The notes under the pieces: model-generated
Seen by the model: only the letters and a program-made list of their open reading frames with translations
What the model was told of the DNA's origin: nothing
Database searches by the model: none
Program-made: the position numbers and the translations under genes
Assembly: GCF_964204865.1 (NCBI RefSeq)
Contig: NC_135257.1
Coordinates: 22,072,001 to 22,136,000, forward strand
DNA from: Styela clava
Lineage: Eukaryota
Direction of reading: 5' to 3'
Length of the DNA: 64,000 nucleotides
In this document: piece after piece, positions 1 through 64,000 of the stretch
Numbering within the stretch: position 1 is the stretch's first letter
Layout of the letters: the number at the start of each line of letters is the position of its first letter

Positions 1-489
1 TGTCTGATTCCAACACTTCATTTAATTTCGTGCCCATGGGAATTGTGATGACACTGATCTTTCATGCGCACTTGAACGCAAAACTTATTTTTCAGATACT
101 GCTGAATAACATAGAGCAGTGTTGCACTGATCCCGTATTTTTCGTAAACTTCTCTTCTGTTTCCTGATTTCAATTCTTTCGTACAAGACGTCAAAAACAA
201 GCAATGACGAAACCCAGAAAATGTATCGGCAGCTTCATTTATTGATGTTTTTGCTAGATTTTTCATTTTTCCTAATATGTATCTTAACGTTTCAGGTTTT
301 ATGGTTTACCATGCTATGTCTTCAGATTCATATTTAGGAATGTATTCACGAGTGGTCTCTCCACTTACAGATGTATTTATATTTCTTGTTCCGCTTGCTT
401 TTCTCGGGTCACTTTTTTAATTCCAGGTGAATCTCTTTTTTTTATGAACATAAAATAAAAGAACACAGTTTTTTTCCATAATTCGTTTA

Positions 490-3400
490 TCCTCTTTTAT
501 TGATTGGACAGATACTTTGGAATCGTCCTAGATGACAGCTACGTCGACGTCAGGAAAAAGAGAATAAGAAACGTAATGTCCGGAATTAGCTTCATCTCCC
601 AAATGCACTATAACACTGCAAAGTTGGTAAAAAGCAAATGTCTTTGTGGAAGTATCATATACTATCAGTTTGTCCTCAATAAGTACTTGCTGAAGGGATT
701 TGTTGGTGTCGACGTTGCGTACTACGTTTAGCACCAATAAAGAAGGACAACTAAACAATGAAAGATGAGACATTTCTGATGATTGAATACAAGTGCACGA
801 TCGTGTTTGCTGTTTCATGTGTTGTTCCATATAGCTGCTAATTGAAAATAAGTTTCAATGTTGAATTGAAAAAGTGAGACAGTTGGTACCTACAGGATCA
901 GTGATTTTACACATACACTCACAACATGCTGTCTCACAAGGAGTATATAATTCCATCATATTTCAGAAATTGTTTCCAAGTAATCCCATCACATATTCGC
1001 CCACTTCCTCTTGATCTCCAACTGCCCACCCATGTTCAGCACAAATTTGTGTGATAGCCATTGGAATTGCTTCGTTACCAACATTTCCATATCGCTGTAC
1101 AGACAGCAATATTTTCAGTGTGTTTGGCAAACTCGGTAAGTCATGATGTTTCACATAAAACTGTCTTTCGGAAGTGATTTCGTGTTTAAATGATTTTATA
1201 CCCGCGACAAAACTTTGTATAACTGAATTAAACCAACAATTGTTCCATTTGTTCAACAACCCAATGCTGATGTTGCTTTCAACGAGAGTTGTAGCAGCAA
1301 TTGCAACTCGTCTGACTGCGGAAACGAAATCAGTGAAAAGCCGATGTAGATCACAATAACGAAAACTTCCTATCAAATCTTCCGTGTGCGCTATTGGCAG
1401 TTCAAAATTACAACAAATCAGGTCAACAGCAAGACAAACGCAACTACCACAACTATCCAGGTCTTTTTGTTCAATTAAGCAATGGGTTATAAAGTTAATG
1501 TCCGTATCTTTCGCAATTGTTGTCTTTAAAAATGGTATGAAATATTGGTGAATTCTACTGATCAGATTTGGATTCGCTATCTTTTTGGAGTCTAATAAAG
1601 TAAGACTATTTGTTAAGTTGCAAAAATACAGAATAGTGAAGTGATGATCGCAGAGTACAGGAAATATAAAAAGACCTTGAAAATCGTTTACATTCCAATG
1701 AAATGTACCGTCCATTGCACTTGAATGGATTTGTAAATGTTTTTCCGGATAAAACTTCGTACGACAAAATGGTATCACTGCAAGCAAATAGATCGGTGTT
1801 TCTATTTCTGTTTTCTATAGACACAGTGAGATGAGTAAAACAATTTACAACATTTTCAGTTAACCATCCTGGATTATACGAAATTCCTGTTTTTAACAAA
1901 CTCGATGTTCTTGATGCTTTTTGCACTTCATTTGTTGCAGCCGAATAAGACCGGGGACAAATGGAGTAAACGTCTAGCCAATATATTGTTGCATCTGATG
2001 ATAATATAAATGCTTTTGTGTATAAATCCGTTTCAGAAAATATATTATGCCACAATATTTCCGAAAATCTTCTAATAACTGTCAAATTCACGTTCCACCG
2101 AGGTGTATGTGACGTAATTGATGGTATAATGAGCCCAGATACGTTTATTTTAGTAGGCACGGCTGACTGGTACAATTCTCGATCATTGAATACCTCCCCG
2201 ACATTTGGCACATTTCTGATGTCAAAGGTCGAAATAGCGATTTCCCCTTCTGGAAAACTGCTAGTTTTGTTATCAGAAGAAACTTTAGTGAGAGAGATAC
2301 AATAATCATGATCGGCTGAAATATTGGATATTTGTCGTTCCAGTGAATAGGAGTCGGCTAATTTTTCATGTACGTCATGACTGGCTGTACTATTTTTAGT
2401 GTTGTAGTTTTTAAGTTTTTATTTGAAGAATTGAGGTACCTTTGTCTCGTCGTTTTCTTTTTTTGAATTTCACCATAGATGTCTCTGGCGGTTCAGGTCT
2501 ATTGGGGTTTAATACAGGCATTATCTTCTTTCTTGTTTTTGGCAATTCGATTGTATCCTTCGTGCGTGAGAATATCTTGAAACTGTTTTTCTAAAAGTTG
2601 CAACGCTTGTTAGTATAGATGAACGAAATGATCAATACCAGACGCGCTTTGGTTATTTAGAATGATATGCTTCAAATACCAGAAATGCTGTTCAATGCAA
2701 CTCTGAGTTCTGGTATTACATGAAATGTCCTGAACGGAAAGTTTTCTCGAAACTTAGGAATGCGGTGGCATGGCGCGACAGATCACCTAACATAAGCTTG
2801 GAAGTTGCTTATATCCAACTAAAAATCACTTGTACAATTTTATGGCAGAATTTTTCATCCTAATAATAATTTCCAGCATCTGTTTTTTTAACAAATTCAT
2901 GTTCTTTGTAAGTATTTGACTGACGGGAATTGGTAGTCAATTTGAAGTATGGTTGGAAGTCATCCGACTTACTTGAAATAAAAAATTCATCTTCATCTTG
3001 TACCAAATCATCTTCATCCATGTCCGCATTTGAGAGAAAGTTTTGTTTGTGTCCCCTTTGCCCAAGTTGTCATCGACTAAAGAAGATGTCCTTCGACAAT
3101 TTGTTATTATAACAAAGCTCTTGAGCTCTTGAACATTTCATCAACTTCTGGCAATGTTTCGCAATTAAAAAACCCACTTATTCACTTCATGACGGTACTG
3201 TTAATAATCTTCGTATGTTTTGAGCACATTATTTTTGCGGCTTTCATTGCGTGACTGTAACAGTTCTGCACTATTGTTAGGTTTAAATCCCGTTCATTCG
3301 AATAGCCACAAACAATACGAAAACAGCGAATATAATATTGGAGCCTCGATTCATTACTGAAGCACTTCAGTACACTATTCCACATAGCCTTCGAACCATC

Positions 3401-4080
3401 TATCATAATTTGGAATGGACGAACTCTGGTTTTACGAATTTGTAGTTGAAGTGCGAGGAATTCCTGAAGAATAATGCTAATGTTGAGAACTCTATGCCGG
3501 GTGGTAAGATTTACTGCAACAGGCAAAGAAATGTTTCCACGGTACGGATTCCTCACCAACAGCGTTTGAGGTTGGAAATCAGGAAGCCCCGCACTTCGCT
3601 TCATTATTTCCCCAGTAGAGTCGAAATATATGATATCCTGTTGACAAAATGTATTGTTCTAATTGATTTTGATTAATTATTCTGACATGGAGGTGGAGCA
3701 TGGATGTGCCGCGGATATATGGTATTTTCTCCAGTTTTGACATTTTTTCCAAGTTGACAATTGGGAATTCCGTTTTTCTGAAATCCTGTTTTTAGCTCTC
3801 GATTTTTCTTAATACAGCACGCGATGATGAAAAAGTATGTGATTCATAATGCTTTTGCGAAGAACTCAATGACTCATAATTTTGTATTGATGGCAATATG
3901 TAATGTATCTGTGATTCATGATGAGACCAATATATCATATTTGAAAAAAAAATTTCATACGTACGATCTATTTAGTACTAGTCGTGTACGTAATTTGTTC
4001 ACTTATTCAATTTATTTCAACTCCATCGAAAAATAAATTAGTGGCCAACGAGTCAGATCACAAAGCGACTTTTGCAACTT
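490..4080 (-). mobile_element. Decayed Mutator-superfamily (NOF-like) DNA transposon with Ulp1-like (C48) and USP-like (C19) peptidase domains, copy 1
   Basis: Transposase motifs in order: FDSTG (D at 3620-3622), PVAVNLTTRH, IMIDGSKAMWNSV (D at 3398-3400), CYSH (~3251-3262), TQSCIEQHFWYLKHIIL (E at 2691-2693). Then a Ulp1-like WLTENVVN...HHFTILY...LLDS...EQKDLDSCG. Then a USP Cys box GLLNKWNNCWFNSVIQS, QEEVGEY, and His box YQLCSVIVHLGDEANSGHYVSY. Several stops and frameshifts; no TIRs seen. Confidence 0.75.
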
Positions 4081-4084
4081 ATTT

Positions 4085-5095
4085 TCAAGTGTCTTTCTTT
4101 CTGCCCCATCCCCATCCTTTCTATTTTTGTCCCACTGTTCTATCCCCCTCAGCTTTTCTGTCTTCGACTCACTGCGCTATCTCCTTCGTCTCTGTATTTG
4201 ACTCACTGCTCTATCTCCTTTATTCTTCCTATTTTTGACCTACTGCCCTATCTCTCTCAGCCCACCTATCCTCGACCGATTTCCCTATCACCCTCAAATT
4301 CTCGACTCACCGCCCTGTCTCCCTCAGTTTTCTCATTCTCGACCCACTGCCCTATGTCCATACGCTTTCCTACCTTCTACCTACTGCCCTGTCTTGTTCT
4401 GCTTGTTATTCTCGACCGACTGCTCTTTCTCTCTTAGCCTTATTATCCTCGACCCACTACCCTATATTCTTAAATCTTCTATATTTGCTTTATATTCCTG
4501 ACCTACTGCTCTAAGCTTTCCATCTTCTGCCCACTGCCCTATCTTCTTCAGCCTTCCTGTACTCGACGCACTGCCCTATCTATCTCGGCCTTCCTATTCT
4601 AGACCTATTACCCTATCTCCCACAGTCTTTTTCTCCTCAACCCACTGCCATATCTCTCTCAGCTTTTCTGTTCTCGATGCACTGCCCTATCACCCTCAGT
4701 TTTCTTATTATCGACTCACTGCCCTATTCTCCCAAGCATTCCTATTTTTGAACAACTACTCTATCCTCCCCAGCATTCCTATTTTCGACTAACTGCCCTA
4801 TCCCCCTCAGCCTTCCTGTTTTCGATCCACTGCCCTATTCCCCTCCGCGTCCATATTTTCAACCCACTGCCCTATCTCCCTCAGCCTTCATACCTTTGAT
4901 CCACTGCTCGATCTTTCCCAACCCATCTTATTGTGATACTGGTCTTCAGCCTTCATATTCTCGACCCACTGCCCTATCTCCCCCAGACTTCCTATTTTCG
5001 ATCTACTTCCTATCTCCCTTTTCCTTGCCTCATCGCCCTATCTTTCCCAGCCTTTCTATCTTCGACCAACTGTCCCATCAGCTACTTTCCTCTCT
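4085..5095. repeat. Pyrimidine-rich 37-bp minisatellite (consensus ~CTCGACCCACTGCCCTATCTCCCTCAGCCTTCCTATT)
   Basis: Recurrent TCGACCCACTGCCCTATC; successive TCGA starts at 4785 and 4822 give a 37-bp period; roughly 25 or more degenerate units. Confidence 0.9.
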
Positions 5096-5401
5096 TTATC
5101 AAATCCTTCCAAGCATACTTCCAGGTTTTATACGGGGTGAATCTGTCAACGATATGAATGAAGCGTACGCCGAAGAAGTACGTCAACAAGGTTGACTGCA
5201 TTGGTAAGATATTATTATGTGCATGATGCAAATAGCTCTGGTGACAAAATGTTCAAAATTGTAGAATTGCGTCTTATTTACATCATCAATTGTAAAGCTG
5301 TTTATTGTAGGTCTATTGCCTTGAATCTCAAATAGAAATCGACCACCATAATTGGCAGTTTAAAAAAGTACTACTTTTACCTTGATCATCGCAGCTGTAT
5401 C

Positions 5402-7456
5402 CAGGGATGGCCATTTCCGAATACTAAACTATTTCGAATACATTCTAAAATAATGTTTTCGAATCTGGAATTCCGAATACATTCTAAAATCGAAAATAAC
5501 ACATTTTTGTTTTCGTTTATTAAAACCCAGTAAATTAGGAAATAAGCTTCAATAGAAATATCAGAATAAAGCCACAAACCAACAGTATATGTACACAAAG
5601 TAAATGATAGTTTATAGCTATCAATAAAAAATAACAGCAACTTGTGACACAGTCAGTTTATTAAAATTATTCACTTTGTACAAATGACCATATGAAAAGT
5701 TGCCAAGGAGTTGTCTGACGCTTTCTATCATTGGTACCATGATATTACGATAATAGTCAAGTCTATGGACAAAAATACTACTTGTAATCAGATAATTGTG
5801 TATATTTTCTGAGAGTGATAAAATTTATTGGAAATACAGGCAACTGAAACAAGCAACAACAATCGAAAATCAGTTATGCCTTTACAAATTCTAATATTTG
5901 AGCCTAGAGTTTTCCAATACCTACCAGTATATTTGTATATTAATTTATGTGAATCATATTGTTATTATGTGTAACATATTGTTGTGTTTGAAATTAGAAA
6001 TAAATTAGTAGAGGATAGCGCGCAGCCAGGATTTTCGAAATCGGAAATTCCCATTGCCGCCTGTAACACCGACCGCGATTCCTCGCTCGTTAAAAGAGCC
6101 GTCTTTTCAGCGTATAATGATCATCCTGTTACGTAAAATATTCAATACGTGACAACTACGAGATTCTAAAATATCTTTATTTAATTTATTGTGTCCAACG
6201 TAACTCGTGGTTGCTTATTCTTACGTCAAAAAAACATCACTATTCGGTCCACGGCGATCTGTGACCTAAAAGTACGAGATAAACTGCCTGATGTATTTAA
6301 TTTTAATACGTATTTTTGCAATCTTGCCAACTCGTTATCGCCGTTAGAAAAATCTCAAATAATGATATAAAATCCTGTTAAGTGTAGAGTATAATTCATT
6401 TCATACAATGAATATACATATAAAGTTTAGCAGTAAATTAAAAATACATATTCATCGCCGCGATTATGCCATTTTACAACTTTTACAACAATTAATATAA
6501 CAACGAATATATATTTTTCTGTTGTGCAAAGTGATGAATTCGTGACCGACACGGCATATTTAAAATGTCTTGCTTTATTAATTTGATTGTCCTCAATTTA
6601 ACCTGCGGTTGCGTCGACAAAATAAAATCCCCACCACTCTTATGTACCATTGCAATCCGCGGTCATAAAAATAAAAACGTGTGGTAAACTGCCCGATTAA
6701 ATAATGTTTTGATCCGTATTTTGCGAATTCGGCAAATAACACTCGGCAGTTAACAGTGACTCCGCTCAATCGAAAAGCTGTCACTCTGATTATTTTTAGA
6801 TAAAACCGTTCGAAAAATCCATAAATCTGCTGTAACATCTCAGAGTAAAATTTAGTTCATCACAATAAAATTGATTGAATATACTTTAGATTGATTATAT
6901 TATATATCGATACATCCTCACAACCTGGGAAAAAGTCGCGTTTCAAACCTTGTATCATGTTAAAACGAAACACGAAATTTTGCGGTTTTCACTGCCTAGA
7001 AGAGCGTTTTTTAAATTTTCGCGGCCTTCAATAAAACTTATATTGTTCACGGCTTTATTTTCAGTATTTTAAATTGCCGCTTTTCAATCAAAAAGTTGCG
7101 TTGTCTTTAGAAACTCGCCGCTGATGAACGTATTCACCAGATTCCAATTCTGTGCGCGTACAAAAATAAAAAAATTGTCATAGTTATCGTGGAACAAATT
7201 TGTGGAAAAATTTCGTTTTAGAGAAAATAACACAAACGTAAAGGCGTTTACAGCCTAAATAACACGTTACGCTGATGAGTGATGAAAACAATCACGCGCA
7301 AGTTTTTAACGAGAATGTTTTCATTCAACGGAAACGTCTTGAAAGCGGCGTCGAAAATGTGTGACGTCACACAAATATCCGATATTCTTATGAACGCTAA
7401 TTCCGATATTCGAATAACGAGATATTCGAATACTTTATTCGAATTGGCCATCCCTG
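5402..7456. mobile_element. Non-autonomous hAT element (2055 bp)
   Basis: TIRs CAGGGATGGCCA / TGGCCATCCCTG; perfect 8-bp TSD GCTGTATC (5394-5401, 7457-7464); subterminal TTCGAATA repeats; empty site in the duplicated unit at 21278-21285. Confidence 0.92.
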
Positions 7457-9184
7457 GCTGTATCTATCTCTCGTCTCCAGAATGTGCAGACGCTGGGGGT
7501 AAAAAAAAACGCTTGAGGAATTATAAAAAAAACGTTGACGTATGTCTTAACTGTACCTCGCGGTGTCGGTAAGACTATTTTATTTGTTGTCTGCGTGTTG
7601 GGCACGCGCTCTTTAGCGACATCTCGCGGAATACTCTAGCACGCGCTTTTATTGAGCCATGAGTGGGGATAATAACAAATTCAAAAAAGACCTTGCAAAA
7701 TAGCCTCACGATACTCGACAGACACGCACACTCCTATAGCGTATATATATATTCGAATAGCCAATAACCAAACCTTAGGATCAAGCACCTACCCAGTCAT
7801 CGACAAAAGATTCCGTAACGACCGAGTCATGTGGAGTGCGCAAAGTAGATTAAGTGTGCAACAATCTTCCCATACACAACCGTTCTCTTTATTGTAGTGA
7901 CAAATGAACCATGATGTAACAGCAAAATGTTCTGAAATCTTCTCGTTGTGTGAATGAAGTGTCTTGGTTGGCTACTGATGTAAGCTAACTTGTGGGAAAG
8001 TCAAATATTCGTAGCGGATTGGTCTAATCGACGCCTTGTAAAGATGATTGATGTTAAGTCAGTGTTTCTGGCGAAGGTATTAAACTTGAAAACGTAGCAA
8101 TTACAAGACTTTTTCTAAACACAAATCACTTTGTTTGTAATCCGTTAGTAGACAATTTTCACACATGCTTTGAATACGGATCTAAGACACGCTCTCATAT
8201 TTGCGAAGGTAATTTACGTGGAAACTATGCTGGAATATGTCACACCCTGGAGGGACTGTGCAAAGCCTCAACATGTTCAACTCAAGACATCATCATATTT
8301 AGTACCGACGATTTAATGAATATGCCATTGATTCTGGAATGAGAGTATGAATCGTTACCATCGACTACTGCGAATCGATAATCGATGCGATTGCTCACTA
8401 TTTTGAAAAATTAAAAATTTGGACGCTCATGAAAAAATGTATAACAAAGCTCATTTAAGTGATTTGCATTCTTCATTTGCTTCAATACGTTACTCTTAGT
8501 ATATCGGTCTACTAAGACTACTAGTCATACAAATGATTTGAGCTGAGTCTCGCATGGGCGCACTAATTATTTACTCATCGATAGCAAGCGATAATATCCT
8601 GTCATAAGTTTCCTCTTGTGACGATGAATCAAAAACTTCCATACAAGTATTAAATAAGTATTGAACACAATTCCATTTTTCCAATCATCGTGAAAAGAGA
8701 CGTTTTCAGCTGTATTATCACGTGATAAGTTATCTCAATCCAATGTCTGAACTACTCCCTGCTCAATGCATTGACCCATATCCCTCAGCGTTTTCTATCC
8801 TACTTGCTCAACCTGATTTTTTTAAAAACAGACATGAAAACAGCAAAATGTATGTCACACGAAAGCTAAATTTATATCGAGTTCATGAGGCAAGTTCGTA
8901 AAAAATTATTTCCGAACTTTGACATTACGCAAATTAAGAATTAAAACCTTTAAATTTGTCATCTCGACCTTCAGTATTCAAAAAAGTTGATTGACAAAGA
9001 CAAACAAAACTAGCAGATAAATGACTCTTTAGTGTTTGAATTTTGAATCTAAATCTTAATAAATTTTATACAACAATTTAATCTAAGTAAAACATCAATC
9101 CTATAAACTTAAAATTAGAATCAAAGATTTATGTTTTACTGATGAAATATCCAGAGGAACAAAATAATCCAGCCAGACGTTTCA

Positions 9185-12100
9185 TTATATCAGGATCTCA
9201 CAAATAACTCCATCTACCTTCCAGGTAGGCGCACCATTCTCCATTGCTTGATATCTCAAATCGAAATTAGCATAAATATAAACATTTGTGAAATGTTTAC
9301 GATTGATTCCAATGTGCGGGAAGCCTGAACCCCATTTGATGAATGAATCTGCAGGTGTGACGTCACGGGTCTGAGAAGAATGATTGGATGAGGATTATCA
9401 TTGAATTACGCTTAATTAACTGTAACTCTCACATGCTGTGAGGTAAATCTCAATGTTCGGACTGTAAGGAATTGGCTTCTCTGAAACTATACATTTATTA
9501 TAAATTTATCTATGAATGAAATATATGTATGCATTGGAGTATGAGCGTTTAAAAAGCACGGTAATTACCGCAGTGTTCCTCCGTAACTGATTTGATAGAT
9601 AAAGACCACACTTGCCTGCCTGCACCAGAGAACAATTAGGCATATTCCTAATTTAATTGTCTCACAAATACCTGTCGTTGCATTGGATCTGGGCATGCCC
9701 ACACTTCACCAGCTCAATAACAGATCCTTATGTTTACGAGTTTAAGTTAAATAAAACATTCATAGAACACTAACCATTGGATCAAAGCGAATTCCTGTCC
9801 ATATATTAATCCACGGCAAATCGTTTATTGCCAAATATTTTACAATCGCATTGTAAGATTCTTCATTTCGGATCAAACCAACATCCGCGTTACGTTTTTT
9901 ACAAACATCAACTGCTGTGTCGTAGTCAACTTTTTGCAACACGAAAATATAACAGATCTTTCCAACCTTCAATTCGCAGTTTTCTGAAGTGTAAATGATA
10001 GTATTACAATTTTTGAGTCCGCGTAGAACCTGGTGACTTTTATTATCACTATCTGGAGGTTTGAAAGCATAAAATTACAAAATTGGGGATTTGAAATTTT
10101 TTTCTTAAAGTAGGCCTTAAATTGTGGATTTGAAAGTTCTGACACCAACTTCGATAGTTTAGACTTGCCAAACCAGTGGAAACATGTCAAATGTCGACTC
10201 TATATACGTAGGCCTGAGCATGGAAACTTACCTGAGGAAGGGGTCGGTTTCAATGTTGTTTGAATCGTTGTCGTCAGTCTCTGTTGGTTTCCAGATTGAA
10301 CCTGTTGAGGTTTCTCCATTGCAGAAAGTTTTAGTTCAATCCGCTCCATTGCTGAACAGAAGAATATACATAGGTCAGCGTCTATTTTCAGCATTACCAA
10401 AAACAAAATGTTGTCAGTGGCAGAATGGCCAATTTGGTTTTAGTTGAACATGTAGCCAACTTGACGGAAATAGCATAAGTCTTTAGATTCTATCTATAAT
10501 AACTTTCAAGTACAGTACCTAACATGACTCAGATCTAAAGAACCTATAATGCTTGCTAGCCTCATATTTAAACTCAGTTATCGTCGAAAGGTTCTCTGTT
10601 ACACCAAGTTTTTGTTCCATTCTGGATATTACTGAATATAACAATATTTAGATTAATGTAGGACATATTTGCTGTGCTTAAATACAAACCCAATGTTTCA
10701 TTCCAATGTCAGAGGATTCTTGCTTGTAATTTTATAATTTAATTTATTTTAAACTCAAACGGTTATTCGACGCCACGAAATGCTTCAAAAATATAAAGTT
10801 ACAGTTGCTACCTTTCTTCATCAAATTATTCGTTTTATTTTGTTCATTCAATTCTTTCTCCAGCTTATCATTTCTTTCTTGAAATTTGATCAATTCTAAC
10901 AAAATGAAATGATTTGTCAAAAAATTGGCAATAATATGGAAAAACTTCATCGATACCACATGGTCACATTCCACATGTCAGAGATGTAATAACGCATCAT
11001 GTATATGAAAAGTATAAAGTTTATGTCATATCCTGGCTGGTCTATCGCAGTTTGTTTGGGACTAACTTATGATTACTGGTACTACACTAAAATCCTCTGA
11101 GTGAAAAAGTGTCTGATTGTAACAAAACGTTTCAGAACGAACTTGTTTCTGCATTTTGGTAAACAAATTCTATACAGCACACTGACATATTCAAATAAGT
11201 ATTCAAAAAGTGATTGGCAATAGCAACAATTGTTACCCACTAAAATTTTCAAATCAATTGGTTGATTAGATAAATAAGAGTCGATTTTTACACAAAACAA
11301 GAAAAATGTAATATAGCAACAATACGTCCAATTTGTGCCCAATAAGCCACACTGAAGCTGCTTTTTAGAAAGAATCAATTCGGCACGACGTAGATCACAG
11401 GACTTAATGTCAAATATCAATTGCAGTAACATAACGTCACTGACCTTTCTTCAATTCATTGATCACAGAGTTTTGTTCTGTGTTTTCCTTCAGTAGAGTT
11501 TCAATTTGACGAGATTGGTGAAGAGCGTTATTGCGAATATCTTTTATTTCGTTTGATTGTTCCGCAATTTTTTTACGATGCTCTCGGATTTCTGGCAGAA
11601 AATATTATAGTTCCAGTTTTCTACACCAGCTTTTTCATCACTGATCTTTAAAATCTTCAATAAATATTCTATTAATCCTACAACTGATATTATTTATATT
11701 TGAATCCGTGTACATTAACATGGACGATGGTGACCATGTTTCGCATTAGATATTTCTTATTCAATTCGGTGTTCAGTCCAATCTCTTTTAGTCATGAATC
11801 GTGTACACTACGGATGTGTTGGGAGAAAATAAATACATTATAAAATGAACTGACCAGAATTTGCTCTAGCAAAGTGAGCTTTTGATTCTTCTAACTCTGA
11901 TCTGATTTTTCTTATATCTGCGCAGAAAAAGACAATAATAGGCAATAATTCAAAAAGCTCAATCGCGGCGACGGCTGAAATGCCAAGTGCTATTAAAACG
12001 ATATGTCATAATGGCAGCTAATAATGAAGGAAACTCATTTCTGAATGAAGTTATGGCGACCACTGAATGTCAGGAGACTGTATAGAATTATGATATTCAA

Positions 12101-12512
12101 AATAGAATGCCACTGTATGCTTTTGGTTAGCATAGATATGACTTAATAATATATAGTGAGCATAAAAGACAGTAAAAAAACTTAATCGATATGCTTCGCC
12201 GCCAACACCAACTCTGATAACCCACGTGATATTCAATCGTTCACACTTACCTAAAATATTTCTAGTTACGACAGGAAGCAAGTTGCCAGTATTTTTTGAT
12301 TCCGTGTCATTCATAGATTTGCACGTAATCGGAAACTCCTTATCATGCAGATGTTCATCAATGTTGAAACCTGGTCTGTCCCATCCTACTGCAACCAAAT
12401 CACATTGTGCAATCTGGCAACCCGGCTTGGGAGAGCAATGAAACATTGTTTCATCTTGGCACCAGGATGAAGCGATGACGTATATTAACATAAAGACGAT
12501 TGAGATTTTCAT
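9185..12512 (-). CDS. Secreted coiled-coil C-type-lectin-domain protein, copy 1 (7 exons, 356 aa)
   Basis: Exons assembled by hand with GT-AG sites: 12512-12251, 11917-11855, 11591-11445, 10895-10812, 10351-10232, 9983-9775, 9370-9185; total 1071 nt, open frame, TAA stop. Domains: signal peptide MKISIVFMLIYVIASSWC; Cys-rich HCSPKPGCQIAQC...ITC; heptad coiled coil; TTTIQTT linker; CTLD motifs C-ELKVGKI-CY, AVDVC, IWTG, WGSGFP, GVICE. Confidence 0.88.
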
Positions 12513-14159
12513 CTCGATTTCAGGATATTTACGTTATAACTGAGGAATAAAAATTGTTTGTGTTTATTTGCACATGAAACCGTGGATATATCAGGACGTG
12601 GATCAAATGACGTTCAAACTATGAGCTTGCTGCTGTTCTTAATGACGCGGCTCACTAACCCTTTAGTTGTTCTGAATTCAGAAAAACAGTTTTAACAGCG
12701 AATAATTTGAGAGTTTGACGACTAAGATTTTCAAAATGTTTGTCCAATACATTTTTTCGTAATTGCCTAGATCTTGCTCTGAAAATATACAATGATAAGT
12801 ATTCATTTCTAATCGACTTTATCGCAATTTTCTATTACCTTTACTTTACCTGTTGTTAACGGGGTTTAAAGTAGATGTGTTGGCAGGGTCGTTTTTATGC
12901 TCAGTTATTAAATAATCTTCCCAGGGAGTGCCCGTGTTTATGTTTCGTAGATTAGAAAACTAAAATTGAAATTTCGTGAACTTTGCATAAGTTTACATGA
13001 TATTTAGTGGCCAGGCCTTAATCTATTACTGTGCGTCCTCAGTCGGCCATAGGCTCCGCGTTTATTCTACACGCAAATTATCAAATTTACATTTTATATA
13101 TTATATTCCTATAGATAGGGCAACGTTTTTATGCTGTATACTTAGACTCGTAAGTGAGTTACATCGTAATTAGGTAAAAGGCAATCCGGCCCTGACCACA
13201 GAGTGTGCCGGTATAGTTATGGACCGACCCTGGCCATTCATGGACCAGGCCATTTTAGCAATGATAAATTAAAACAGCCGTCTATCTATACAGCACACTG
13301 CGACACCGATCTTTTCGTTTGACTTCATCGCCTGAGGCAAACGTAACATAAGACTCGAAATAGCAAACCTTACTAATTCTTATCTGACGATGTTTTTGAA
13401 GTTTCGGTCTGAGTTTTCAACCAAGTTCGACAATTCTTCTCATCTCACATTCTTGCTATAGCATATATATATATATTTATAGTATATATAAACTCATAGC
13501 ATAGTCTTTTACGCTTCGAAAGTAGCCGAATGGCTACAGCAACAATTCCGCCGTCAGAAATGTCTTATCGAATCACGTTTAGATATTACAAAGTTGAAAC
13601 CTTTTCATCCAAACTTTGAAAACTTAGCTAACTGTTCCATTAGCAACTTGCCTCTATGCAATCGATATCAAACTATACTGATATGTTTTCGTCGCCTTGA
13701 TTTTATACTTCAAAATTTACCGCAATCGGATATATATAGAAGAATACACACAATTATCTCGTGACGCAGTTTCGGTTTACTGATGTCGCGTAATAAACAA
13801 TGACATCGCAGAATGAATGTTAGTTGTTTGCAATATTCCATTTTTAGAGAAATTACAATGAATTTTAAAATATGAGTTCCATATACTAATAAATTTCAAT
13901 GCAAAGTTATTTAGGTTTCTCTGTAAGTTAAAAGAAAATAGAAATTTGTTTATATAAGCTGGCGTATACTGCTAAAACAGACCCTAAAATTACCCAAACT
14001 GTCAAGTAATGTATCATTTTTCAATTATATAGTTAACTATGTGAACAAGAAGCTCTGTGTAAATGGCTTACTGAAAGGAGAGAAATGTAGCCGACAGAAA
14101 CTCCAAGGCAGTATCAAGTAGTATTATTCGTATCAGTATTATTCGCTGTTTAAGCAATC

Positions 14160-16653
14160 TCCATCATAAATATACTTTCTATACTTCTACTATAACATAA
14201 ACTAAACCTCAAACCGACAACTTTTGGTTAAATCGATTGGATTACTCCGACACATCGGAAAATATTCAGACTTAAAAAGCAAATCGAAGACGGCAACGAA
14301 GAAAACAACAACAATACAACCAATTTTGCATCAATTAGCCTAATGTATATAAAACACTCCAGACCTGATAATATCAAGTAAAAACAAAGACGTTAAGCTG
14401 TCGGATAAAAACAGTCTTAAAATAAGGCAGGAAACCTCCAAAACAGTTGAAACTGTACACACAATCCGCAAGATGCCTTCAGGAGACCTGAAAATTGAAT
14501 GCAAAAGTTTAGAAGATGTAAAAAAAATGACCAGCATCAAAATATTCCAAAACATAGAGGTAAAATGTGATCAATATGTCAAGTATCAAAATACTATGTA
14601 TAGTTTTACTTTGCTCATATAAATACTTTTAATTGCTAATACAACAAGAACCCAAAAATGTACTGGCGTTGTGAAAAACATGTATATTGACATCAGTATA
14701 GAAGAACTAAAAGCAGTGGTGTTTCACAAGTCCGTCGCATCATGAGAACATCGAGCTCCAATAGTGAAAAAACCCCAACAAAAACCGTGGTTGTGACTTT
14801 TTACTCAGCACATTTACCATCATACATTTATCTGGGTTATGAACAATTCCCAGTGGAACAATACATCACAAGATGCTACAATTGTCAACGATTTGGACAC
14901 ATTGCTAAATTTTGCAAGGCTACACAACGTTGTGCCAACTGTGGATCGAACCACTCCACAACTTAATGTAAGTCAACCACTAAATGTTATAGATGCCAAG
15001 GCAATCATAGTGCTGTGAGCCCCCAATGTCCACAATATACACGTCAGAAAAATATTCAAATGAAACAAATTGTATCATATGCAGATGCTGCTCGTGTGGT
15101 TGAAAAGAACTCAAAAGAACTGACAATATAAGAAACAGTCAGCCTCAACAGTTGAGCGATGCCCCATCAACATCAACATTACACACATCGACAAAAGTAA
15201 GAGAGCCAAATAAGAGAGATATCGGTAATCAAACAAAATTAAAGAATGTTATATATCACCCTCAGCTCACAGAACAATCTGTACCTACACCTATAATGGA
15301 TACCATGGTTTTCGTTGGTTTCATTTCAGATATAATAAAAAAAAGTTATGACATTGGAAGTACCTTCAGAAGAGGAGATAGTAACAGTAATCACCAGTGC
15401 AGCAGAATCCAGATTCCACATCAACATCACTACTGATGACCTCAAATCTTTGCCTAAAACAAGAAATATAGAATCTATGGAAAATGACAGAATCAGTACA
15501 AGCGATAGATACACGAATGCCAATAAAACATTAATAGGCTTTTCAATACTGCAATGGAATTGCCGCAGCATCAGAAACAAGGACTTGGACTCGGTCCATC
15601 TTATATACCATATGGCAGAAACACCAGACATTATATGCTATGCTTACAAAAAACATGGCTGAATTTAAATGACACATTTGAAATACTAGGATAGAACAAG
15701 AAGAAGAGGAGGTGGTTGTCTCATAGCAATAAAAAATGCTCATTCTTCCAAAGAATTTATCATAAATATCAGCAATATAGAAATACAAGCAGTGGAAATA
15801 GATGGGCTCAATATAGTGAACGTATATGGAACAAACTGTAATCAGTAATTTATTTTATCACCAGAAAATACACACTGTACATACAGAACGAGATTAGAAA
15901 AGAGAGGAAAATAATGCATTTCGGGGTGGAAGGGGACGCGACAAACCAGCATTGGTTATCGAGCAGCGACACCAATGAATAGTCTAACATTGATTGGGTC
16001 ATACAAGAAAAAAAAACTTAACAAAGAACAACCTAGACCAAATGCTCAATTGCCTTGGGAGGAGAACTGTACTATGTGGTGATTTGAATGCCCAAAACAC
16101 TATCTGATATAGCTCACAGACAAACTATAGAGGTCTGGAAGTACAATCATTCATTGAGCAAAATAATCTTGTTTTGCTAAACGATGACTCCACAACTAGA
16201 GAAGCCAGAGGACATCAGGTATCAATCATTCATTGATCTTTGTATAACTACAAATGATATTGATCATGCATGTACTATGGAAACACTACAAGAAAATCTG
16301 AACAGTGACCACAACTTGCTGTGGATAACAGTGAACAAAATTTCAAATTTAGATCCTGCTTCAAAATCACAAAATGTATCAACGAAAAATACAGATTGGG
16401 TAAAATATAAATTTGAATGTTTTGAGAACATAAACGGTGCAACAATAAACGAAAATATAGATGAATTTAATACTAACCTGTCGCTTGGAATAATACAAAG
16501 TGTCATAGCCTCTAGTCCCATCCCAGTAAAAAGACACATAAGAAATCCCATACCATGGTGGAATTCGACTTGTAGTAAGGCTGTAAAACAAAAAAACAAG
16601 CATATAGAAGGGCCAAGAGAACATGTTTACCACAGGATCTCATTAATTATAAA
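14160..16653 (+). mobile_element. I/Jockey-group LINE remnant (gag-like ORF1 + APE endonuclease), 3'-truncated at the duplication junction
   Basis: Three zinc knuckles (CYNCQRFGHIAKFC, CANCGSNH, CYRCQGNH), then APE motifs ILQWNCRSI, GDLNA, SDH and PWW; many stops. Confidence 0.85.
15836..16017 (-). mobile_element. Short antisense 3'-tail fragment related to the CR1/L2-group LINE at 52.7-58.6 kb
   Basis: Reverse complement GGTGTCGCTGCTCGATAACCAATGCTGGTTTGTCGCGTC...AAATAAATTACTGATTACAG matches 58482-58627; the fragment is absent from the unit-2 LINE copy at ~31255. Confidence 0.7.
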
Positions 16654-19600
16654 AATTCGTTTATCTTCTTTTATTGATTGGACAGATACTTTGGAATCGT
16701 CATAGATGACAGCTACGTCGACGTCAGGAAAAAGAGAATAAGCAACGTAATGTCCGGAATTAGCTTCATCTCCCAAATGCACTATAACACTGCAAAGTTG
16801 GTAAAAAGCAAATGTCTTTGTCGGTGTCGACGTTGCGTACTACATTTAGCACCAAATAAAGGACAACTAAACAATGAAAGATGAGACATTTCTGATGATT
16901 GAATACAAGTGCACGATCGTGTTTGCTGTTTCATGTGTTGTTCCATATAGCTGCTAATTAAAAATAAGTTTCCATGTTGAATTGAAAAAGTGAGACAGTT
17001 GGTACCTACAGGATCAGTGGTTTTACACATACACTCACAACATGCTGTCTCACAAGGAGTATATAATTCCATCATATTTCAGAAATTGTTTCCAAGTAAT
17101 CCCATCACATATTCGCCCACTTCCTCTTGATCTCCAACTGCCCACCCATGTTCAGCACAAATTTGTGTGATAGCCATTGGAATTGCTTCGTTACCAACAT
17201 TTCCATATCGCTGTACAGACAGCAATATTTTCAGTGTGTTTGGCAAACTCGGTAAGTCATGATGTTTCACATAAAACTGTCTTTCGGAAGTGATTTCGTG
17301 TTTAAATGATTTTATACCCGCGACAAAACTTTGTATAACTGAATTAAACCAACAATTGTTCCATTTGTTCAACAACCCAATGCTGATGTTGCTTTCAACG
17401 AGAGTTGTAGCAGCAATTGCAACTCGTCTGACTGCGGAAACGAAATCAGTGAAAAGCCGATGTAGATCACAATAACGAAAACTTCCTATCAAATCTTCCG
17501 TGTGCGCTATTGGCAGTTCAAAATTACAACAAATCAGGTCAACAGCAAGACAAACGCAACTACCACAACTATCCAGGTCTTTTTGTTCAATTAAGCAATG
17601 GGTTATAAAGTTAATGTCCGTATCTTTCGCAATTGTTGTCTTTAAAAATGGTATGAAATATTGGTGAATTCTACTGATCAGATTTGGATTCGCTATCTTT
17701 TTGGAGTCTAATAAAGTAAGACTATTTGTTAAGTTGCAAAAATACAGAATAGTGAAGTGATGATCGCAGAGTACAGGAAATATAAAAAGACCTTGAAAAT
17801 CGTTTACATTCCAATGAAATGTACCGTCCATTGCACTTGAATGGATTTGTAAATGTTTTTCCGGATAAAACTTCGTACGACAAAATGGTATCACTGCAAG
17901 CAAATAGATCGGTGTTTCTATTTCTGTTTTCTATAGACACAGTGAGATGAGTAAAACAATTTACAACATTTTCAGTTAACCATCCTGGATTATACGAAAT
18001 TCCTGTTTTTAACAAACTCGATGTTCTTGATGCTTTTTGCACTTCATTTGTTGCAGCCGAATAAGACCGGGGACAAATGGAGTAAACGTCTAGCCAATAT
18101 ATTGTTGCATCTGATGATAATATAAATGCTTTTGTGTATAAATCCGTTTCAGAAAATATATTATGCCACAATATTTCCGAAAATCTTCTAATAACTGTCA
18201 AATTCACGTTCCACCGAGGTGTATGTGACGTAATTGATGGTATAATGAGCCCAGATACGTTTATTTTAGTAGGCACGGCTGACTGGTACAATTCTCGATC
18301 ATTGAATACCTCCCCGACATTTGGCACATTTCTGATGTCAAAGGTCGAAATAGCGATTTCCCCTTCTGGAAAACTGCTAGTTTTGTTATCAGAAGAAACT
18401 TTAGTGAGAGAGATACAATAATCATGATCGGCTGAAATATTGGATATTTGTCGTTCCAGTGAATAGGAGTCGGCTAATTTTTCATGTACGTCATGACTGG
18501 CTGTACTATTTTTAGTGTTGTAGTTTTTAAGTTTTTATTTGAAGAATTGAGGTACCTTTGTCTCGTCGTTTTCTTTTTTTGAATTTCACCATAGATGTCT
18601 CTGGCGGTTCAGGTCTATTGGGGTTTAATACAGGCATTATCTTCTTTCTTGTTTTTGGCAATTCGATTGTATCCTTCGTGCGTGAGAATATCTTGAAACT
18701 GTTTTTCTAAAAGTTGCAACGCTTGTTAGTATAGATGAACGAAATGATCAATACCAGACGCGCTTTGGTTATTTAGAATGATATGCTTCAAATACCAGAA
18801 ATGCTGTTCAATGCAACTCTGAGTTCTGGTATTACATGAAATGTCCTGAACGGAAAGTTTTCTCGAAACTTAGGAATGCGGTGGCATGGCGCGACAGATC
18901 ACCTAACATAAGCTTGGAAGTTGCTTATATCCAACTAAAAATCACTTGTACAATTTTATGGCAGAATTTTTCATCCTAATAATAATTTCCAGCATCTGTT
19001 TTTTTAACAAATTCATGTTCTTTGTAAGTATTTGACTGACGGAAATTGGTAGTCAATTTGAGGTATGGTTGGAAGTCATCCGACTTACTTGAAATAAAAA
19101 ATTCATCTTTATCTAGTACCAAATCATCTTCATCCATGTCCGCATTTGGGGGAAAGTTTTGTTTGTGTCCCGACTAAAGAAGATGTCGTTCGACAATTTG
19201 TTATTATAACAAAGCTCTTGAACATTTCATCAACTTCTGGCAATGTTTCGCAATTAAAAAACCCACTTATTCACTTCATGACGGTACTGTTAATAATCTT
19301 CGTATGTTTTGAGCACATTGTTTTTGCGGCTTTCATTGCGTGACTGTAACAGTTCTGCACTATTGTTAGGTTTAAATCCCGTTCATTCGAATGGCCACAA
19401 ACATTACGAAAACAGCGAATATAATATTGGAGCCTCGATTCATTACTGAAGCACTTCAGTACACTATTCTACATAGCCTTCGAACCATCTATCATAACTT
19501 GTAATGGACGAACTCTGGTTTTACAAATTTGTAATTGAAGTGCGAGGAATTCCCGAAGAATAATGCTAATGTTGAGAACTCTATGCCGAGTGGTAAGGTT

Positions 19601-20165
19601 AACTGCAACAGGCGAAGAAATGTATCCACGGTACGGATTCCTCACCAACAGCGTGTGAAGTTGAAAATCAGATAGCCCCGCACTTCGCTTTATTATTTCC
19701 TCAGTAGAGTCGAAATATATGATACCCTGTTGACAAAATGTATTGTTCTAATTGATTTTGACTAATTATTCTGACATGGAGGTGGAGCATGGATGTGCCG
19801 GATATGTGGTATTTTCTCCAGTTTTGACATTTTTTCCAAGTTGACAATTGGGAATTCCGTTTTTCTGAAATCCTGTTTTTCGCTCTCGATTTTTCTTAAT
19901 ACAGCACGCGATGATGAAAAAGTATGTGATTCATAATGCTTTTGCGAAGAACTCAATGACTCATAATTTTGTATTGCTGGCAATATGTAATGCATCTGTG
20001 ATTCATGATGAGACAAATTTATCATATTTGAAAAAATAAGGTACGATCTATTTAGTACTAGTCGTGTACGTAATTTGTTCACTTATTCAATTTATTTCAG
20101 CTACATCAAAAAATTAATTAGTAACCAACTAGTCAGATCACAAAGCGACTTTTGCAACTTATTTT
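16654..20165 (-). mobile_element. Duplicate of the Mutator/Ulp1/USP remnant, copy 2
   Basis: Colinear with 480-4080. ORFs 17079-17903 and 17722-18327 are identical to 963-1787 and 1606-2211. A 58-bp deletion at ~16821 lies between TTTGT microhomologies. Confidence 0.8.
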
Positions 20166-20169
20166 CACG

Positions 20170-20990
20170 CGTGTCTTTCTTTCTGCCCCATCCCCATCCT
20201 TTCTATTTTTGTCCCACTGCCCTATCCCCCTCACCTTTTTGTGTCTTCGACCCACTGCTCTATCTCCTTCATCTCTGTATTCAACTCACTGCTCTATCTC
20301 CTTCATTCTTCCTATTTTCGACCCACTATTCAATCTCTTTAAGATTTCATATCTTCTACCCACTGCCCTATCTCTCTCAGCCCTCCTATTCTCGACCGAA
20401 CGCCCTATCACCCTCAACACTCCTATCTTCGACCCACCGCCCTGTCTTGCTCTTCTTTTTATTCTCGGCCGACTGCTCTATCTCCCTTAGCCCTATTATC
20501 CTCGACCCACTACCCTATATTCCTAAATCTTCTACCAACTGCTTTATATCCCTGACCCACTGTCCTAAGCTTTCATATCTTGTGACCCCTGCCCTATCTT
20601 CTTCAGCCTTCTTGTACTCGACCTATTACTCTATCTCCCACAGCCTTTCTCTCCTCGACCCACTGCCATATCTCTCTCAGCCTTTCTGTCCTCGATGCAC
20701 TACCCTATCTCCCTCAGTTTTCTTATTATCGACTCACTGACCTATTCCCCTCCGCTTCCTTATTTTCAACCCACTGCTCTATCTCTCCCAACACATCTTA
20801 TTGTGATATCGGTCTTCAGCCTTCATACTCTCGACCCACTGCCCTATCTCCCCCAGACTTCCTATTTTCAACCCACTGTCCTATCTACCTAAGACTTTCT
20901 GTACTCGCTCCATTGTCCCTCTCTTTTCCAGCCTTTCTATTTTCGACCAACTGTCCTATCTCCATCAACTACTTCCCTCTATTTATTGAA
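20170..20990. repeat. 37-bp minisatellite, second array (fewer units)
   Basis: Same consensus as 4085-5095. Isolated units also occur at ~44905-44945 and 63940-64000. Confidence 0.9.
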
Positions 20991-22617
20991 TCCTCCCAAG
21001 CATACTTCCAGGCTTTATACGGTGAGAATCTGTCAACGATATGAATGAAGCGTACGCGGAGGAAGCACACCAACACGATTGGTAATATATTATTATGGTT
21101 ATGTGCATGATGCAAATAGCTCCGGTGACAAAATGTTCAAAATGGTATAATTGCACCTTATTTACATCATCATTTGTAAAGCTGTTTATTGTAGGTCTAT
21201 TGCCTTGAATCTCAAATAGAAATCGACCACCATAATTGGCAGTTTAAAAATGTACTACTTTTACCTTGATCATCGCAGCTGTATCCATCTCTCGCCTGAT
21301 CCGGAATGGCATCATATCTTCCATTTGAAAGGGCTGTGGAGGCAGATACGTTTTTACTCTAAATTATGGAATGTTACTTTCAGGTTATCTTATCATTGCT
21401 TTTAGATATTTCGATGTTATTGACTCCAACTGACCCATGCATGCCACACTGAAAATTCTCTTGTGTACCGATAAAATTAAGCAGTTGGAGCAGATCTTCA
21501 TACCTTGAAAACAGTCGAATCTGAGCACGATGGATTCATGTGAAACACGTAATATGCATTTATAAGCAAAAATGTCCCATCCTGAGCAGCACCGATCCAC
21601 AGCTTCCTGCCTATGGAATAAAAACATTAGACAAATTGGTGTACTGTGCGCATTCACAAATCTTTGCGAATCAAGTGTGCCTTTCGACTAAGGAAAATTT
21701 AGCATTGAAATGGTCAATTTCAATATAAACCTGGTATCTGCAGATAAAACCAATTGTTTTTTAAAATTACATTTTTGATGTGCTTTATTTTTTAAATATA
21801 ATTTATAATTACTGTAAAGTGTGTTATACATTTGGTACCATGAATACCATTTGCAAAATAGCTTGGGTTACACCCCTCTCGAATAAAAGTTTAGACTCTT
21901 AAGTCGTATCTCATAATATTCGATAAACAAAAGGTTGCAGTTAGCCGGCTACCCATCAGAATTTTTTTTCAGATCACAAAGTCGCAATGTTACGTCTCGC
22001 TAAGTTTCATTGGCAATTGTATTTGGTTTATCGGTGTCCAACTTTAGACTGAAACCTTCACTACCAACCCATCGAAACAAATTTTTTCTTTTTATAGGGT
22101 CGTATTGAAGTTGCTTTCGTTCAAGCACAATGGACACTTTATATCCACCAATCCACAGTAATCACAAGTTACCTTGTCATTACGATAAGCATCAATAAAT
22201 GGATACTGAGTATGTATTATCAAGTCACGCAAGCTGAGGTCTTGTGCCACTGTGAACTTGTTGCAACTTATACTTTGTCATTCATCTATTCCATGGTTGC
22301 ATCCATATCTGTAAGATAATGGATACCGATCCATTCGATATCATGATCCTGCACTAGCTTTGTGATAATCGTAGAGTTTTCATAAAATCTAACGATCAAG
22401 TGGTGTGAAATTTATGTCCATATTTCACCACAAACACTAGTCGTAAACGAATTTGATTCCGGGTAGCATATCTTTTTTACCAATGACAATAAAAAGACAT
22501 TTTGGGTCAATTGCACAAGCACCTTTAGGATAGGATTTTTCTGGGGGGGCGAGGATTGCAGGTGCAACAACTAAATCATATAGCAAAAACAGTCTCTCGT
22601 ACGATTACCATTCTATG

Positions 22618-22815
22618 TTGGGATTAATTAGCCAGGTATTTGTTTTCAGAAGCATGGACTTGGATGGTGGGGGATGGTCGTAACCGATCAGCGGTCGTGT
22701 GAACTACTCTCAGTGGGAGTACGGCTGCAATCCTTTTGCACATAACTATCCCCGCATGGGATTGAAACCTGTGAAACTACCAGGGTGATCAGAGATGCAG
22801 TGGGGAGCGTATTCT
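22618..22815 (-). mobile_element. tRNA-derived SINE copy
   Basis: Same family as the copies at 47870, 50415 and 52140; GGGATTGAAACCTG is the reverse complement of a B-box. Confidence 0.65.
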
Positions 22816-23711
22816 TAGATGGCGAATTCAATTGAATTCTGGTTATTTTTTGCATGACCACTGGCGTTAAACTTAAGTTATTTATTCAACCTTTCACACT
22901 TAGTAATAGATTACCTGCTAACTAGGGAAACAATACCTAATGGCAATCGATGATTAATTTTTTACACAAGTGAAGTCTGCAAGAAGACAAGCAAGTAGGC
23001 CTACGCTTACGTCTATATTATATGTACAGCCAACGGAACAATGCGAAATAACCATTTTTCAACAGCCAAACAAAACGGAAACGTATAATCCGACTTGCAA
23101 CTGACAGGAGCCAAATGGACGTTTTTGTTTTTTTGCCGTCCAGTAAACAAAGTCACGTAACCCGTGCAAGTCCTCTATATATATTCGAATAGCCAATAAC
23201 AAAACCCTAGAGTCAAGCACCTACCCAGTCATCGACAAAAGATTCCGTAACGACCGAGTCATGTGGAGTGCACACAGTAGATTAAGTGTGCAACAATCTT
23301 CCTATACACAGCCGTTCTCTTTCTCGTAGTAACAAATAAACCATTATGTAACGGCAAAATGTCCTGAAATTTTCTCGTTGTGTGAATGAAGTGTCTTGGT
23401 TGGTTCTTAATTAATGTTAGCTAACTTGTGGGAAAGTAAAACATTCGTAGCGGATTGGTCTAATCGACGCCTTGTAAAGATGATTGACGTTAAGTCAGTG
23501 TTTCTGTCGAAGGTATTAAACTCGAAAACGTAGCAATTACAAGACTTCCGGTTTTTGAAACACAAATAAATCACTTTGTTTGTATTCCGTTAGTTGACAA
23601 TTTTCACACATGCTTTGAATACGGATCTAAGACACGCTCTCATCTTTGCAAAGGTAATTTACGTGGGAACTAATCAAGAATATGTCACACCCTGGAGGAA
23701 CTGGGTGTAGC

Positions 23712-25120
23712 TGTCACAGATAGAATTTTTATTCTGTGTGTTGAAAGAATCAGAAGACTCAGATTCCGGATTTGTGGTTTATTATGAGGCAACTTCACAG
23801 TTAAAACAGCATAAAACAGAGAACACAGGAAAACACGTCCGACATCCAACCCAGCCGAGCGAAAAGGGGAGTGAAACTCTTTTTTTCTCGCGACCTGATG
23901 GGGGTCTGAGTCTCACAGTAACCGGACCCGGATGAAGTATATCCAAATTAATGGTCCTCGAAAAGCACATCGGCAAATATAAAAGACAAACTAAACTAAA
24001 ACACACGGATAATAAAATCCGTGACAGAATTCCCCCTTGTTTAGGATGAAACTCCATAAGTTTCATTCTCAAAATTAAATAAAAAACACAGAACAGCCTA
24101 ATTATTCAAAGATTATGTACCCCTCCCCCTCTTCAAAATATCTCTCTCATAGCCAGATGGTTTAAACAGGATGATACAATAAAAATAGTCATATAAACGA
24201 AATTGCTCTTCAAATCCAATTCGATATGGATTTCGCTTGACAGGCTTGGCAAAGATGTCTGGGTAATTGATTAGCAGTGACCAAAGTTGTTTTTTCTCAT
24301 CTTCATTTAAATGTTACACTACGGATAATAACGGTTTGAGGTGATCAGGCAAACATCCCCCACTTCAGGATCAGAGTTAGGCATATCAGCAATTTGGTAA
24401 ACCTCCCCCCTTGGGTGAACTATTCCCACTGAGGTACCCTCCTCGACATGCACCGGTCCCTGGCTCACGTTGACCACATAATTTGGGATTCCAACACCCT
24501 AGGGCTCCACCAATGAAGGTAACACACAATTCCACTTCTGAAAACCGGTCACAATAATCCAGCCAGCCTCAACCACCGCACACATGCCGGGACCTCCATC
24601 ATTACACGTACACCAAGGCTCACTCAGCCCACCAACAATGTGGGTATGTTCTGCCTGAGACACCGTCGCTGTCGCTGAGTTGATGAGGGTTCCAGTAAAC
24701 TCTTCGTCCAAACTGGAATTTAGTTTCATTTCCCTGATCGTCCGAACTTTCGAAGTTGCCGTCAGTTACTTCCGCCAAATCCTGGCGTGCTCGCCATTGT
24801 CACAGATAGAATTTTTATTCTGTGTGTTGAAAGAATCAGAAGACTCATATTCCGGATTTGTGGTTTATTATGAGGTAACTTCATGGTTAAAACACTTAAA
24901 ACAGCATAAAACAGAGAACACAGGAAAACTCGTCCGACATCCAACCCAGCCGAGCGAAAAAAAGAGTGAAACTCTTTTTTCTCACGACTCGATGGTGGTC
25001 GGAGTCTCACAGTAACCGGGCCCGGATGAGGTATATCCAAATTAATGATCATCGAAAAGCACATCGGCAAATATAAAAGACAAACTAACCTAAAACACAC
25101 GAATATTAAAATCCGTGACA
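23712..25120 (-). mobile_element. Miniature non-autonomous LTR retroelement (TRIM-like; probably Gypsy-derived)
   Basis: LTRs 23712-24026 and 24798-25120 both TGTCAC...GTGACA. Minus-strand PBS TGGCGAGCACGCCAGGA follows the 5' LTR and is close to the complement of a tRNA-Arg 3' end. PPT AAGGGGGAA precedes the 3' LTR. Imperfect 4-bp TSD TAGC/TTGC; absent from unit 1 (~8240). Confidence 0.85.
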
Positions 25121-26039
25121 TTGCCTCTTCCGAACTAAATGTTTAACTCAATATAATCATACTTAGTACCAACGATTGAATGAATATGTCATTCCTTGCA
25201 GAATGAGATTATGAATTGTTACCATTGACTGCTGAATCGAAACGATTGCTCACTATTTTGAATAAATCGAAAATTTGGGCGCTCATGAAAAAATGTATAA
25301 CGAAGCTCATTTAAGTGATTTGCATTTTTCATTTGCTTCAATACGTGACTATTAGTATATCGGTCTACTAGTCATACAAATGATTCGAGCTAAGTCTCGC
25401 ATGTGCGCACTAATTATTTACTAATTGATAGCAAGCGATATCCTGCCATAAGTTTCCTCTTGTGACGATAAATTAAAAACTTCCATACAAATATTAAATA
25501 ATTATTGAACACAATTCCATTTCTCCAATCATTGTCGAAAAGACGTTTTCAGCTGATTTATCACGTGATAAGTTATCCCAATCCAATGTCTGAACTATTC
25601 CCTGCTCAATGCATTGACCCATATCCCTCAGTGTTTCTATCCTAGTTGTTCAACCTGATTTCTTTAAGAAACAGACGTGAAAACAGCAAAAGGTATGTCA
25701 CATGAAAGCTAAATTTATTTCGAGTTCATGAGGCAAATTCGTAAAAAATTATTTCCGAATTTTGACATTACGCAAATTAAGAATTAAAACCTCTAAATTT
25801 GTCATCTCTACCTTCAGTATTCAAAAAAGTTGATTGACAAAGACAAACAAAACTAGCAGATAAATGACTCTTTAAAGTGTTTAAATTTTGAATCTTATTC
25901 TCAATAAATTTTACACAACAATTTAATCGAAGTGAAACATCAACCATCAAACATCAATAAACTTAAAATTAGAATCAATGATTTATACTTTACTGATGAA
26001 ATATCCAGAGGAACAAAATACATTCAGGCAGACGTTTCA

Positions 26040-29000
26040 TTATATCAGGATCTCACAAATAACTCCATCTACCTTCCAGGTAGGCGCACCATTCTCCATT
26101 GCTTGATATATCAAGTCGAAATTAGCATAAATATAAACATTTGTGAAATGTTTACGATTGATTCCAATGTGCGGGAAACCTGAACCCCATTTGATGAATG
26201 AATCTGCAGGTGTGACGTCACGGGTCTGAGAAGAATTAAATGATTGGATGAGAATTATCATCCAATTACGCTTGATTAACTGTCCCTCTCACATGCTGTG
26301 AGGTAAATCTCCATTTTCGGGCTGTAACCGTAAGGAATTGGCTTCTCTGAAACTATACATTTGTTATAAATTTATCTATGAATGAAATATATGTATGCAT
26401 TGGAGTATGAGCGTTTAAAAAGCACGGTAATTACCGCAGTGTTCCTCCGTAACTGATTTGATAGATAAAGACCACACTTGCCTGCCTGAACCAGAGAACA
26501 TTTAGGCATATTCCTAATTTAATTGTCTCACAAATACCTGTCGTTGCATTGGATCTGGGCATGCCCACACTTCACCAGCTCAATAACAGATCCTTATGTT
26601 TACGAGTTTAAGTTAAATAAAACATTCATAGAACACTAACCATTGGATTAAAGCGGATTCCTGTCCATATATTAATCCACGGCAAATCGTTTATTGCCAA
26701 ATATTTTACAATCGCATTGTAAGATTCTTCATTTCGGATCAAACCAACATCCGCGTTACGTTTTTTACAAATATCAACTGCTGTGTCGTAGTCAACTTTT
26801 TGCAACACGAAAATATAACAGATCTTTCCAACCTTCAAGTCGCAGTTTTCTGAAGTGTAAATGATAGCGTTACAATTTTTGAGTCCGCGTAGAACCTGGT
26901 GACTTTTATTATCAGTATCTGGAGGTTTGAAAGCATGAAATTTTAAAATTCGGAATTTGAAATTTTTTTTTAAAGTAGGCCTTAAATTGTGGATTTGAAA
27001 ATTCCGACTCCAACTTCGATAGTTTAGACTATCGCCAAACCAGTGGAAACATGTCAAATGTCGACTCTATATGCGTAGGCCTGAGCATGGAAACTTACCT
27101 GAGGAAGGGGTCGGTTTCAATGTTGTTTGGATCGTTGTCGTCAGTCTCTGTTGGTTTCCAGATTGAACCTGTTGAGGTTTCTTCATTGCAGAAAGTTTTT
27201 GTTCAATCCGCTCCATTGCTGAACAGAAGAATATACATAGGTCAGCGTCTATTTCCAGCATTACCAAAAACAAAATGTTATCAGTGGCAGAATGGCCAAT
27301 TTGGTTGCAGTTGAACATGCAGCCAACTTGACGGAAATAGCATAAGTCTTTAGATTCTATCTATAATAACTTTCAAGTACAGTACCTAACATGACTCAGA
27401 TCTACTGAACCTATAATGCTTGCTAGCCTTATATTTAAACTCAGTTATCGTCGAAAGGTTCTCTGTTACACCAAGTTTTTGTTTCATTCTGGATATTACT
27501 GAATATAACAATATTTAGATTAATGTAGGACATATTTGCTGTGCTTAAATACAAACCCAATGTTTCATTCCAATGTCAGAGGATTCTTGCTTGTAATTTT
27601 ATAATTTAATTTATTTTAAACTCAAACGGTTATTCGACGCCACGAAACGCTTCAAAAATATAAAGTTACAGTTGCTACCTTTCTTCATCAAATTATTCGT
27701 TTTATTTTGTTCATTCAATTCTTTCTCCAGCTTATCATTTCTTTCTTGAAATTTGATCAATTCTAACAAAATGAAATGATTTGTCAAAAAATTGGCAATA
27801 TTATGGAAAAACTTCATCGATACCACATGGTCACATTCCACATGTCAGAGATGTAATAACGCATCATGTATATGAAAAGTATAAAGTTTATGTCATATCC
27901 TGGCTGGTCTATCGCAGTTTGTTTGATACTAACTTATGATTACTGGTACTACACTAAAATCCTCTGAGTTAAAAAGTGTCTGATTGTAACAAAACGTTTC
28001 AGAACGAACTTGTTTCTGCATTTTGGTAAACAAATTCTATACAGCACACTGACATATTCAAATAAGTATTCAAAAAGTGATTGGCAATAGCAACAATTGT
28101 TACCCACTAAAATTTTTAAATCAATTGTTTGATTAGATAAATAAGAGTCGATTTTTACACAAAACAAGGAAAATGTAACATAGCAATAATACGATTTATA
28201 AGTCCAATTTGTGCCTAATAAGCCACACTGAAGCTGCTTTTTAGAAAGAATCAATTCGGCACGACGTAGATCACAGGACTTAATGTCAAATATCAATTGC
28301 AGTAACATAACATCACTGACCTTTCTTCAATTCATTGATCACAGAGTTTTGTTCTGTGTTTTCCCTCAGTAGAATTTCAATTTGACGAGATTGGTGAAGA
28401 GCGTTATTGCGAATATCTTTTATTTCGTTTGATTGTTCCGCAATTTTTCTACGATGTTCTCGGATTTCTGGCAGAAAATATTATAGTTCCAGTTTTCTAC
28501 ACCAGCTTTTTCAAAAATGATCTTCAAAAGCTTCAATAAATATTCTATTCATCCTCCAACTGATATTATTTATATTTGAATCCGTGTACATTAACATGGA
28601 CGATGGTGACCATGTTTCGTATTAGATATTTCTTATTCAATTCGGTGTTCAGTCCAAACTCTTTTAGGCATGAATCGTGTACACTACGGATGTGTTGGGA
28701 GAAAATAAATACATTATAAAATGAACTGACCAGAATTTGCTCTAGCAAAGTGAGCTTTTGATTCTTCTAACTCTGATCTGATATTTCTTATATCTGCGCA
28801 GAAAAAGACAATAATAGGCAATAATTCAAAAAGCTCAATCACGGCGACCGCTGAAATGCCAAGTGCTATTGAAACGATATGTCATAATGGCAGCTAATAA
28901 TAAAGGAAACTCATTTCTGAATGAAGTTATGGCGACCACTGAATGTCAGGAGACTGTATAGAATTATGATATTTAAAATAGAATGCCACTGTATGCTTTT

Positions 29001-29388
29001 GGTTAGCATAGATATGACTTAATAATATATAGTGAGCATAAAAGACAGTAAAAAAACTTAATCAATATGCTTCGCCGCCAACACCAACTCTGATAACCCA
29101 CGTGATATTCAATCGTTCACGCTTACCTAAAATATTTCTAGTTACGACAGGAAGCAAGTTGCCAGTATTTTTTGATTCCGTGTCATTCATAGATTTGCAC
29201 GTAATCGGAAACTCCTTATCATGCAGATGTTTATCAATGTTGAAACCTGGTCTGTCCCATCCTACTGCAACCAAATCACATTGTGCAATCTGGCAACCCG
29301 GCTTTGGAGAGCAATGGAACACTGTATCATCTTGACACCAGGATGAAGCGATGACGTATATTAACATGAAGACGATTGAAATTTTCAT
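26040..29388 (-). CDS. Secreted coiled-coil C-type-lectin-domain protein, copy 2 (7 exons, 356 aa)
   Basis: Exons 29388-29127, 28793-28731, 28467-28321, 27762-27679, 27218-27099, 26849-26641, 26225-26040. Exon sizes match copy 1 and there are few substitutions (CTLD: NCEL/NCDL, DVC/DIC, FDPM/FNPM, LRYQ/LIYQ). Confidence 0.88.
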
Positions 29389-30769
29389 CTCGATTTCAGG
29401 ATATTTACGTTATGACTGAGTGAATAAAAATTGTTTGTGTTTATTTGCACATGAAACCGTGGATATATCAGGACGTGGATCAAATGACGTTCAAACTATG
29501 AGCTTGCTGCTGTTCTTAATAACGCTGCTCACTAACCCTTTAGTTCTGAATTCAGAAAAACAGTTTTAACAGCGAATAATTTGAGAGTTTGACGACTAAG
29601 ATTTTCAAAATGTTTGTCCAATATATTTTTTAGTAATTGCCTAGATCTTGCTCTGAAAATATTCAATGAGAAGAATTCATTTCTAATCGACTTTATCGCA
29701 ATTTCCTGTTACCTTTACCTGTTGTTAACGGGGTTTAAAGTAGATGTGTTGGCAGGGTCGTTTTTTTGCTCAGTTATTTAATAACTTCCTAGCGAGTGCC
29801 CGTGTTTCTGTTTCGTAGATTAGAAAACTAAAATTGAAATTTCGTGAACTTTGCATAAGTTTACATGATATTTAGTGGCCAGGCCCTAATCTATTACTGT
29901 GCGTCCTCAGTCGGCCATAGGCTCCGCGTTTATTCTACACGCAAATTATCAAATTTACATTTTATATATTATATTCCTATAGATAGGGCAACGTTTTTAT
30001 GCTGTATACTTAGACTCGTAAGTGAGTTACATCGTAATTAGGTAAAAGGCAATCCGGCCCTGACCATAGAGTGTGCCGGTATAGTTATGGACCGACCCTG
30101 GCTAATCATGGACCAGGCCATTTTAGCAATGATAAATTAAAACAGCCGTCTATCTATACAGCACACTGCGACACCGATCTTTTCGTTTGACTTCATCGCC
30201 TGAGGCAAACGTAACATAAGACTCGAAATAGCAAACCTTACTAATTCTTATCTGACGATGTTTTTGAAGTTTCGGTCTGAGTTTTCAACCAAGTTTGACA
30301 ATTCTTCTCATCTCACATTCTTGCTATAGCATATATATATATTTATAGTATATATAAACTCATAGCATAGTCTTTTACGCTTCGAAAGTAGCCGAATGGC
30401 TACAGCAACAATTCCGCCGTCAGAAATGTCTTATCGAATCACGTTTAGATATTACAAAGTTGAAACCTTTTCATCCAAACTTTGAAAACTTAGCTAACTG
30501 TTCCATTAGCAACTTGCCTCTATGCAATCGATATCAAACTATACTAATATGTTTTCGTCGCCTTGATTTTATACTTCAAAATTTACCGCAATCGGATATA
30601 TATAGAAGAATACACACAATTATCTCGTGACGCAGTTTCGGTTTACTGATGTCGCGTAATAAACAATGACATCGCAGAATGAATGTTAGTTGTTTGCAAT
30701 ATTCTATTTTTAGAGAAATTACAATGAATTTTAAAATATGAGTTCCATATACTAATAAATGGTTGGTTT

Positions 30770-33475
30770 GGAGATAGTAACAGTAATCACCAGTGCAGCA
30801 GAATCCAGATTCCACATCAACATCACTACTGATGACCTCAAATCTTTGCCTAAAACAAGAAATATAGAATCTATGGAAAACTCTGTAGAAATGACAGAAT
30901 CAGTACAAGCGATAGATACACAAATGCCAATAAAACATTCATGGGCTTTTCAATACTGCAATGGAATTGCTGCAGCATTAGACACAAGGACTTAGACTTG
31001 GTCTATCTTATATACCACAAGGCAGAAACACCAGACATTATATGCTTACAAGAAACATGGCTGAATGACACATTCGAAATACCTGGATACAAAATATATA
31101 GAAAGGATAAAACAAGAATAAGAGAAGATGGTTGTCTCATAGCAATGAAAAATGCTCATTCTTCCAAAGAATCTATTATAAATATCAGCAATATGGAAAT
31201 ACAAGCAGTGGAAATAAATGGGATCAATATAGTGAACGTATATACCTCTGGAACAAACATAACAAAGAAAAACCTAAACCAAGTGCTCAATTGCTTTGGG
31301 AGGAGAACTGTAATATGTGGTGATTTGAATGCCCAAAACACTATCTGATATTGCTCACAAACAAACTCTAGAGGTCTGGAAGTACAATCATGCATTAAGC
31401 AAAATAATCTTGTTTTGCTAAACGATGACTCCACAACTATAGAAGCCAGAGGACACCAGGGATCAATCATTGATCTTTGTATAACCATAAATGATATTGC
31501 CCATGCATGTACTATAGAAACACTACAAGAAAATCTGAACAGTGACCACAACTTGCTGTGGATAACAGTGAACAAAATTTCAAATTTAGATCCTGCTTCA
31601 GAATCCCAAAATGTATCAACGAAAAATACAGATTGGGTAAAATATAAATTTGAATGTTTTGAGAACATAAACGGTGCAACAAAAAACGAAAATATAGATG
31701 AATTTAATACTAACCTGTCGCTTGGAATAATACAAAGTGTCATAGCCTCTAGTCCCATCCCAGTAAAAAGACACATAAGAAATCCCATACCATGGTGGAA
31801 TTCGAATTGAAGTAAGGCTGTAAAACAAAAAAACAAGCATATAGAAGGGCCAAGAGAACATGTTTACCACAGGATCTCATTAATTATAAAAAGATGGAGG
31901 CTTCGACCAAAAAAATTATATTGCAAAATAAGAGACAATACTGGGCAAACAAACAACTTCTTTGGTACTCTAAAAACAAATCCTAAAGAGGTCTGGAATG
32001 CTATAGTATAAATAGTATGAGAGGAAATACAAAAACCCAAAACCACAAATATTAATCAATGATCGGACAATAACGGATGACATAGAAAAAGCAAACATCT
32101 TTGCACAATCATTTGCAGATATTGTATGCAAAGACAATACAGGAGAGACTATTACTATGAACAAAATAATTCGGGAAAACTACTACCAAAATGTTAAACA
32201 AAGTATTTTGCAACAAGAGGCTTAGCCACAAAGATCATACAACAGACGTATAACAATATTCGAATTGAACCTGGCGCTTAAAGAAACAAGAAATACAACA
32301 CCAGGTCTGGACTAAATAACATATCATGTGATAAAACATCTCCCTGTCCAAGTAAAGGAATTTTATTGCATCTCTACAATACAATTTGGGAAACAGGTCA
32401 AATGCTTGAATCATGGAAGCATTCAATAATGATACCGATTTTGAAAACGGGTAAACCAAAAGATGACCCAATGTCTTACCGACCCATATCGCTGACATCA
32501 TGTTTATGCAAAATATTGGAAAAGATTATTGTAAAACGACTAAGGACCTATCTGGAATTTAACGGGAAACTAAACTCAGTGAAAAGCGCATTTAGGAAAC
32601 AAAGGTCAGCTTTGGATACTCTAATATGCCTACAAGATGACGTACTCAAAGCATTACAAACCAGACAAGTAACATTAGCCATATTCTTAGACTTTCACAA
32701 AGCTCATGACACAGTTTGTCCCAGTGGATTGCTGGGCAAAGTAGCAGATTTGGGGGTGGAAGGACATATGCCCAAATTTAATAAAAATTTTCTACGAAAT
32801 AGATCATCAAATGAAATATCTCTCACCGTACCATACGTGGATTTCCTCAAGGTTCAAGCTTATCTCCTGTTCTATTCAATATAATGATAAATGACCTTCC
32901 GTCAATTGTAAATAATGCAAATTCAGGCCAATTTACAGACGATTTTGCTATATATAAAACCCGAAGAGATGTGAAATCCATAAAAAGAACAATGCAAATA
33001 AATTTGGACAAAATAAAGGAGTGGTGCAAAATATGAGGAATGGCTCTATCTGTCACAAAATGCGAAGCAATGTTATCCAGCTGAAGAAGATATAATCCTA
33101 ACATCAACCTCAAAATATCAGAAAAATTTATACCAATAGTTAACAAGACAAAATATCTCGGTGTCATTTTGGATAAAAAACTAAATTGGAAAGACCATGT
33201 GGAATATATGATAACAAAACTTAAACAACGATTAATTATTCTTAGATATATCAGTGGAAACAAATGGGGATCAGACTGCATACAATGGTTCTTCTTTATA
33301 TATCACTAATTCGCTCTGTATTTGATTATGCATGTCAGCTATATTGTTCTGCATCTAGGACACTATTGACAAAACTAGATACAATTCGGAATGATGCATT
33401 GCCAATTTGTCTTGGTGCTATGAAAAGTACACCGATTGATGTAGTACTACATGCCTGCTCAGAAATGCCCACTGT
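30770..33475 (+). mobile_element. I/Jockey-group LINE remnant, unit-2 copy (APE + RT)
   Basis: Colinear with 15375-16653 and continues into RT: YRPISLTSCLCKILEK, FLDFHKAHD, PQGS, degenerate QFTDD, KYLGV. ORF1 was removed by a deletion at ~30760. Confidence 0.85.
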
Positions 33476-35630
33476 AAAAAATGATAAAATTTGATAATAT
33501 ATACACCTCATAAAATTTATACAGTAGCATTTCATCCATTACGCACGTCATTAATACAGTATCGGACCACATTTTATGCCCGCAAAATAATATTAAACAA
33601 ACGAAAAAAGTGCGCTGGGGAAAGGGTACCTGGCGGAACAACATTATGCTTTATGGTGACCAGACTTACATCAAGCTAATTCAAAACACTTATAATTCCG
33701 CTCTTCCTAACTTATATGACTATGATTCGATACTGGACTGGTGGGACTATATAAAAACTAAAATTAAGAAATACACCATTGCATTTTCCCAATCCTATCC
33801 CGGGACAAAAAGAATAACATATGTCAACTATGAGAAAGTTTAACAAAACTTATAAACGAGGGCACCAAGGGAAATGCAATGAAAATACAAAACTACAAAT
33901 CGAAACTCAATACCCTGCTAGAGGAGCGACAGAAATTGGACATCCTGATGGCAAACCTGGAAGACCTGGAGGACGGTGAGAAGCCGACAAGAACCGTCTA
34001 CGAAAGGATCCAACGAAGGGCCAAGCAAACCACAATAGAGCGCCTGAAAGACCAAAATGGTTGCATGACCACAAATGAGAACGAGGTCATGGCAACAATT
34101 GAGGTCTTCTATGGAAGTTTGATGGGAGGCGGGTGCGAGACCGACGCGCAACATCAAAAACACTATCTCTCGCTCATGAGTACTAGCTCGATATCGGACA
34201 TAGATACCACCATCTTAGAGCAATACGTGACCGCCGACGAGATATATAACGCGATAAAATCTATGCGCAATAATAAGTCGCCCGGCCTGGATGGTCTATC
34301 TAAAGAATTTTATATAACGTTCTGGGGAACTATAAAAAAACAATTCACCCAATTGATCAACAACATCATAATTTTCGGCCAACTTCCCAAAACATCAAAA
34401 CTAGCAAAAGTAAAACTACTGTATAAAAAAGACGAAGAATCGGAACTTAAGAACTGGCGCCCTATCACAATACTCAACTCGGACTATAAAATATTATAGA
34501 AAATTTTAGTGAAACGATTGGAACCCGTCCTGGCATATATAATTAGTCCATCACAGAAATGTGCGCTACCGCGAAGGACAATGTTTGACGTTCACTATAA
34601 TACGGAGGCTATAATTCGATACTGTAAAACTAAAAATATACCTGGATCATTAGTTCTAATAGACAACTTGAAAGCATTTGACAACGTAAATCACAAATTC
34701 TTACTGGACATCTTAAAACAAATTGGACATGGAAATCGGATTCTGAATTTAATAAAAAACATATACTCCGCCAATAGGAGTCGCGTGGACGTAAATGGCA
34801 GGCTTACCGAGGAGATTACTGTCCGGGGCGGCATCAAACAAGGATGTCCATTAAGCATGCTTTTATATACCGTATGTGTCGAACCCTTAGCCAGATCCGT
34901 CATCATGAACAAAAATATACGTGGTCTTAAACTAGGTACGCACGAGCATAAATTAGATCAATATGCGGATGACGTCACCTTTGCTGTATGTGTTCAACCG
35001 TCCATCACGGAGCTATTTCACGAACTTGAAAAATTTCAATTCGCATCTGGCCAAAAAATCAACGAGGAAAAGACCCAAATTTTCTGCATCACCAAACGCT
35101 CTTACAATTGGATCTACAATTCTACATTCAGGCAACATATTAGAGATGACGTGAAAATTCCTGGACTTAACTTCGGGCAAAAACGGTTGGACAAAATCTG
35201 GGAAAAAATTCAAACAAAATTAATTCACAGTTGAGCTGTGCTCAGTTGAGCTGTGCTATTCATGGCATTCACGGAAGCCCTGGGCCAATGTCATGCTATT
35301 TGGCACGCTCAGGGCCGAAGTTTAGGCCACGTAATGCAGAGCAGATACGGAAGCCGGGGTGGCGGAAGTCGTGCTGTGTCCTACATGGTATAGACAGAAG
35401 CACCGGGAAAAAGTTGTGATGTGATATACAGCATGTACCGAACCCCCGGGGTGGAAGTCTGTGCCGTGCTATGGCGCAGCTAACCGAAGCCACCAATTCC
35501 TATGACTGCTGCTTATGCAGTGGCATGCTTATGAAGCGCTATTCCGATAAAGCTCGGGTATGACATGTCTTTTAGACACTGATCCGAATTTGGGAAACTT
35601 CTGATCCGTAAAAATTAAAAAAAACAAAAA
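33476..35630 (+). mobile_element. L1/Tx1-type LINE E1: 5'-truncated ORF2 (APE end + RT) joined to a structured tail and poly(A)
   Basis: SDH, WGKGTW, KSPGLDG, NWRPITILNSDYKI, GIKQGCPLS, QYADD. The ORF breaks at 35231 into the tail module, which ends CTGATCCGT followed by an A-tract. Confidence 0.85.
35228..35609 (+). ncRNA. 5'-truncated box C/D-like module M1 (3' end of E1)
   Basis: Near copy of 36630-36983; intact k-turn hairpin at 35551-35590; D box 35601-35604 followed by TCCGT; 15-bp duplication CAGTTGAGCTGTGCT at the 5' junction. Confidence 0.6.
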
Positions 35631-37009
35631 CGACCAGTTCTGGCATACAGAGGCCTTATATGACTTAGGGTCAAAAATCAACATTGTAAACCGGCGGCTA
35701 TATAATAACTCGATGCCCCATCCACCAGCAATTCCATCAAACTGGAAGGACATCCTGGCCATTTTTCGATCTCTAAACCTATCACCGGAGCAATGGGAGG
35801 ATGCAAGGCACAAGGATCTATACTATAGACTTAAAAGCAGACACCACAACCAACCCCACGAAAATATCAACTGGGAGGAGGTTCATCTGCTCAGGAATCG
35901 GCCCAAATATACGAACGCTGAAAGGATAATATCTTACCGTATAGTAAAGGACGGCTATATTTTCGGCGATCGAATGCGAGGCATGAGCCTTAGGCACGGC
36001 CCATTCGGGATCATAAAAATTATGAACTGTAAATTTTGTAGAGATCCGTGTGACAATACTAAGCACATATTTCTGCATTACAAGATCATAGCGGCATATG
36101 TTGCAAGTTTAATAGAATTCCTAAATGAAATTTTATGCGGGACCACCACAATCTCTAGAGAACAAATATTCCTTAATAGTTTCAATGGGCCAAACGAGAT
36201 TGCGGTTACGAAATGTTTCGTGCTACTCAAACAGGCAATTATACATAGGGAAATCTCTCTAGATATAGAAAATCGGTACATCGCTCCCACAGACGGAAAT
36301 ATTACAGATGCGGCCATAACCAAATTTTCGGAATTTCTTCTCGTAATGGAAAAAAGGTTCACAGATATACAATTTCTCGGCATACAAAATAACTGGAAGG
36401 AAATACTTAACCGATATCTTCTGCCATGAAACCGAAGCGACAAAAACATCGTCCATTTTTAGCCTATTTTATATCAACATACCCATGACCCCCATAACAG
36501 GGAGCATATTCACAGATAAGACCATTATTAACCCCCAACGGAAATGATGAATCGAAAGCTTCACGGTAGATGTCATGCTGTGTGCGTGTTACACGTTTTC
36601 ACACAGTGTGTACGGAAGCCGCGTCGGCGGAAGTTCAGCTGTTCTATGCATGGCATTGACGGAAGCCTTGGGCAAATGTCATGCTATTTGGCACATAGTA
36701 TGTACATTAGCTCAGGGCCGAAGTTTGTGCCACGTAATGCAGAGCAGATACGGATCCGGGGTGGCGGAAGTCGTACTGTGTCCCACATGATATAGACAGA
36801 AGCCCCGGGAAAAAGTTGTGGTGTGATATACAGCATTTACCGAACCCCCGGGGTGAAGTCTGTGCCGTGCTATGGCGCACCTAAGACCGAAGCCACCAAA
36901 TCCTATGACTGCTGCTTATGCAGTGGCATGCTTATGCAGTGTCTTTTAGACACTAATCCGAATTTGGGAAATTTCTGATCCGTAATAAAAAAAAAAAAAA
37001 AAAAAAAAA
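35631..37009 (+). mobile_element. L1/Tx1-type LINE E2: ORF2 C-terminus (zf-RVT-like CKFC...HIF) + 3'UTR + poly(A)
   Basis: ORF 35713-36429 is homologous to the E4 C-terminus; A-tract at 36984-37009. Confidence 0.85.
36538..36983 (+). ncRNA. Box C/D-like structured RNA module M2 (3' end of E2)
   Basis: ACGGA-a-ATGATGA (C box 36544-36550) ... TT-CTGA (D box 36975-36978)-TCCGT, forming a perfect 5-bp terminal stem; internal hairpins with NGAA/NGAA loops. Confidence 0.65.
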
Positions 37010-37870
37010 CGACATTATTGCTGACATTATTCGCTATTTGATTAAGGCCCTCGATAACGAAGAAAACGAAAGACAAAGACGATGAGCTACGCCGCCGCCG
37101 CATTCTCGACTCCTCCCACAGAAGAAGTTTCCGCTGCTGCATCATCTCGACCTCGGACGCTCTTCCTGAAGACCGACGAAAACATGGATTTCCACAAGAT
37201 GATGGACGTCCTCCGGAACAACACCACAACAAGGAGGTTCTGCGACCAGGTGAAAGGGCTGTTCGAAGGCCGCAGAGGGATCTGGATCCTCACCTTTGCG
37301 CCAACGGACAGCCCGAATTCTAGCTGCAGAGAGAGTTTTCTTTCTTCTACAGGTGGCCTGATACAAACGGCTGAGAGTAACATCCATGTGACACTACCAA
37401 GTAAAGCTCCTGTCCGGATCTCCATACGGGGAATTCCGGCGGAAACTCCATACAACATGGCGGTCACCAAGATCAACAAGCTGGGCTGTGGAACGGAACG
37501 GAATGCAGTCCAAAATTGGTATCGAGGGACCGACGTCTACAACGGGCACACGTCATTCCTAATGGACGGTTTTAAAAAAGACCGTTTGCCGGAATACGTG
37601 GTTATCAATGGTGAAAGCTGCAAGACCTTCCTCGCACGAGAGTTATACACTCCGACGTGTGGGAAGTGCCTAACCACCGGCCATGTATACAGTGAATGCA
37701 AGAACGAAGCCGTCTGTAAGTATTGTAAAACACCGGGTCACTTACTAAGAGAATGTCAACAACGAAAGCGTGATCCAGTCTTCACCAACCCTGTGACAGG
37801 ATGGAACATGCCTCCGCAGAAAAGAAAACCCCTGCGAAAACATACGCAACAACCACATCAGAAGGTCGTT

Positions 37871-37997
37871 CAATCTGCTGAAACAACAGAGCAGAGCCAG
37901 AGTGACGTGCAAGCTGCCGAAACAACAGAGCAGAGCCAAAATGACGTGCAACCTGCTGGATCAACAGAGCAGAGCCAAAATGATGCACAACCTGCTG
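37871..37997 (+). repeat. 39-bp coding tandem repeat in ORF1 (QSAETTEQSQSDV x ~3.3)
   Basis: ACAGAGCAGAGCCA recurs every 39 nt. Confidence 0.85.
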
Positions 37998-38588
37998 TAT
38001 CATCTTACGAGGTACGTGAATTTTCTTCTGACTTCGAAATAAATTGCCTAAAAGAAATAAAAAAAAATGATCGGAATGTGAAGATGTCGACAACGTCGTG
38101 AGTCCAATCAAAACTCCATCACCACAACGGCTATCTAGACCAAGGCAAGTCTACAGATTGAAGGAGTCATCGACAATTGGCAACACGCCATTCCATCCCC
38201 TTTCAAAGGGAAATCCTTACATCAAAGTAAGGATCAATAACTTTGAGTCCTGCGACACCACGTCTTCGTCGGTCTTCAATACAACACCGAAAGCAACACC
38301 ATCTGCGCCAGTCAGCCAAACCGCCGTCAATTGTGAATCTGACAGGGGACAGCAACAAAAGGAGCAGAGACACAACAACATCCACAGATTCCTCGACATC
38401 TCAGACAACCACCCAAAGAACTCGCGGTAAAAAGAAAAAATAACTACAAATTTCGCCCTCATTCAACCAAATTTCTCTGCTCTTACCTTATTTAGATCTT
38501 TTGAACAATTCAAATCACAATTCGGCTTATATAACGCCTGGTTGACGGCGTAAAACCCCAACCAATCAGAAATACCATCCCACATAAA

Positions 38589-38739
38589 GCGGATGTGATG
38601 AATGGAAGACTACCTATTTATGTGGCTTATAAAATGGTGATCTCTATGGCAAAGAGAATTGATCCATAAAACTTCCGTCGACATAGTCTGGGTATGAATG
38701 CATTTGGGCTGGATTCCAGACTTTGTCGTTCTGATCCGT
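38589..38739 (+). ncRNA. Box C/D-like RNA module M3 (151 nt, 3' end of E3)
   Basis: GCGGA-t-GTGATGA (38595-38601) ... TT-CTGA (38731-38734)-TCCGT; inner helices ATGGAAG/CTTCCGT and CGACA-AGTCTGG/CCAGACT-TGTCG. Confidence 0.65.
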
Positions 38740-38750
38740 AAAAAAAAAAA

Positions 38751-41700
38751 AGGGGGGGCCTGTCTTGGCGCGCTTACCTGGACAGCAGACAGCTGGTGTC
38801 GTTTTGGGCGTCAAAACCCCGCTGCAGTCCGTCTAGTTTGGGGGAGACCCTCCCGCCGCATTGAAACACAAAGAGAAATAACTTCGGACCCAGCAGATTT
38901 GGCATCAAAATAAAACTCGGATCTATCGGATATAGCATTGGAAAACTTGGAATGCACAAACAAAAGAAATAGGCAGGACACCTTCTCATCCGAAGCCTCC
39001 ACGTCAACCCAGAAAGAAAAGAAAGAAACAAAACACCTGGTAAAAAAAAGAACATACGTGAGTAACCTCTTTTCGAACAGTAAAACTTTAGACTCGTGAT
39101 GAAATTATTAGAAAACTGGTAATACCAAAACGCTTACCACAACTCCTAGTATAAATCCCCTAATAACTGCAGTTTTCCATGATGGCTGGCTTAAAGATAA
39201 TTTCCCTAAATGTCAATGAATTGCACAACACCAACTAAATAGGGTTGGTAACTTTTTAAGACATGGAAACCCTGATGTACTGTGTATCCAGGAAGCTCAT
39301 AGAGCTGATAAGACCTTTGTATGGCGGTGGGCACATGACCGGAATGTCATATCCATTGTAATACCCTGAATAGGGAGGACAAGCACTCCTCACAGTTTAG
39401 GCAAGGGACCGCAATCCTCATAAAGCACGAAATCGCAACACCACCATCCCCATTTACAATACACATCCAGCATAGATGTGATAGTATTGAGGTGGAGCTG
39501 GACAATCGCATAATTAAGATCTTCAACGTGTACGCCCCAGCAAATAATGGACCCCAAATGACGGACTTTTTCAAACACCTAACTAACATTTTAACCAATT
39601 ACTGTGATTCGGCTGAAATAATAATTGTCGAATATTTCAATATAGTATTGGAAATTATTGATGTAATAAACGATAAAAACTTCAAATTGCAACCCCCTGG
39701 GAAACTTTTTAAGAACTTTATTCAGCGCCATAATATATTAGACACCTTTAGAAAAAAGTATCCGTTTAAACAAATTTTTACGTATCATCGTAACAAGCAA
39801 GGCCGTAGGATTGACCAGATATACCACTCATATAATTTAGAAGACGTAATTTCCGAATTAACTCACGTCCCGAATACTATCTCGGATAATATACTTTGCC
39901 CCCAAATATCCTTAGAGAAAATTAAAAAAGTTCGATGGGGCCGAGGAACATGGAAAAGCAACACCTCCCTATACAGAGATAAAAATTACATAAAAATAAT
40001 AGAAAACACTTACCAGGAGGCAATAATGGATATGGAAAAATTTAGTTACATACAAGAATGATGGGACATGGTGAAAAGCAGGATCAAAAAACAAACTATA
40101 GAATATTCGAAAACCCTAAAAAGAAACAAAATGAACAATTCGATTTGATTACGGAAACATCTGGACAAATTAATAAATGAGGGAAAGAAAGAAAATTTGG
40201 TAGAAATTAAAAGATTAAAATCTCAACTTATGATATATCAAGAAGAACAGAACGAACGGGATATTATAACGGCTAACATGGAGAACCTTGAACAAGGTGA
40301 AAACCCGACTAAAACATTTCACGACGAAATTCGACAAAGAGCAAAACAAACCACCATCGAAAAACTCAGGGACGATAACGATTGCATGGTAACCGAGGAA
40401 GGGGAAATTATGACTTTGGTGGAAAATTTTTATGCCGATTTATGGGGGGAGGAAAATTTGATACGAGAAAAAACCAAAATTACTACCTATCTTTGATGGA
40501 CTCTATAATTGTTACGGAGGAAGAAAATCTCATTCTAGAACAAAATATCACACAGGGTGAAATACATAGGGCAATAAAATACATGAAAAATAATAAATCT
40601 CCGGGAATGGTTGGATTAGGTAAAAAATTTTATTTGACTTTTTGGAACTGCATAAAAAAGGAATTTACTCAAATGATCAACCACATATTTAATTTCGGCA
40701 ACTTCCCAAATCTGCAATCACAGCAAAGGTTAAGTTATTATATAAGAAGGGTGACAAAACGTATCTCAAAAATTGGAGGCCCATCACTACATTGAACGTA
40801 GATTACAAAATTGTATCTGAAATTCTCATTGAAAGATTGGAACCAAGGTTAAACAAAAAACATCTCAGGGGCAATAGTACTTATCGACAATCTAAAGGCA
40901 TTTGATAGGGTCAATCACAACTTCTTGTTCAAATTACTTCAGCGGATAGGACTCGGACAAAGATTTTTAAATGTAAAAAGAGACATGTATGGCGGCATAA
41001 AAAGCGTCATAGACGTGAATGAAAGGCTGTCAAACGAAGTAGGCATAGAGCAAGGCATAAGACAAGGATGCCCCTTGAGCATGTTGCTCTATGCACTGAA
41101 TTCGGAACCGTTGGCAAGATCGGTACATCGAAACGGCAACATGAGAGGGATAAGACTAGGTAAATATGAATATAAAATTGATCAGTATGCCGACGATATC
41201 ACTATAAACAATCAGGGACCAGTAATCAATACCGGAAATATTTCGAGAACTAAATAATTTTAAATTGGCAGCTGGGCAGAAAATTAATATTGATAAAACT
41301 GAAAAATACTTTGTATTACAAAAACCGCGCATGATTCCATAAATAATTCGACATACCAAAATTACATAAAAAACAACACCCGGATACTTGGCATAAATTT
41401 TGGAGATAAGGGACAAGAAAAAATTTGGCAAGATATCGAATACAGGCTACAAGGAATTTTAATCACGTAAAATTGCGGAGCCTTACCTAGTTTGGAAAAT
41501 TAATCGTAATCAATGCGTTAGTCATGTCTATTATAATTTTCCATGCCCGAATCAAGTGTATCCCTAGTAGAATAATAACTAGAATCCATAGCGCATGTTA
41601 TAAATTTTTATGGCATCCACAACGAATAGAAGCGGTGGGTAGAAAGACCCTACGGAATAGTTGGGAAAACGGGGGGACAAACATGTTTGATCTCCAGGCA

Positions 41701-43006
41701 AAGATTGAAGCATGCCTAGTTGAAAGGATTCGGGACCTCATAAGCAGAACAACGCCAACTCAGTTTTGGCACTTTGAGGCCCTATACGCCCTGGGTTCGA
41801 AAATAAATGCGGTAAACAAACATCTATATACCAACTCGATGCCGCACAGCAGCGATGTCCCAAAAATGTGGTACAATACTCGAGGTATTTAAAGAGGTCA
41901 ATTATACGCAAGCGGAATGGGAGACGGCTCGCCACAGGGACGCCTGTACGCGAGACTGAAGAAGAAACACCCAGACCAACAACAATCGGACCTAAACTGG
42001 AAAGAAATTCATTTGCTTACGAACACATATAGGACCAAATTTTCAAATATCGAAAGAGTATTTTCATACCGGATTTCAATTAACGGGTACATCTTTGGAG
42101 ACAAAATGCGGACAATGGGACTTAAGGATATTAAGTTGGAAATTTTGCAAGATTAATACAGACAACACTAAACACATCTTCCTCTCCTGCGTTAAAATAG
42201 CCAAATATATCTCGGACATCACTGAAGCCTTAAACCAAATTTGTCGTAAAAATATCATAATAACCCCGAAAGAAATAGTGTATAATGGATATCAAGGGCC
42301 CCATCAACTTATGGTAACAAAATCTTTTGTGCTACTGAAAAAAAAACGTAATACAAGAAAAAATAAAGATGGAGATAAAAGACAAATACATGGACCCCGA
42401 AGAGGACACAATTTTGGCCACTACAATAAGAAACATTACAGAATTTATCACAATTATGGGATATAAATTTGGCGATGTACATTTTTTGGAACTGGTAGAC
42501 AACTGGAAACACATTTTAAACGGTTATGCAACAAAATATTAACTTCATTGTTCGAAACTAGGTAATAGCAATATCATCTCCAACTACCATAAGTGGTAGC
42601 CCGAATCAATAACCAAAACGGCCAGAAAAACACAATTTTTTTACCTCGAGGATACCATCCGATACAGCAGAAGTGATGAATCGGGAGCTTCTCGGTGAAT
42701 GTCGTGCTGCGTTATACGCGGTATGTACGGAAGCTGGGGTGGCCGAAGCTGTGCCCTGCCGTGCATGGCATGGACGGAAGCCCCACGTTGAAAAATATGC
42801 ATTGCATACGTAGAAGCCTGTGGTGGAAGTCTGTGCTTTGCAGATGCGCGGCAGATACTGAGGCCCCCGGAAGTGTATGACTACTGCATGCAGTAGAATG
42901 CTTATGAAGCGATTGACCAATAAAACTCGGATATGACGTGTCTTCAAGACACTGATCCGAGTCTGGAAAACTTCTGATCCGCCAACAAAAAATAAAAAAT
43001 AAAAAA
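38751..43006 (+). mobile_element. L1/Tx1-type LINE E4: ORF1 C-terminal fragment, frameshifted near-full ORF2 (39184-42543), 3'UTR, A-tail
   Basis: MAGLKIISLNVN, NVYAP, RIDQIY, WGRGTW, KSPG, NWRPITLLNVDYKI, GIRQGCPLS, QYADD, CKFC-like finger. Clearly diverged from E1/E2. Confidence 0.88.
42667..42982 (+). ncRNA. Box C/D-like RNA module M4 (3' end of E4)
   Basis: GCAGA-a-GTGATGA (42673-42679) ... TT-CTGA (42974-42977)-TCCGC; canonical-looking k-turn hairpin at 42925-42962. Confidence 0.65.
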
Positions 43007-43009
43007 CTG

Positions 43010-43151
43010 ACATAGCAGTCCCCCAGGTAAATTTATGAATGTTGCGTATGCAACAATATGCTTATGAAGCGTAATACCGCAATGCCTCGGACATGACGTA
43101 TCGTTGTGCTACTGATCCGAGACAGAACGTACTCTGATCCGAAAAAAAAAA
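43010..43151 (+). mobile_element. L1/Tx1 tail-only fragment E5
   Basis: Shares ATGCTTATGAAGCG, the k-turn hairpin and the CTGATCCG-poly(A) end with E1 and E4. Confidence 0.7.
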
Positions 43152-43189
43152 TCATGGGCTACTTACTCTCCATACAAGGTGCGAGTCGT

Positions 43190-44298
43190 CGGTTGTAACG
43201 TTTGGAATCCATACTTTGTTTTATTGGACACGTTTAGTGGACATAACGATCGTTTCAATATTATGTTGTTGGACACGTAGTGGACATAACGATCGTTTCA
43301 ATATTATGTTGTTCTTGTTGTTATTTGACACAGAATAACACACCTAGTGGAAATATTAAAAAACCGCTTTTCTCTTCGAATACTGGACCAATTGCTTTGA
43401 AATTTTCAGTGGTTGAAGATAAAATTTTTCCCCAGAAGGCTATTACTTTTATTCAGTTTAAATATTTCTGTTAGCTCTGTGAGATTTGTTTTTGTTTGCT
43501 ATGACGTCATTAAACGTTCTGCGGACATCGGACGCCATTTTGTGTCCTACTGTACTGCTGCGCTTGGTGTGAATATATTTTTAGACTGTGATCTGACGGT
43601 ACGGTACACCGTACTGTACTGCGAACAGACGTGTCCATATATTTGGGCTTAGCTCTCTTGTTGGACACGTAGTGGACATAACGATCGTTTCAATATTATG
43701 TTGGTCTTGTTGTTGTTGTTCTTTGACACTTTTTGAACATCTAGTGCAAAATCTAAAAAACCGCTTTTCTCTTTCATTGCTGGACCGATTGCTTCGAAAT
43801 TTTTACTGGTTAAAGATGAAATTTTTCTCCAGAAGGCTATTACTTTTATTTATTTCAAATATTTCTGTTAGCTCTGTGAGATTTGTTTTTAGTTTGCTAT
43901 GACGTCACCGAACGTTCTGCGGACGCATAGCCGACACTCCTCTTCTTTTTGATCACGTGCCATCGAACGTCGATGGTTCGTAACGAAGTCCTTACGGTAC
44001 TTTGCTACGATTTTTTCCTTACGCTGATCGACGGTACGGTAAACCGTACTGTACTGCGAACAGACGTGTCCATATATTTGGGCGTATCTCTCTTGTTATT
44101 GTTATTATTTGTCTCTATCATTTTTAAAAAATCGCTTTTCTCTTCCAATACTGGACCAATTACTTTGAAATGTTCAGTGGTTAAAGATAAAATTTTTCTC
44201 CAGAAGGCTATTACTTTTTTTTCCGCTATGACGTCATCAAAAATATTGCCATTGGGTGGCGCTACTTGTTCATATATTTGAGAATAGCTCTCTTGTTT
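43190..44298. repeat. ~390-440-bp tandem repeat (about 2.5 units), possibly internal repeats of a non-autonomous Helentron/HINE-like element
   Basis: GGACACGTAGTGGACATAACGATCG at ~43271 and ~43663 (variant at ~43226); ACTGTACTGCGAACAGACGTGTCCATATATTTGGGC at ~43612 and ~44048; units end CTCTCTTGTT. The tandem structure is directly visible; the TE class is inferred. Confidence 0.6.
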
Positions 44299-45281
44299 AT
44301 TACAGTGCTCGTATTTTCACTCAGCATTACGATACCGGTACTTACCTTCCGACCAAAGTTATCACCTGTGACATAGGTCGCCTCCATGGTAACCACTTGT
44401 AACTGCACACATAGAACCCTCTTGCGGTGCATAATTTTGAAATCATATTTGTGCTGTATATTTGATGATAAATGTACTAACTTATATTTATGTAAAGTGT
44501 GAATATTACATTGTTCTGCACGAAATGCATTCATTGCGAATTGCTTATAATACATAACAATGCAAAAAAAAATAAAAAGTAGCTACGGATAATTCACGAA
44601 GATTTAAACTTCCAAGTTTCCCTGGCTAGGTTTCCTTAGGGTTATCAAAATTATCTTTATACTGGAGTCGCACTTAAATTTTAGTCTTATCTGAGTCGTC
44701 TTTCGATTCGCTCGGAGCGTGGCAAATTACTTTGATTGCGCATGGTTTAGTGTGTGTTATTTTACAACAATAGAATAGTTTAAAAAAAGTGTTTTTTCTT
44801 CCATCTCATTTCAGTGACTTATTTTCTGAAGTTCAACACTAAATTCTATTTTGCTAAGTGCTTCGTATTTTTTTATAATGAAAACAAAACAAAATTGTCT
44901 ACGCAGGCCCTATCTCCCTCAGTCTTCCTATCCTATACCACCTCAACCTTCTTACAGGCTTTGCTCAGCTCGATTCATTTGAGAAACAGACGTGGAGGCT
45001 AAATTTATTTTGTTATATTTTTCCTTTTCGAGTTTTTAGAATAGCGTTAATCAAACATCAAAATCTCTGAATTTCACCACCATATTTTCATAATGCAAAG
45101 TAATCAACTGGTAAAACGAAACAATCTGACAGATAAAACTATGTAAACAACTGAACTTTATTGTTGTAGAATGTTCGCTATTTTTATTCAAACTCTTGAT
45201 AAATTTTCGACATCAATTTCAAATTGGGATTCAATGATTTATATTTCACTGATGATAGAAATACAACCAGACAGACGTTTA

Positions 45282-48200
45282 TTAGATCTGGATCTCACAT
45301 ATAACTCCATGAAATCGCCGGAGGGGAACTCTAACATGCCCCCAGGTAGGATAAGTATTCTCCATCCCTTGCAATCTCGAGTTAGAATCAACATAGAGAT
45401 AAACATTTGTGTAATCTTTATAATCAATTCCAATGAGTGGAAAGCCTTGCCATTTAATGAATGAATCTGCAGGTGTGACGTCACGGGTCTGAAAACAAAG
45501 AATAAAAATGTTTACATGAAGATTATTATTGGATTATGCTTGATCAACTCTCATTAGTTTGTCATTTATGTGCTTTCAAGCTTCATGTTCGTGGGGTTTC
45601 GCAATTATTGTAAAAACTAAAGTCTGATTGGGATATTCGTTACCACTTTGTAGACGCACTTCAACTGCATTTAGAAGTTCGTCAAATGTATTTAGCATTT
45701 ACCTACTTTATTTGGCTCACATAATTTCATTACAACCTCGAGAAGAGAAAGACCTTTACTCAAACTGTATTGATGCGCACAAAGACTGCGACTGGTAATA
45801 ATGTCAATGGGTGTCCTACACTTCACCCGTTTGTTTACAGATCCCTATATTTATACGAGTATGAATAGACAGCCATAAGACACTAACCATTGGATCAAAA
45901 TGAATTCCTGTCCATATACTAATATGTGATAGTCTTTTTGGAATCTTCTTCTTCAAGTATTTCATAATCGCATTGTAAGATTCTTCATTTCGGATCGAAC
46001 CAACATCCGCGTTACGTTTCTTACAAATATCAACTGCTTTGTTGTAGTCGACGTTCAATTTAATTTGTATCAAAGCAGAATAACAGATATTTCCGATCTT
46101 CAACTCGCAGTTTTCTAAAACGCAAGAAATTTTATTTGCAGTTTTACAAAAGCAAATATTTTGCCGGCACCGATGAACGTGCAGTTTTTGCCACTATAAA
46201 TACTTTCCATATCTAATTTACACATTGTGAATTTCACCAGACTTCACAATAGGTGTCTGCTCAGACCTCTTCTTAGAGCACAGATCGCTACGTTTTGGAA
46301 AAAGTAAATTAATTTTGCCAACTATAGACAAACTCTTACGACAGTTATGAAGTTGGTGTTACTGTGGTATTCTGAACAGGGATGTGCAGGTAAGAAAATT
46401 CACAATCGACTGCAGGGTCAAAAAATATTTGACTTTGAGCATAGAATTTCTGATCCCGAATTTGGGGAACGCTGATAGTTTAAAATTTTTCATCGAGCCC
46501 TGGCTCCAGTGGAATCGAGGTCGACTTTAAATTTCTGAATGAGATCTTCACTGCGCCACTGACTATGAAGGTTTACCTGGAGACGGGGTCTGTTTCAATG
46601 TTGTTTTAGTTGTTGTCGTTGGTCTCTGTTGGTTTCTAGATCGAACCTGTTGAGGCTTCTCCATTGCAGAGATTTTTTGTTCAATCCGCTCCATTGCTGA
46701 AGAGAAGAATATACGTAACTTAGAACAGCGTCTATGTCAAGCATTACCGAAAACAAAATGTTGTCAGTGGCACAATGGCCAATTTGGTTGCAGGAACTTG
46801 TAGCCAACTTTAGCACAAGTTTTAGGGTCCATCTGTACTAACATTAGGGACATCCGGTGCGCCATTATGTTGTAAAACTTTGAATTATTAATTTGGAATT
46901 CTTAGCATGATTTTATTTTATCAGCTAAGGTACATTTGCTGAGCTATATCTGCGTGATTTACCTTTTTTCATCTCATTGTTTGTTTGCTTCTGTTCGTCC
47001 AATTTTTCCGAAAGCTGGTTGTTCATCGTTTCAAGTCTGACCAAATCTAATAAAAAAAGGTCACATAAAGCGTTGGATGTCTGTGAATGCAAATCCTACT
47101 TACCTGATAATCACATTTTCTAATTCAACTCGGATTCATTCGTTATACAGATTTGGAATCCTGTGTAGCTTGGTACTGTTCCTAGTGTTGGTCTCGACTG
47201 CGGATTTTTCGAGTTTGTATGTCAAACCCATAGAACACGTTTACAACAGTGAAAAAGAATTACAATTACACGGGATCAAATGTCATATTAAAAAACATTG
47301 CACAAACCTTTTTTCAAATCCACGATTTCGGCAGATTGCTCTGTATTTTCATTCTGTATCTCGCGAATTTCTGCGTGGTATATATAGGTAAAAATAAATA
47401 ATCTTGTCAGTAAAAACTAAGCATTAAAACAAGATTTCAAGTAGATTTTTCAAATCCAACCTCTTACCCTAATGTTCCTATGCCAACTTTGGTGAGGAGC
47501 ATACTCCATTGAAGAAAGTCCGATAACGACTATTTGTGTCATTAATACTAACTTGAAATTTCTTTCGCAAAGCTCCGAATGCTTTTCATTTTCACTTCTA
47601 CGTTTTCTTCCAACTCTTTGAATTCTGATTTGACGTTGCTAATATCTGAGTGAAATGAAGTAAAATAAATTTAACATATTGACAAATTTTCAATTGCTCG
47701 AATGAATACCAGATTAATTCAGAATTTTGGCGATGGGCATTTACGCTTCATGGTAGTTTATGATAAGTTTGGCATGTTTTGATATAATTTTAGTGGTTGT
47801 GACATCCGTATTTTTTTCGCTCAAGTAGTCAATGGTAACATGGGATTACATAATCATCCCGAAATTTCCAAGGGAGAGGAAAGCCGATGAAACAGATTAA
47901 AAACATTCCGAACCACGACCTTTCGTCTAGTACCAAGTCCATGTAGAGTATGAAATAAGTTACCTAGTTGTTTGTTTTTGGATGCATGGACTTGATAGTG
48001 GAGGAAGTCGTAACCGACTAGCGGTTACGTGAAACACCCTACGAGGAAGAAGAGTCCTACAATCCTCTCGCACATAGCTATCTCCCCATTGAATTAGAAC
48101 CGACGAATGGTAATACGAGGTGCGGTGGCGAGCGTATTCCTATCCAAACGCTATTTATTCCTTAGCCATCGTCTTTTTTCATAAAAATAAAGTTACACAA

Positions 48201-48651
48201 TAAGAATTTTTTCAGTAATAGAAAACGTTTTATTTAACCAAAATAGTCAGATCTTTCGTCAGCGTGTCCTTTTTTTGATTGGATTTACTGAGCATGGCAT
48301 TCTATGTAGTTATTAACAGTCATGGTTGGCGGCCTAGGATATTTGCAAGGACACTTAACAAGGCTTTATCATGAGTGAGAACTACTTGCCTGAAGTATTT
48401 CTAGATATAATTGGAAGCAAGTCTTTATTATTTCCGGACTTTGTCGTTTTCTTTGATTTGCATGTAATGGGGAATTCCTTGTCATGTAGATGTTCATTAA
48501 TGTTGAAGCCTGGTCTGTCCCAACCTACAGCAACAGGATCACATTGTGCGATCTGGCAACCAGGCTTGGGAGAGCAGTGAAACACTGTTTCATCCTGACA
48601 CCAGGATTTATTGATGACGTAGATTAAGATGAAAATGACTGATGTTTTCAT
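45282..48651 (-). CDS. Secreted coiled-coil C-type-lectin-domain protein, copy 3 (diverged paralog, 7 exons, 351 aa)
   Basis: Exons 48651-48390 (GC donor CAG|GCAAGT), 47645-47553, 47370-47308, 47046-46963, 46696-46577, 46114-45888, 45488-45282; total 1056 nt, open frame. AATAAA overlaps the stop and recurs at ~45157-45162. Confidence 0.85.
47870..48172 (-). mobile_element. tRNA-SINE copy in intron 1 of lectin copy 3
   Basis: Colinear with 49195-49259 + 50413-50660 and with the 22.6-kb and 52.1-kb copies. Confidence 0.65.
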
Positions 48652-49259
48652 ATCGAGGTTTTAAGGTATTTACGTTATAACTGAATGATTCAAATTGTTT
48701 GTGTTTATTTCAACTTATAACTCTGGAATATGACAGGAAATGCAGCAAGTTTTGTTCAAACTATGAGCTTGCTGCTGTTTTAAATGACGATACTCGTTAA
48801 CTCTTTAGTTGTTCTAAAACTTAAAAAACATTTTTAGGAAATTTTGCTCAAATAAAGCTCACGAGATTACTTTCGAAAGCAAAGTTTACAAATCTCTAAG
48901 CAAAATTGCGTGCGACCGTTGAAGTGCCAGGGGTCACTGAGATGATAAAATAGTTGAGCAAACAATTACGATGAAATCTGTGTTTGAAGGCTAAATGTTT
49001 CAAAATGTATGTATTGCTACTATTTCAAGTAAACTTTCGTTCTGTTAATATCCAATGATACGAATTCATTTCTAATTGGCTTTATCGCAATTTGATGTTA
49101 CATTTACCTGTCGATAACGTGGTTCAAGGTATATGTGTTGATTGGATTGTTTTGCCTAGTTGGATTGGATTTACATTGTTACCCATGGGAGAGATTGAAG
49201 CAGATGAAACGACTTAAGAATATGGCGAACCACGGCCTCTCGTCCGGGTACCAGTCCAG

Positions 49260-50412
49260 GGGCGCCATTCGCCAAACTTCTTTATCGTTTAACGTGTTAG
49301 TAAAGCACCAATTTTCCCGTAAAAGGCAAAAATGGTATTCTCGAAGTGTCGTTAACATTCGAGAGAATTTTTTGCGCGCCAAAACAGGCGTCTCGTAAAA
49401 TGCCTTCTTCTCTCATTTTCCCGATAATCGTATTCACCATAGTTCTTCAACGCGTCGGAGTGCTCGCAAACTAACGAGAGGAACATTTTACTCGTTAACA
49501 GTAGTCTGGCCTGTTTTTAGCATTGAAAAGGTAGAATGTATGTGTGTTTATTTGTAACAGTATCTACATAATAATAAACGGTATAACTAAGACGGGATAC
49601 ACGTTCAATACCCTACTGACCCAAGACAAGTATGTGCGACATGCACCCCAACAAATGCTGTTGTGTTTGCACACAAAAATTGGTATCAAAAATTTCTAAA
49701 TGCCTAACTTAGGTAAGAGTGACTGTAATCTAGTAGCTGTGGACCCACCTATATATGCCAACTAACAGCGTGCCTTCATCAAATATGGGATTACATATTC
49801 ATCTATATTGTTGTCTGTTACAGAAGTAGTTTAACAATATGTATCTCAAAATTTATTTCATTCATTCATAGATTACTGCTGTATTCCCCAAACTTTAAAT
49901 CACAGGCTGCAAAAAGTAAAACAGAGATCATTTGCAAAATAGGATTATCCGCGCCGGGCGGCTAGCGGCAGTGAGTGATACGGTTGAGTGATCATACAGT
50001 GGTTTTTGGGTGCTCCCGAAGTATGCGAACCAAGATGGCGGACATCGGAACGTAACAGGTTAGGGTTAGGCGATAATTTTTTTCCAATTTTCCTTATTTT
50101 AGTCCTATTATCAGTTCGAAGACGAGCCAAGAGCCTCTCGTAGTATTTATACCTAAAATTATGGCCTAACCCTAACCTAGTACACATATTACATTCCGAT
50201 GTCCGCCATCTCGGTTCGCATACTTCGGAGCCCCGGTTGTTGTTCAACGACGACCGTGCGTTGGATTTCGAGAGAACTTGCGTGACCGTGCGTAAAGTTT
50301 TTACAAGATGTTTCGTGAATCGCACTTAACGAGATTTCGTAACTGCGTTTTTGAGAGACAAGGTTACGTGCTCGTAAACGCGGCTTTTTACGAAGTTTGG
50401 CGAATGGGGCCC
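49260..50412. mobile_element. PIF/Harbinger-type non-autonomous element
   Basis: TIRs GGGCGCCATTCGCCAAACTTC / GAAGTTTGGCGAATGGGGCCC; 3-bp TSD CAG. Confidence 0.82.
50008..50234. mobile_element. Fold-back MITE nested in the Harbinger element
   Basis: Long inverted arms GCTCCCGAAGTATGCGAACCAAGATGGCGGACATCGGAA / TTCCGATGTCCGCCATCTCGGTTCGCATACTTCGGAGC with inner GGTTAGGGTTAGG / CCTAACCCTAACC. Confidence 0.8.
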
Positions 50413-52139
50413 CAGGTCGGGTATGGGATTAATTAGACAGGTATTTATTTTCGGAAACATGGACTTGATTGTAGAGAAAGCCGTAACAGACCATCAGTTA
50501 CGTGAACCACCCTACGGGGCAGGCAATGATTCCAGACATTATCTTGTCCATAACCATCCCTGCATGGGATTCGAACCTGGAAACACGCACAGGGTAATCA
50601 GAAATCCGGTGGCGAGCGTATTCGAATCACCGAGCCTTTGTCATGCAGATCCTTAGGTAATTATTTATTCTTCCCAGGGTAGTGCCCGTGTCCGTGAATC
50701 GCAATTTTGGAAATTAACATTTGAGTTTCGTGAAGTTCGCGTATGTTCATAAAACATTTACAAACAAGGCCCTAACCATTTCTAGACGAGGCCATGTTAG
50801 CAATGATAAATTAAAACAGCCGCCTATCTTTAAAGTACACTGCGCGACGTCGACCGTTTGACTTCATCGCCTGAGGGAAACGCAACATAAGACTAGAAAT
50901 AGCACTCTTACTAATTCTTACCTGACGCTATTTTTAAAGTTTGAGTCTGAATTTTTAACTAAGTTAGACTATTCTTCTCGTCTCACATTCTTGTTATAAC
51001 ATTTATAATATTTATATATCCACATAGTTTAATCTTTTACGCTTCGAAAGTGGTCGAATGACAACGATTCTACTTTCAAAAATGTCTCTACAAAGTTCAA
51101 ACTTTTTCTTTCGAAGTTTGAAAAGTCGGCAAACTCTTCTATCAGCTACTTGTCTCTATGCAATCGATATCAAACTATACTGATGTGTTTTTGTCGACTC
51201 GCTTTTATGCTTAAAAATTTACGCGTTCGGATATAATACGCGCACTTATGTCGTGACGCAGTTTTGGATTAGCGATGTCGCGTGATCATCATGAGATAAA
51301 CAATGACAACGCAGAGTTAGTTTTAGTCATTTGCAATATTCTATTTTTAAAGAAATCGCGATGAATTTAAAATATAAACTTACCTAATCTATTAAAATCC
51401 AGCGCAAAGTTATACAAAATTATCTGTAAGTTAAGAGAGAATGTAAAAGGTATTTAGACAAGCAGGCATATACTACTATAGCAGACATTAAAAATACCCA
51501 AACTTTTAGGTAATATATCATTTATTATTTCTGTAGTTAATTTGGTGAACAAGGAGTTTCGAACATCTGTGTGAATGGCAACTTAGAGGTAGTTAGTTGC
51601 TGAAAGGAGAGAAATGTAGTTGTCAGAAACTCCGAGGTAGTAACAAGTAAAAACCTATTTCTACAGATAATTGGTGAAGATTACAAAGTTTTTGTTTCAG
51701 CATTTAATACAGATGATTACCGAGGAATCCATTTTAAAAAATTTTTTACCCCTCGTTTTTCTTAGAGTTCGACCCAAAATTATCTTTATACTGGAGTCGC
51801 ACTCAAAATTTTAGTCTCATTGGAGCCTTCTTTTTATTTGCTAGGAGGGTGGCAAATTTTTTTTGACTACAGGTAGTTTATGCAAATTTACTACGATAGG
51901 ATAGTTTTTTCAGTGATCATTTCCCTAAAGTTTAAGCACGAAATGCTATTATTCTGCATTTTCTGAAAAACACTTGCAAAATCAAGCTAACGAGATATTT
52001 CTTTCAAAAACAAAGGTAACTGATCTCTAAGCAGAATTGCGGCGACCGTTGAAGTGCCATGGGCCACTGAGATAATATAATAGTGGAACGAACAATTACG
52101 GATGAAATCTGAGAGCTAAAATTTTGATTATTCATTTAG

Positions 52140-52340
52140 TTTTTTTGGAAGCATGGACTTGATGGTAGTGAAAGCGGTAACCTATCGGCGGTACTTGAAC
52201 CACCCTACGGTGGCGAATTGCCCAGAAATTATTTCGCACATAGCAATCCGCGCATGGGATTTAAACCTGCGAACCCACGCAAAGTAATCAGATATGCGGT
52301 GGCGAGCGTATTCAAATCACCGAGCCTTTGTCATGCAGAT
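52140..52340 (-). mobile_element. tRNA-SINE copy
   Basis: GCATGGACTTGATGGT...GCATGGGATTTAAACCTG...GGTGGCGAGCGTATTC, shared with the other copies. Confidence 0.65.
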
Positions 52341-53488
52341 CCTGTCATGCAGATCCTTTGTCATGCAGATCCTTAGTTTTTTTTTCAGTCTTCCCAAGCA
52401 TGTCAGTGCCCGTGTCCATGAATCGCAATTTTGGAAATTGAAATTGGAGTTTCGTGAAATTTGCGTATGTTTTAAAAAACATTTACAAACAAGGCCTTAA
52501 GCCATGTGCGTCATCAATTGACCATAGGGTCCGCACTAATTTCACGTGTAAATCATTAAATTTACTTATTAGAATTTATCTCCATATAGGACATAGAACA
52601 GGGGTGGCCAACCTATGGCGCATGCACCAAACGTGGCGCATTGTATGATTAGAGGTGGCGCATTGCATCTTTAACCCTTTTCATGCCAAAATTGTTAATT
52701 GCACTTGGCTTCTCCACGCCAAGCCGTTTTTTTTGCGATTTCATGGTGACTTTTGATTGTACCTAAAATCTATTCTCCTTACTCCACGTCGCCCACTTAC
52801 GGCTTGTTGGAATTAGAAACAACAGGCGATTATCGACGTTTGGACGGACGGTATGACATTCATTCTAGACTTTTAGCAAAAATTAGTAAAATTTACTATT
52901 TTTCCCATACTGAAGTGAAAAGTTCAGAACTTCTGGAAAAATAGAAAATCGTCATTTATCAGCTTGAAACATGGATTTTCCATTGCCCAGACTTCCCAAA
53001 TATCTCCCAATAACCATTGAACAACCAGTTGAATTGCCCAAGCCTAAAAAAATTATAATAAATCAACCCACAACATGCTGAAAATGACCCCTAAATACCA
53101 CCTTTTTCATCCAAACTTCAAATGACCGTTGTCAACAAATTTGATTAAGGTTTAAAATCTACCAATAAATAGCAATAGTCTAACCTAACAAACATTGCTG
53201 CCAGCTCAACATCTTGGTTAAATCAGCAACATGTCGAACACCAAAACGAACAATACTTTCAACAACACCGTAACACCAAAGCCGAAACCACGGATGAGCA
53301 GAAGCCTTCCAGATCCTGGCCTCTCTCCTATCGGTCCCATTCACCATTAGATTGAGGGATCTGCTAATTTTCAACTGAACCTGCAAGAAGTAATTCAGAG
53401 ACAAATCGAGATCCAGCTTCCAGCTTTAATTGCCAAGTGTCTCGAAGATAAATTTAACCCGGCAAACCTTACTTCGGATTACATACCA

Positions 53489-54196
53489 TTGAGCCCTGGG
53501 CTTAAAGAGTGTATGGAAGAGCAAACGCTGTCCATAAACGAGTTGAAACATGACATCACATCAATCAAGGAATCTCAGAGTTTTCATTCAGATATGTATG
53601 ATGATCTCTCTGCAAAACAAAAATCAATGGATGTTAAATTAACAACATGCAGTAAAAGAATACGCGAACTTGAAGAATTAGTATATGATCTCGAAGAAGA
53701 TCTTTATTTTGTCACCGAAAAACTCGAGGAACAAGAAAGGCGATCCAGACTCGACAACCTTGAGTTTCACGGTCTTCCTCCTACAGTGAATGAAGACACA
53801 GACAAAATAATAATGGAGATTGGCAAATCCATCCATGTCGATATCAAACCCTCAGACATCTCTGTCACTCACCGTAGTCCAACTCACAATACTAATATTC
53901 ACAAACCTATTATAGTCAAGTTTACTAACAGAAAAATACGGAGCAAAATTCTGAAAAATCGGCACCTTATCAGAACTGCTGCCAATAGACCATTAACAAA
54001 AAACTTATCAAAAGCTTTTATTGTGGAAAACCTAACTGAAAAAAACAAAAATCTTTTCTATCAAGCTAAAATCCTCAAAAAGCAATGCGGATACGCTTTT
54101 CTTTGGACTTCTAATGGAAGAGTGCTAGTGAAAAAAAACAAGGACACCAGTCCCCTATCAATATCTGACGAAGAAGACTTAAAAAAAATCAGATAA
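53489..54196 (+). CDS. LINE ORF1 (coiled coil + RRM-like/C-terminal domain); probably starts upstream at ~53231 across a frameshift
   Basis: ERRSRLDNLEFHGLP, PIIVKF, ENLT, FLWTSNGRVLVKK. Confidence 0.8.
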   Translation: MSPGLKECMEEQTLSINELKHDITSIKESQSFHSDMYDDLSAKQKSMDVKLTTCSKRIRELEELVYDLEEDLYFVTEKLEEQERRSRLDNLEFHGLPPTVNEDTDKIIMEIGKSIHVDIKPSDISVTHRSPTHNTNIHKPIIVKFTNRKIRSKILKNRHLIRTAANRPLTKNLSKAFIVENLTEKNKNLFYQAKILKKQCGYAFLWTSNGRVLVKKNKDTSPLSISDEEDLKKIR

Positions 54197-54406
54197 GTGC
54201 CTTCATTGTCTCAACCATTTGTCTATTTATGGCTAATTCAAGCCATTTTTCACTTGTCTCAGACCTCACTCAAAGTCTAATATCCATTACTGCTTGTCAT
54301 TTTATATGTGGAGTAACTGCTTGTGGCCCTTCTACATTGAAGTTTTATTTACTGACCCATAATCGATTGCTTATATGCACTTTTATTATCCCAAGTCCAA
54401 TTATCA

Positions 54407-57400
54407 ATGTTGCCTGTAAATAATTTAACCTCCTACCCCCCAAATATAAACTGGGAATCTGCCAATCTTAACAGTCATTTTAGCTTAACACAGTGTCAAT
54501 ATCTCCAAATAAGTGAGATAAATGAGACTTCATCTAAGTTCCTACCATCAGAGTTAATTTTAATGCATCTTAATATCAGATCTCTGTCAAAATATGTTGA
54601 TAGCCTTATTGAATTGGCATCTTATTTTTATGTCCTTCCGCATATAATCGCTCTCAGTGAAACCAGATTAAAAGATGGGTCTTCGGTTACCAATATAGAC
54701 ATCCCTGGTTACGCATTTTTTCATGTCCCCACTCCAACCATGGCAGGTGGCGTTGGATTTTATATAAGAAACAATTTAGAATATCAAGTGATCCAAGAAT
54801 TTGATCTAACTTTGCCAAATTGTGAGGATTTGTGGATTGAGACAAGGCTAAATTCCAACAACCAGAGCCTTGTAATCGGTGTGATTTACAAACATCCCAA
54901 ATGTAGTACTCCATCATTCACTAAAGCAATGGCTGGTGTATTTGAGAAGCTGGCAGTGGCGAAAAAGAAATTTGTACTGTTAGGTGACTTCAATATCAAC
55001 TTACTTGACACCTGCGACAATTCCACTACCAACTATTTCAACATGCTAATATCCCACTTTGTAATGCCAGTAATAACAAAACCAACTAGAGTCACTCCAT
55101 CCTCCCACACCCTCATAGATCATATTTACACAAATACCATAAATCTTCTCTCCTCTACCTTTATTTTGCTTAGCGATATAACTGACCACTTTCCAGTAAT
55201 GTGTACTATTTCGGGCATGAATGTTGGCCCCAAAACAAAAATCAGAATGAGGCGCGATATGAAAAACTTTTGTAGCGACTCTTTCAGATCGGAAATTGAG
55301 TCGATGTGTGATAATTATATGGGTGTTTCTCTAACTAAAGAAAATTTCAATCTCTCTCTTGACTCCTTCATTGGCCATTTAAAATGGTTAATAAATAAAC
55401 ACGCCCCCTTACGTCCTTTATCACGTAAAGAAAATAAATTATTTTCCAAGCCGTGGATCACTAGAGGAATTCGTAGGTCAATTCGGCACAAGAACAATAT
55501 GTTCAAAAAAATGTACTTGCAGGGCAATTTAAACCAGCGCTCCCATTTTAAAAAGTATAAAAATATCCTTACTCACTTGCAGAGAAAATCAAAACAATTA
55601 TATTACCAAAACGTCCTTGAGAATAACCGAGGAGATGTTAAACGCACATGGAAAACTATTAACGACATTATTAAGATCAAGTCCAGAGATGATATTTCCA
55701 TCTTAGAATTAAAACTTGAAAATGGTACCTCAGTGTCAGATCCTGTCTTGGTGGCCAATGAATTCAATAAATTCTTCTCAACAGTTGGTGAGAGACTTGC
55801 AAGAAAAATCTCTCAGAGCTCTAATACAATCACAGATTTCTTGGGTGTTCCCCTAGGAAACTCTTTCTATCTTGAGTCGACGTCAACCACAGAGATTCTT
55901 CAAATAATCTCGAATCTGAAAAAGGGTAAAGCAGTTGGTCCTGATGGTATTCCATCTCACTTCTTAAAAATAGTCGCAGACATCATATCCCCAGCGCTAA
56001 GCCATTTTTTCAACTCTTCATTTAGATTAGGTATTTTTCCCTCCTCACTTAAGATAGCTAGAGTGATCCCTATATTTAAAAATGGCAAAAGAAATGATCC
56101 ATCTAATTACCGACCAATTTCCATTCTACCAGCAATCGGCATTATTCTAGAAAAATTATTGTATAAGAGAATGATTAATTTTTGTTCAAAATTTAACTTG
56201 ATCGACAAGTGCCAATTTGGATTTCAGACCAAACACTCTACCAACCATGCTATTCTAGATTTAATTTCGTCCATTTATGACAAACTTGACAAGGGGGAAT
56301 TTGTTTGTTGTACTTTTCTAGATTTAAAAAAAGCCTTTGATACTGTCGATCATCATATTCTTTCTCATAAACTAAGACATTATGGCTTTCGAGGTGTTTC
56401 AGGCAACTTATTAACTGATTACCTGTCTTGTCGGTACCAATATGTAGAGGTCAATTCTCATAAATCTCCAATGTTGCCCATCCAGTATGGAATTCCACAG
56501 GGTAGTGTATTAGGACCTCTTGGTTTCTTACTTTTTATAAACGATTTATCGAACAGCTCTAATTTCCTGACAAAATTGTTTGCCGATGATGCCTGCCTTC
56601 TCGATAGTGCGAAGGATTTGATCACACTCCAAGCCAAAGTGAACACTGGAATTAATAAAGTATATGAGTGGATGATATGCAATAAACTCACTGTAAATGT
56701 GGAAAAATCCAAAGTCATGTTATTCAGCCCTAAAAGCCGGACTAGAAATTCAAGTCTTTCAATTAAAATTAATGGTATTCCACTAGAAATCGTCCAGTCT
56801 TATAGATATCTTGGGCTTCATATTGACCATCAACTCAAATGGAACAGCCACATCACTGAAATGTACAAGTAACTCTCCAGATCAGTAGGGATTCTGGGAA
56901 AACTCAAGTATTATGTGCCGAGCCCAACTCTGCGGACTATTTACTTTGCTCTTTTTCAATCACATATCCAATACGCCTTAGCTGCATGGGGCTCCGCTAC
57001 TCAAACTAGCTTGCGTAAATTAGAGATTTTACAAAATAGGGCTGTTAAAATTCTCTCCGGAGCACCAGTTCGTTCAATCATAAACACCCTATATCATAAA
57101 GCCAGGGTGCTAAAATTGTCTGACATCTATAAATTAGAAATTTCTAAGATTATGCACCAGTTCCACAACAACCAATTGCCTGCAGCTTTCGCTGATTATT
57201 TCACTGTTCTCAGTAATGTGCATGAGCATAACACACGCTCTTCGACAAAATCGAATTTTTTTGTTCCCAGATTTTCGCTAAGCAAGTCCCAAAACTCCTT
57301 GAAGTATAAGGGTGTTGTAATTTGGAATAGTATTCCCCAAATCTTACGTGACTCTTCTTATGAAACTTTCAAAACAAAATATAAAAAATTCTTGCTGTCA

Positions 57401-57433
57401 CCTTACCAGTCTGCTGTGATTGCATCCAAATGA
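54407..57433 (+). pseudogene. LINE ORF2 (APE endonuclease + reverse transcriptase) with a single in-frame stop at 56870-56872
   Basis: HLNIRSL, SET, GDFN, IDHI, TDH, KPWIT, NYRPIS, DLKKAFDTVDH, PQGSVLGP, FADD, YLG; the same frame continues after TAA to 57433. Confidence 0.9.
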
Positions 57434-59262
57434 TGTGGCCTCGGCACTCTTTCCCGCTTGCTCCGCTAGGCCTATACCTGTAATAATAATACTTTTTTTT
57501 TTTTTCAATTTTTTCATGTCCTTATCTTATTGCATTCTTGCCAGTGATTTGAATTATGTAAAGTGTGCCATGCTAATTGCATGACCTGTATTTGTTCGTA
57601 ACCTGCACAATATAGTAAACTACTTTTCTTATGTTTGAGATGGTTCATGAAGCTTTGTACGAATTTAACTACATTGAAATTCTAAGCCCATCTGCTCAAG
57701 ATCTTGGTTAATTAGCATAACATTGTGACTTGTTTTCTCTTGCAGTCAGTAAAGCCTAAATTGTTTATCTGATTGTCATTATACTCTTATATAACATTGT
57801 AAAAGTATTACCTGATAAATAATATTTTTTTATGTACTTTTAAACTTTGCTTCATTGGTTCACTCAACTATTAGACTACGGTACTTGACTCTTCTTAGTT
57901 TTGCTGTTTCATGTCTTGTAGTCTATCTAGTTTCCCACTGTGAATGTTGATACTAGGTTACATTCGTTTTGAATGACTGTTATGGAATATCTTTCACATT
58001 TTGATATTTCATGTCTTCCCTGATTTTATATTTCCTGTAACGTTATGTGAAGCCCTGACTCCAGCTGCCAATCACTAGATCCCATTAACAGGTACCTCAA
58101 TTCCTTTCTAGCATAAAGGTATGGTTTATTCGTTGCTGATCCTGTTGTCGCCCTCAGCAAACCATGGGTTCCACTGTAACCAATAACCATGCGCCATCAG
58201 AATTTGACATTTATTGCCCATTGTTAGCTAATGGGCATCACAATAGCATTGTTGTGATACAATCCACTAACGCCATCTCCATGGCTACCGAATCAGTGGT
58301 GTTCGGAGTTGTCTTTTCTTTTGTTGAAGCCTAAGTGACTATTATAGTCACTTTGGTTGAAGCGAGCGATTGCTGGTTACAGCAGATCGTCTCGAGATAT
58401 TTTATGTATTTTTTTCCTCAATTTATTTAAACTTAGTTCGTTTTTTTGTTTTTTAAATTATAGTGTTAGACTTATTTTATAGGTGCCGCTGCTCGATAAC
58501 CAGTATTGGTTTCTCGCGTCTCCTTCACCCTGAAATATGGCCAATTTATAATTTAATTTATTGCAATTTGTATGTTTGTGCCTATTTTAAGTATGGTGAG
58601 AAATAAACTACTGATTACTGATTACTGAAATCGCTTGCTGTGACGCAAGTACTAATCTCGAAGAAGCCTGGAGTATCACGCGACGCTAGGCCAAACAGCT
58701 GATTAGCAATAGCAAAAGCCAATTAGAATCGAGGGTAGAGTAGAGTAGATATTGATACTAAAGGCCTGTTGTCACAATATTAGGCCTAACTTTACTTCTT
58801 AATCCTACCTTTTTCTCTTCGTTGTTAAAAACAGCTTTATTGCGTAATGCTCATAAGCAGTGGCGGCGCGTGGTCATTTTGACAACCGGGGCAAGCTACT
58901 GCGTCTCCCCATCTACTGGGACAGGATGAGCGCTGTAAGTTCTCCCATCATTTTATGTGTATGAAAATCATTCCATCGGTAACAACCAATCGGCAAAAGC
59001 GACAATTTTTAACGATAAGAAAGTGTCTTTAAAACCGGTCCAAGTCAAGGGATTAATAAATATAGACATAGTTTATTTTGAAACCTCTTTCAAAAGGAAA
59101 GGCAATATTTACCCAGATAAATACAATGACATATTAACAGAAACTTCGGGAAAGCAGACAAAACCTAAAATAAGGTTTAAAACGTTACTATGAAGAAAGG
59201 GAAGATAATGCAAAGATAAGGACATGCGTCGCTCACTCATAGATATATATGCTGCTAGACTT

Positions 59263-61346
59263 CTACTGCTTGAACATATATGCAACACGCCGCGGTTTCT
59301 TGGAAGCAAAATGCTCAATAACGCGATGATTAAAGTCATGCATCCCAGAAATAACGACTCTGTGAATGGATAAAACAGCCAAGGAATTTAATCTATCTTG
59401 CTTCATTGTGTTTCTGAGATACGTTTTAATACGCTTCAGCGTGCTGAATGTTCGCTCTGCGTCGGCGGAAGAAATATGCGTCGTCAGAATGATGTCCAGA
59501 AATTTTGCAGATTCCGCAAAGGTAGTTACTAGAGTGTTATCTATGAGGAACCCATAGAGCGCGCAATTTGATGTGATGTTCAAAAAAGTTTGATTGGTGT
59601 ATATACATCGCAATTCATTTTCCAATATACCCACGTTTATCATGGGGTAAAATTTGGAGACAGTAGCCAACAAATGGATGGGAAATTGACGTGCAAATTT
59701 TGAAAAATTTTTGGGGTTCATCAAAGAGAACGAGGAAAGGTGTTCAGTGCGCAGACGATCGCCTATTTGATTCACCAGAATGTCACAGCATTCCTTTGCA
59801 GACAAAATCAAACGCTGCGTTGTTTGCCCGCGGCGTAAAGAAGCACTCCGTGTGTCGTCGTATTTTATTGTTTCCCGGATACGAGATACAGCATCGCAGA
59901 AGTCTGAAATACACGACTGCACAGACGCTCCATCCATTAGCCTTGACTGCAATGCGCCGTATAATACATCCACGTGATAGAATATTGTGGAGAAAAAAGC
60001 GAGAAAAAATGAAAACTCACCATCTTCTAGCAGACGCTTTAAATCTGCCGCCTCCCTCACAGAGCGTTCGTCCCAAACCGGAGAGCTCTGAATGCCATTG
60101 AAACACTCAATGAGCTCAGACCTAATTTTGGACACGCCCTGCACCACGCGTGATTGGAAGTTCCAACGTGTTGGTGCACAAGCTGGGAGACGGCGGCTAC
60201 ATATCTGGCGAAGGAGGTCAGAGCGCTTCAGCGAAACGGAAAATAATGAAGAAAACCCCGAAACATTTGCAAAATGTATACGGACGAGAGGGGTATCAAG
60301 ACACATATTTTTAATAACGAGGTTAAATTGGTGTGCATAACAATGTAAAAAATGCGCATGAGGAAAACCTTCTTTTATATAAACTTGAACACCATGTTTC
60401 GACCCACTCATGACTGCCGCGCCGTCATAAGTTTGAGCTATCAATTTTGACTTCGCGTTGTAAGGCTGTAACACTTCTTTCAGTACAGCCGATATCCCGC
60501 AAGCCGTGCGATCAACGATTGGTACAAAGCTGTGAAATCTCTCGGTAGGTTTACCATTTTTCACAAACCGAAAAATCACAGCTAGTTGGGAAACGCACGT
60601 GATGTCAGTTGTCTCGTTAGACTGAATCGAAAGGAACTGGCAATTCTCAATTTCCAGAGCCGAATGTTGTAAATAAATTTTATACATTGAGTCGAGCAAA
60701 TCATTTTGGATATCCTTAGATGTCCCTTTCGAAACAGTTGCGGCATTAAGATGATATCTCAATACTGTATCTAGGGATGCGGTGTATTCCACCATATCCA
60801 AAAATACCCCTCTATTAGAAGAGCCCGTTCATCGTGCCCACGGAGGGACAGCTCGTGACAACCAATGAACTTCAAAACATCTATCAATCGACCGAGAACA
60901 TGGCGGTTTTTCTCGACGTTTTGGTTGTGCCGACGAATAGAAACCGCGCGTCCTTCATCCAACTGTGCTGCAATATTAACATTTCCGAATGTTCGGTATT
61001 TTACTGCATTATCCAGATGCTCCATAGAAGATTGATGATCCCTGGCACGCTCGGAAAGATGTTTAAGATCTCTAAAACCAAATTTACACCAACGTGAGTC
61101 ACGGGCGGTAGCGAAAAGTAGGCAATAAAAACAAAAAAGTGCATTTTTGTCTTCGCTGTAACACAACCATTCGTGTTTTTTATACCAAGTTTCTGCGCAT
61201 AATGTACGCCGACGCTTTCCTCCGTCATGGGATTGTTCCAGTGAACAATTTTTTGGTTGATAAGGCCCAAGACGTTGTACCTCTAATTTTTGTTCCAGCG
61301 GCAGCTGCGAAAACGGAGTGCGAAGTAGTGCATCAACCTTATTCAT
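59263..61346 (-). pseudogene. hAT (Tip100/ZMYM1-like) transposase: TTF-type Zn finger, DUF4371-like region, dimerisation domain
   Basis: FCFYCLLF...H..S.EH, LRGHDE, QSNETTD (first catalytic D appears as N), YDGA, HCYAH, TRW, SSADAERTFSTLKRIKTYLRNTMKQDRL; frameshift at ~60800; one terminus CAGTGGCGGCGCGTG at 58858. Confidence 0.9.
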
Positions 61347-62404
61347 TATGAGGTCTAAGGCTAAGAAATGCGAAGCCGGAAAGAAGTGAGGAGCTCAAAA
61401 GGAATGTGGAAAATCGAAAGCAAATGGACTAAAGGTCTCTAACTGATTCAAATAGCGAAACAAGCGACAAAAACGAAGGCGAGGAAACTATCAACTCTTC
61501 AAGCAACCAACGAACGAGAAGGAATGCGTGAATATGTGTTGTAAGAAACGTCGGCATTGTGTCGTCATAATTTCGGGGCTAGCCCCGACCGGCCCCGATG
61601 ATTTAGTAAAAGAAACAGAAAACAAACGAGACAAACGCGGCGAGTGGAAGATAAAAGAGAGAATACGATATACAATGAGCAACCGGGGCAAAATCGGCGT
61701 CGCCCCGTCGACGTTCGGCGAAGGCTTTTCGAGCGTAAAAGGAACCATGTCGGGAGAATATGGCTAGTGTAGACAGTCTGTGCAACCGATATTGAGGTAT
61801 TTTTCGAATATTTTTTATTATACCGAAAAAACAACTCCTACTTTCAGAAAGGCTGTAGTTTTTACTTGAAGCATGGCGTCACAATGGTTCCCTCTTCGTA
61901 ATCAATCGTAATCTGTTTATCGTAAATTGCTCAAATTTTCGTTGGGTTAACTATATATATGCGGCTGTCATTGAGATTCATTCATTCAGTGTTTAATTCA
62001 GTGATTCGGTGATTCTCCAAATGAGTGGTTTTCTGTAAACTTAATTGGTAAAGATTCTTCTTGTGTGTGTAAAGGCGTGTATTAAGGTTGATTTTTGTTT
62101 GTAAACATTTGCAGTTGTGTACAGCAGCAAAAGTCTCATAAAGGCGGTACTTAAATAAAATTGATCAGTTTTATTTATTATACTTCCTTGCTTAATTTTT
62201 ATTCATGTGAAGTTGTAAATTGTAAAAACTACATATACGTGTGTATATATGTGTGTGTATTATAAATTTATATAATTTCAACAAGAAGAGGACATTAGGC
62301 GTGGGAATACAAGAGATTTACGACGCATCTGAAATATTATGTTTAAAACGTGGCGCATGGTATGTGAAAGGTTGGCCACCCCTGACATAGAGTATAGAAA
62401 AAAA

Positions 62405-62505
62405 TATCTGGCTAACTAATCCCATACCCGACCTGGAGTGGTAACCGGACGAGAGGCCGTGGTTCGCCATATGATTAAACCGTCTAATGGGCTTTCCTCT
62501 CCCCC
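62405..62505 (+). mobile_element. 3' fragment of the tRNA-SINE family
   Basis: Reverse complement of 49195-49259 + 50413-50440. Confidence 0.6.
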
Positions 62506-63812
62506 GGTATAAATATTTAAATCCTATCCTACGAATCTCCTCAACTCCGCATATGTTTATATAACCTTTACAGTGCCAATCTGAGGCCGCTACAACAACC
62601 GTCCCGCACTAATTTAATCGGTAACCTAATAAATTTACTTTTTATAAATTATATTCATATAGGTCAACTTTTTTATACTGTATACCTGGACTCATAAGGC
62701 AAAGTAAGATTTATTATAATTTGTATTCAGTTGAAATACAATCCGTATTGGAAAACGGTTTCAGGATCAATTCTACTTTTAAAAATGTCCTTCAATTACG
62801 TCTAGAAATTACCAAGTTCAAAACCCTTTATTCAAAACTTCGAAAATTCATTTATCTATCACATCAGCTACTTGTCTTTATGCAATCGATATCAAACTAT
62901 ACTGATACGTATTCGTCGCCTCGCTTTTATGCCTAAAAATTCCCGCGCTCGGATATATATATAGAAGCAAATACTAAGAAGCATACGCGCATTTATGTCG
63001 TGACGCAGTTTCGGATCTTTATAAGATAAATAATATTGCGTGACGTTCATTGAAAGATAAACGCTGAATTAATTTTACGTTTTAGCAATATTCTATTTTT
63101 GAAAAAAAAAAACGCAATAAATTTAGAGTATAGGTTTACATATAGTATTAAAATTTAACGCAAAGGTATTTAAATATACAAGAGGGCATATACTGCCAAA
63201 GCAGACATTAAATATACCCAATCTTTTAGGTAATATATCATTTTAAATTTTGTAGTTAATTTTGTAAACAAGAAGCCCTGAAGCTGTGTGTAAATTGCAA
63301 CTTAGACGTAGTTAGTTACAAAAAAGAAAGAAATGTAGCCGACGGAAACAGCGAGGCAGCAGCAACGGAGATAACAATTCTAAGTTTTTGCTCTGACCGC
63401 TCGTTTCTTTTAGATCCAAAATATTCTTTATACTGGAGTCGAATTTGAAATTTTCGTTTACCCAGGGTTGTCTTTAAATTGACTTGGATGGTAGTTAATT
63501 TCTTTGACTGGATTAATGTGTTCGATTTTCTACCTCAGCACAGTTTGAAGTGCTATTTTTTTCATTGCATTTCAGTGACATATTTCAGAACGAAATGCTA
63601 TTTTGCAAAGTGCTTTGCATTTTTTATAATAAAAATAAAATTGTCTACGCAAGTCTGTCAAAAATTCGTTTTTGATTAAAATCACCTCTGAAGTGCCAGT
63701 GATTACATTGCAAAAGCAGATTTATTTGAATATGTATATACAAGAAATAAATCGAATAGCGGTGATATTTTAAGATGATGCATTAGTTTTATTGGCTACA
63801 AGTTTGTAATAC

Positions 63813-63933
63813 TATTGGGTGCTCCTGAAGTATGCGCACCAAGATGTCGCATAACCTGAACCCTAACCTGGTACACAACCTGAGTTCAGGTTGTGCGCCA
63901 TCTTGGTGCGCATACTTCCGGAGGTCCCCAATA
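63813..63933. mobile_element. Short fold-back MITE related to 50008-50234
   Basis: GAAGTATGCGCACCAAGATG / CATCTTGGTGCGCATACTTC arms with inner ACCCTAACC. Confidence 0.72.
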
Positions 63934-64000
63934 TGAACAGCCCTCGACCCAGTCCCTGTCTTATCTTTCTCAGCCTTCCTATCCCTGACCCAGTACCCTA

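What the first reader, a model, noticed from the sequence alone, without database searches (positions are those of the whole stretch)
35228..43151. L1/Tx1 retrotransposons that end in a box C/D snoRNA-like, kink-turn RNA module
Seen: five separate element tails end in CTGA-TCCG(T/C) immediately before poly(A), with D boxes at 35601, 36975, 38731, 42974 and 43134. The three tails that retain their 5' part begin (A/G)C(G/A)GA-N-RTGATGAA (C boxes at 36544, 38595, 42673). This gives a terminal stem, box C, box D and stem II (TGAA/TTCT), as in box C/D snoRNAs. The frame is kept although the interiors are 151, 316 and 446 nt and largely unalignable. Established: C/D motifs form k-turns that bind 15.5K/Snu13 (L7Ae family), recruit NOP56/58 and fibrillarin, block exonucleases and direct nucleolar localisation; LINE 3' tails are ORF2p recognition sites. 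Inference: this LINE lineage uses snoRNP mimicry to stabilise, localise or mark its RNA, or releases mobile snoRNA-like RNAs. I know of snoRNA-derived retroposons but not of an autonomous LINE clade with a built-in C/D 3' module. The sequence just upstream of box D is not conserved, so a methylation-guide role is doubtful.
Basis: partly seen in the sequence, partly recalled or inferred. Interest (0 to 1): 0.9.

Follow-up and report, generated by a model that had tools for sequence, protein, structure and literature searches.

The report
LINE tails framed like C/D snoRNAs
Several families of jumping genes in this sea-squirt genome end in a folded RNA module whose two ends form the box C/D kink-turn of small nucleolar RNAs, and this module is far better conserved than the genes it follows, so it is probably a protein-binding handle for the element's RNA, though binding of snoRNA proteins is untested.

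Summary
Five same-strand L1/Tx1-type elements are stacked head to tail at 33476-43151. Every tail ends in CTGA-TCCG(T/C/A) before an A-run. The three tails with a complete 5' part start with a 5-nt stem, one free base and RTGATGAA, which is exact box C/D kink-turn geometry.

Across the genome there are two module classes, long (about 330-470 nt) and short (about 130-150 nt). They sit on many ORF2 families and on ORF1-only elements. With only flanking anchors fixed, the C box is intact in 51 of 52 copies and the D box in 30 of 31 loci.

The long module is a structured RNA. It has 16 compensatory pairs against 8.1±1.7 in shuffles. Median identity between families is 83%, against 57% for the adjacent ORF2 DNA. 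A second kink-turn hairpin lies 22 nt upstream of box D.

No Rfam family reaches its threshold. The only sub-threshold hits are C/D snoRNAs.

Context: the elements insert at the exon|intron junction of putative spliced-leader RNA genes and carry the leader at their 5' end.

Not shown: binding of Snu13 or fibrillarin, discrete tail RNAs, or conservation in other species. No conserved guide sequence exists.

Two earlier notes of this scan (s1-822901, s1-825749) reported the same module elsewhere in this genome.

The parts
33476..35227 (+). Element A body: 5'-truncated ORF2 (about aa 219-790 of a full-length relative), then an internal deletion that runs into the tail
   Evidence: tblastn with P0009; RVT_1 domain in 34509-35234; closest solved relative is human L1 ORF2p, E 1e-23
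35228..35609 (+). Long-class module lacking its 5' part. Internal CTGATCCGA at 35579; box D at 35601-35604; 3' stem TCCGT at 35605-35609; A-rich run to 35630
35631..36537 (+). Element B: 5'-truncated ORF2 C-terminus (ORF 35713-36429) and the variable 3' UTR, including the ACCAT(T/C) motif upstream of the module
36538..36983 (+). Complete long-class module (446 nt): stem ACGGA 36538-42, bulge base 36543, box C 36544-50, box D 36975-78, stem TCCGT 36979-83; A-run to 37009
37010..37046 (+). 5' end of element C: partial plus complete copy of the putative spliced-leader exon (22-mer at 37025-37046, ending ATTAAG), joined directly to the element body
   Evidence: The same 22-mer is followed by GTRAG and a hairpin in tandem units of about 260-490 bp in many loci. 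L047 shows the exon|element junction in place.
37082..38430 (+). ORF1 of element C (CCHC zinc knuckles), broken by one frameshift near 38060-38100. There is no ORF2 in this element.
38589..38739 (+). Short-class module (151 nt): stem GCGGA 38589-93, bulge base 38594, box C 38595-601, box D 38731-34, stem TCCGT 38735-39; A12 to 38751
38752..42666 (+). Element D: 5' region without ORF1, then a degenerate ORF2 (about 39181-42540, many stops) and a 3' UTR with the ATACCATC motif
42667..42982 (+). Long-class module (316 nt): stem GCAGA 42667-71, box C 42673-79, internal kink-turn hairpin 42926-42961, box D 42974-77, stem TCCGC 42978-82; A-rich run to about 43006
43007..43151 (+). Element E: tail-only fragment with a variant internal kink-turn hairpin (43086-43121), box D at 43134-37, TCCG, then A10

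Best explanation
The tails are a self-contained 3' RNA module of a diverse group of L1/Tx1-type retrotransposons, carried by both ORF2-bearing and ORF1-only elements. Many of these elements sit at the exon|intron junction of putative spliced-leader RNA genes. The module is closed by a canonical box C/D kink-turn: a 5-bp stem I (RCGGA/UCCGY), a 3-nt bulge N-R-U, tandem sheared G.A pairs, then U.U, G-C and A-U. It holds a second kink-turn hairpin with the same CGGA/UCCG stem, and it also holds GGAA/GGAA-type internal loops. The most likely mechanism, which is inferred, is as follows. A host L7Ae-family kink-turn protein (Snu13/15.5K) binds the kink-turns and locks the fold. The resulting RNP marks and protects the 3' end of an element RNA that starts with the leader exon, so is probably made from an snRNA-type promoter. 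It also presents the adjacent A-tract to the element's reverse transcriptase. Because the module is shared, ORF1-only elements can be handled in trans. Shown here: the motif, its geometry, its fold, its covariation and its exceptional conservation. Inferred: which proteins bind and what the complex does.
For: 1. Geometry is exact in both classes and in all three complete window tails.
2. RNAalifold closes both classes with the terminal stem and pairs G6-C1 and A7-U of stem II.
3. The long class has 84 pairs with 97.2% of cells paired. Sixteen pairs show compensatory change against 8.1±1.7 in shuffles (0 of 500 reach it), and slid controls give 1-5. The outer stem pair is A-U in 9, G-C in 3 and G.U in 2 sequences, and never A.C.
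4. With only flanking anchors fixed, RUGAUGA plus RCGGA is intact in 51 of 52 copies. L1 varies (A, C, U), L2 is a purine and L3 is always U, as kink-turn-binding proteins require. CUGA plus UCCG(U/C) is intact in 30 of the 31 loci listed.
5. Between families, median module identity is 83%. The last 690 nt of ORF2 are 57% identical (42% at protein level), and the UTR between the stop codon and the module is 58% identical. Conservation begins at the first stem base.
6. Short modules that are about 92% alike sit on ORF1s that are only 45-50% alike.
7. The NC stem of the internal hairpin varies while keeping its pairs: GUGUC/GACAC, GUAUC/GAUAC and GUGUUA/UAAUAC.
8. Genome counts against reversed-pattern controls: 42 short frames against 0, and 89 copies of hairpin plus box D against 0.
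9. The only Rfam families that show up at all are C/D snoRNAs; the best is RF00304 in a global alignment, 17.8 bits, E 0.28.
10. Leader exon at the 5' end of the element.
Against: - No protein-binding data exist.
- The stem I sequence is conserved rather than freely covarying. That fits a sequence-specific reader, possibly the element's own protein, at least as well as Snu13 alone.
- Some related ORF2 families in the same arrays have a different tail without a C/D frame (L061, L062, L064), so the module is not obligatory for this lifestyle.
- There is no conserved C'/D' pair and no conserved guide.
- The long modules (330-470 nt) are larger than typical C/D snoRNAs.
- High conservation could partly reflect exchange of tails between families in head-to-tail arrays; tail and ORF distances correlate only moderately (rho 0.59).
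- No second species could be examined.
Confidence: 0.5

Rival explanations
1. The module is recognised only by the element's own proteins (ORF2p and/or the CCHC ORF1p), as in 'stringent' LINE/SINE 3' tails. The kink-turn is merely the RNA's architecture, and the likeness to box C/D has no consequence for host snoRNP proteins.
For: The module is shared between ORF2-bearing and ORF1-only elements, as LINE/SINE partners share tails. The CGGA/UCCG stem sequence is invariant in both kink-turns, which suggests sequence-specific reading. A further conserved ATACCATC motif lies upstream of the module.
Against: ORF2 families only 27-50% identical in their C-terminal parts keep modules that are 80-90% identical. 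Co-evolving self-recognition would predict that tails diverge along with their enzymes. The terminal motif also matches the snoRNP-specific stem II positions (U.U, G-C, A-U), which a generic kink-turn does not need, and the internal kink-turn does not match them.
Confidence: 0.3
2. The tails are processed out of element or host transcripts into free, stable C/D snoRNA-like RNAs that act in trans, for example as methylation guides or regulators.
For: RNA-like runs from three studies hold tail contigs. One tail sublineage with at most 8 genomic copies (C8:7.63-7.86 Mb) stands in contigs of depth 900-3600, while ORF contigs of the window's own families lie at depth 0-30.
Against: Contig depth and contig ends cannot show the level or termini of an RNA, and the ORF of that sublineage was not on the stretch laid. 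Other contigs run from the UTR through the tail into flanking DNA. The bases upstream of box D are not conserved and are paired in the short class. There is no conserved C'/D'.
Confidence: 0.1
3. The module is a relic of a host C/D snoRNA captured once by template switching, as in snoRNA retrogenes or platypus snoRTEs, and has no present function for the element.
For: The boxes and terminal stem are what a captured snoRNA would leave behind. Only C/D families give weak Rfam hits.
Against: It is conserved far above the neighbouring coding DNA and has many compensatory pairs. It occurs in two size classes on many families. No Rfam family reaches threshold. Capture could explain the origin but not the maintenance.
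Confidence: 0.05
4. The resemblance is due to chance.
For: A bare frame with a stem of 4 or more bp arises about 1.4 times per 64 kb in simulations.
Against: The frame coincides with the module boundaries and the element's 3' end, recurs in two classes, and is intact in 51 of 52 and 30 of 31 copies sampled with only flanking anchors fixed. Reversed-pattern controls give 0.
Confidence: 0.02

Closest known systems
Box C/D snoRNAs, especially independently transcribed ones such as U3, U8 and U13
   Same: They share RUGAUGA near the 5' end, CUGA near the 3' end, a 5-bp terminal stem, a 3-nt bulge ending in U, tandem G.A pairs, and U.U/G-C/A-U in stem II. U3 also has a second, non-canonical kink-turn (B/C), as summarised in PMC5499572. 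General knowledge of the class is my own, supported by PMC10557570.
   Different: The module here is part of a protein-coding retrotransposon RNA and is followed by an A-tract. It has no conserved guide and no C'/D' pair. The long class is 330-470 nt. No Rfam family matches.
snoRNA retrogenes (snoRTs; PMC1687206) and platypus snoRTEs (from my own knowledge: Schmitz et al. 2008)
   Same: They link snoRNA-type sequences with LINE-driven retroposition and poly(A) tails.
   Different: In those cases a host snoRNA is a passenger copied by a LINE, or is fused to a LINE tail. Here the C/D frame is the LINE's own 3' module, linked to ORF2 or ORF1 in many families.
Stringent-type LINE 3' tails shared with non-autonomous partners (eel UnaL2/UnaSINE1, R2 3' UTR; from my own knowledge)
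   Same: Both are conserved, structured 3' elements next to the priming site that are shared with non-autonomous elements.
   Different: The known tails are simple stem-loops or pseudoknots, not kink-turns. Here the tail is better conserved than the enzyme, which is unusual.
Telomerase RNAs with a snoRNP domain (H/ACA in vertebrates; C/D with NOP58 in Trypanosoma brucei, PMC10061497)
   Same: Both are reverse-transcriptase template RNAs that carry a snoRNA-type 3' domain, used there for stability and biogenesis.
   Different: In telomerase the protein binding has been demonstrated. Here it is only inferred, and the RNA is also an mRNA.
sno-lncRNAs and SPA lncRNAs (PMC12084880)
   Same: These are long Pol II transcripts whose ends are defined and protected by a snoRNP.
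   Different: In SPAs the snoRNP caps the 5' end and the 3' end is polyadenylated. Here the module lies just upstream of the A-tract.
Retrotransposons specific for spliced-leader genes (SLACS/CZAR in trypanosomes, NeSL-1 in nematodes; from my own knowledge)
   Same: They insert at a fixed site in tandem spliced-leader RNA genes.
   Different: Those elements use a restriction-like endonuclease and belong to early-branching clades. These have APE plus RT of the L1/Tx1 type and carry the C/D-type tail.

Membership tests
box C/D snoRNA (class) | Box C RUGAUGA near the 5' end and box D CUGA near the 3' end | tested here: met
   Window tails. With only flanking anchors fixed, intact in 51 of 52 and 30 of 31 copies.
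box C/D snoRNA (class) | A terminal stem of 4-5 bp next to the boxes, giving kink-turn geometry (3-nt bulge ending in U, tandem G.A, U.U, G-C) | tested here: met
   RCGGA-N-RU-GAUGA against CUGA-UCCGY. The stem closes the consensus fold in both classes, and the outer pair is A-U, G.U or G-C.
box C/D snoRNA (class) | Internal C'/D' boxes | tested here: not met
   No conserved D'-then-C' pair. One sublineage (L063) has an internal UGAUGA. The internal kink-turn has hairpin topology, not C'/D' topology.
box C/D snoRNA (class) | A conserved antisense guide of 10-21 nt upstream of D or D' | tested here: not met
   The roughly 14 nt upstream of box D differ between sublineages and lie in a helix in the short class. 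Complementarity to rRNA itself was not tested.
box C/D snoRNA (class) | Match to a curated family | tested here: not met
   Nothing reaches a gathering score. Best hit is RF00304 at 17.8 bits against a cut-off of 54.
box C/D snoRNA (class) | Discrete non-polyadenylated RNA bound by Snu13, NOP56/58 and fibrillarin, located in the nucleolus | not testable with these tools
   Only contigs of RNA-like runs were available.
L1/Tx1-type non-LTR retrotransposon | APE endonuclease plus reverse transcriptase in ORF2, with a zf-RVT-type C-terminus | tested here: met
   RVT_1 in element A's ORF2 (34509-35234). Exo_endo_phos was found only in 30941-31348, in a different LINE upstream of the stack. Element D's degenerate ORF2 aligns from residue 22 of the 1166-aa relative P0009, so it spans the N-terminal endonuclease region. 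Human L1 ORF2p is the best solved relative. The nearest atlas clusters carry zf-RVT. Intact ORFs of about 1160 aa occur elsewhere in the genome.
L1/Tx1-type non-LTR retrotransposon | ORF1 with CCHC knuckles | tested here: met
   Weak zf-CCHC hits in 37082-38101, below Pfam's cut-off. Homologues in Styela clava.
L1/Tx1-type non-LTR retrotransposon | Placement in the Tx1 clade by an RT tree | not tested
   No reference LINE set was available. Site-specific insertion is typical of Tx1.
stringent-type LINE 3' tail | A conserved structured 3' element shared with non-autonomous partners | tested here: met
stringent-type LINE 3' tail | Required for recognition by the element's RT | not testable with these tools
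   Needs a retrotransposition or binding assay.

The most novel reading that the evidence does not exclude
The element RNA begins with the spliced-leader exon, so it is probably made from the snRNA-type promoter of a spliced-leader gene. Under this reading it is matured like an independently transcribed C/D snoRNA of the U3 type. A full snoRNP (Snu13, NOP58, NOP56, fibrillarin) assembles on the 3' module, defines and protects the 3' end, may recruit cap hypermethylation so that the leader-headed RNA looks like a genuine trans-spliced mRNA, and routes the RNA through nuclear bodies. The retrotransposon RNP would then be built on a snoRNP chassis, as telomerase RNAs are.
Probability: 0.2. Interest if true: 0.9.

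Novelty: new variant of a known kind. Interest (0 to 1): 0.7.

Why it matters
How LINE RNAs are chosen, stabilised and handed to their reverse transcriptase is known for only a few elements. No autonomous LINE has been reported to carry a snoRNA-type kink-turn module; I found none in four literature searches. Here the module is more conserved than the enzyme it follows. That points to a constant, probably host-encoded partner and gives a directly testable case of a retrotransposon borrowing the snoRNP toolkit. Together with the use of spliced-leader genes as landing site and promoter, it would show a mobile element assembled almost wholly from host small-RNA machinery. It would also parallel telomerase RNAs, which carry snoRNP domains.

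Tried and rejected
1. Rfam at permissive thresholds, on the region and on isolated modules: no family, only weak C/D hits.
2. Nucleolar link through position: the 18S genes lie at C6:4.97, C17:16.6, C2:27.7-28.8, C5:22.0-22.2 and C3:5.07 Mb, not next to the LINE clusters. Rejected.
3. My first reading of the arrays, which was insertion into earlier poly(A) tails and 'monomeric 5' UTRs': replaced. The repeats of about 260-490 bp are putative spliced-leader RNA genes (...ATTAAG|GTRAG plus a hairpin), and many elements sit exactly at that junction.
4. 'No polyadenylation signal, hence snoRNA-type end formation': dropped. There is no AATAAA or ATTAAA in the last 60 nt of 49 tails, but the A-rich linker plus the A-run often forms one, and linkers are inherited within lineages.
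5. Discrete RNA ends from RNA-like runs: the contigs start and end inside the module or run through it, so nothing can be concluded.
Two metagenome pattern scans found nothing.
8. Per-site constraint within the young short-module family: too few substitutions to have any power.
Full report
**What is in the window**

Between about 33476 and 43151, five same-strand non-LTR elements lie head to tail.
- A is a 5'-truncated ORF2 with an internal deletion that runs into its tail.
- B (35631-37009) is a 5'-truncated ORF2 C-terminus with a complete tail.
- C (37010-38751) has a short leader, a frameshifted CCHC ORF1 and a short tail, but no ORF2.
- D (38752 to about 43006) has a 5' region without ORF1, a degenerate ORF2 and a tail.
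- E is a tail fragment.

All five copies are broken; I only describe them. Among solved structures the RT is closest to human L1 ORF2p (E 1e-23). The nearest atlas clusters carry zf-RVT. The best hits for ORF1 are uncharacterised proteins of the ascidian Styela clava. The assembly has 377 Mb in 380 contigs, and the window is C9:22072001-22136000.

**Check of the observation**

- Each complete tail starts with a 5-nt stem (ACGGA, GCGGA or GCAGA), one free base, and A/G-TGATGA-A.
- Every tail ends with TTCTGA-TCCG(T/C/A) followed by an A-run.
- Read as RNA, this is the box C/D kink-turn in exact register. Stem I abuts a 3-nt bulge (N-R-U). The bulge is followed by G.A, A.G, U.U, G-C, A-U and A-U.
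- In simulations a bare frame arises about 1.4 times per window, but a 5-bp frame directly before an A-run arises only 0.02 times. Two are seen.

**Genome-wide picture**

The modules are multi-copy and fall into two classes.
- The long class is about 330 nt. Versions of 435-470 nt carry an internal insertion or duplication.
- The short class is 130-150 nt.
- The window's 316-nt and 446-nt tails are therefore homologous and alignable. Only the short class has a different interior.
- Both classes share about 20 nt at the 5' end and about 11 nt at the 3' end.

Linkage to coding bodies:
- By coordinates, long modules follow ORF2 C-termini that are 35-95% identical to the query.
- Short modules follow ORF1-only elements whose ORF1s are only 45-50% alike, while the modules are about 92% alike.
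- One ORF2 family at 33% identity also carries a short module (L063).
- Three other ORF2 families in the same kind of array end differently and have no C/D frame (L061, L062, L064).

The frame is thus a lineage feature that is neither universal nor a loose snoRNA retrocopy.

**Is it constrained?**

My first list of tails was drawn with a regular expression that required the boxes, so I repeated the test with only flanking anchors fixed.
- Between ATACCATC and the downstream block, 51 of 52 copies keep RCGGA-N-RUGAUGA. L1 is A, C or U, L2 is a purine, and L3 is always U.
- Between the internal hairpin and the A-run, 30 of the 31 loci listed keep CUGA-UCCG(U/C).
- Full short frames occur 42 times and hairpin-plus-box-D 89 times. 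Reversed-pattern controls give 0.
- Between families the module is 83% identical at the median. The last 690 nt of ORF2 are 57% identical (42% at protein level), and the UTR between the stop codon and the module is 58% identical.
- Conservation starts at the first stem base, although a further ATACCATC motif lies 9-14 nt upstream.

**Structure**

- Single-sequence folds and RNAalifold close both classes with the terminal stem.
- For the long class, 84 pairs are 97.2% paired. Sixteen pairs show changes on both sides, against 8.1±1.7 in shuffles (0 of 500 reach that), and slid controls give 1-5.
- The outer pair of stem I is A-U (9), G-C (3) or G.U (2), and never A.C. The other four pairs never change to another standard pair (one sequence has an A.C mismatch), so the support for stem I from covariation is thin.
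- The short class shows compensatory changes between the common type and L063 in its 3' helix.
- In the long class, a hairpin whose 3' CUGA lies 22 nt upstream of box D reads CUCGGA-UAU-GA-C-helix-loop-helix-U-GA-UCCGAG. This is a second kink-turn with the same CGGA/UCCG stem, and its distal helix varies while keeping its pairs.
- Several GGAA/GGAA-type symmetric loops add further tandem G.A motifs.

**Known families**

No Rfam family reaches its threshold. When a module is searched alone, the only hits are C/D snoRNAs, led by RF00304 in a global alignment at 17.8 bits against a cut-off of 54. There is no conserved C'/D' pair. The roughly 14 nt upstream of box D vary between sublineages and are paired in the short class. 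A conserved methylation guide is therefore excluded.

**Context**

Earlier notes of this scan led me to check the junctions.
- A 22-nt motif ending in ATTAAG is followed by GTRAG, a hairpin and a U-rich stretch, in tandem units of about 260-490 bp. This fits tunicate spliced-leader RNA genes.
- At least 17 of 49 sampled tails are followed, after their A-run, by that intron part.
- In L047 the exon is joined directly to an ORF1-only element.
- Element C of the window starts with the same exon although it lies off-target (37025-37046). Its template RNA therefore began at the leader.
- This explains the same-orientation arrays. It suggests transcription from an snRNA-type promoter.

I did not verify that the motif is the species' spliced leader.

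**RNA**

Four RNA-like runs from three studies were laid; that they are RNA is the tool's guess, and only contigs were available. They hold ORF1, ORF2 and tail sequence. One tail sublineage with at most 8 genomic copies stands in contigs of depth 900-3600. Contigs cannot show RNA ends or levels, however, and that sublineage's ORF was not on the stretch laid. I therefore draw no conclusion about discrete tail RNAs.

**Reading**

Shown: a conserved, structured 3' module framed by a canonical C/D kink-turn and shared by coding bodies that have diverged widely.

Inferred: a constant partner binds it. Snu13/15.5K is the obvious candidate, because the terminal motif matches even the stem II positions that snoRNP assembly needs. 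The complex would then mark, protect and present the RNA's 3' end.

The main rival is recognition by the element's own proteins alone. The invariant stem sequence favours that rival. The mismatch between enzyme divergence and tail conservation argues against it.

**Limits**

- Two metagenome scans were blank.
- No other species could be examined.

Noticed in passing
window 37025-37046; L047 2510-2535; L012, L020, L037, L055 and other loci: A 22-nt motif ending in ATTAAG is followed by GTRAG, a hairpin and a U-rich stretch, in tandem units of about 260-490 bp. These are putative spliced-leader RNA genes. Elements sit exactly at the ATTAAG|GTRAG junction, and retrocopies carry the exon at their 5' end.
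   Followed up: partly
window 37010-38751; L032-L060: ORF1-only elements (leader, CCHC ORF1, short module, poly(A)) are independent retrotransposition units with many copies. They resemble HAL1 or HeT-A in having gag but no RT.
   Followed up: partly
window 38752-39180: Element D starts with seven G after the previous A-run. It has about 430 nt of 5' region and then ORF2, with no ORF1. Whether ORF2-only units are normal for this lineage is open.
   Followed up: no
window 36523-36527, 38572-38579, 42653-42660; 52 genomic copies: A conserved ATACCATC motif lies 9-14 nt upstream of the module's 5' stem in tails 3 and 4 (38572-38579, 42653-42660). Tail 2 has only ACCAT at 36523-36527, followed by T. 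A similar AATACCGAT precedes the internal kink-turn hairpin, as if the two kink-turns arose by duplication.
   Followed up: partly
L061 1-700, L062 (minus strand), L064 1-640: Related ORF2 families in the same arrays have a different, C/D-free 3' UTR. It ends in ...GTAAGTAT...GGTTGAGGCC(T/C)A... before the poly(A) and has its own long closing helix.
   Followed up: no
e.g. C2:23800535, C2:25135416, C2:26118696, C3:7643812: Between UCCG(U/C) and the pure poly(A) many copies carry an A-rich linker of 2-20 nt. The linker is shared within sublineages, so it is inherited and not added at random. It often forms AATAAA or ATTAAA together with the A-run.
   Followed up: partly
C8:7631542-7854976; L036 1690-2010: One long-module sublineage with only 5 exact and 3 near-exact genomic copies, all in one C8 cluster, dominates the tail contigs of the RNA-like runs (depth up to about 3600).
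   Followed up: partly
window 30941-32884: Fragments of another, more distant APE plus RT element lie on the same strand just upstream of the stack.
   Followed up: no
window 38981-39114 (minus strand): A weak SNORD15-like Rfam hit (21.9 bits against a cut-off of 75, E 0.23) lies antisense in the 5' region of element D. It is probably chance.
   Followed up: no

Follow-up and report, generated by a model that had tools for sequence, protein, structure and literature searches.

The window analyzed here is a 64-kb stretch of Styela clava DNA (contig NC_135257.1, positions 22,072,001 to 22,136,000). Its plus strand carries the remains of two LINEs, an ORF1-only element, and five copies, M1 to M5, of a structured domain that we refer to as the module. 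These features are as follows, in window coordinates.

33834..36429, plus strand: broken ORF2 of the upstream LINE, interrupted by M1; RVT_1 match at 34500-35231
35244..35630, plus strand: M1, a 5'-truncated module inserted in the upstream LINE's ORF2; decayed k-turn 35553-35587, box D 35601-35604
36539..37010, plus strand: M2, an expanded module of the long type, 3'-terminal in the upstream LINE; box C 36544-36550, k-turn deleted, box D 36975-36978, poly(A)
37085..38101, plus strand: ORF1 of the ORF1-only element that ends in M3; zinc knuckles, weak Pfam match
38590..38750, plus strand: M3, a short module terminating the HAL1-like, ORF1-only element; box C 38595-38601, k-turn 38685-38722, box D 38731-38734, poly(A)
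39160..42542, plus strand: decayed ORF2 of the M4-bearing LINE, with endonuclease, reverse transcriptase, and a C-terminal cysteine domain
42543..42666, plus strand: spacer from the ORF2 stop to the terminal stem of the M4 LINE; conserved ATACCATC motif at 42652
42667..42982, plus strand: module M4; terminal stem (one mismatch here), box C 42673-42679, box D 42974-42977, 3' stem strand
42925..42962, plus strand: internal k-turn hairpin of M4; 7-bp C stem, UAU bulge, tandem G.A/A.G, C.U, 5-6-bp NC stem, U-rich loop
42983..43008, plus strand: mixed A-rich tail of the M4-bearing LINE
43009..43152, plus strand: M5, a 5'-incomplete short-type module of an L127-like family; k-turn 43086-43121, box D 43134-43137, poly(A)

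The middle of M4 is structured, with GGAA/YGAA internal loops followed by the internal kink-turn (k-turn), and both M2 and M4 lie ~110-125 nt 3' of an ORF2 stop and end in poly(A). A first-pass annotation of this DNA had reported the internal k-turn hairpin in four modules. The hairpins of M4 and M5 agreed letter for letter with that description, and they were the only two sites recovered when the window was scanned strictly on both strands (C stem of at least 5, NC stem of at least 3, R-U at L2-L3). A similar k-turn parse arose by chance in 0.57% of 2115 dinucleotide shuffles. The other two examples, although present, have decayed. In M1 the hairpin spans 35553-35587, a few bases off the 35551-35590 given before, and the stem pairing described as preserved, which holds for M4 and M5, is not fully so here because G>A at 35565 turns the first NC-stem pair after C.U into an A.C mismatch. 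The looser M3 version was located at 38685-38722; it is of the A.G type with one extra U in the C stem, and this copy carries an A-G>T change that its sister copies lack. M2 had been thought to have lost the hairpin by deletion, and we found a 29-nt deletion that removes the 5' strand of the internal k-turn, together with a GA>AA change in the 3' strand.

Folding z-scores were -3.77 for M4 (1/200 shuffles as good), -2.08 for M5, -1.91 for M1, and 0.03 for a fragment of M3. The k-turn register is absent from the minimum-energy fold of M5, as expected given that the folding model has no sheared G.A pairs. Rfam covariance models gave no match at gathering threshold across the whole window, and three weak matches within 35000-43400, none of them on a k-turn. 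M3 also contains a second GA-containing hairpin (38630-38680) in D-like then C-like order; its 3' strand is altered in many sister copies, and it is not conserved.

Elsewhere, the window holds a recent tandem duplication of ~16-17 kb (about 700-16500 and 16800-31800, 97-100% identity) with C-type-lectin-like exon fragments inside, and older related copies near 46500-51400 and 62800. Positions 53351-57433 (plus strand) are a nearly intact LINE of another clade with a 281-aa ORF1 and an 838+186-aa ORF2, and 59263-61394 (minus strand) hold a hAT-like transposase in pieces; the lectin, LINE, and transposase labels were assigned by eye.

Modules as the 3' ends of LINEs

Modules make up the final 130-470 nt of L1/Tx1-type LINEs and of ORF1-only elements, downstream of the ORF2 (or ORF1) stop and upstream of the poly(A). 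A full module reads, in order, a ATACCATC-like motif, a 4-5-bp stem, a 3-nt bulge, box C, a structured middle, the internal k-turn hairpin, a variable linker of 8-16 nt, box D, the 3' strand of the stem, and the tail. The kink thus sits 8-16 nt upstream of the terminal box D, which agrees with the annotation's placement of it shortly before that box. Box C/D snoRNAs likewise have RUGAUGA and CUGA joined by a 4-5-bp terminal stem, with U.U, G-C, and A-U in stem II (PMC7038934; this and most other sources cited here were available in part), and the modules share box C, box D, and the terminal stem, with a terminal kink that mostly retains the C/D-type U.U and the same stem II. Box C departs from the consensus in three families (GACGA, GAAGA, and GATGT). 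A hammerhead reading of box C was rejected by eye, as the core C is missing (consensus from general knowledge).

Modules differ mainly in their middle. Short modules (the L115, L116, L118, and M3 types) measure 131-147 nt with a middle of ~60 nt, long-type modules measure 314-340 nt with a middle of ~250 nt, and the M2 middle is longer still; across families, the middle contains from none to about eight hairpin units. One long module had a folding z of -7.14. In the consensus of 16 long modules, a hairpin is followed by a long rod interrupted by repeated GGAA/YGAA internal loops, then by a short hairpin and finally by the k-turn hairpin. The rod (42690-42880 in the window, and in all long modules) repeats purine-rich 4x4 internal loops, GGAA opposite YGAA, in numbers that vary by family. 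These loops could be an array of protein-binding or sheared G.A motifs.

Across the 377-Mb genome, we found 168 candidates for the M4 3' part and 120 for the M3 type. The box C pattern matched 97 times against 0 for its control, and the box D plus poly(A) pattern gave 365 rows (those on the minus strand redundant) against 4. An ORF2 C-terminus lay directly upstream of the module in 25/30, 28/30, and 71/80 copies of three sets. M3-type modules had ORF1 upstream in 26/30 copies and an ORF2 C-terminus in 0/30, and their elements are HAL1 (half-L1) in form, with ORF1 only followed by a 3' tail and poly(A); module-bearing elements thus have ORF1-only partners, as L1 has in HAL1. The remaining elements have the ORF1, the ORF2 with endonuclease and reverse transcriptase (RT), the poly(A), and the target-site duplication of L1/Tx1 non-LTR elements, and we aligned twelve intact ORF2s of about 1100-1170 aa. 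Target-specific insertion is a behavior of the Tx1 group (PMC3747384, in part), and since the insertions in specific gene targets match it, we apply the Tx1-type label. The label is inferred from architecture and target specificity, the RT tree holding no named Tx1 references; the shared features are the endonuclease-RT-cysteine-domain ORF2, the zinc-knuckle ORF1, and insertion in tRNA, U2, U4, and histone genes.

Family-specific targets include several tRNA genes, U2 (5' end), what we take to be the start codons of H2A- and H3-like histone genes, and the 3' part of a U1-like sequence (loci with such targets: L021, L036-L040, L045, L056, L243, L247, L258, L088, L030, L224, L289, L266, and L314). 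U4 genes and other elements also occur in the flanks. One family (L107, L108, L109, L116, L117; G000 C4:20.1 Mb) targets tandem U4 snRNA genes (42 U4 matches scored) at their 5' stem-loop. The pyrimidine-rich satellite with a 37-bp period seen in the window at 4150-5200 and 20170-21050 belongs to a ~2-kb repeat that has over 1000 candidates and is a target of several module-bearing elements (flanks of L062, L110, and L290). We considered this repeat, into which four elements have inserted, as the source gene of the module, given its adjacent C-like and D-like words, but with 1130 candidates it is not an evident source.

We also compared 80 metagenome L1/Tx1 loci, which are distant (21-39% identity). 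The terminal C/D motif was seen in 0/4 of those with a complete end and poly(A), and a sequence-only module model found nothing in 43 of the 80, a null result that is weak because the same model missed the divergent modules of L116 and L118.

Conservation of the internal kink and probable exchange of modules

To describe conservation we used three sets, all collected through the module itself: lineage representatives (35 in total, of which one lacks the anchor and M2 has the hairpin deleted, leaving 33 scored), ten intact lineages, and 153 element ends, of which 104 fitted one template and 30 another, the GA letters being unconstrained in both, and 19 fitted neither. The standard k-turn architecture of C stem, 3-nt bulge, tandem G.A and A.G, and NC stem was found, with one extra U in the C stem of the M3 type, and the k-turn consensus proposed for the hairpin is supported by the strict window scan, the 33 representatives, and the 134 fitted copies. 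In those copies the 1b2b GA is intact in 100/104 and 28/30 and the 2n1n GA in 102/104 and 27/30, so that free variation of the GA dinucleotides, which would speak against the hairpin, was not seen (128 and 129 intact of 134). L2 is a purine in 134/134 copies and L3 is U in 132/134. Among the 33 representatives, GA is intact in 32 on the bulged strand and in 33 on the other, and L3 U and L2 purine are each kept in 33. The pyrimidine mismatch attributed to the 3b.3n position was only partly borne out: 23 representatives have C.U and 4 have C.C, but 4 have A.G and 2 have something else.

Covariation across genomic copies had been suggested as a check, and the stems do covary while the GA pairs are conserved. 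When 16 long modules were placed in the k-turn register, 95.6% of cells were paired, and two-sided change occurred in 21/83 pairs versus 6.9 in shuffles, a control that ignores relatedness. The outer terminal pair is G-C in 8 of the 16 and A-U in 6, the domain ends pair across 130-340 nt with compensatory change, the internal C stem has two compensatory pairs, and the NC stem differs by family (GTG/CAC, GTA/TAC, GGC/GCT, GG/CC). All ten intact lineages retain both kinks, with ORF2s that are 32-65% identical and synonymous sites that are saturated (fourfold third positions at 19-40%); their seven long modules are 76-91% identical. The 5' strand of the C stem has been lost by recurrent deletion in single copies (L031, L035, L317, L328). 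GA retention, stem covariation, and the ten diverged lineages support the proposed selection on the hairpin, which we conclude is real, under selection, and part of a larger structure than was previously recognized.

We also drew a sample by ORF2 protein only (150 matches, of which 64 were read: the top 30 and 34 at new places). Forty-nine of these loci extend to the end of ORF2. Among the 49, the module is present whole or in part in 43; two more are broken in the spacer, and the other four come from a lineage whose 3' UTR is different and has no C/D motif. In new families from this sample, the NC stem is rewritten and the core kept. Given that 43/49 ORF2-sampled loci carry the module and 4/49 do not, we conclude that it is common and old, yet not obligatory. 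The related lineage without the C/D module (L330 G000 C8:4.30 Mb, L332 C5:7.00 Mb, L334 C4:23.32 Mb, L335 C6:19.57 Mb) has an intact ORF2 and no canonical poly(A) signal. In its 3' UTR we noted a tract of pyrimidines, the word CTTACCTG, an AG resembling a 3' splice site, and GTAAGTAT adjoining the poly(A). The CTTACCTG word presumably resembles the U1 5' end, and the arrangement suggests that this lineage may use a splicing-related route to its RNA 3' end.

Part of the high module identity may reflect exchange between families and not constraint. The modules of L124 and L114 are 88% identical, with ORF2s at 37%. At L265-L268, another element is nested in the terminal stem or box C of a resident module with 9-10-bp duplications; the insertion is site specific (L265:4080-4095 and 9165-9180) and has built nested arrays. 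L125 has a double module flanked by a single target-site duplication. Nested insertion and shared modules together make read-through into a downstream module a likely swap route.

These same observations could mean that nested insertion and 3' transduction have spread the module as a captured relic or a selfish passenger, that its RNA now serves no function, and that the k-turn has been inherited and not selected. Both the insertions found in the box C stems of resident modules and the double module inside one duplication favor such an origin, as does the hairpin of the L116 family, which resembles the host U4 5' stem-loop in a family that inserts in U4 genes. Host U4 has an AAU bulge and a UUUAU loop, and the L116 hairpin shares 14/15 letters with it. 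In our homology test, L116 gave p=0.005, five long-type modules gave p of about 0.04, and 16/22 were not significant. We regard this likeness as a lead on a possible origin, not established; against the passenger explanation, the match holds in only 1/22 at p=0.005 before correction. Furthermore, exchange fails to account for the compensatory changes, or for core retention in rewritten short modules with variable middles that keep both kinks, and RNA-level selection is needed to explain them. We therefore think it very improbable that the module is a mere passenger.

Kink class, RNA 3' ends, and a putative C/D RNP

The internal kink has its C-like strand 5' and its D-like strand 3' and is closed by a loop. 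We rejected a box C'/D' motif, as D' is not 5' of C' and the strands are reversed and hairpin-closed; the layout is instead that of the U4 5' stem-loop, with which the internal kink shares a 5' bulged strand, an outside C stem, and an NC stem closed by a U-rich loop. U4 differs in having a Watson-Crick or G-U 3b.3n pair and protein-dependent folding (PMC4382518, in part), while the modules have C.U, C.C, or A.G at 3b.3n, a longer NC stem, and no U4 homology elsewhere. According to the available parts of three papers (PMC4382518, PMC8191799, PMC5579392), 3b=C or 3n=G, -1 A:U, and 4b.4n G:U favor folding in Mg2+ only, and box C/D and U4 kinks require protein to fold. The internal kinks have 3b=C or 3n=G in 31/33 representatives, most of them with -1 A:U, and by these published rules the 31 are predicted to belong to the ion-folding class. 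Thus, an architectural role is as open as L7Ae binding. At the same time, a protruded U is a k-turn hallmark in the portion of PMC8162545 available, and given the invariantly purine-U bulge, the internal kink may suit the predicted L7Ae-family pocket. Stem II of the C/D motif recruits Nop58 after 15.5K (PMC4242836, in part), from which we infer that the internal kink would bind 15.5K, probably without the full core.

The element 3' ends lack a canonical poly(A) signal: AATAAA or ATTAAA occurs in 0/129 ends within 45 nt and in 0/75 within 100 nt. Templated sequence ends about 5 nt after box D, tail starts are copy-specific (12 different among 15 near-identical copies), and in 75 long tails non-A letters make up 18.9% of positions 2-8 versus 4.4% of positions 14-20. 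This pattern is consistent with trimming to an RNP boundary followed by non-canonical tailing, and there is precedent for the trimming and polyadenylation of snoRNA precursors (PMC1687206, in part). The absence of a signal is a limited argument because the module-less lineage also has no canonical poly(A) signal.

We favor the reading, at a probability of roughly 0.55, that the internal kink is a second Snu13/15.5K site in a C/D RNP that sets and protects the 3' end of the element RNA. Snu13/15.5K would bind both the terminal and the internal kinks, read-through transcripts would be trimmed back to the terminal C/D RNP, and the trimmed RNA would be tailed by a non-canonical polymerase under license of that RNP. 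The full C/D core would assemble on the terminal kink (U.U, G-C, A-U). The internal kink, a closed hairpin of U4-like form with C.U, C.C, or A.G, would fold unaided and bind 15.5K via its purine-U bulge, probably without the Nop56/58-fibrillarin core; it would also bend and stabilize the last helix beside the poly(A), where reverse transcription starts. C/D proteins have a precedent on a reverse-transcriptase template in trypanosome telomerase RNA (PMC5855555, in part). Several findings sit less easily with a C/D RNP. The related lineage (4/49 loci) has neither module nor canonical poly(A) signal, so neither the module nor the signal absence is unique to an RNP mechanism; the L124/L114 identity can reflect recent exchange, with nested insertion supplying the route; box C has drifted to GACGA, GAAGA, and GATGT, and kinks have been lost in single copies and M2; and a nucleolar or nuclear RNP sits awkwardly with translation of ORF1 and ORF2.

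The ion-folding prediction also fits recognition of the domain by the element's own ORF2 or ORF1, the kink being architectural and no host snoRNP proteins taking part, given that 31/33 internal kinks are in the class that folds in Mg2+ without protein (PMC4382518, in part). Stringent LINEs, including one plant L1 lineage, recognize structured 3' ends (PMC3747384, in part), and ORF1-only elements retain the module, as expected of a partner that needs ORF2 in trans. However, ORF2s with just 37% identity use the same module, the terminal kink has retained its exact box C/D sequence and the bulge its purine-U, both of them host-protein determinants, and a related lineage transposes without the module. 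We judge recognition by the element's own proteins unlikely, though it deserves serious consideration.

Alternatively, the module may be released as a stable box C/D RNA, useful to the host or regulating the element, with the LINEs as its host transcripts and the internal k-turn in a small RNP. The complete terminal C/D motif with its stem would be expected of such an RNA, and in some families inter-family homology begins at the terminal stem, 7-8 nt before the first G of the kink. Of seven copies starting at -10 to +3 of box C, which might have been retrocopies of processed C/D RNA, the dispersed L003 and L033 are without another explanation, but L125 is the double module and four (L265-L268) are nested insertions with target-site duplications, and we rejected the retrocopy interpretation for them. 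Reading of the loci turned up no free-standing, non-retro gene copy. Between families, the 20 nt that precede box D are variable, and in a search for a conserved antisense element of at least 10 nt against the rDNA unit, U2, and U4, these 20 nt beat all 12 shuffles in 1/22 representatives; a methylation guide was rejected for rRNA, U2, and U4 on this shuffle test. Unlike box C/D snoRNAs, the modules have no guide-order D'/C', no conserved antisense element, and no Rfam match, and they form the end of a coding retrotransposon RNA, followed by poly(A). We consider an orphan RNA distinctly improbable as the main role of the module.

The C/D RNP that we favor would place the modules among several known systems. 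The Trypanosoma brucei telomerase RNA C/D domain and the vertebrate telomerase H/ACA domain are cases in which an RT template carries a snoRNP-bound domain, as predicted here, although telomerase RNAs are non-coding, come from a single gene, and have had binding shown, while the modules are part of a protein-coding mobile RNA in hundreds of copies and their binding is predicted (PMC5855555, in part). In sno-lncRNAs and SPA lncRNAs, a snoRNP structure similarly protects the end of a long RNA, but there it is an intronic host-gene snoRNA at the 5' end or both ends, whereas the module lies at the 3' end before the poly(A) of an autonomous element (PMC7038934, PMC8162545, both in part). The snoRTs, in the available part of PMC1687206, also combine snoRNA-like sequence, an A-rich tail, and a target-site duplication; they are passive copies of host snoRNAs, while the module is a fixed part of ORF-bearing elements. 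For Tx1-group or HAL1 elements, or LINEs generally, we found no description of a C/D or k-turn 3' domain in the literature searched, which was partly available and included few subscription journals or Repbase entries. Intronic K-loop RNAs are short, and the accessible text of the preprint on them contains no retrotransposon term (10.64898/2026.08.03.742641); likewise, no snoRNA term appears in the accessible part of a paper on snRNA-headed SINEs (PMC4494074).

L1-type RNA 3' end formation and host RNP engagement are central to retrotransposition, and a snoRNP-ended LINE, if true, would connect mobile elements with the way in which telomerase RNA and sno-lncRNAs work. The platypus snoRTE SINE, with an H/ACA head, reportedly has its snoRNA at the 5' end. 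Intact young elements, with the module-less sister lineage as a control, are natural test material, and the three natural 3b.3n variants provide a test of published k-turn rules in eukaryotic RNA. A broader and more tentative proposal, which is possible but which we would sooner doubt than assert, is that clade-wide the poly(A) signal has been replaced by a swappable snoRNP cassette. Host C/D proteins would define the 3' end, the U4-like kink would position the RNA for reverse transcription, the cassette DNA would serve as an insertion target for trading, and the cassette might also be released as an abundant orphan RNA.

Contigs of four sequencing runs that we guessed to be RNA covered 9, 9, 6, and 14 of 30 bins over 41700-43200, with level, start, and strand not readable from contigs. 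One such contig starts at box C, a start that is not informative for the RNA end. Another, from a run guessed to be RNA under a second organism label, spans 42758-42982 with 11 differences.
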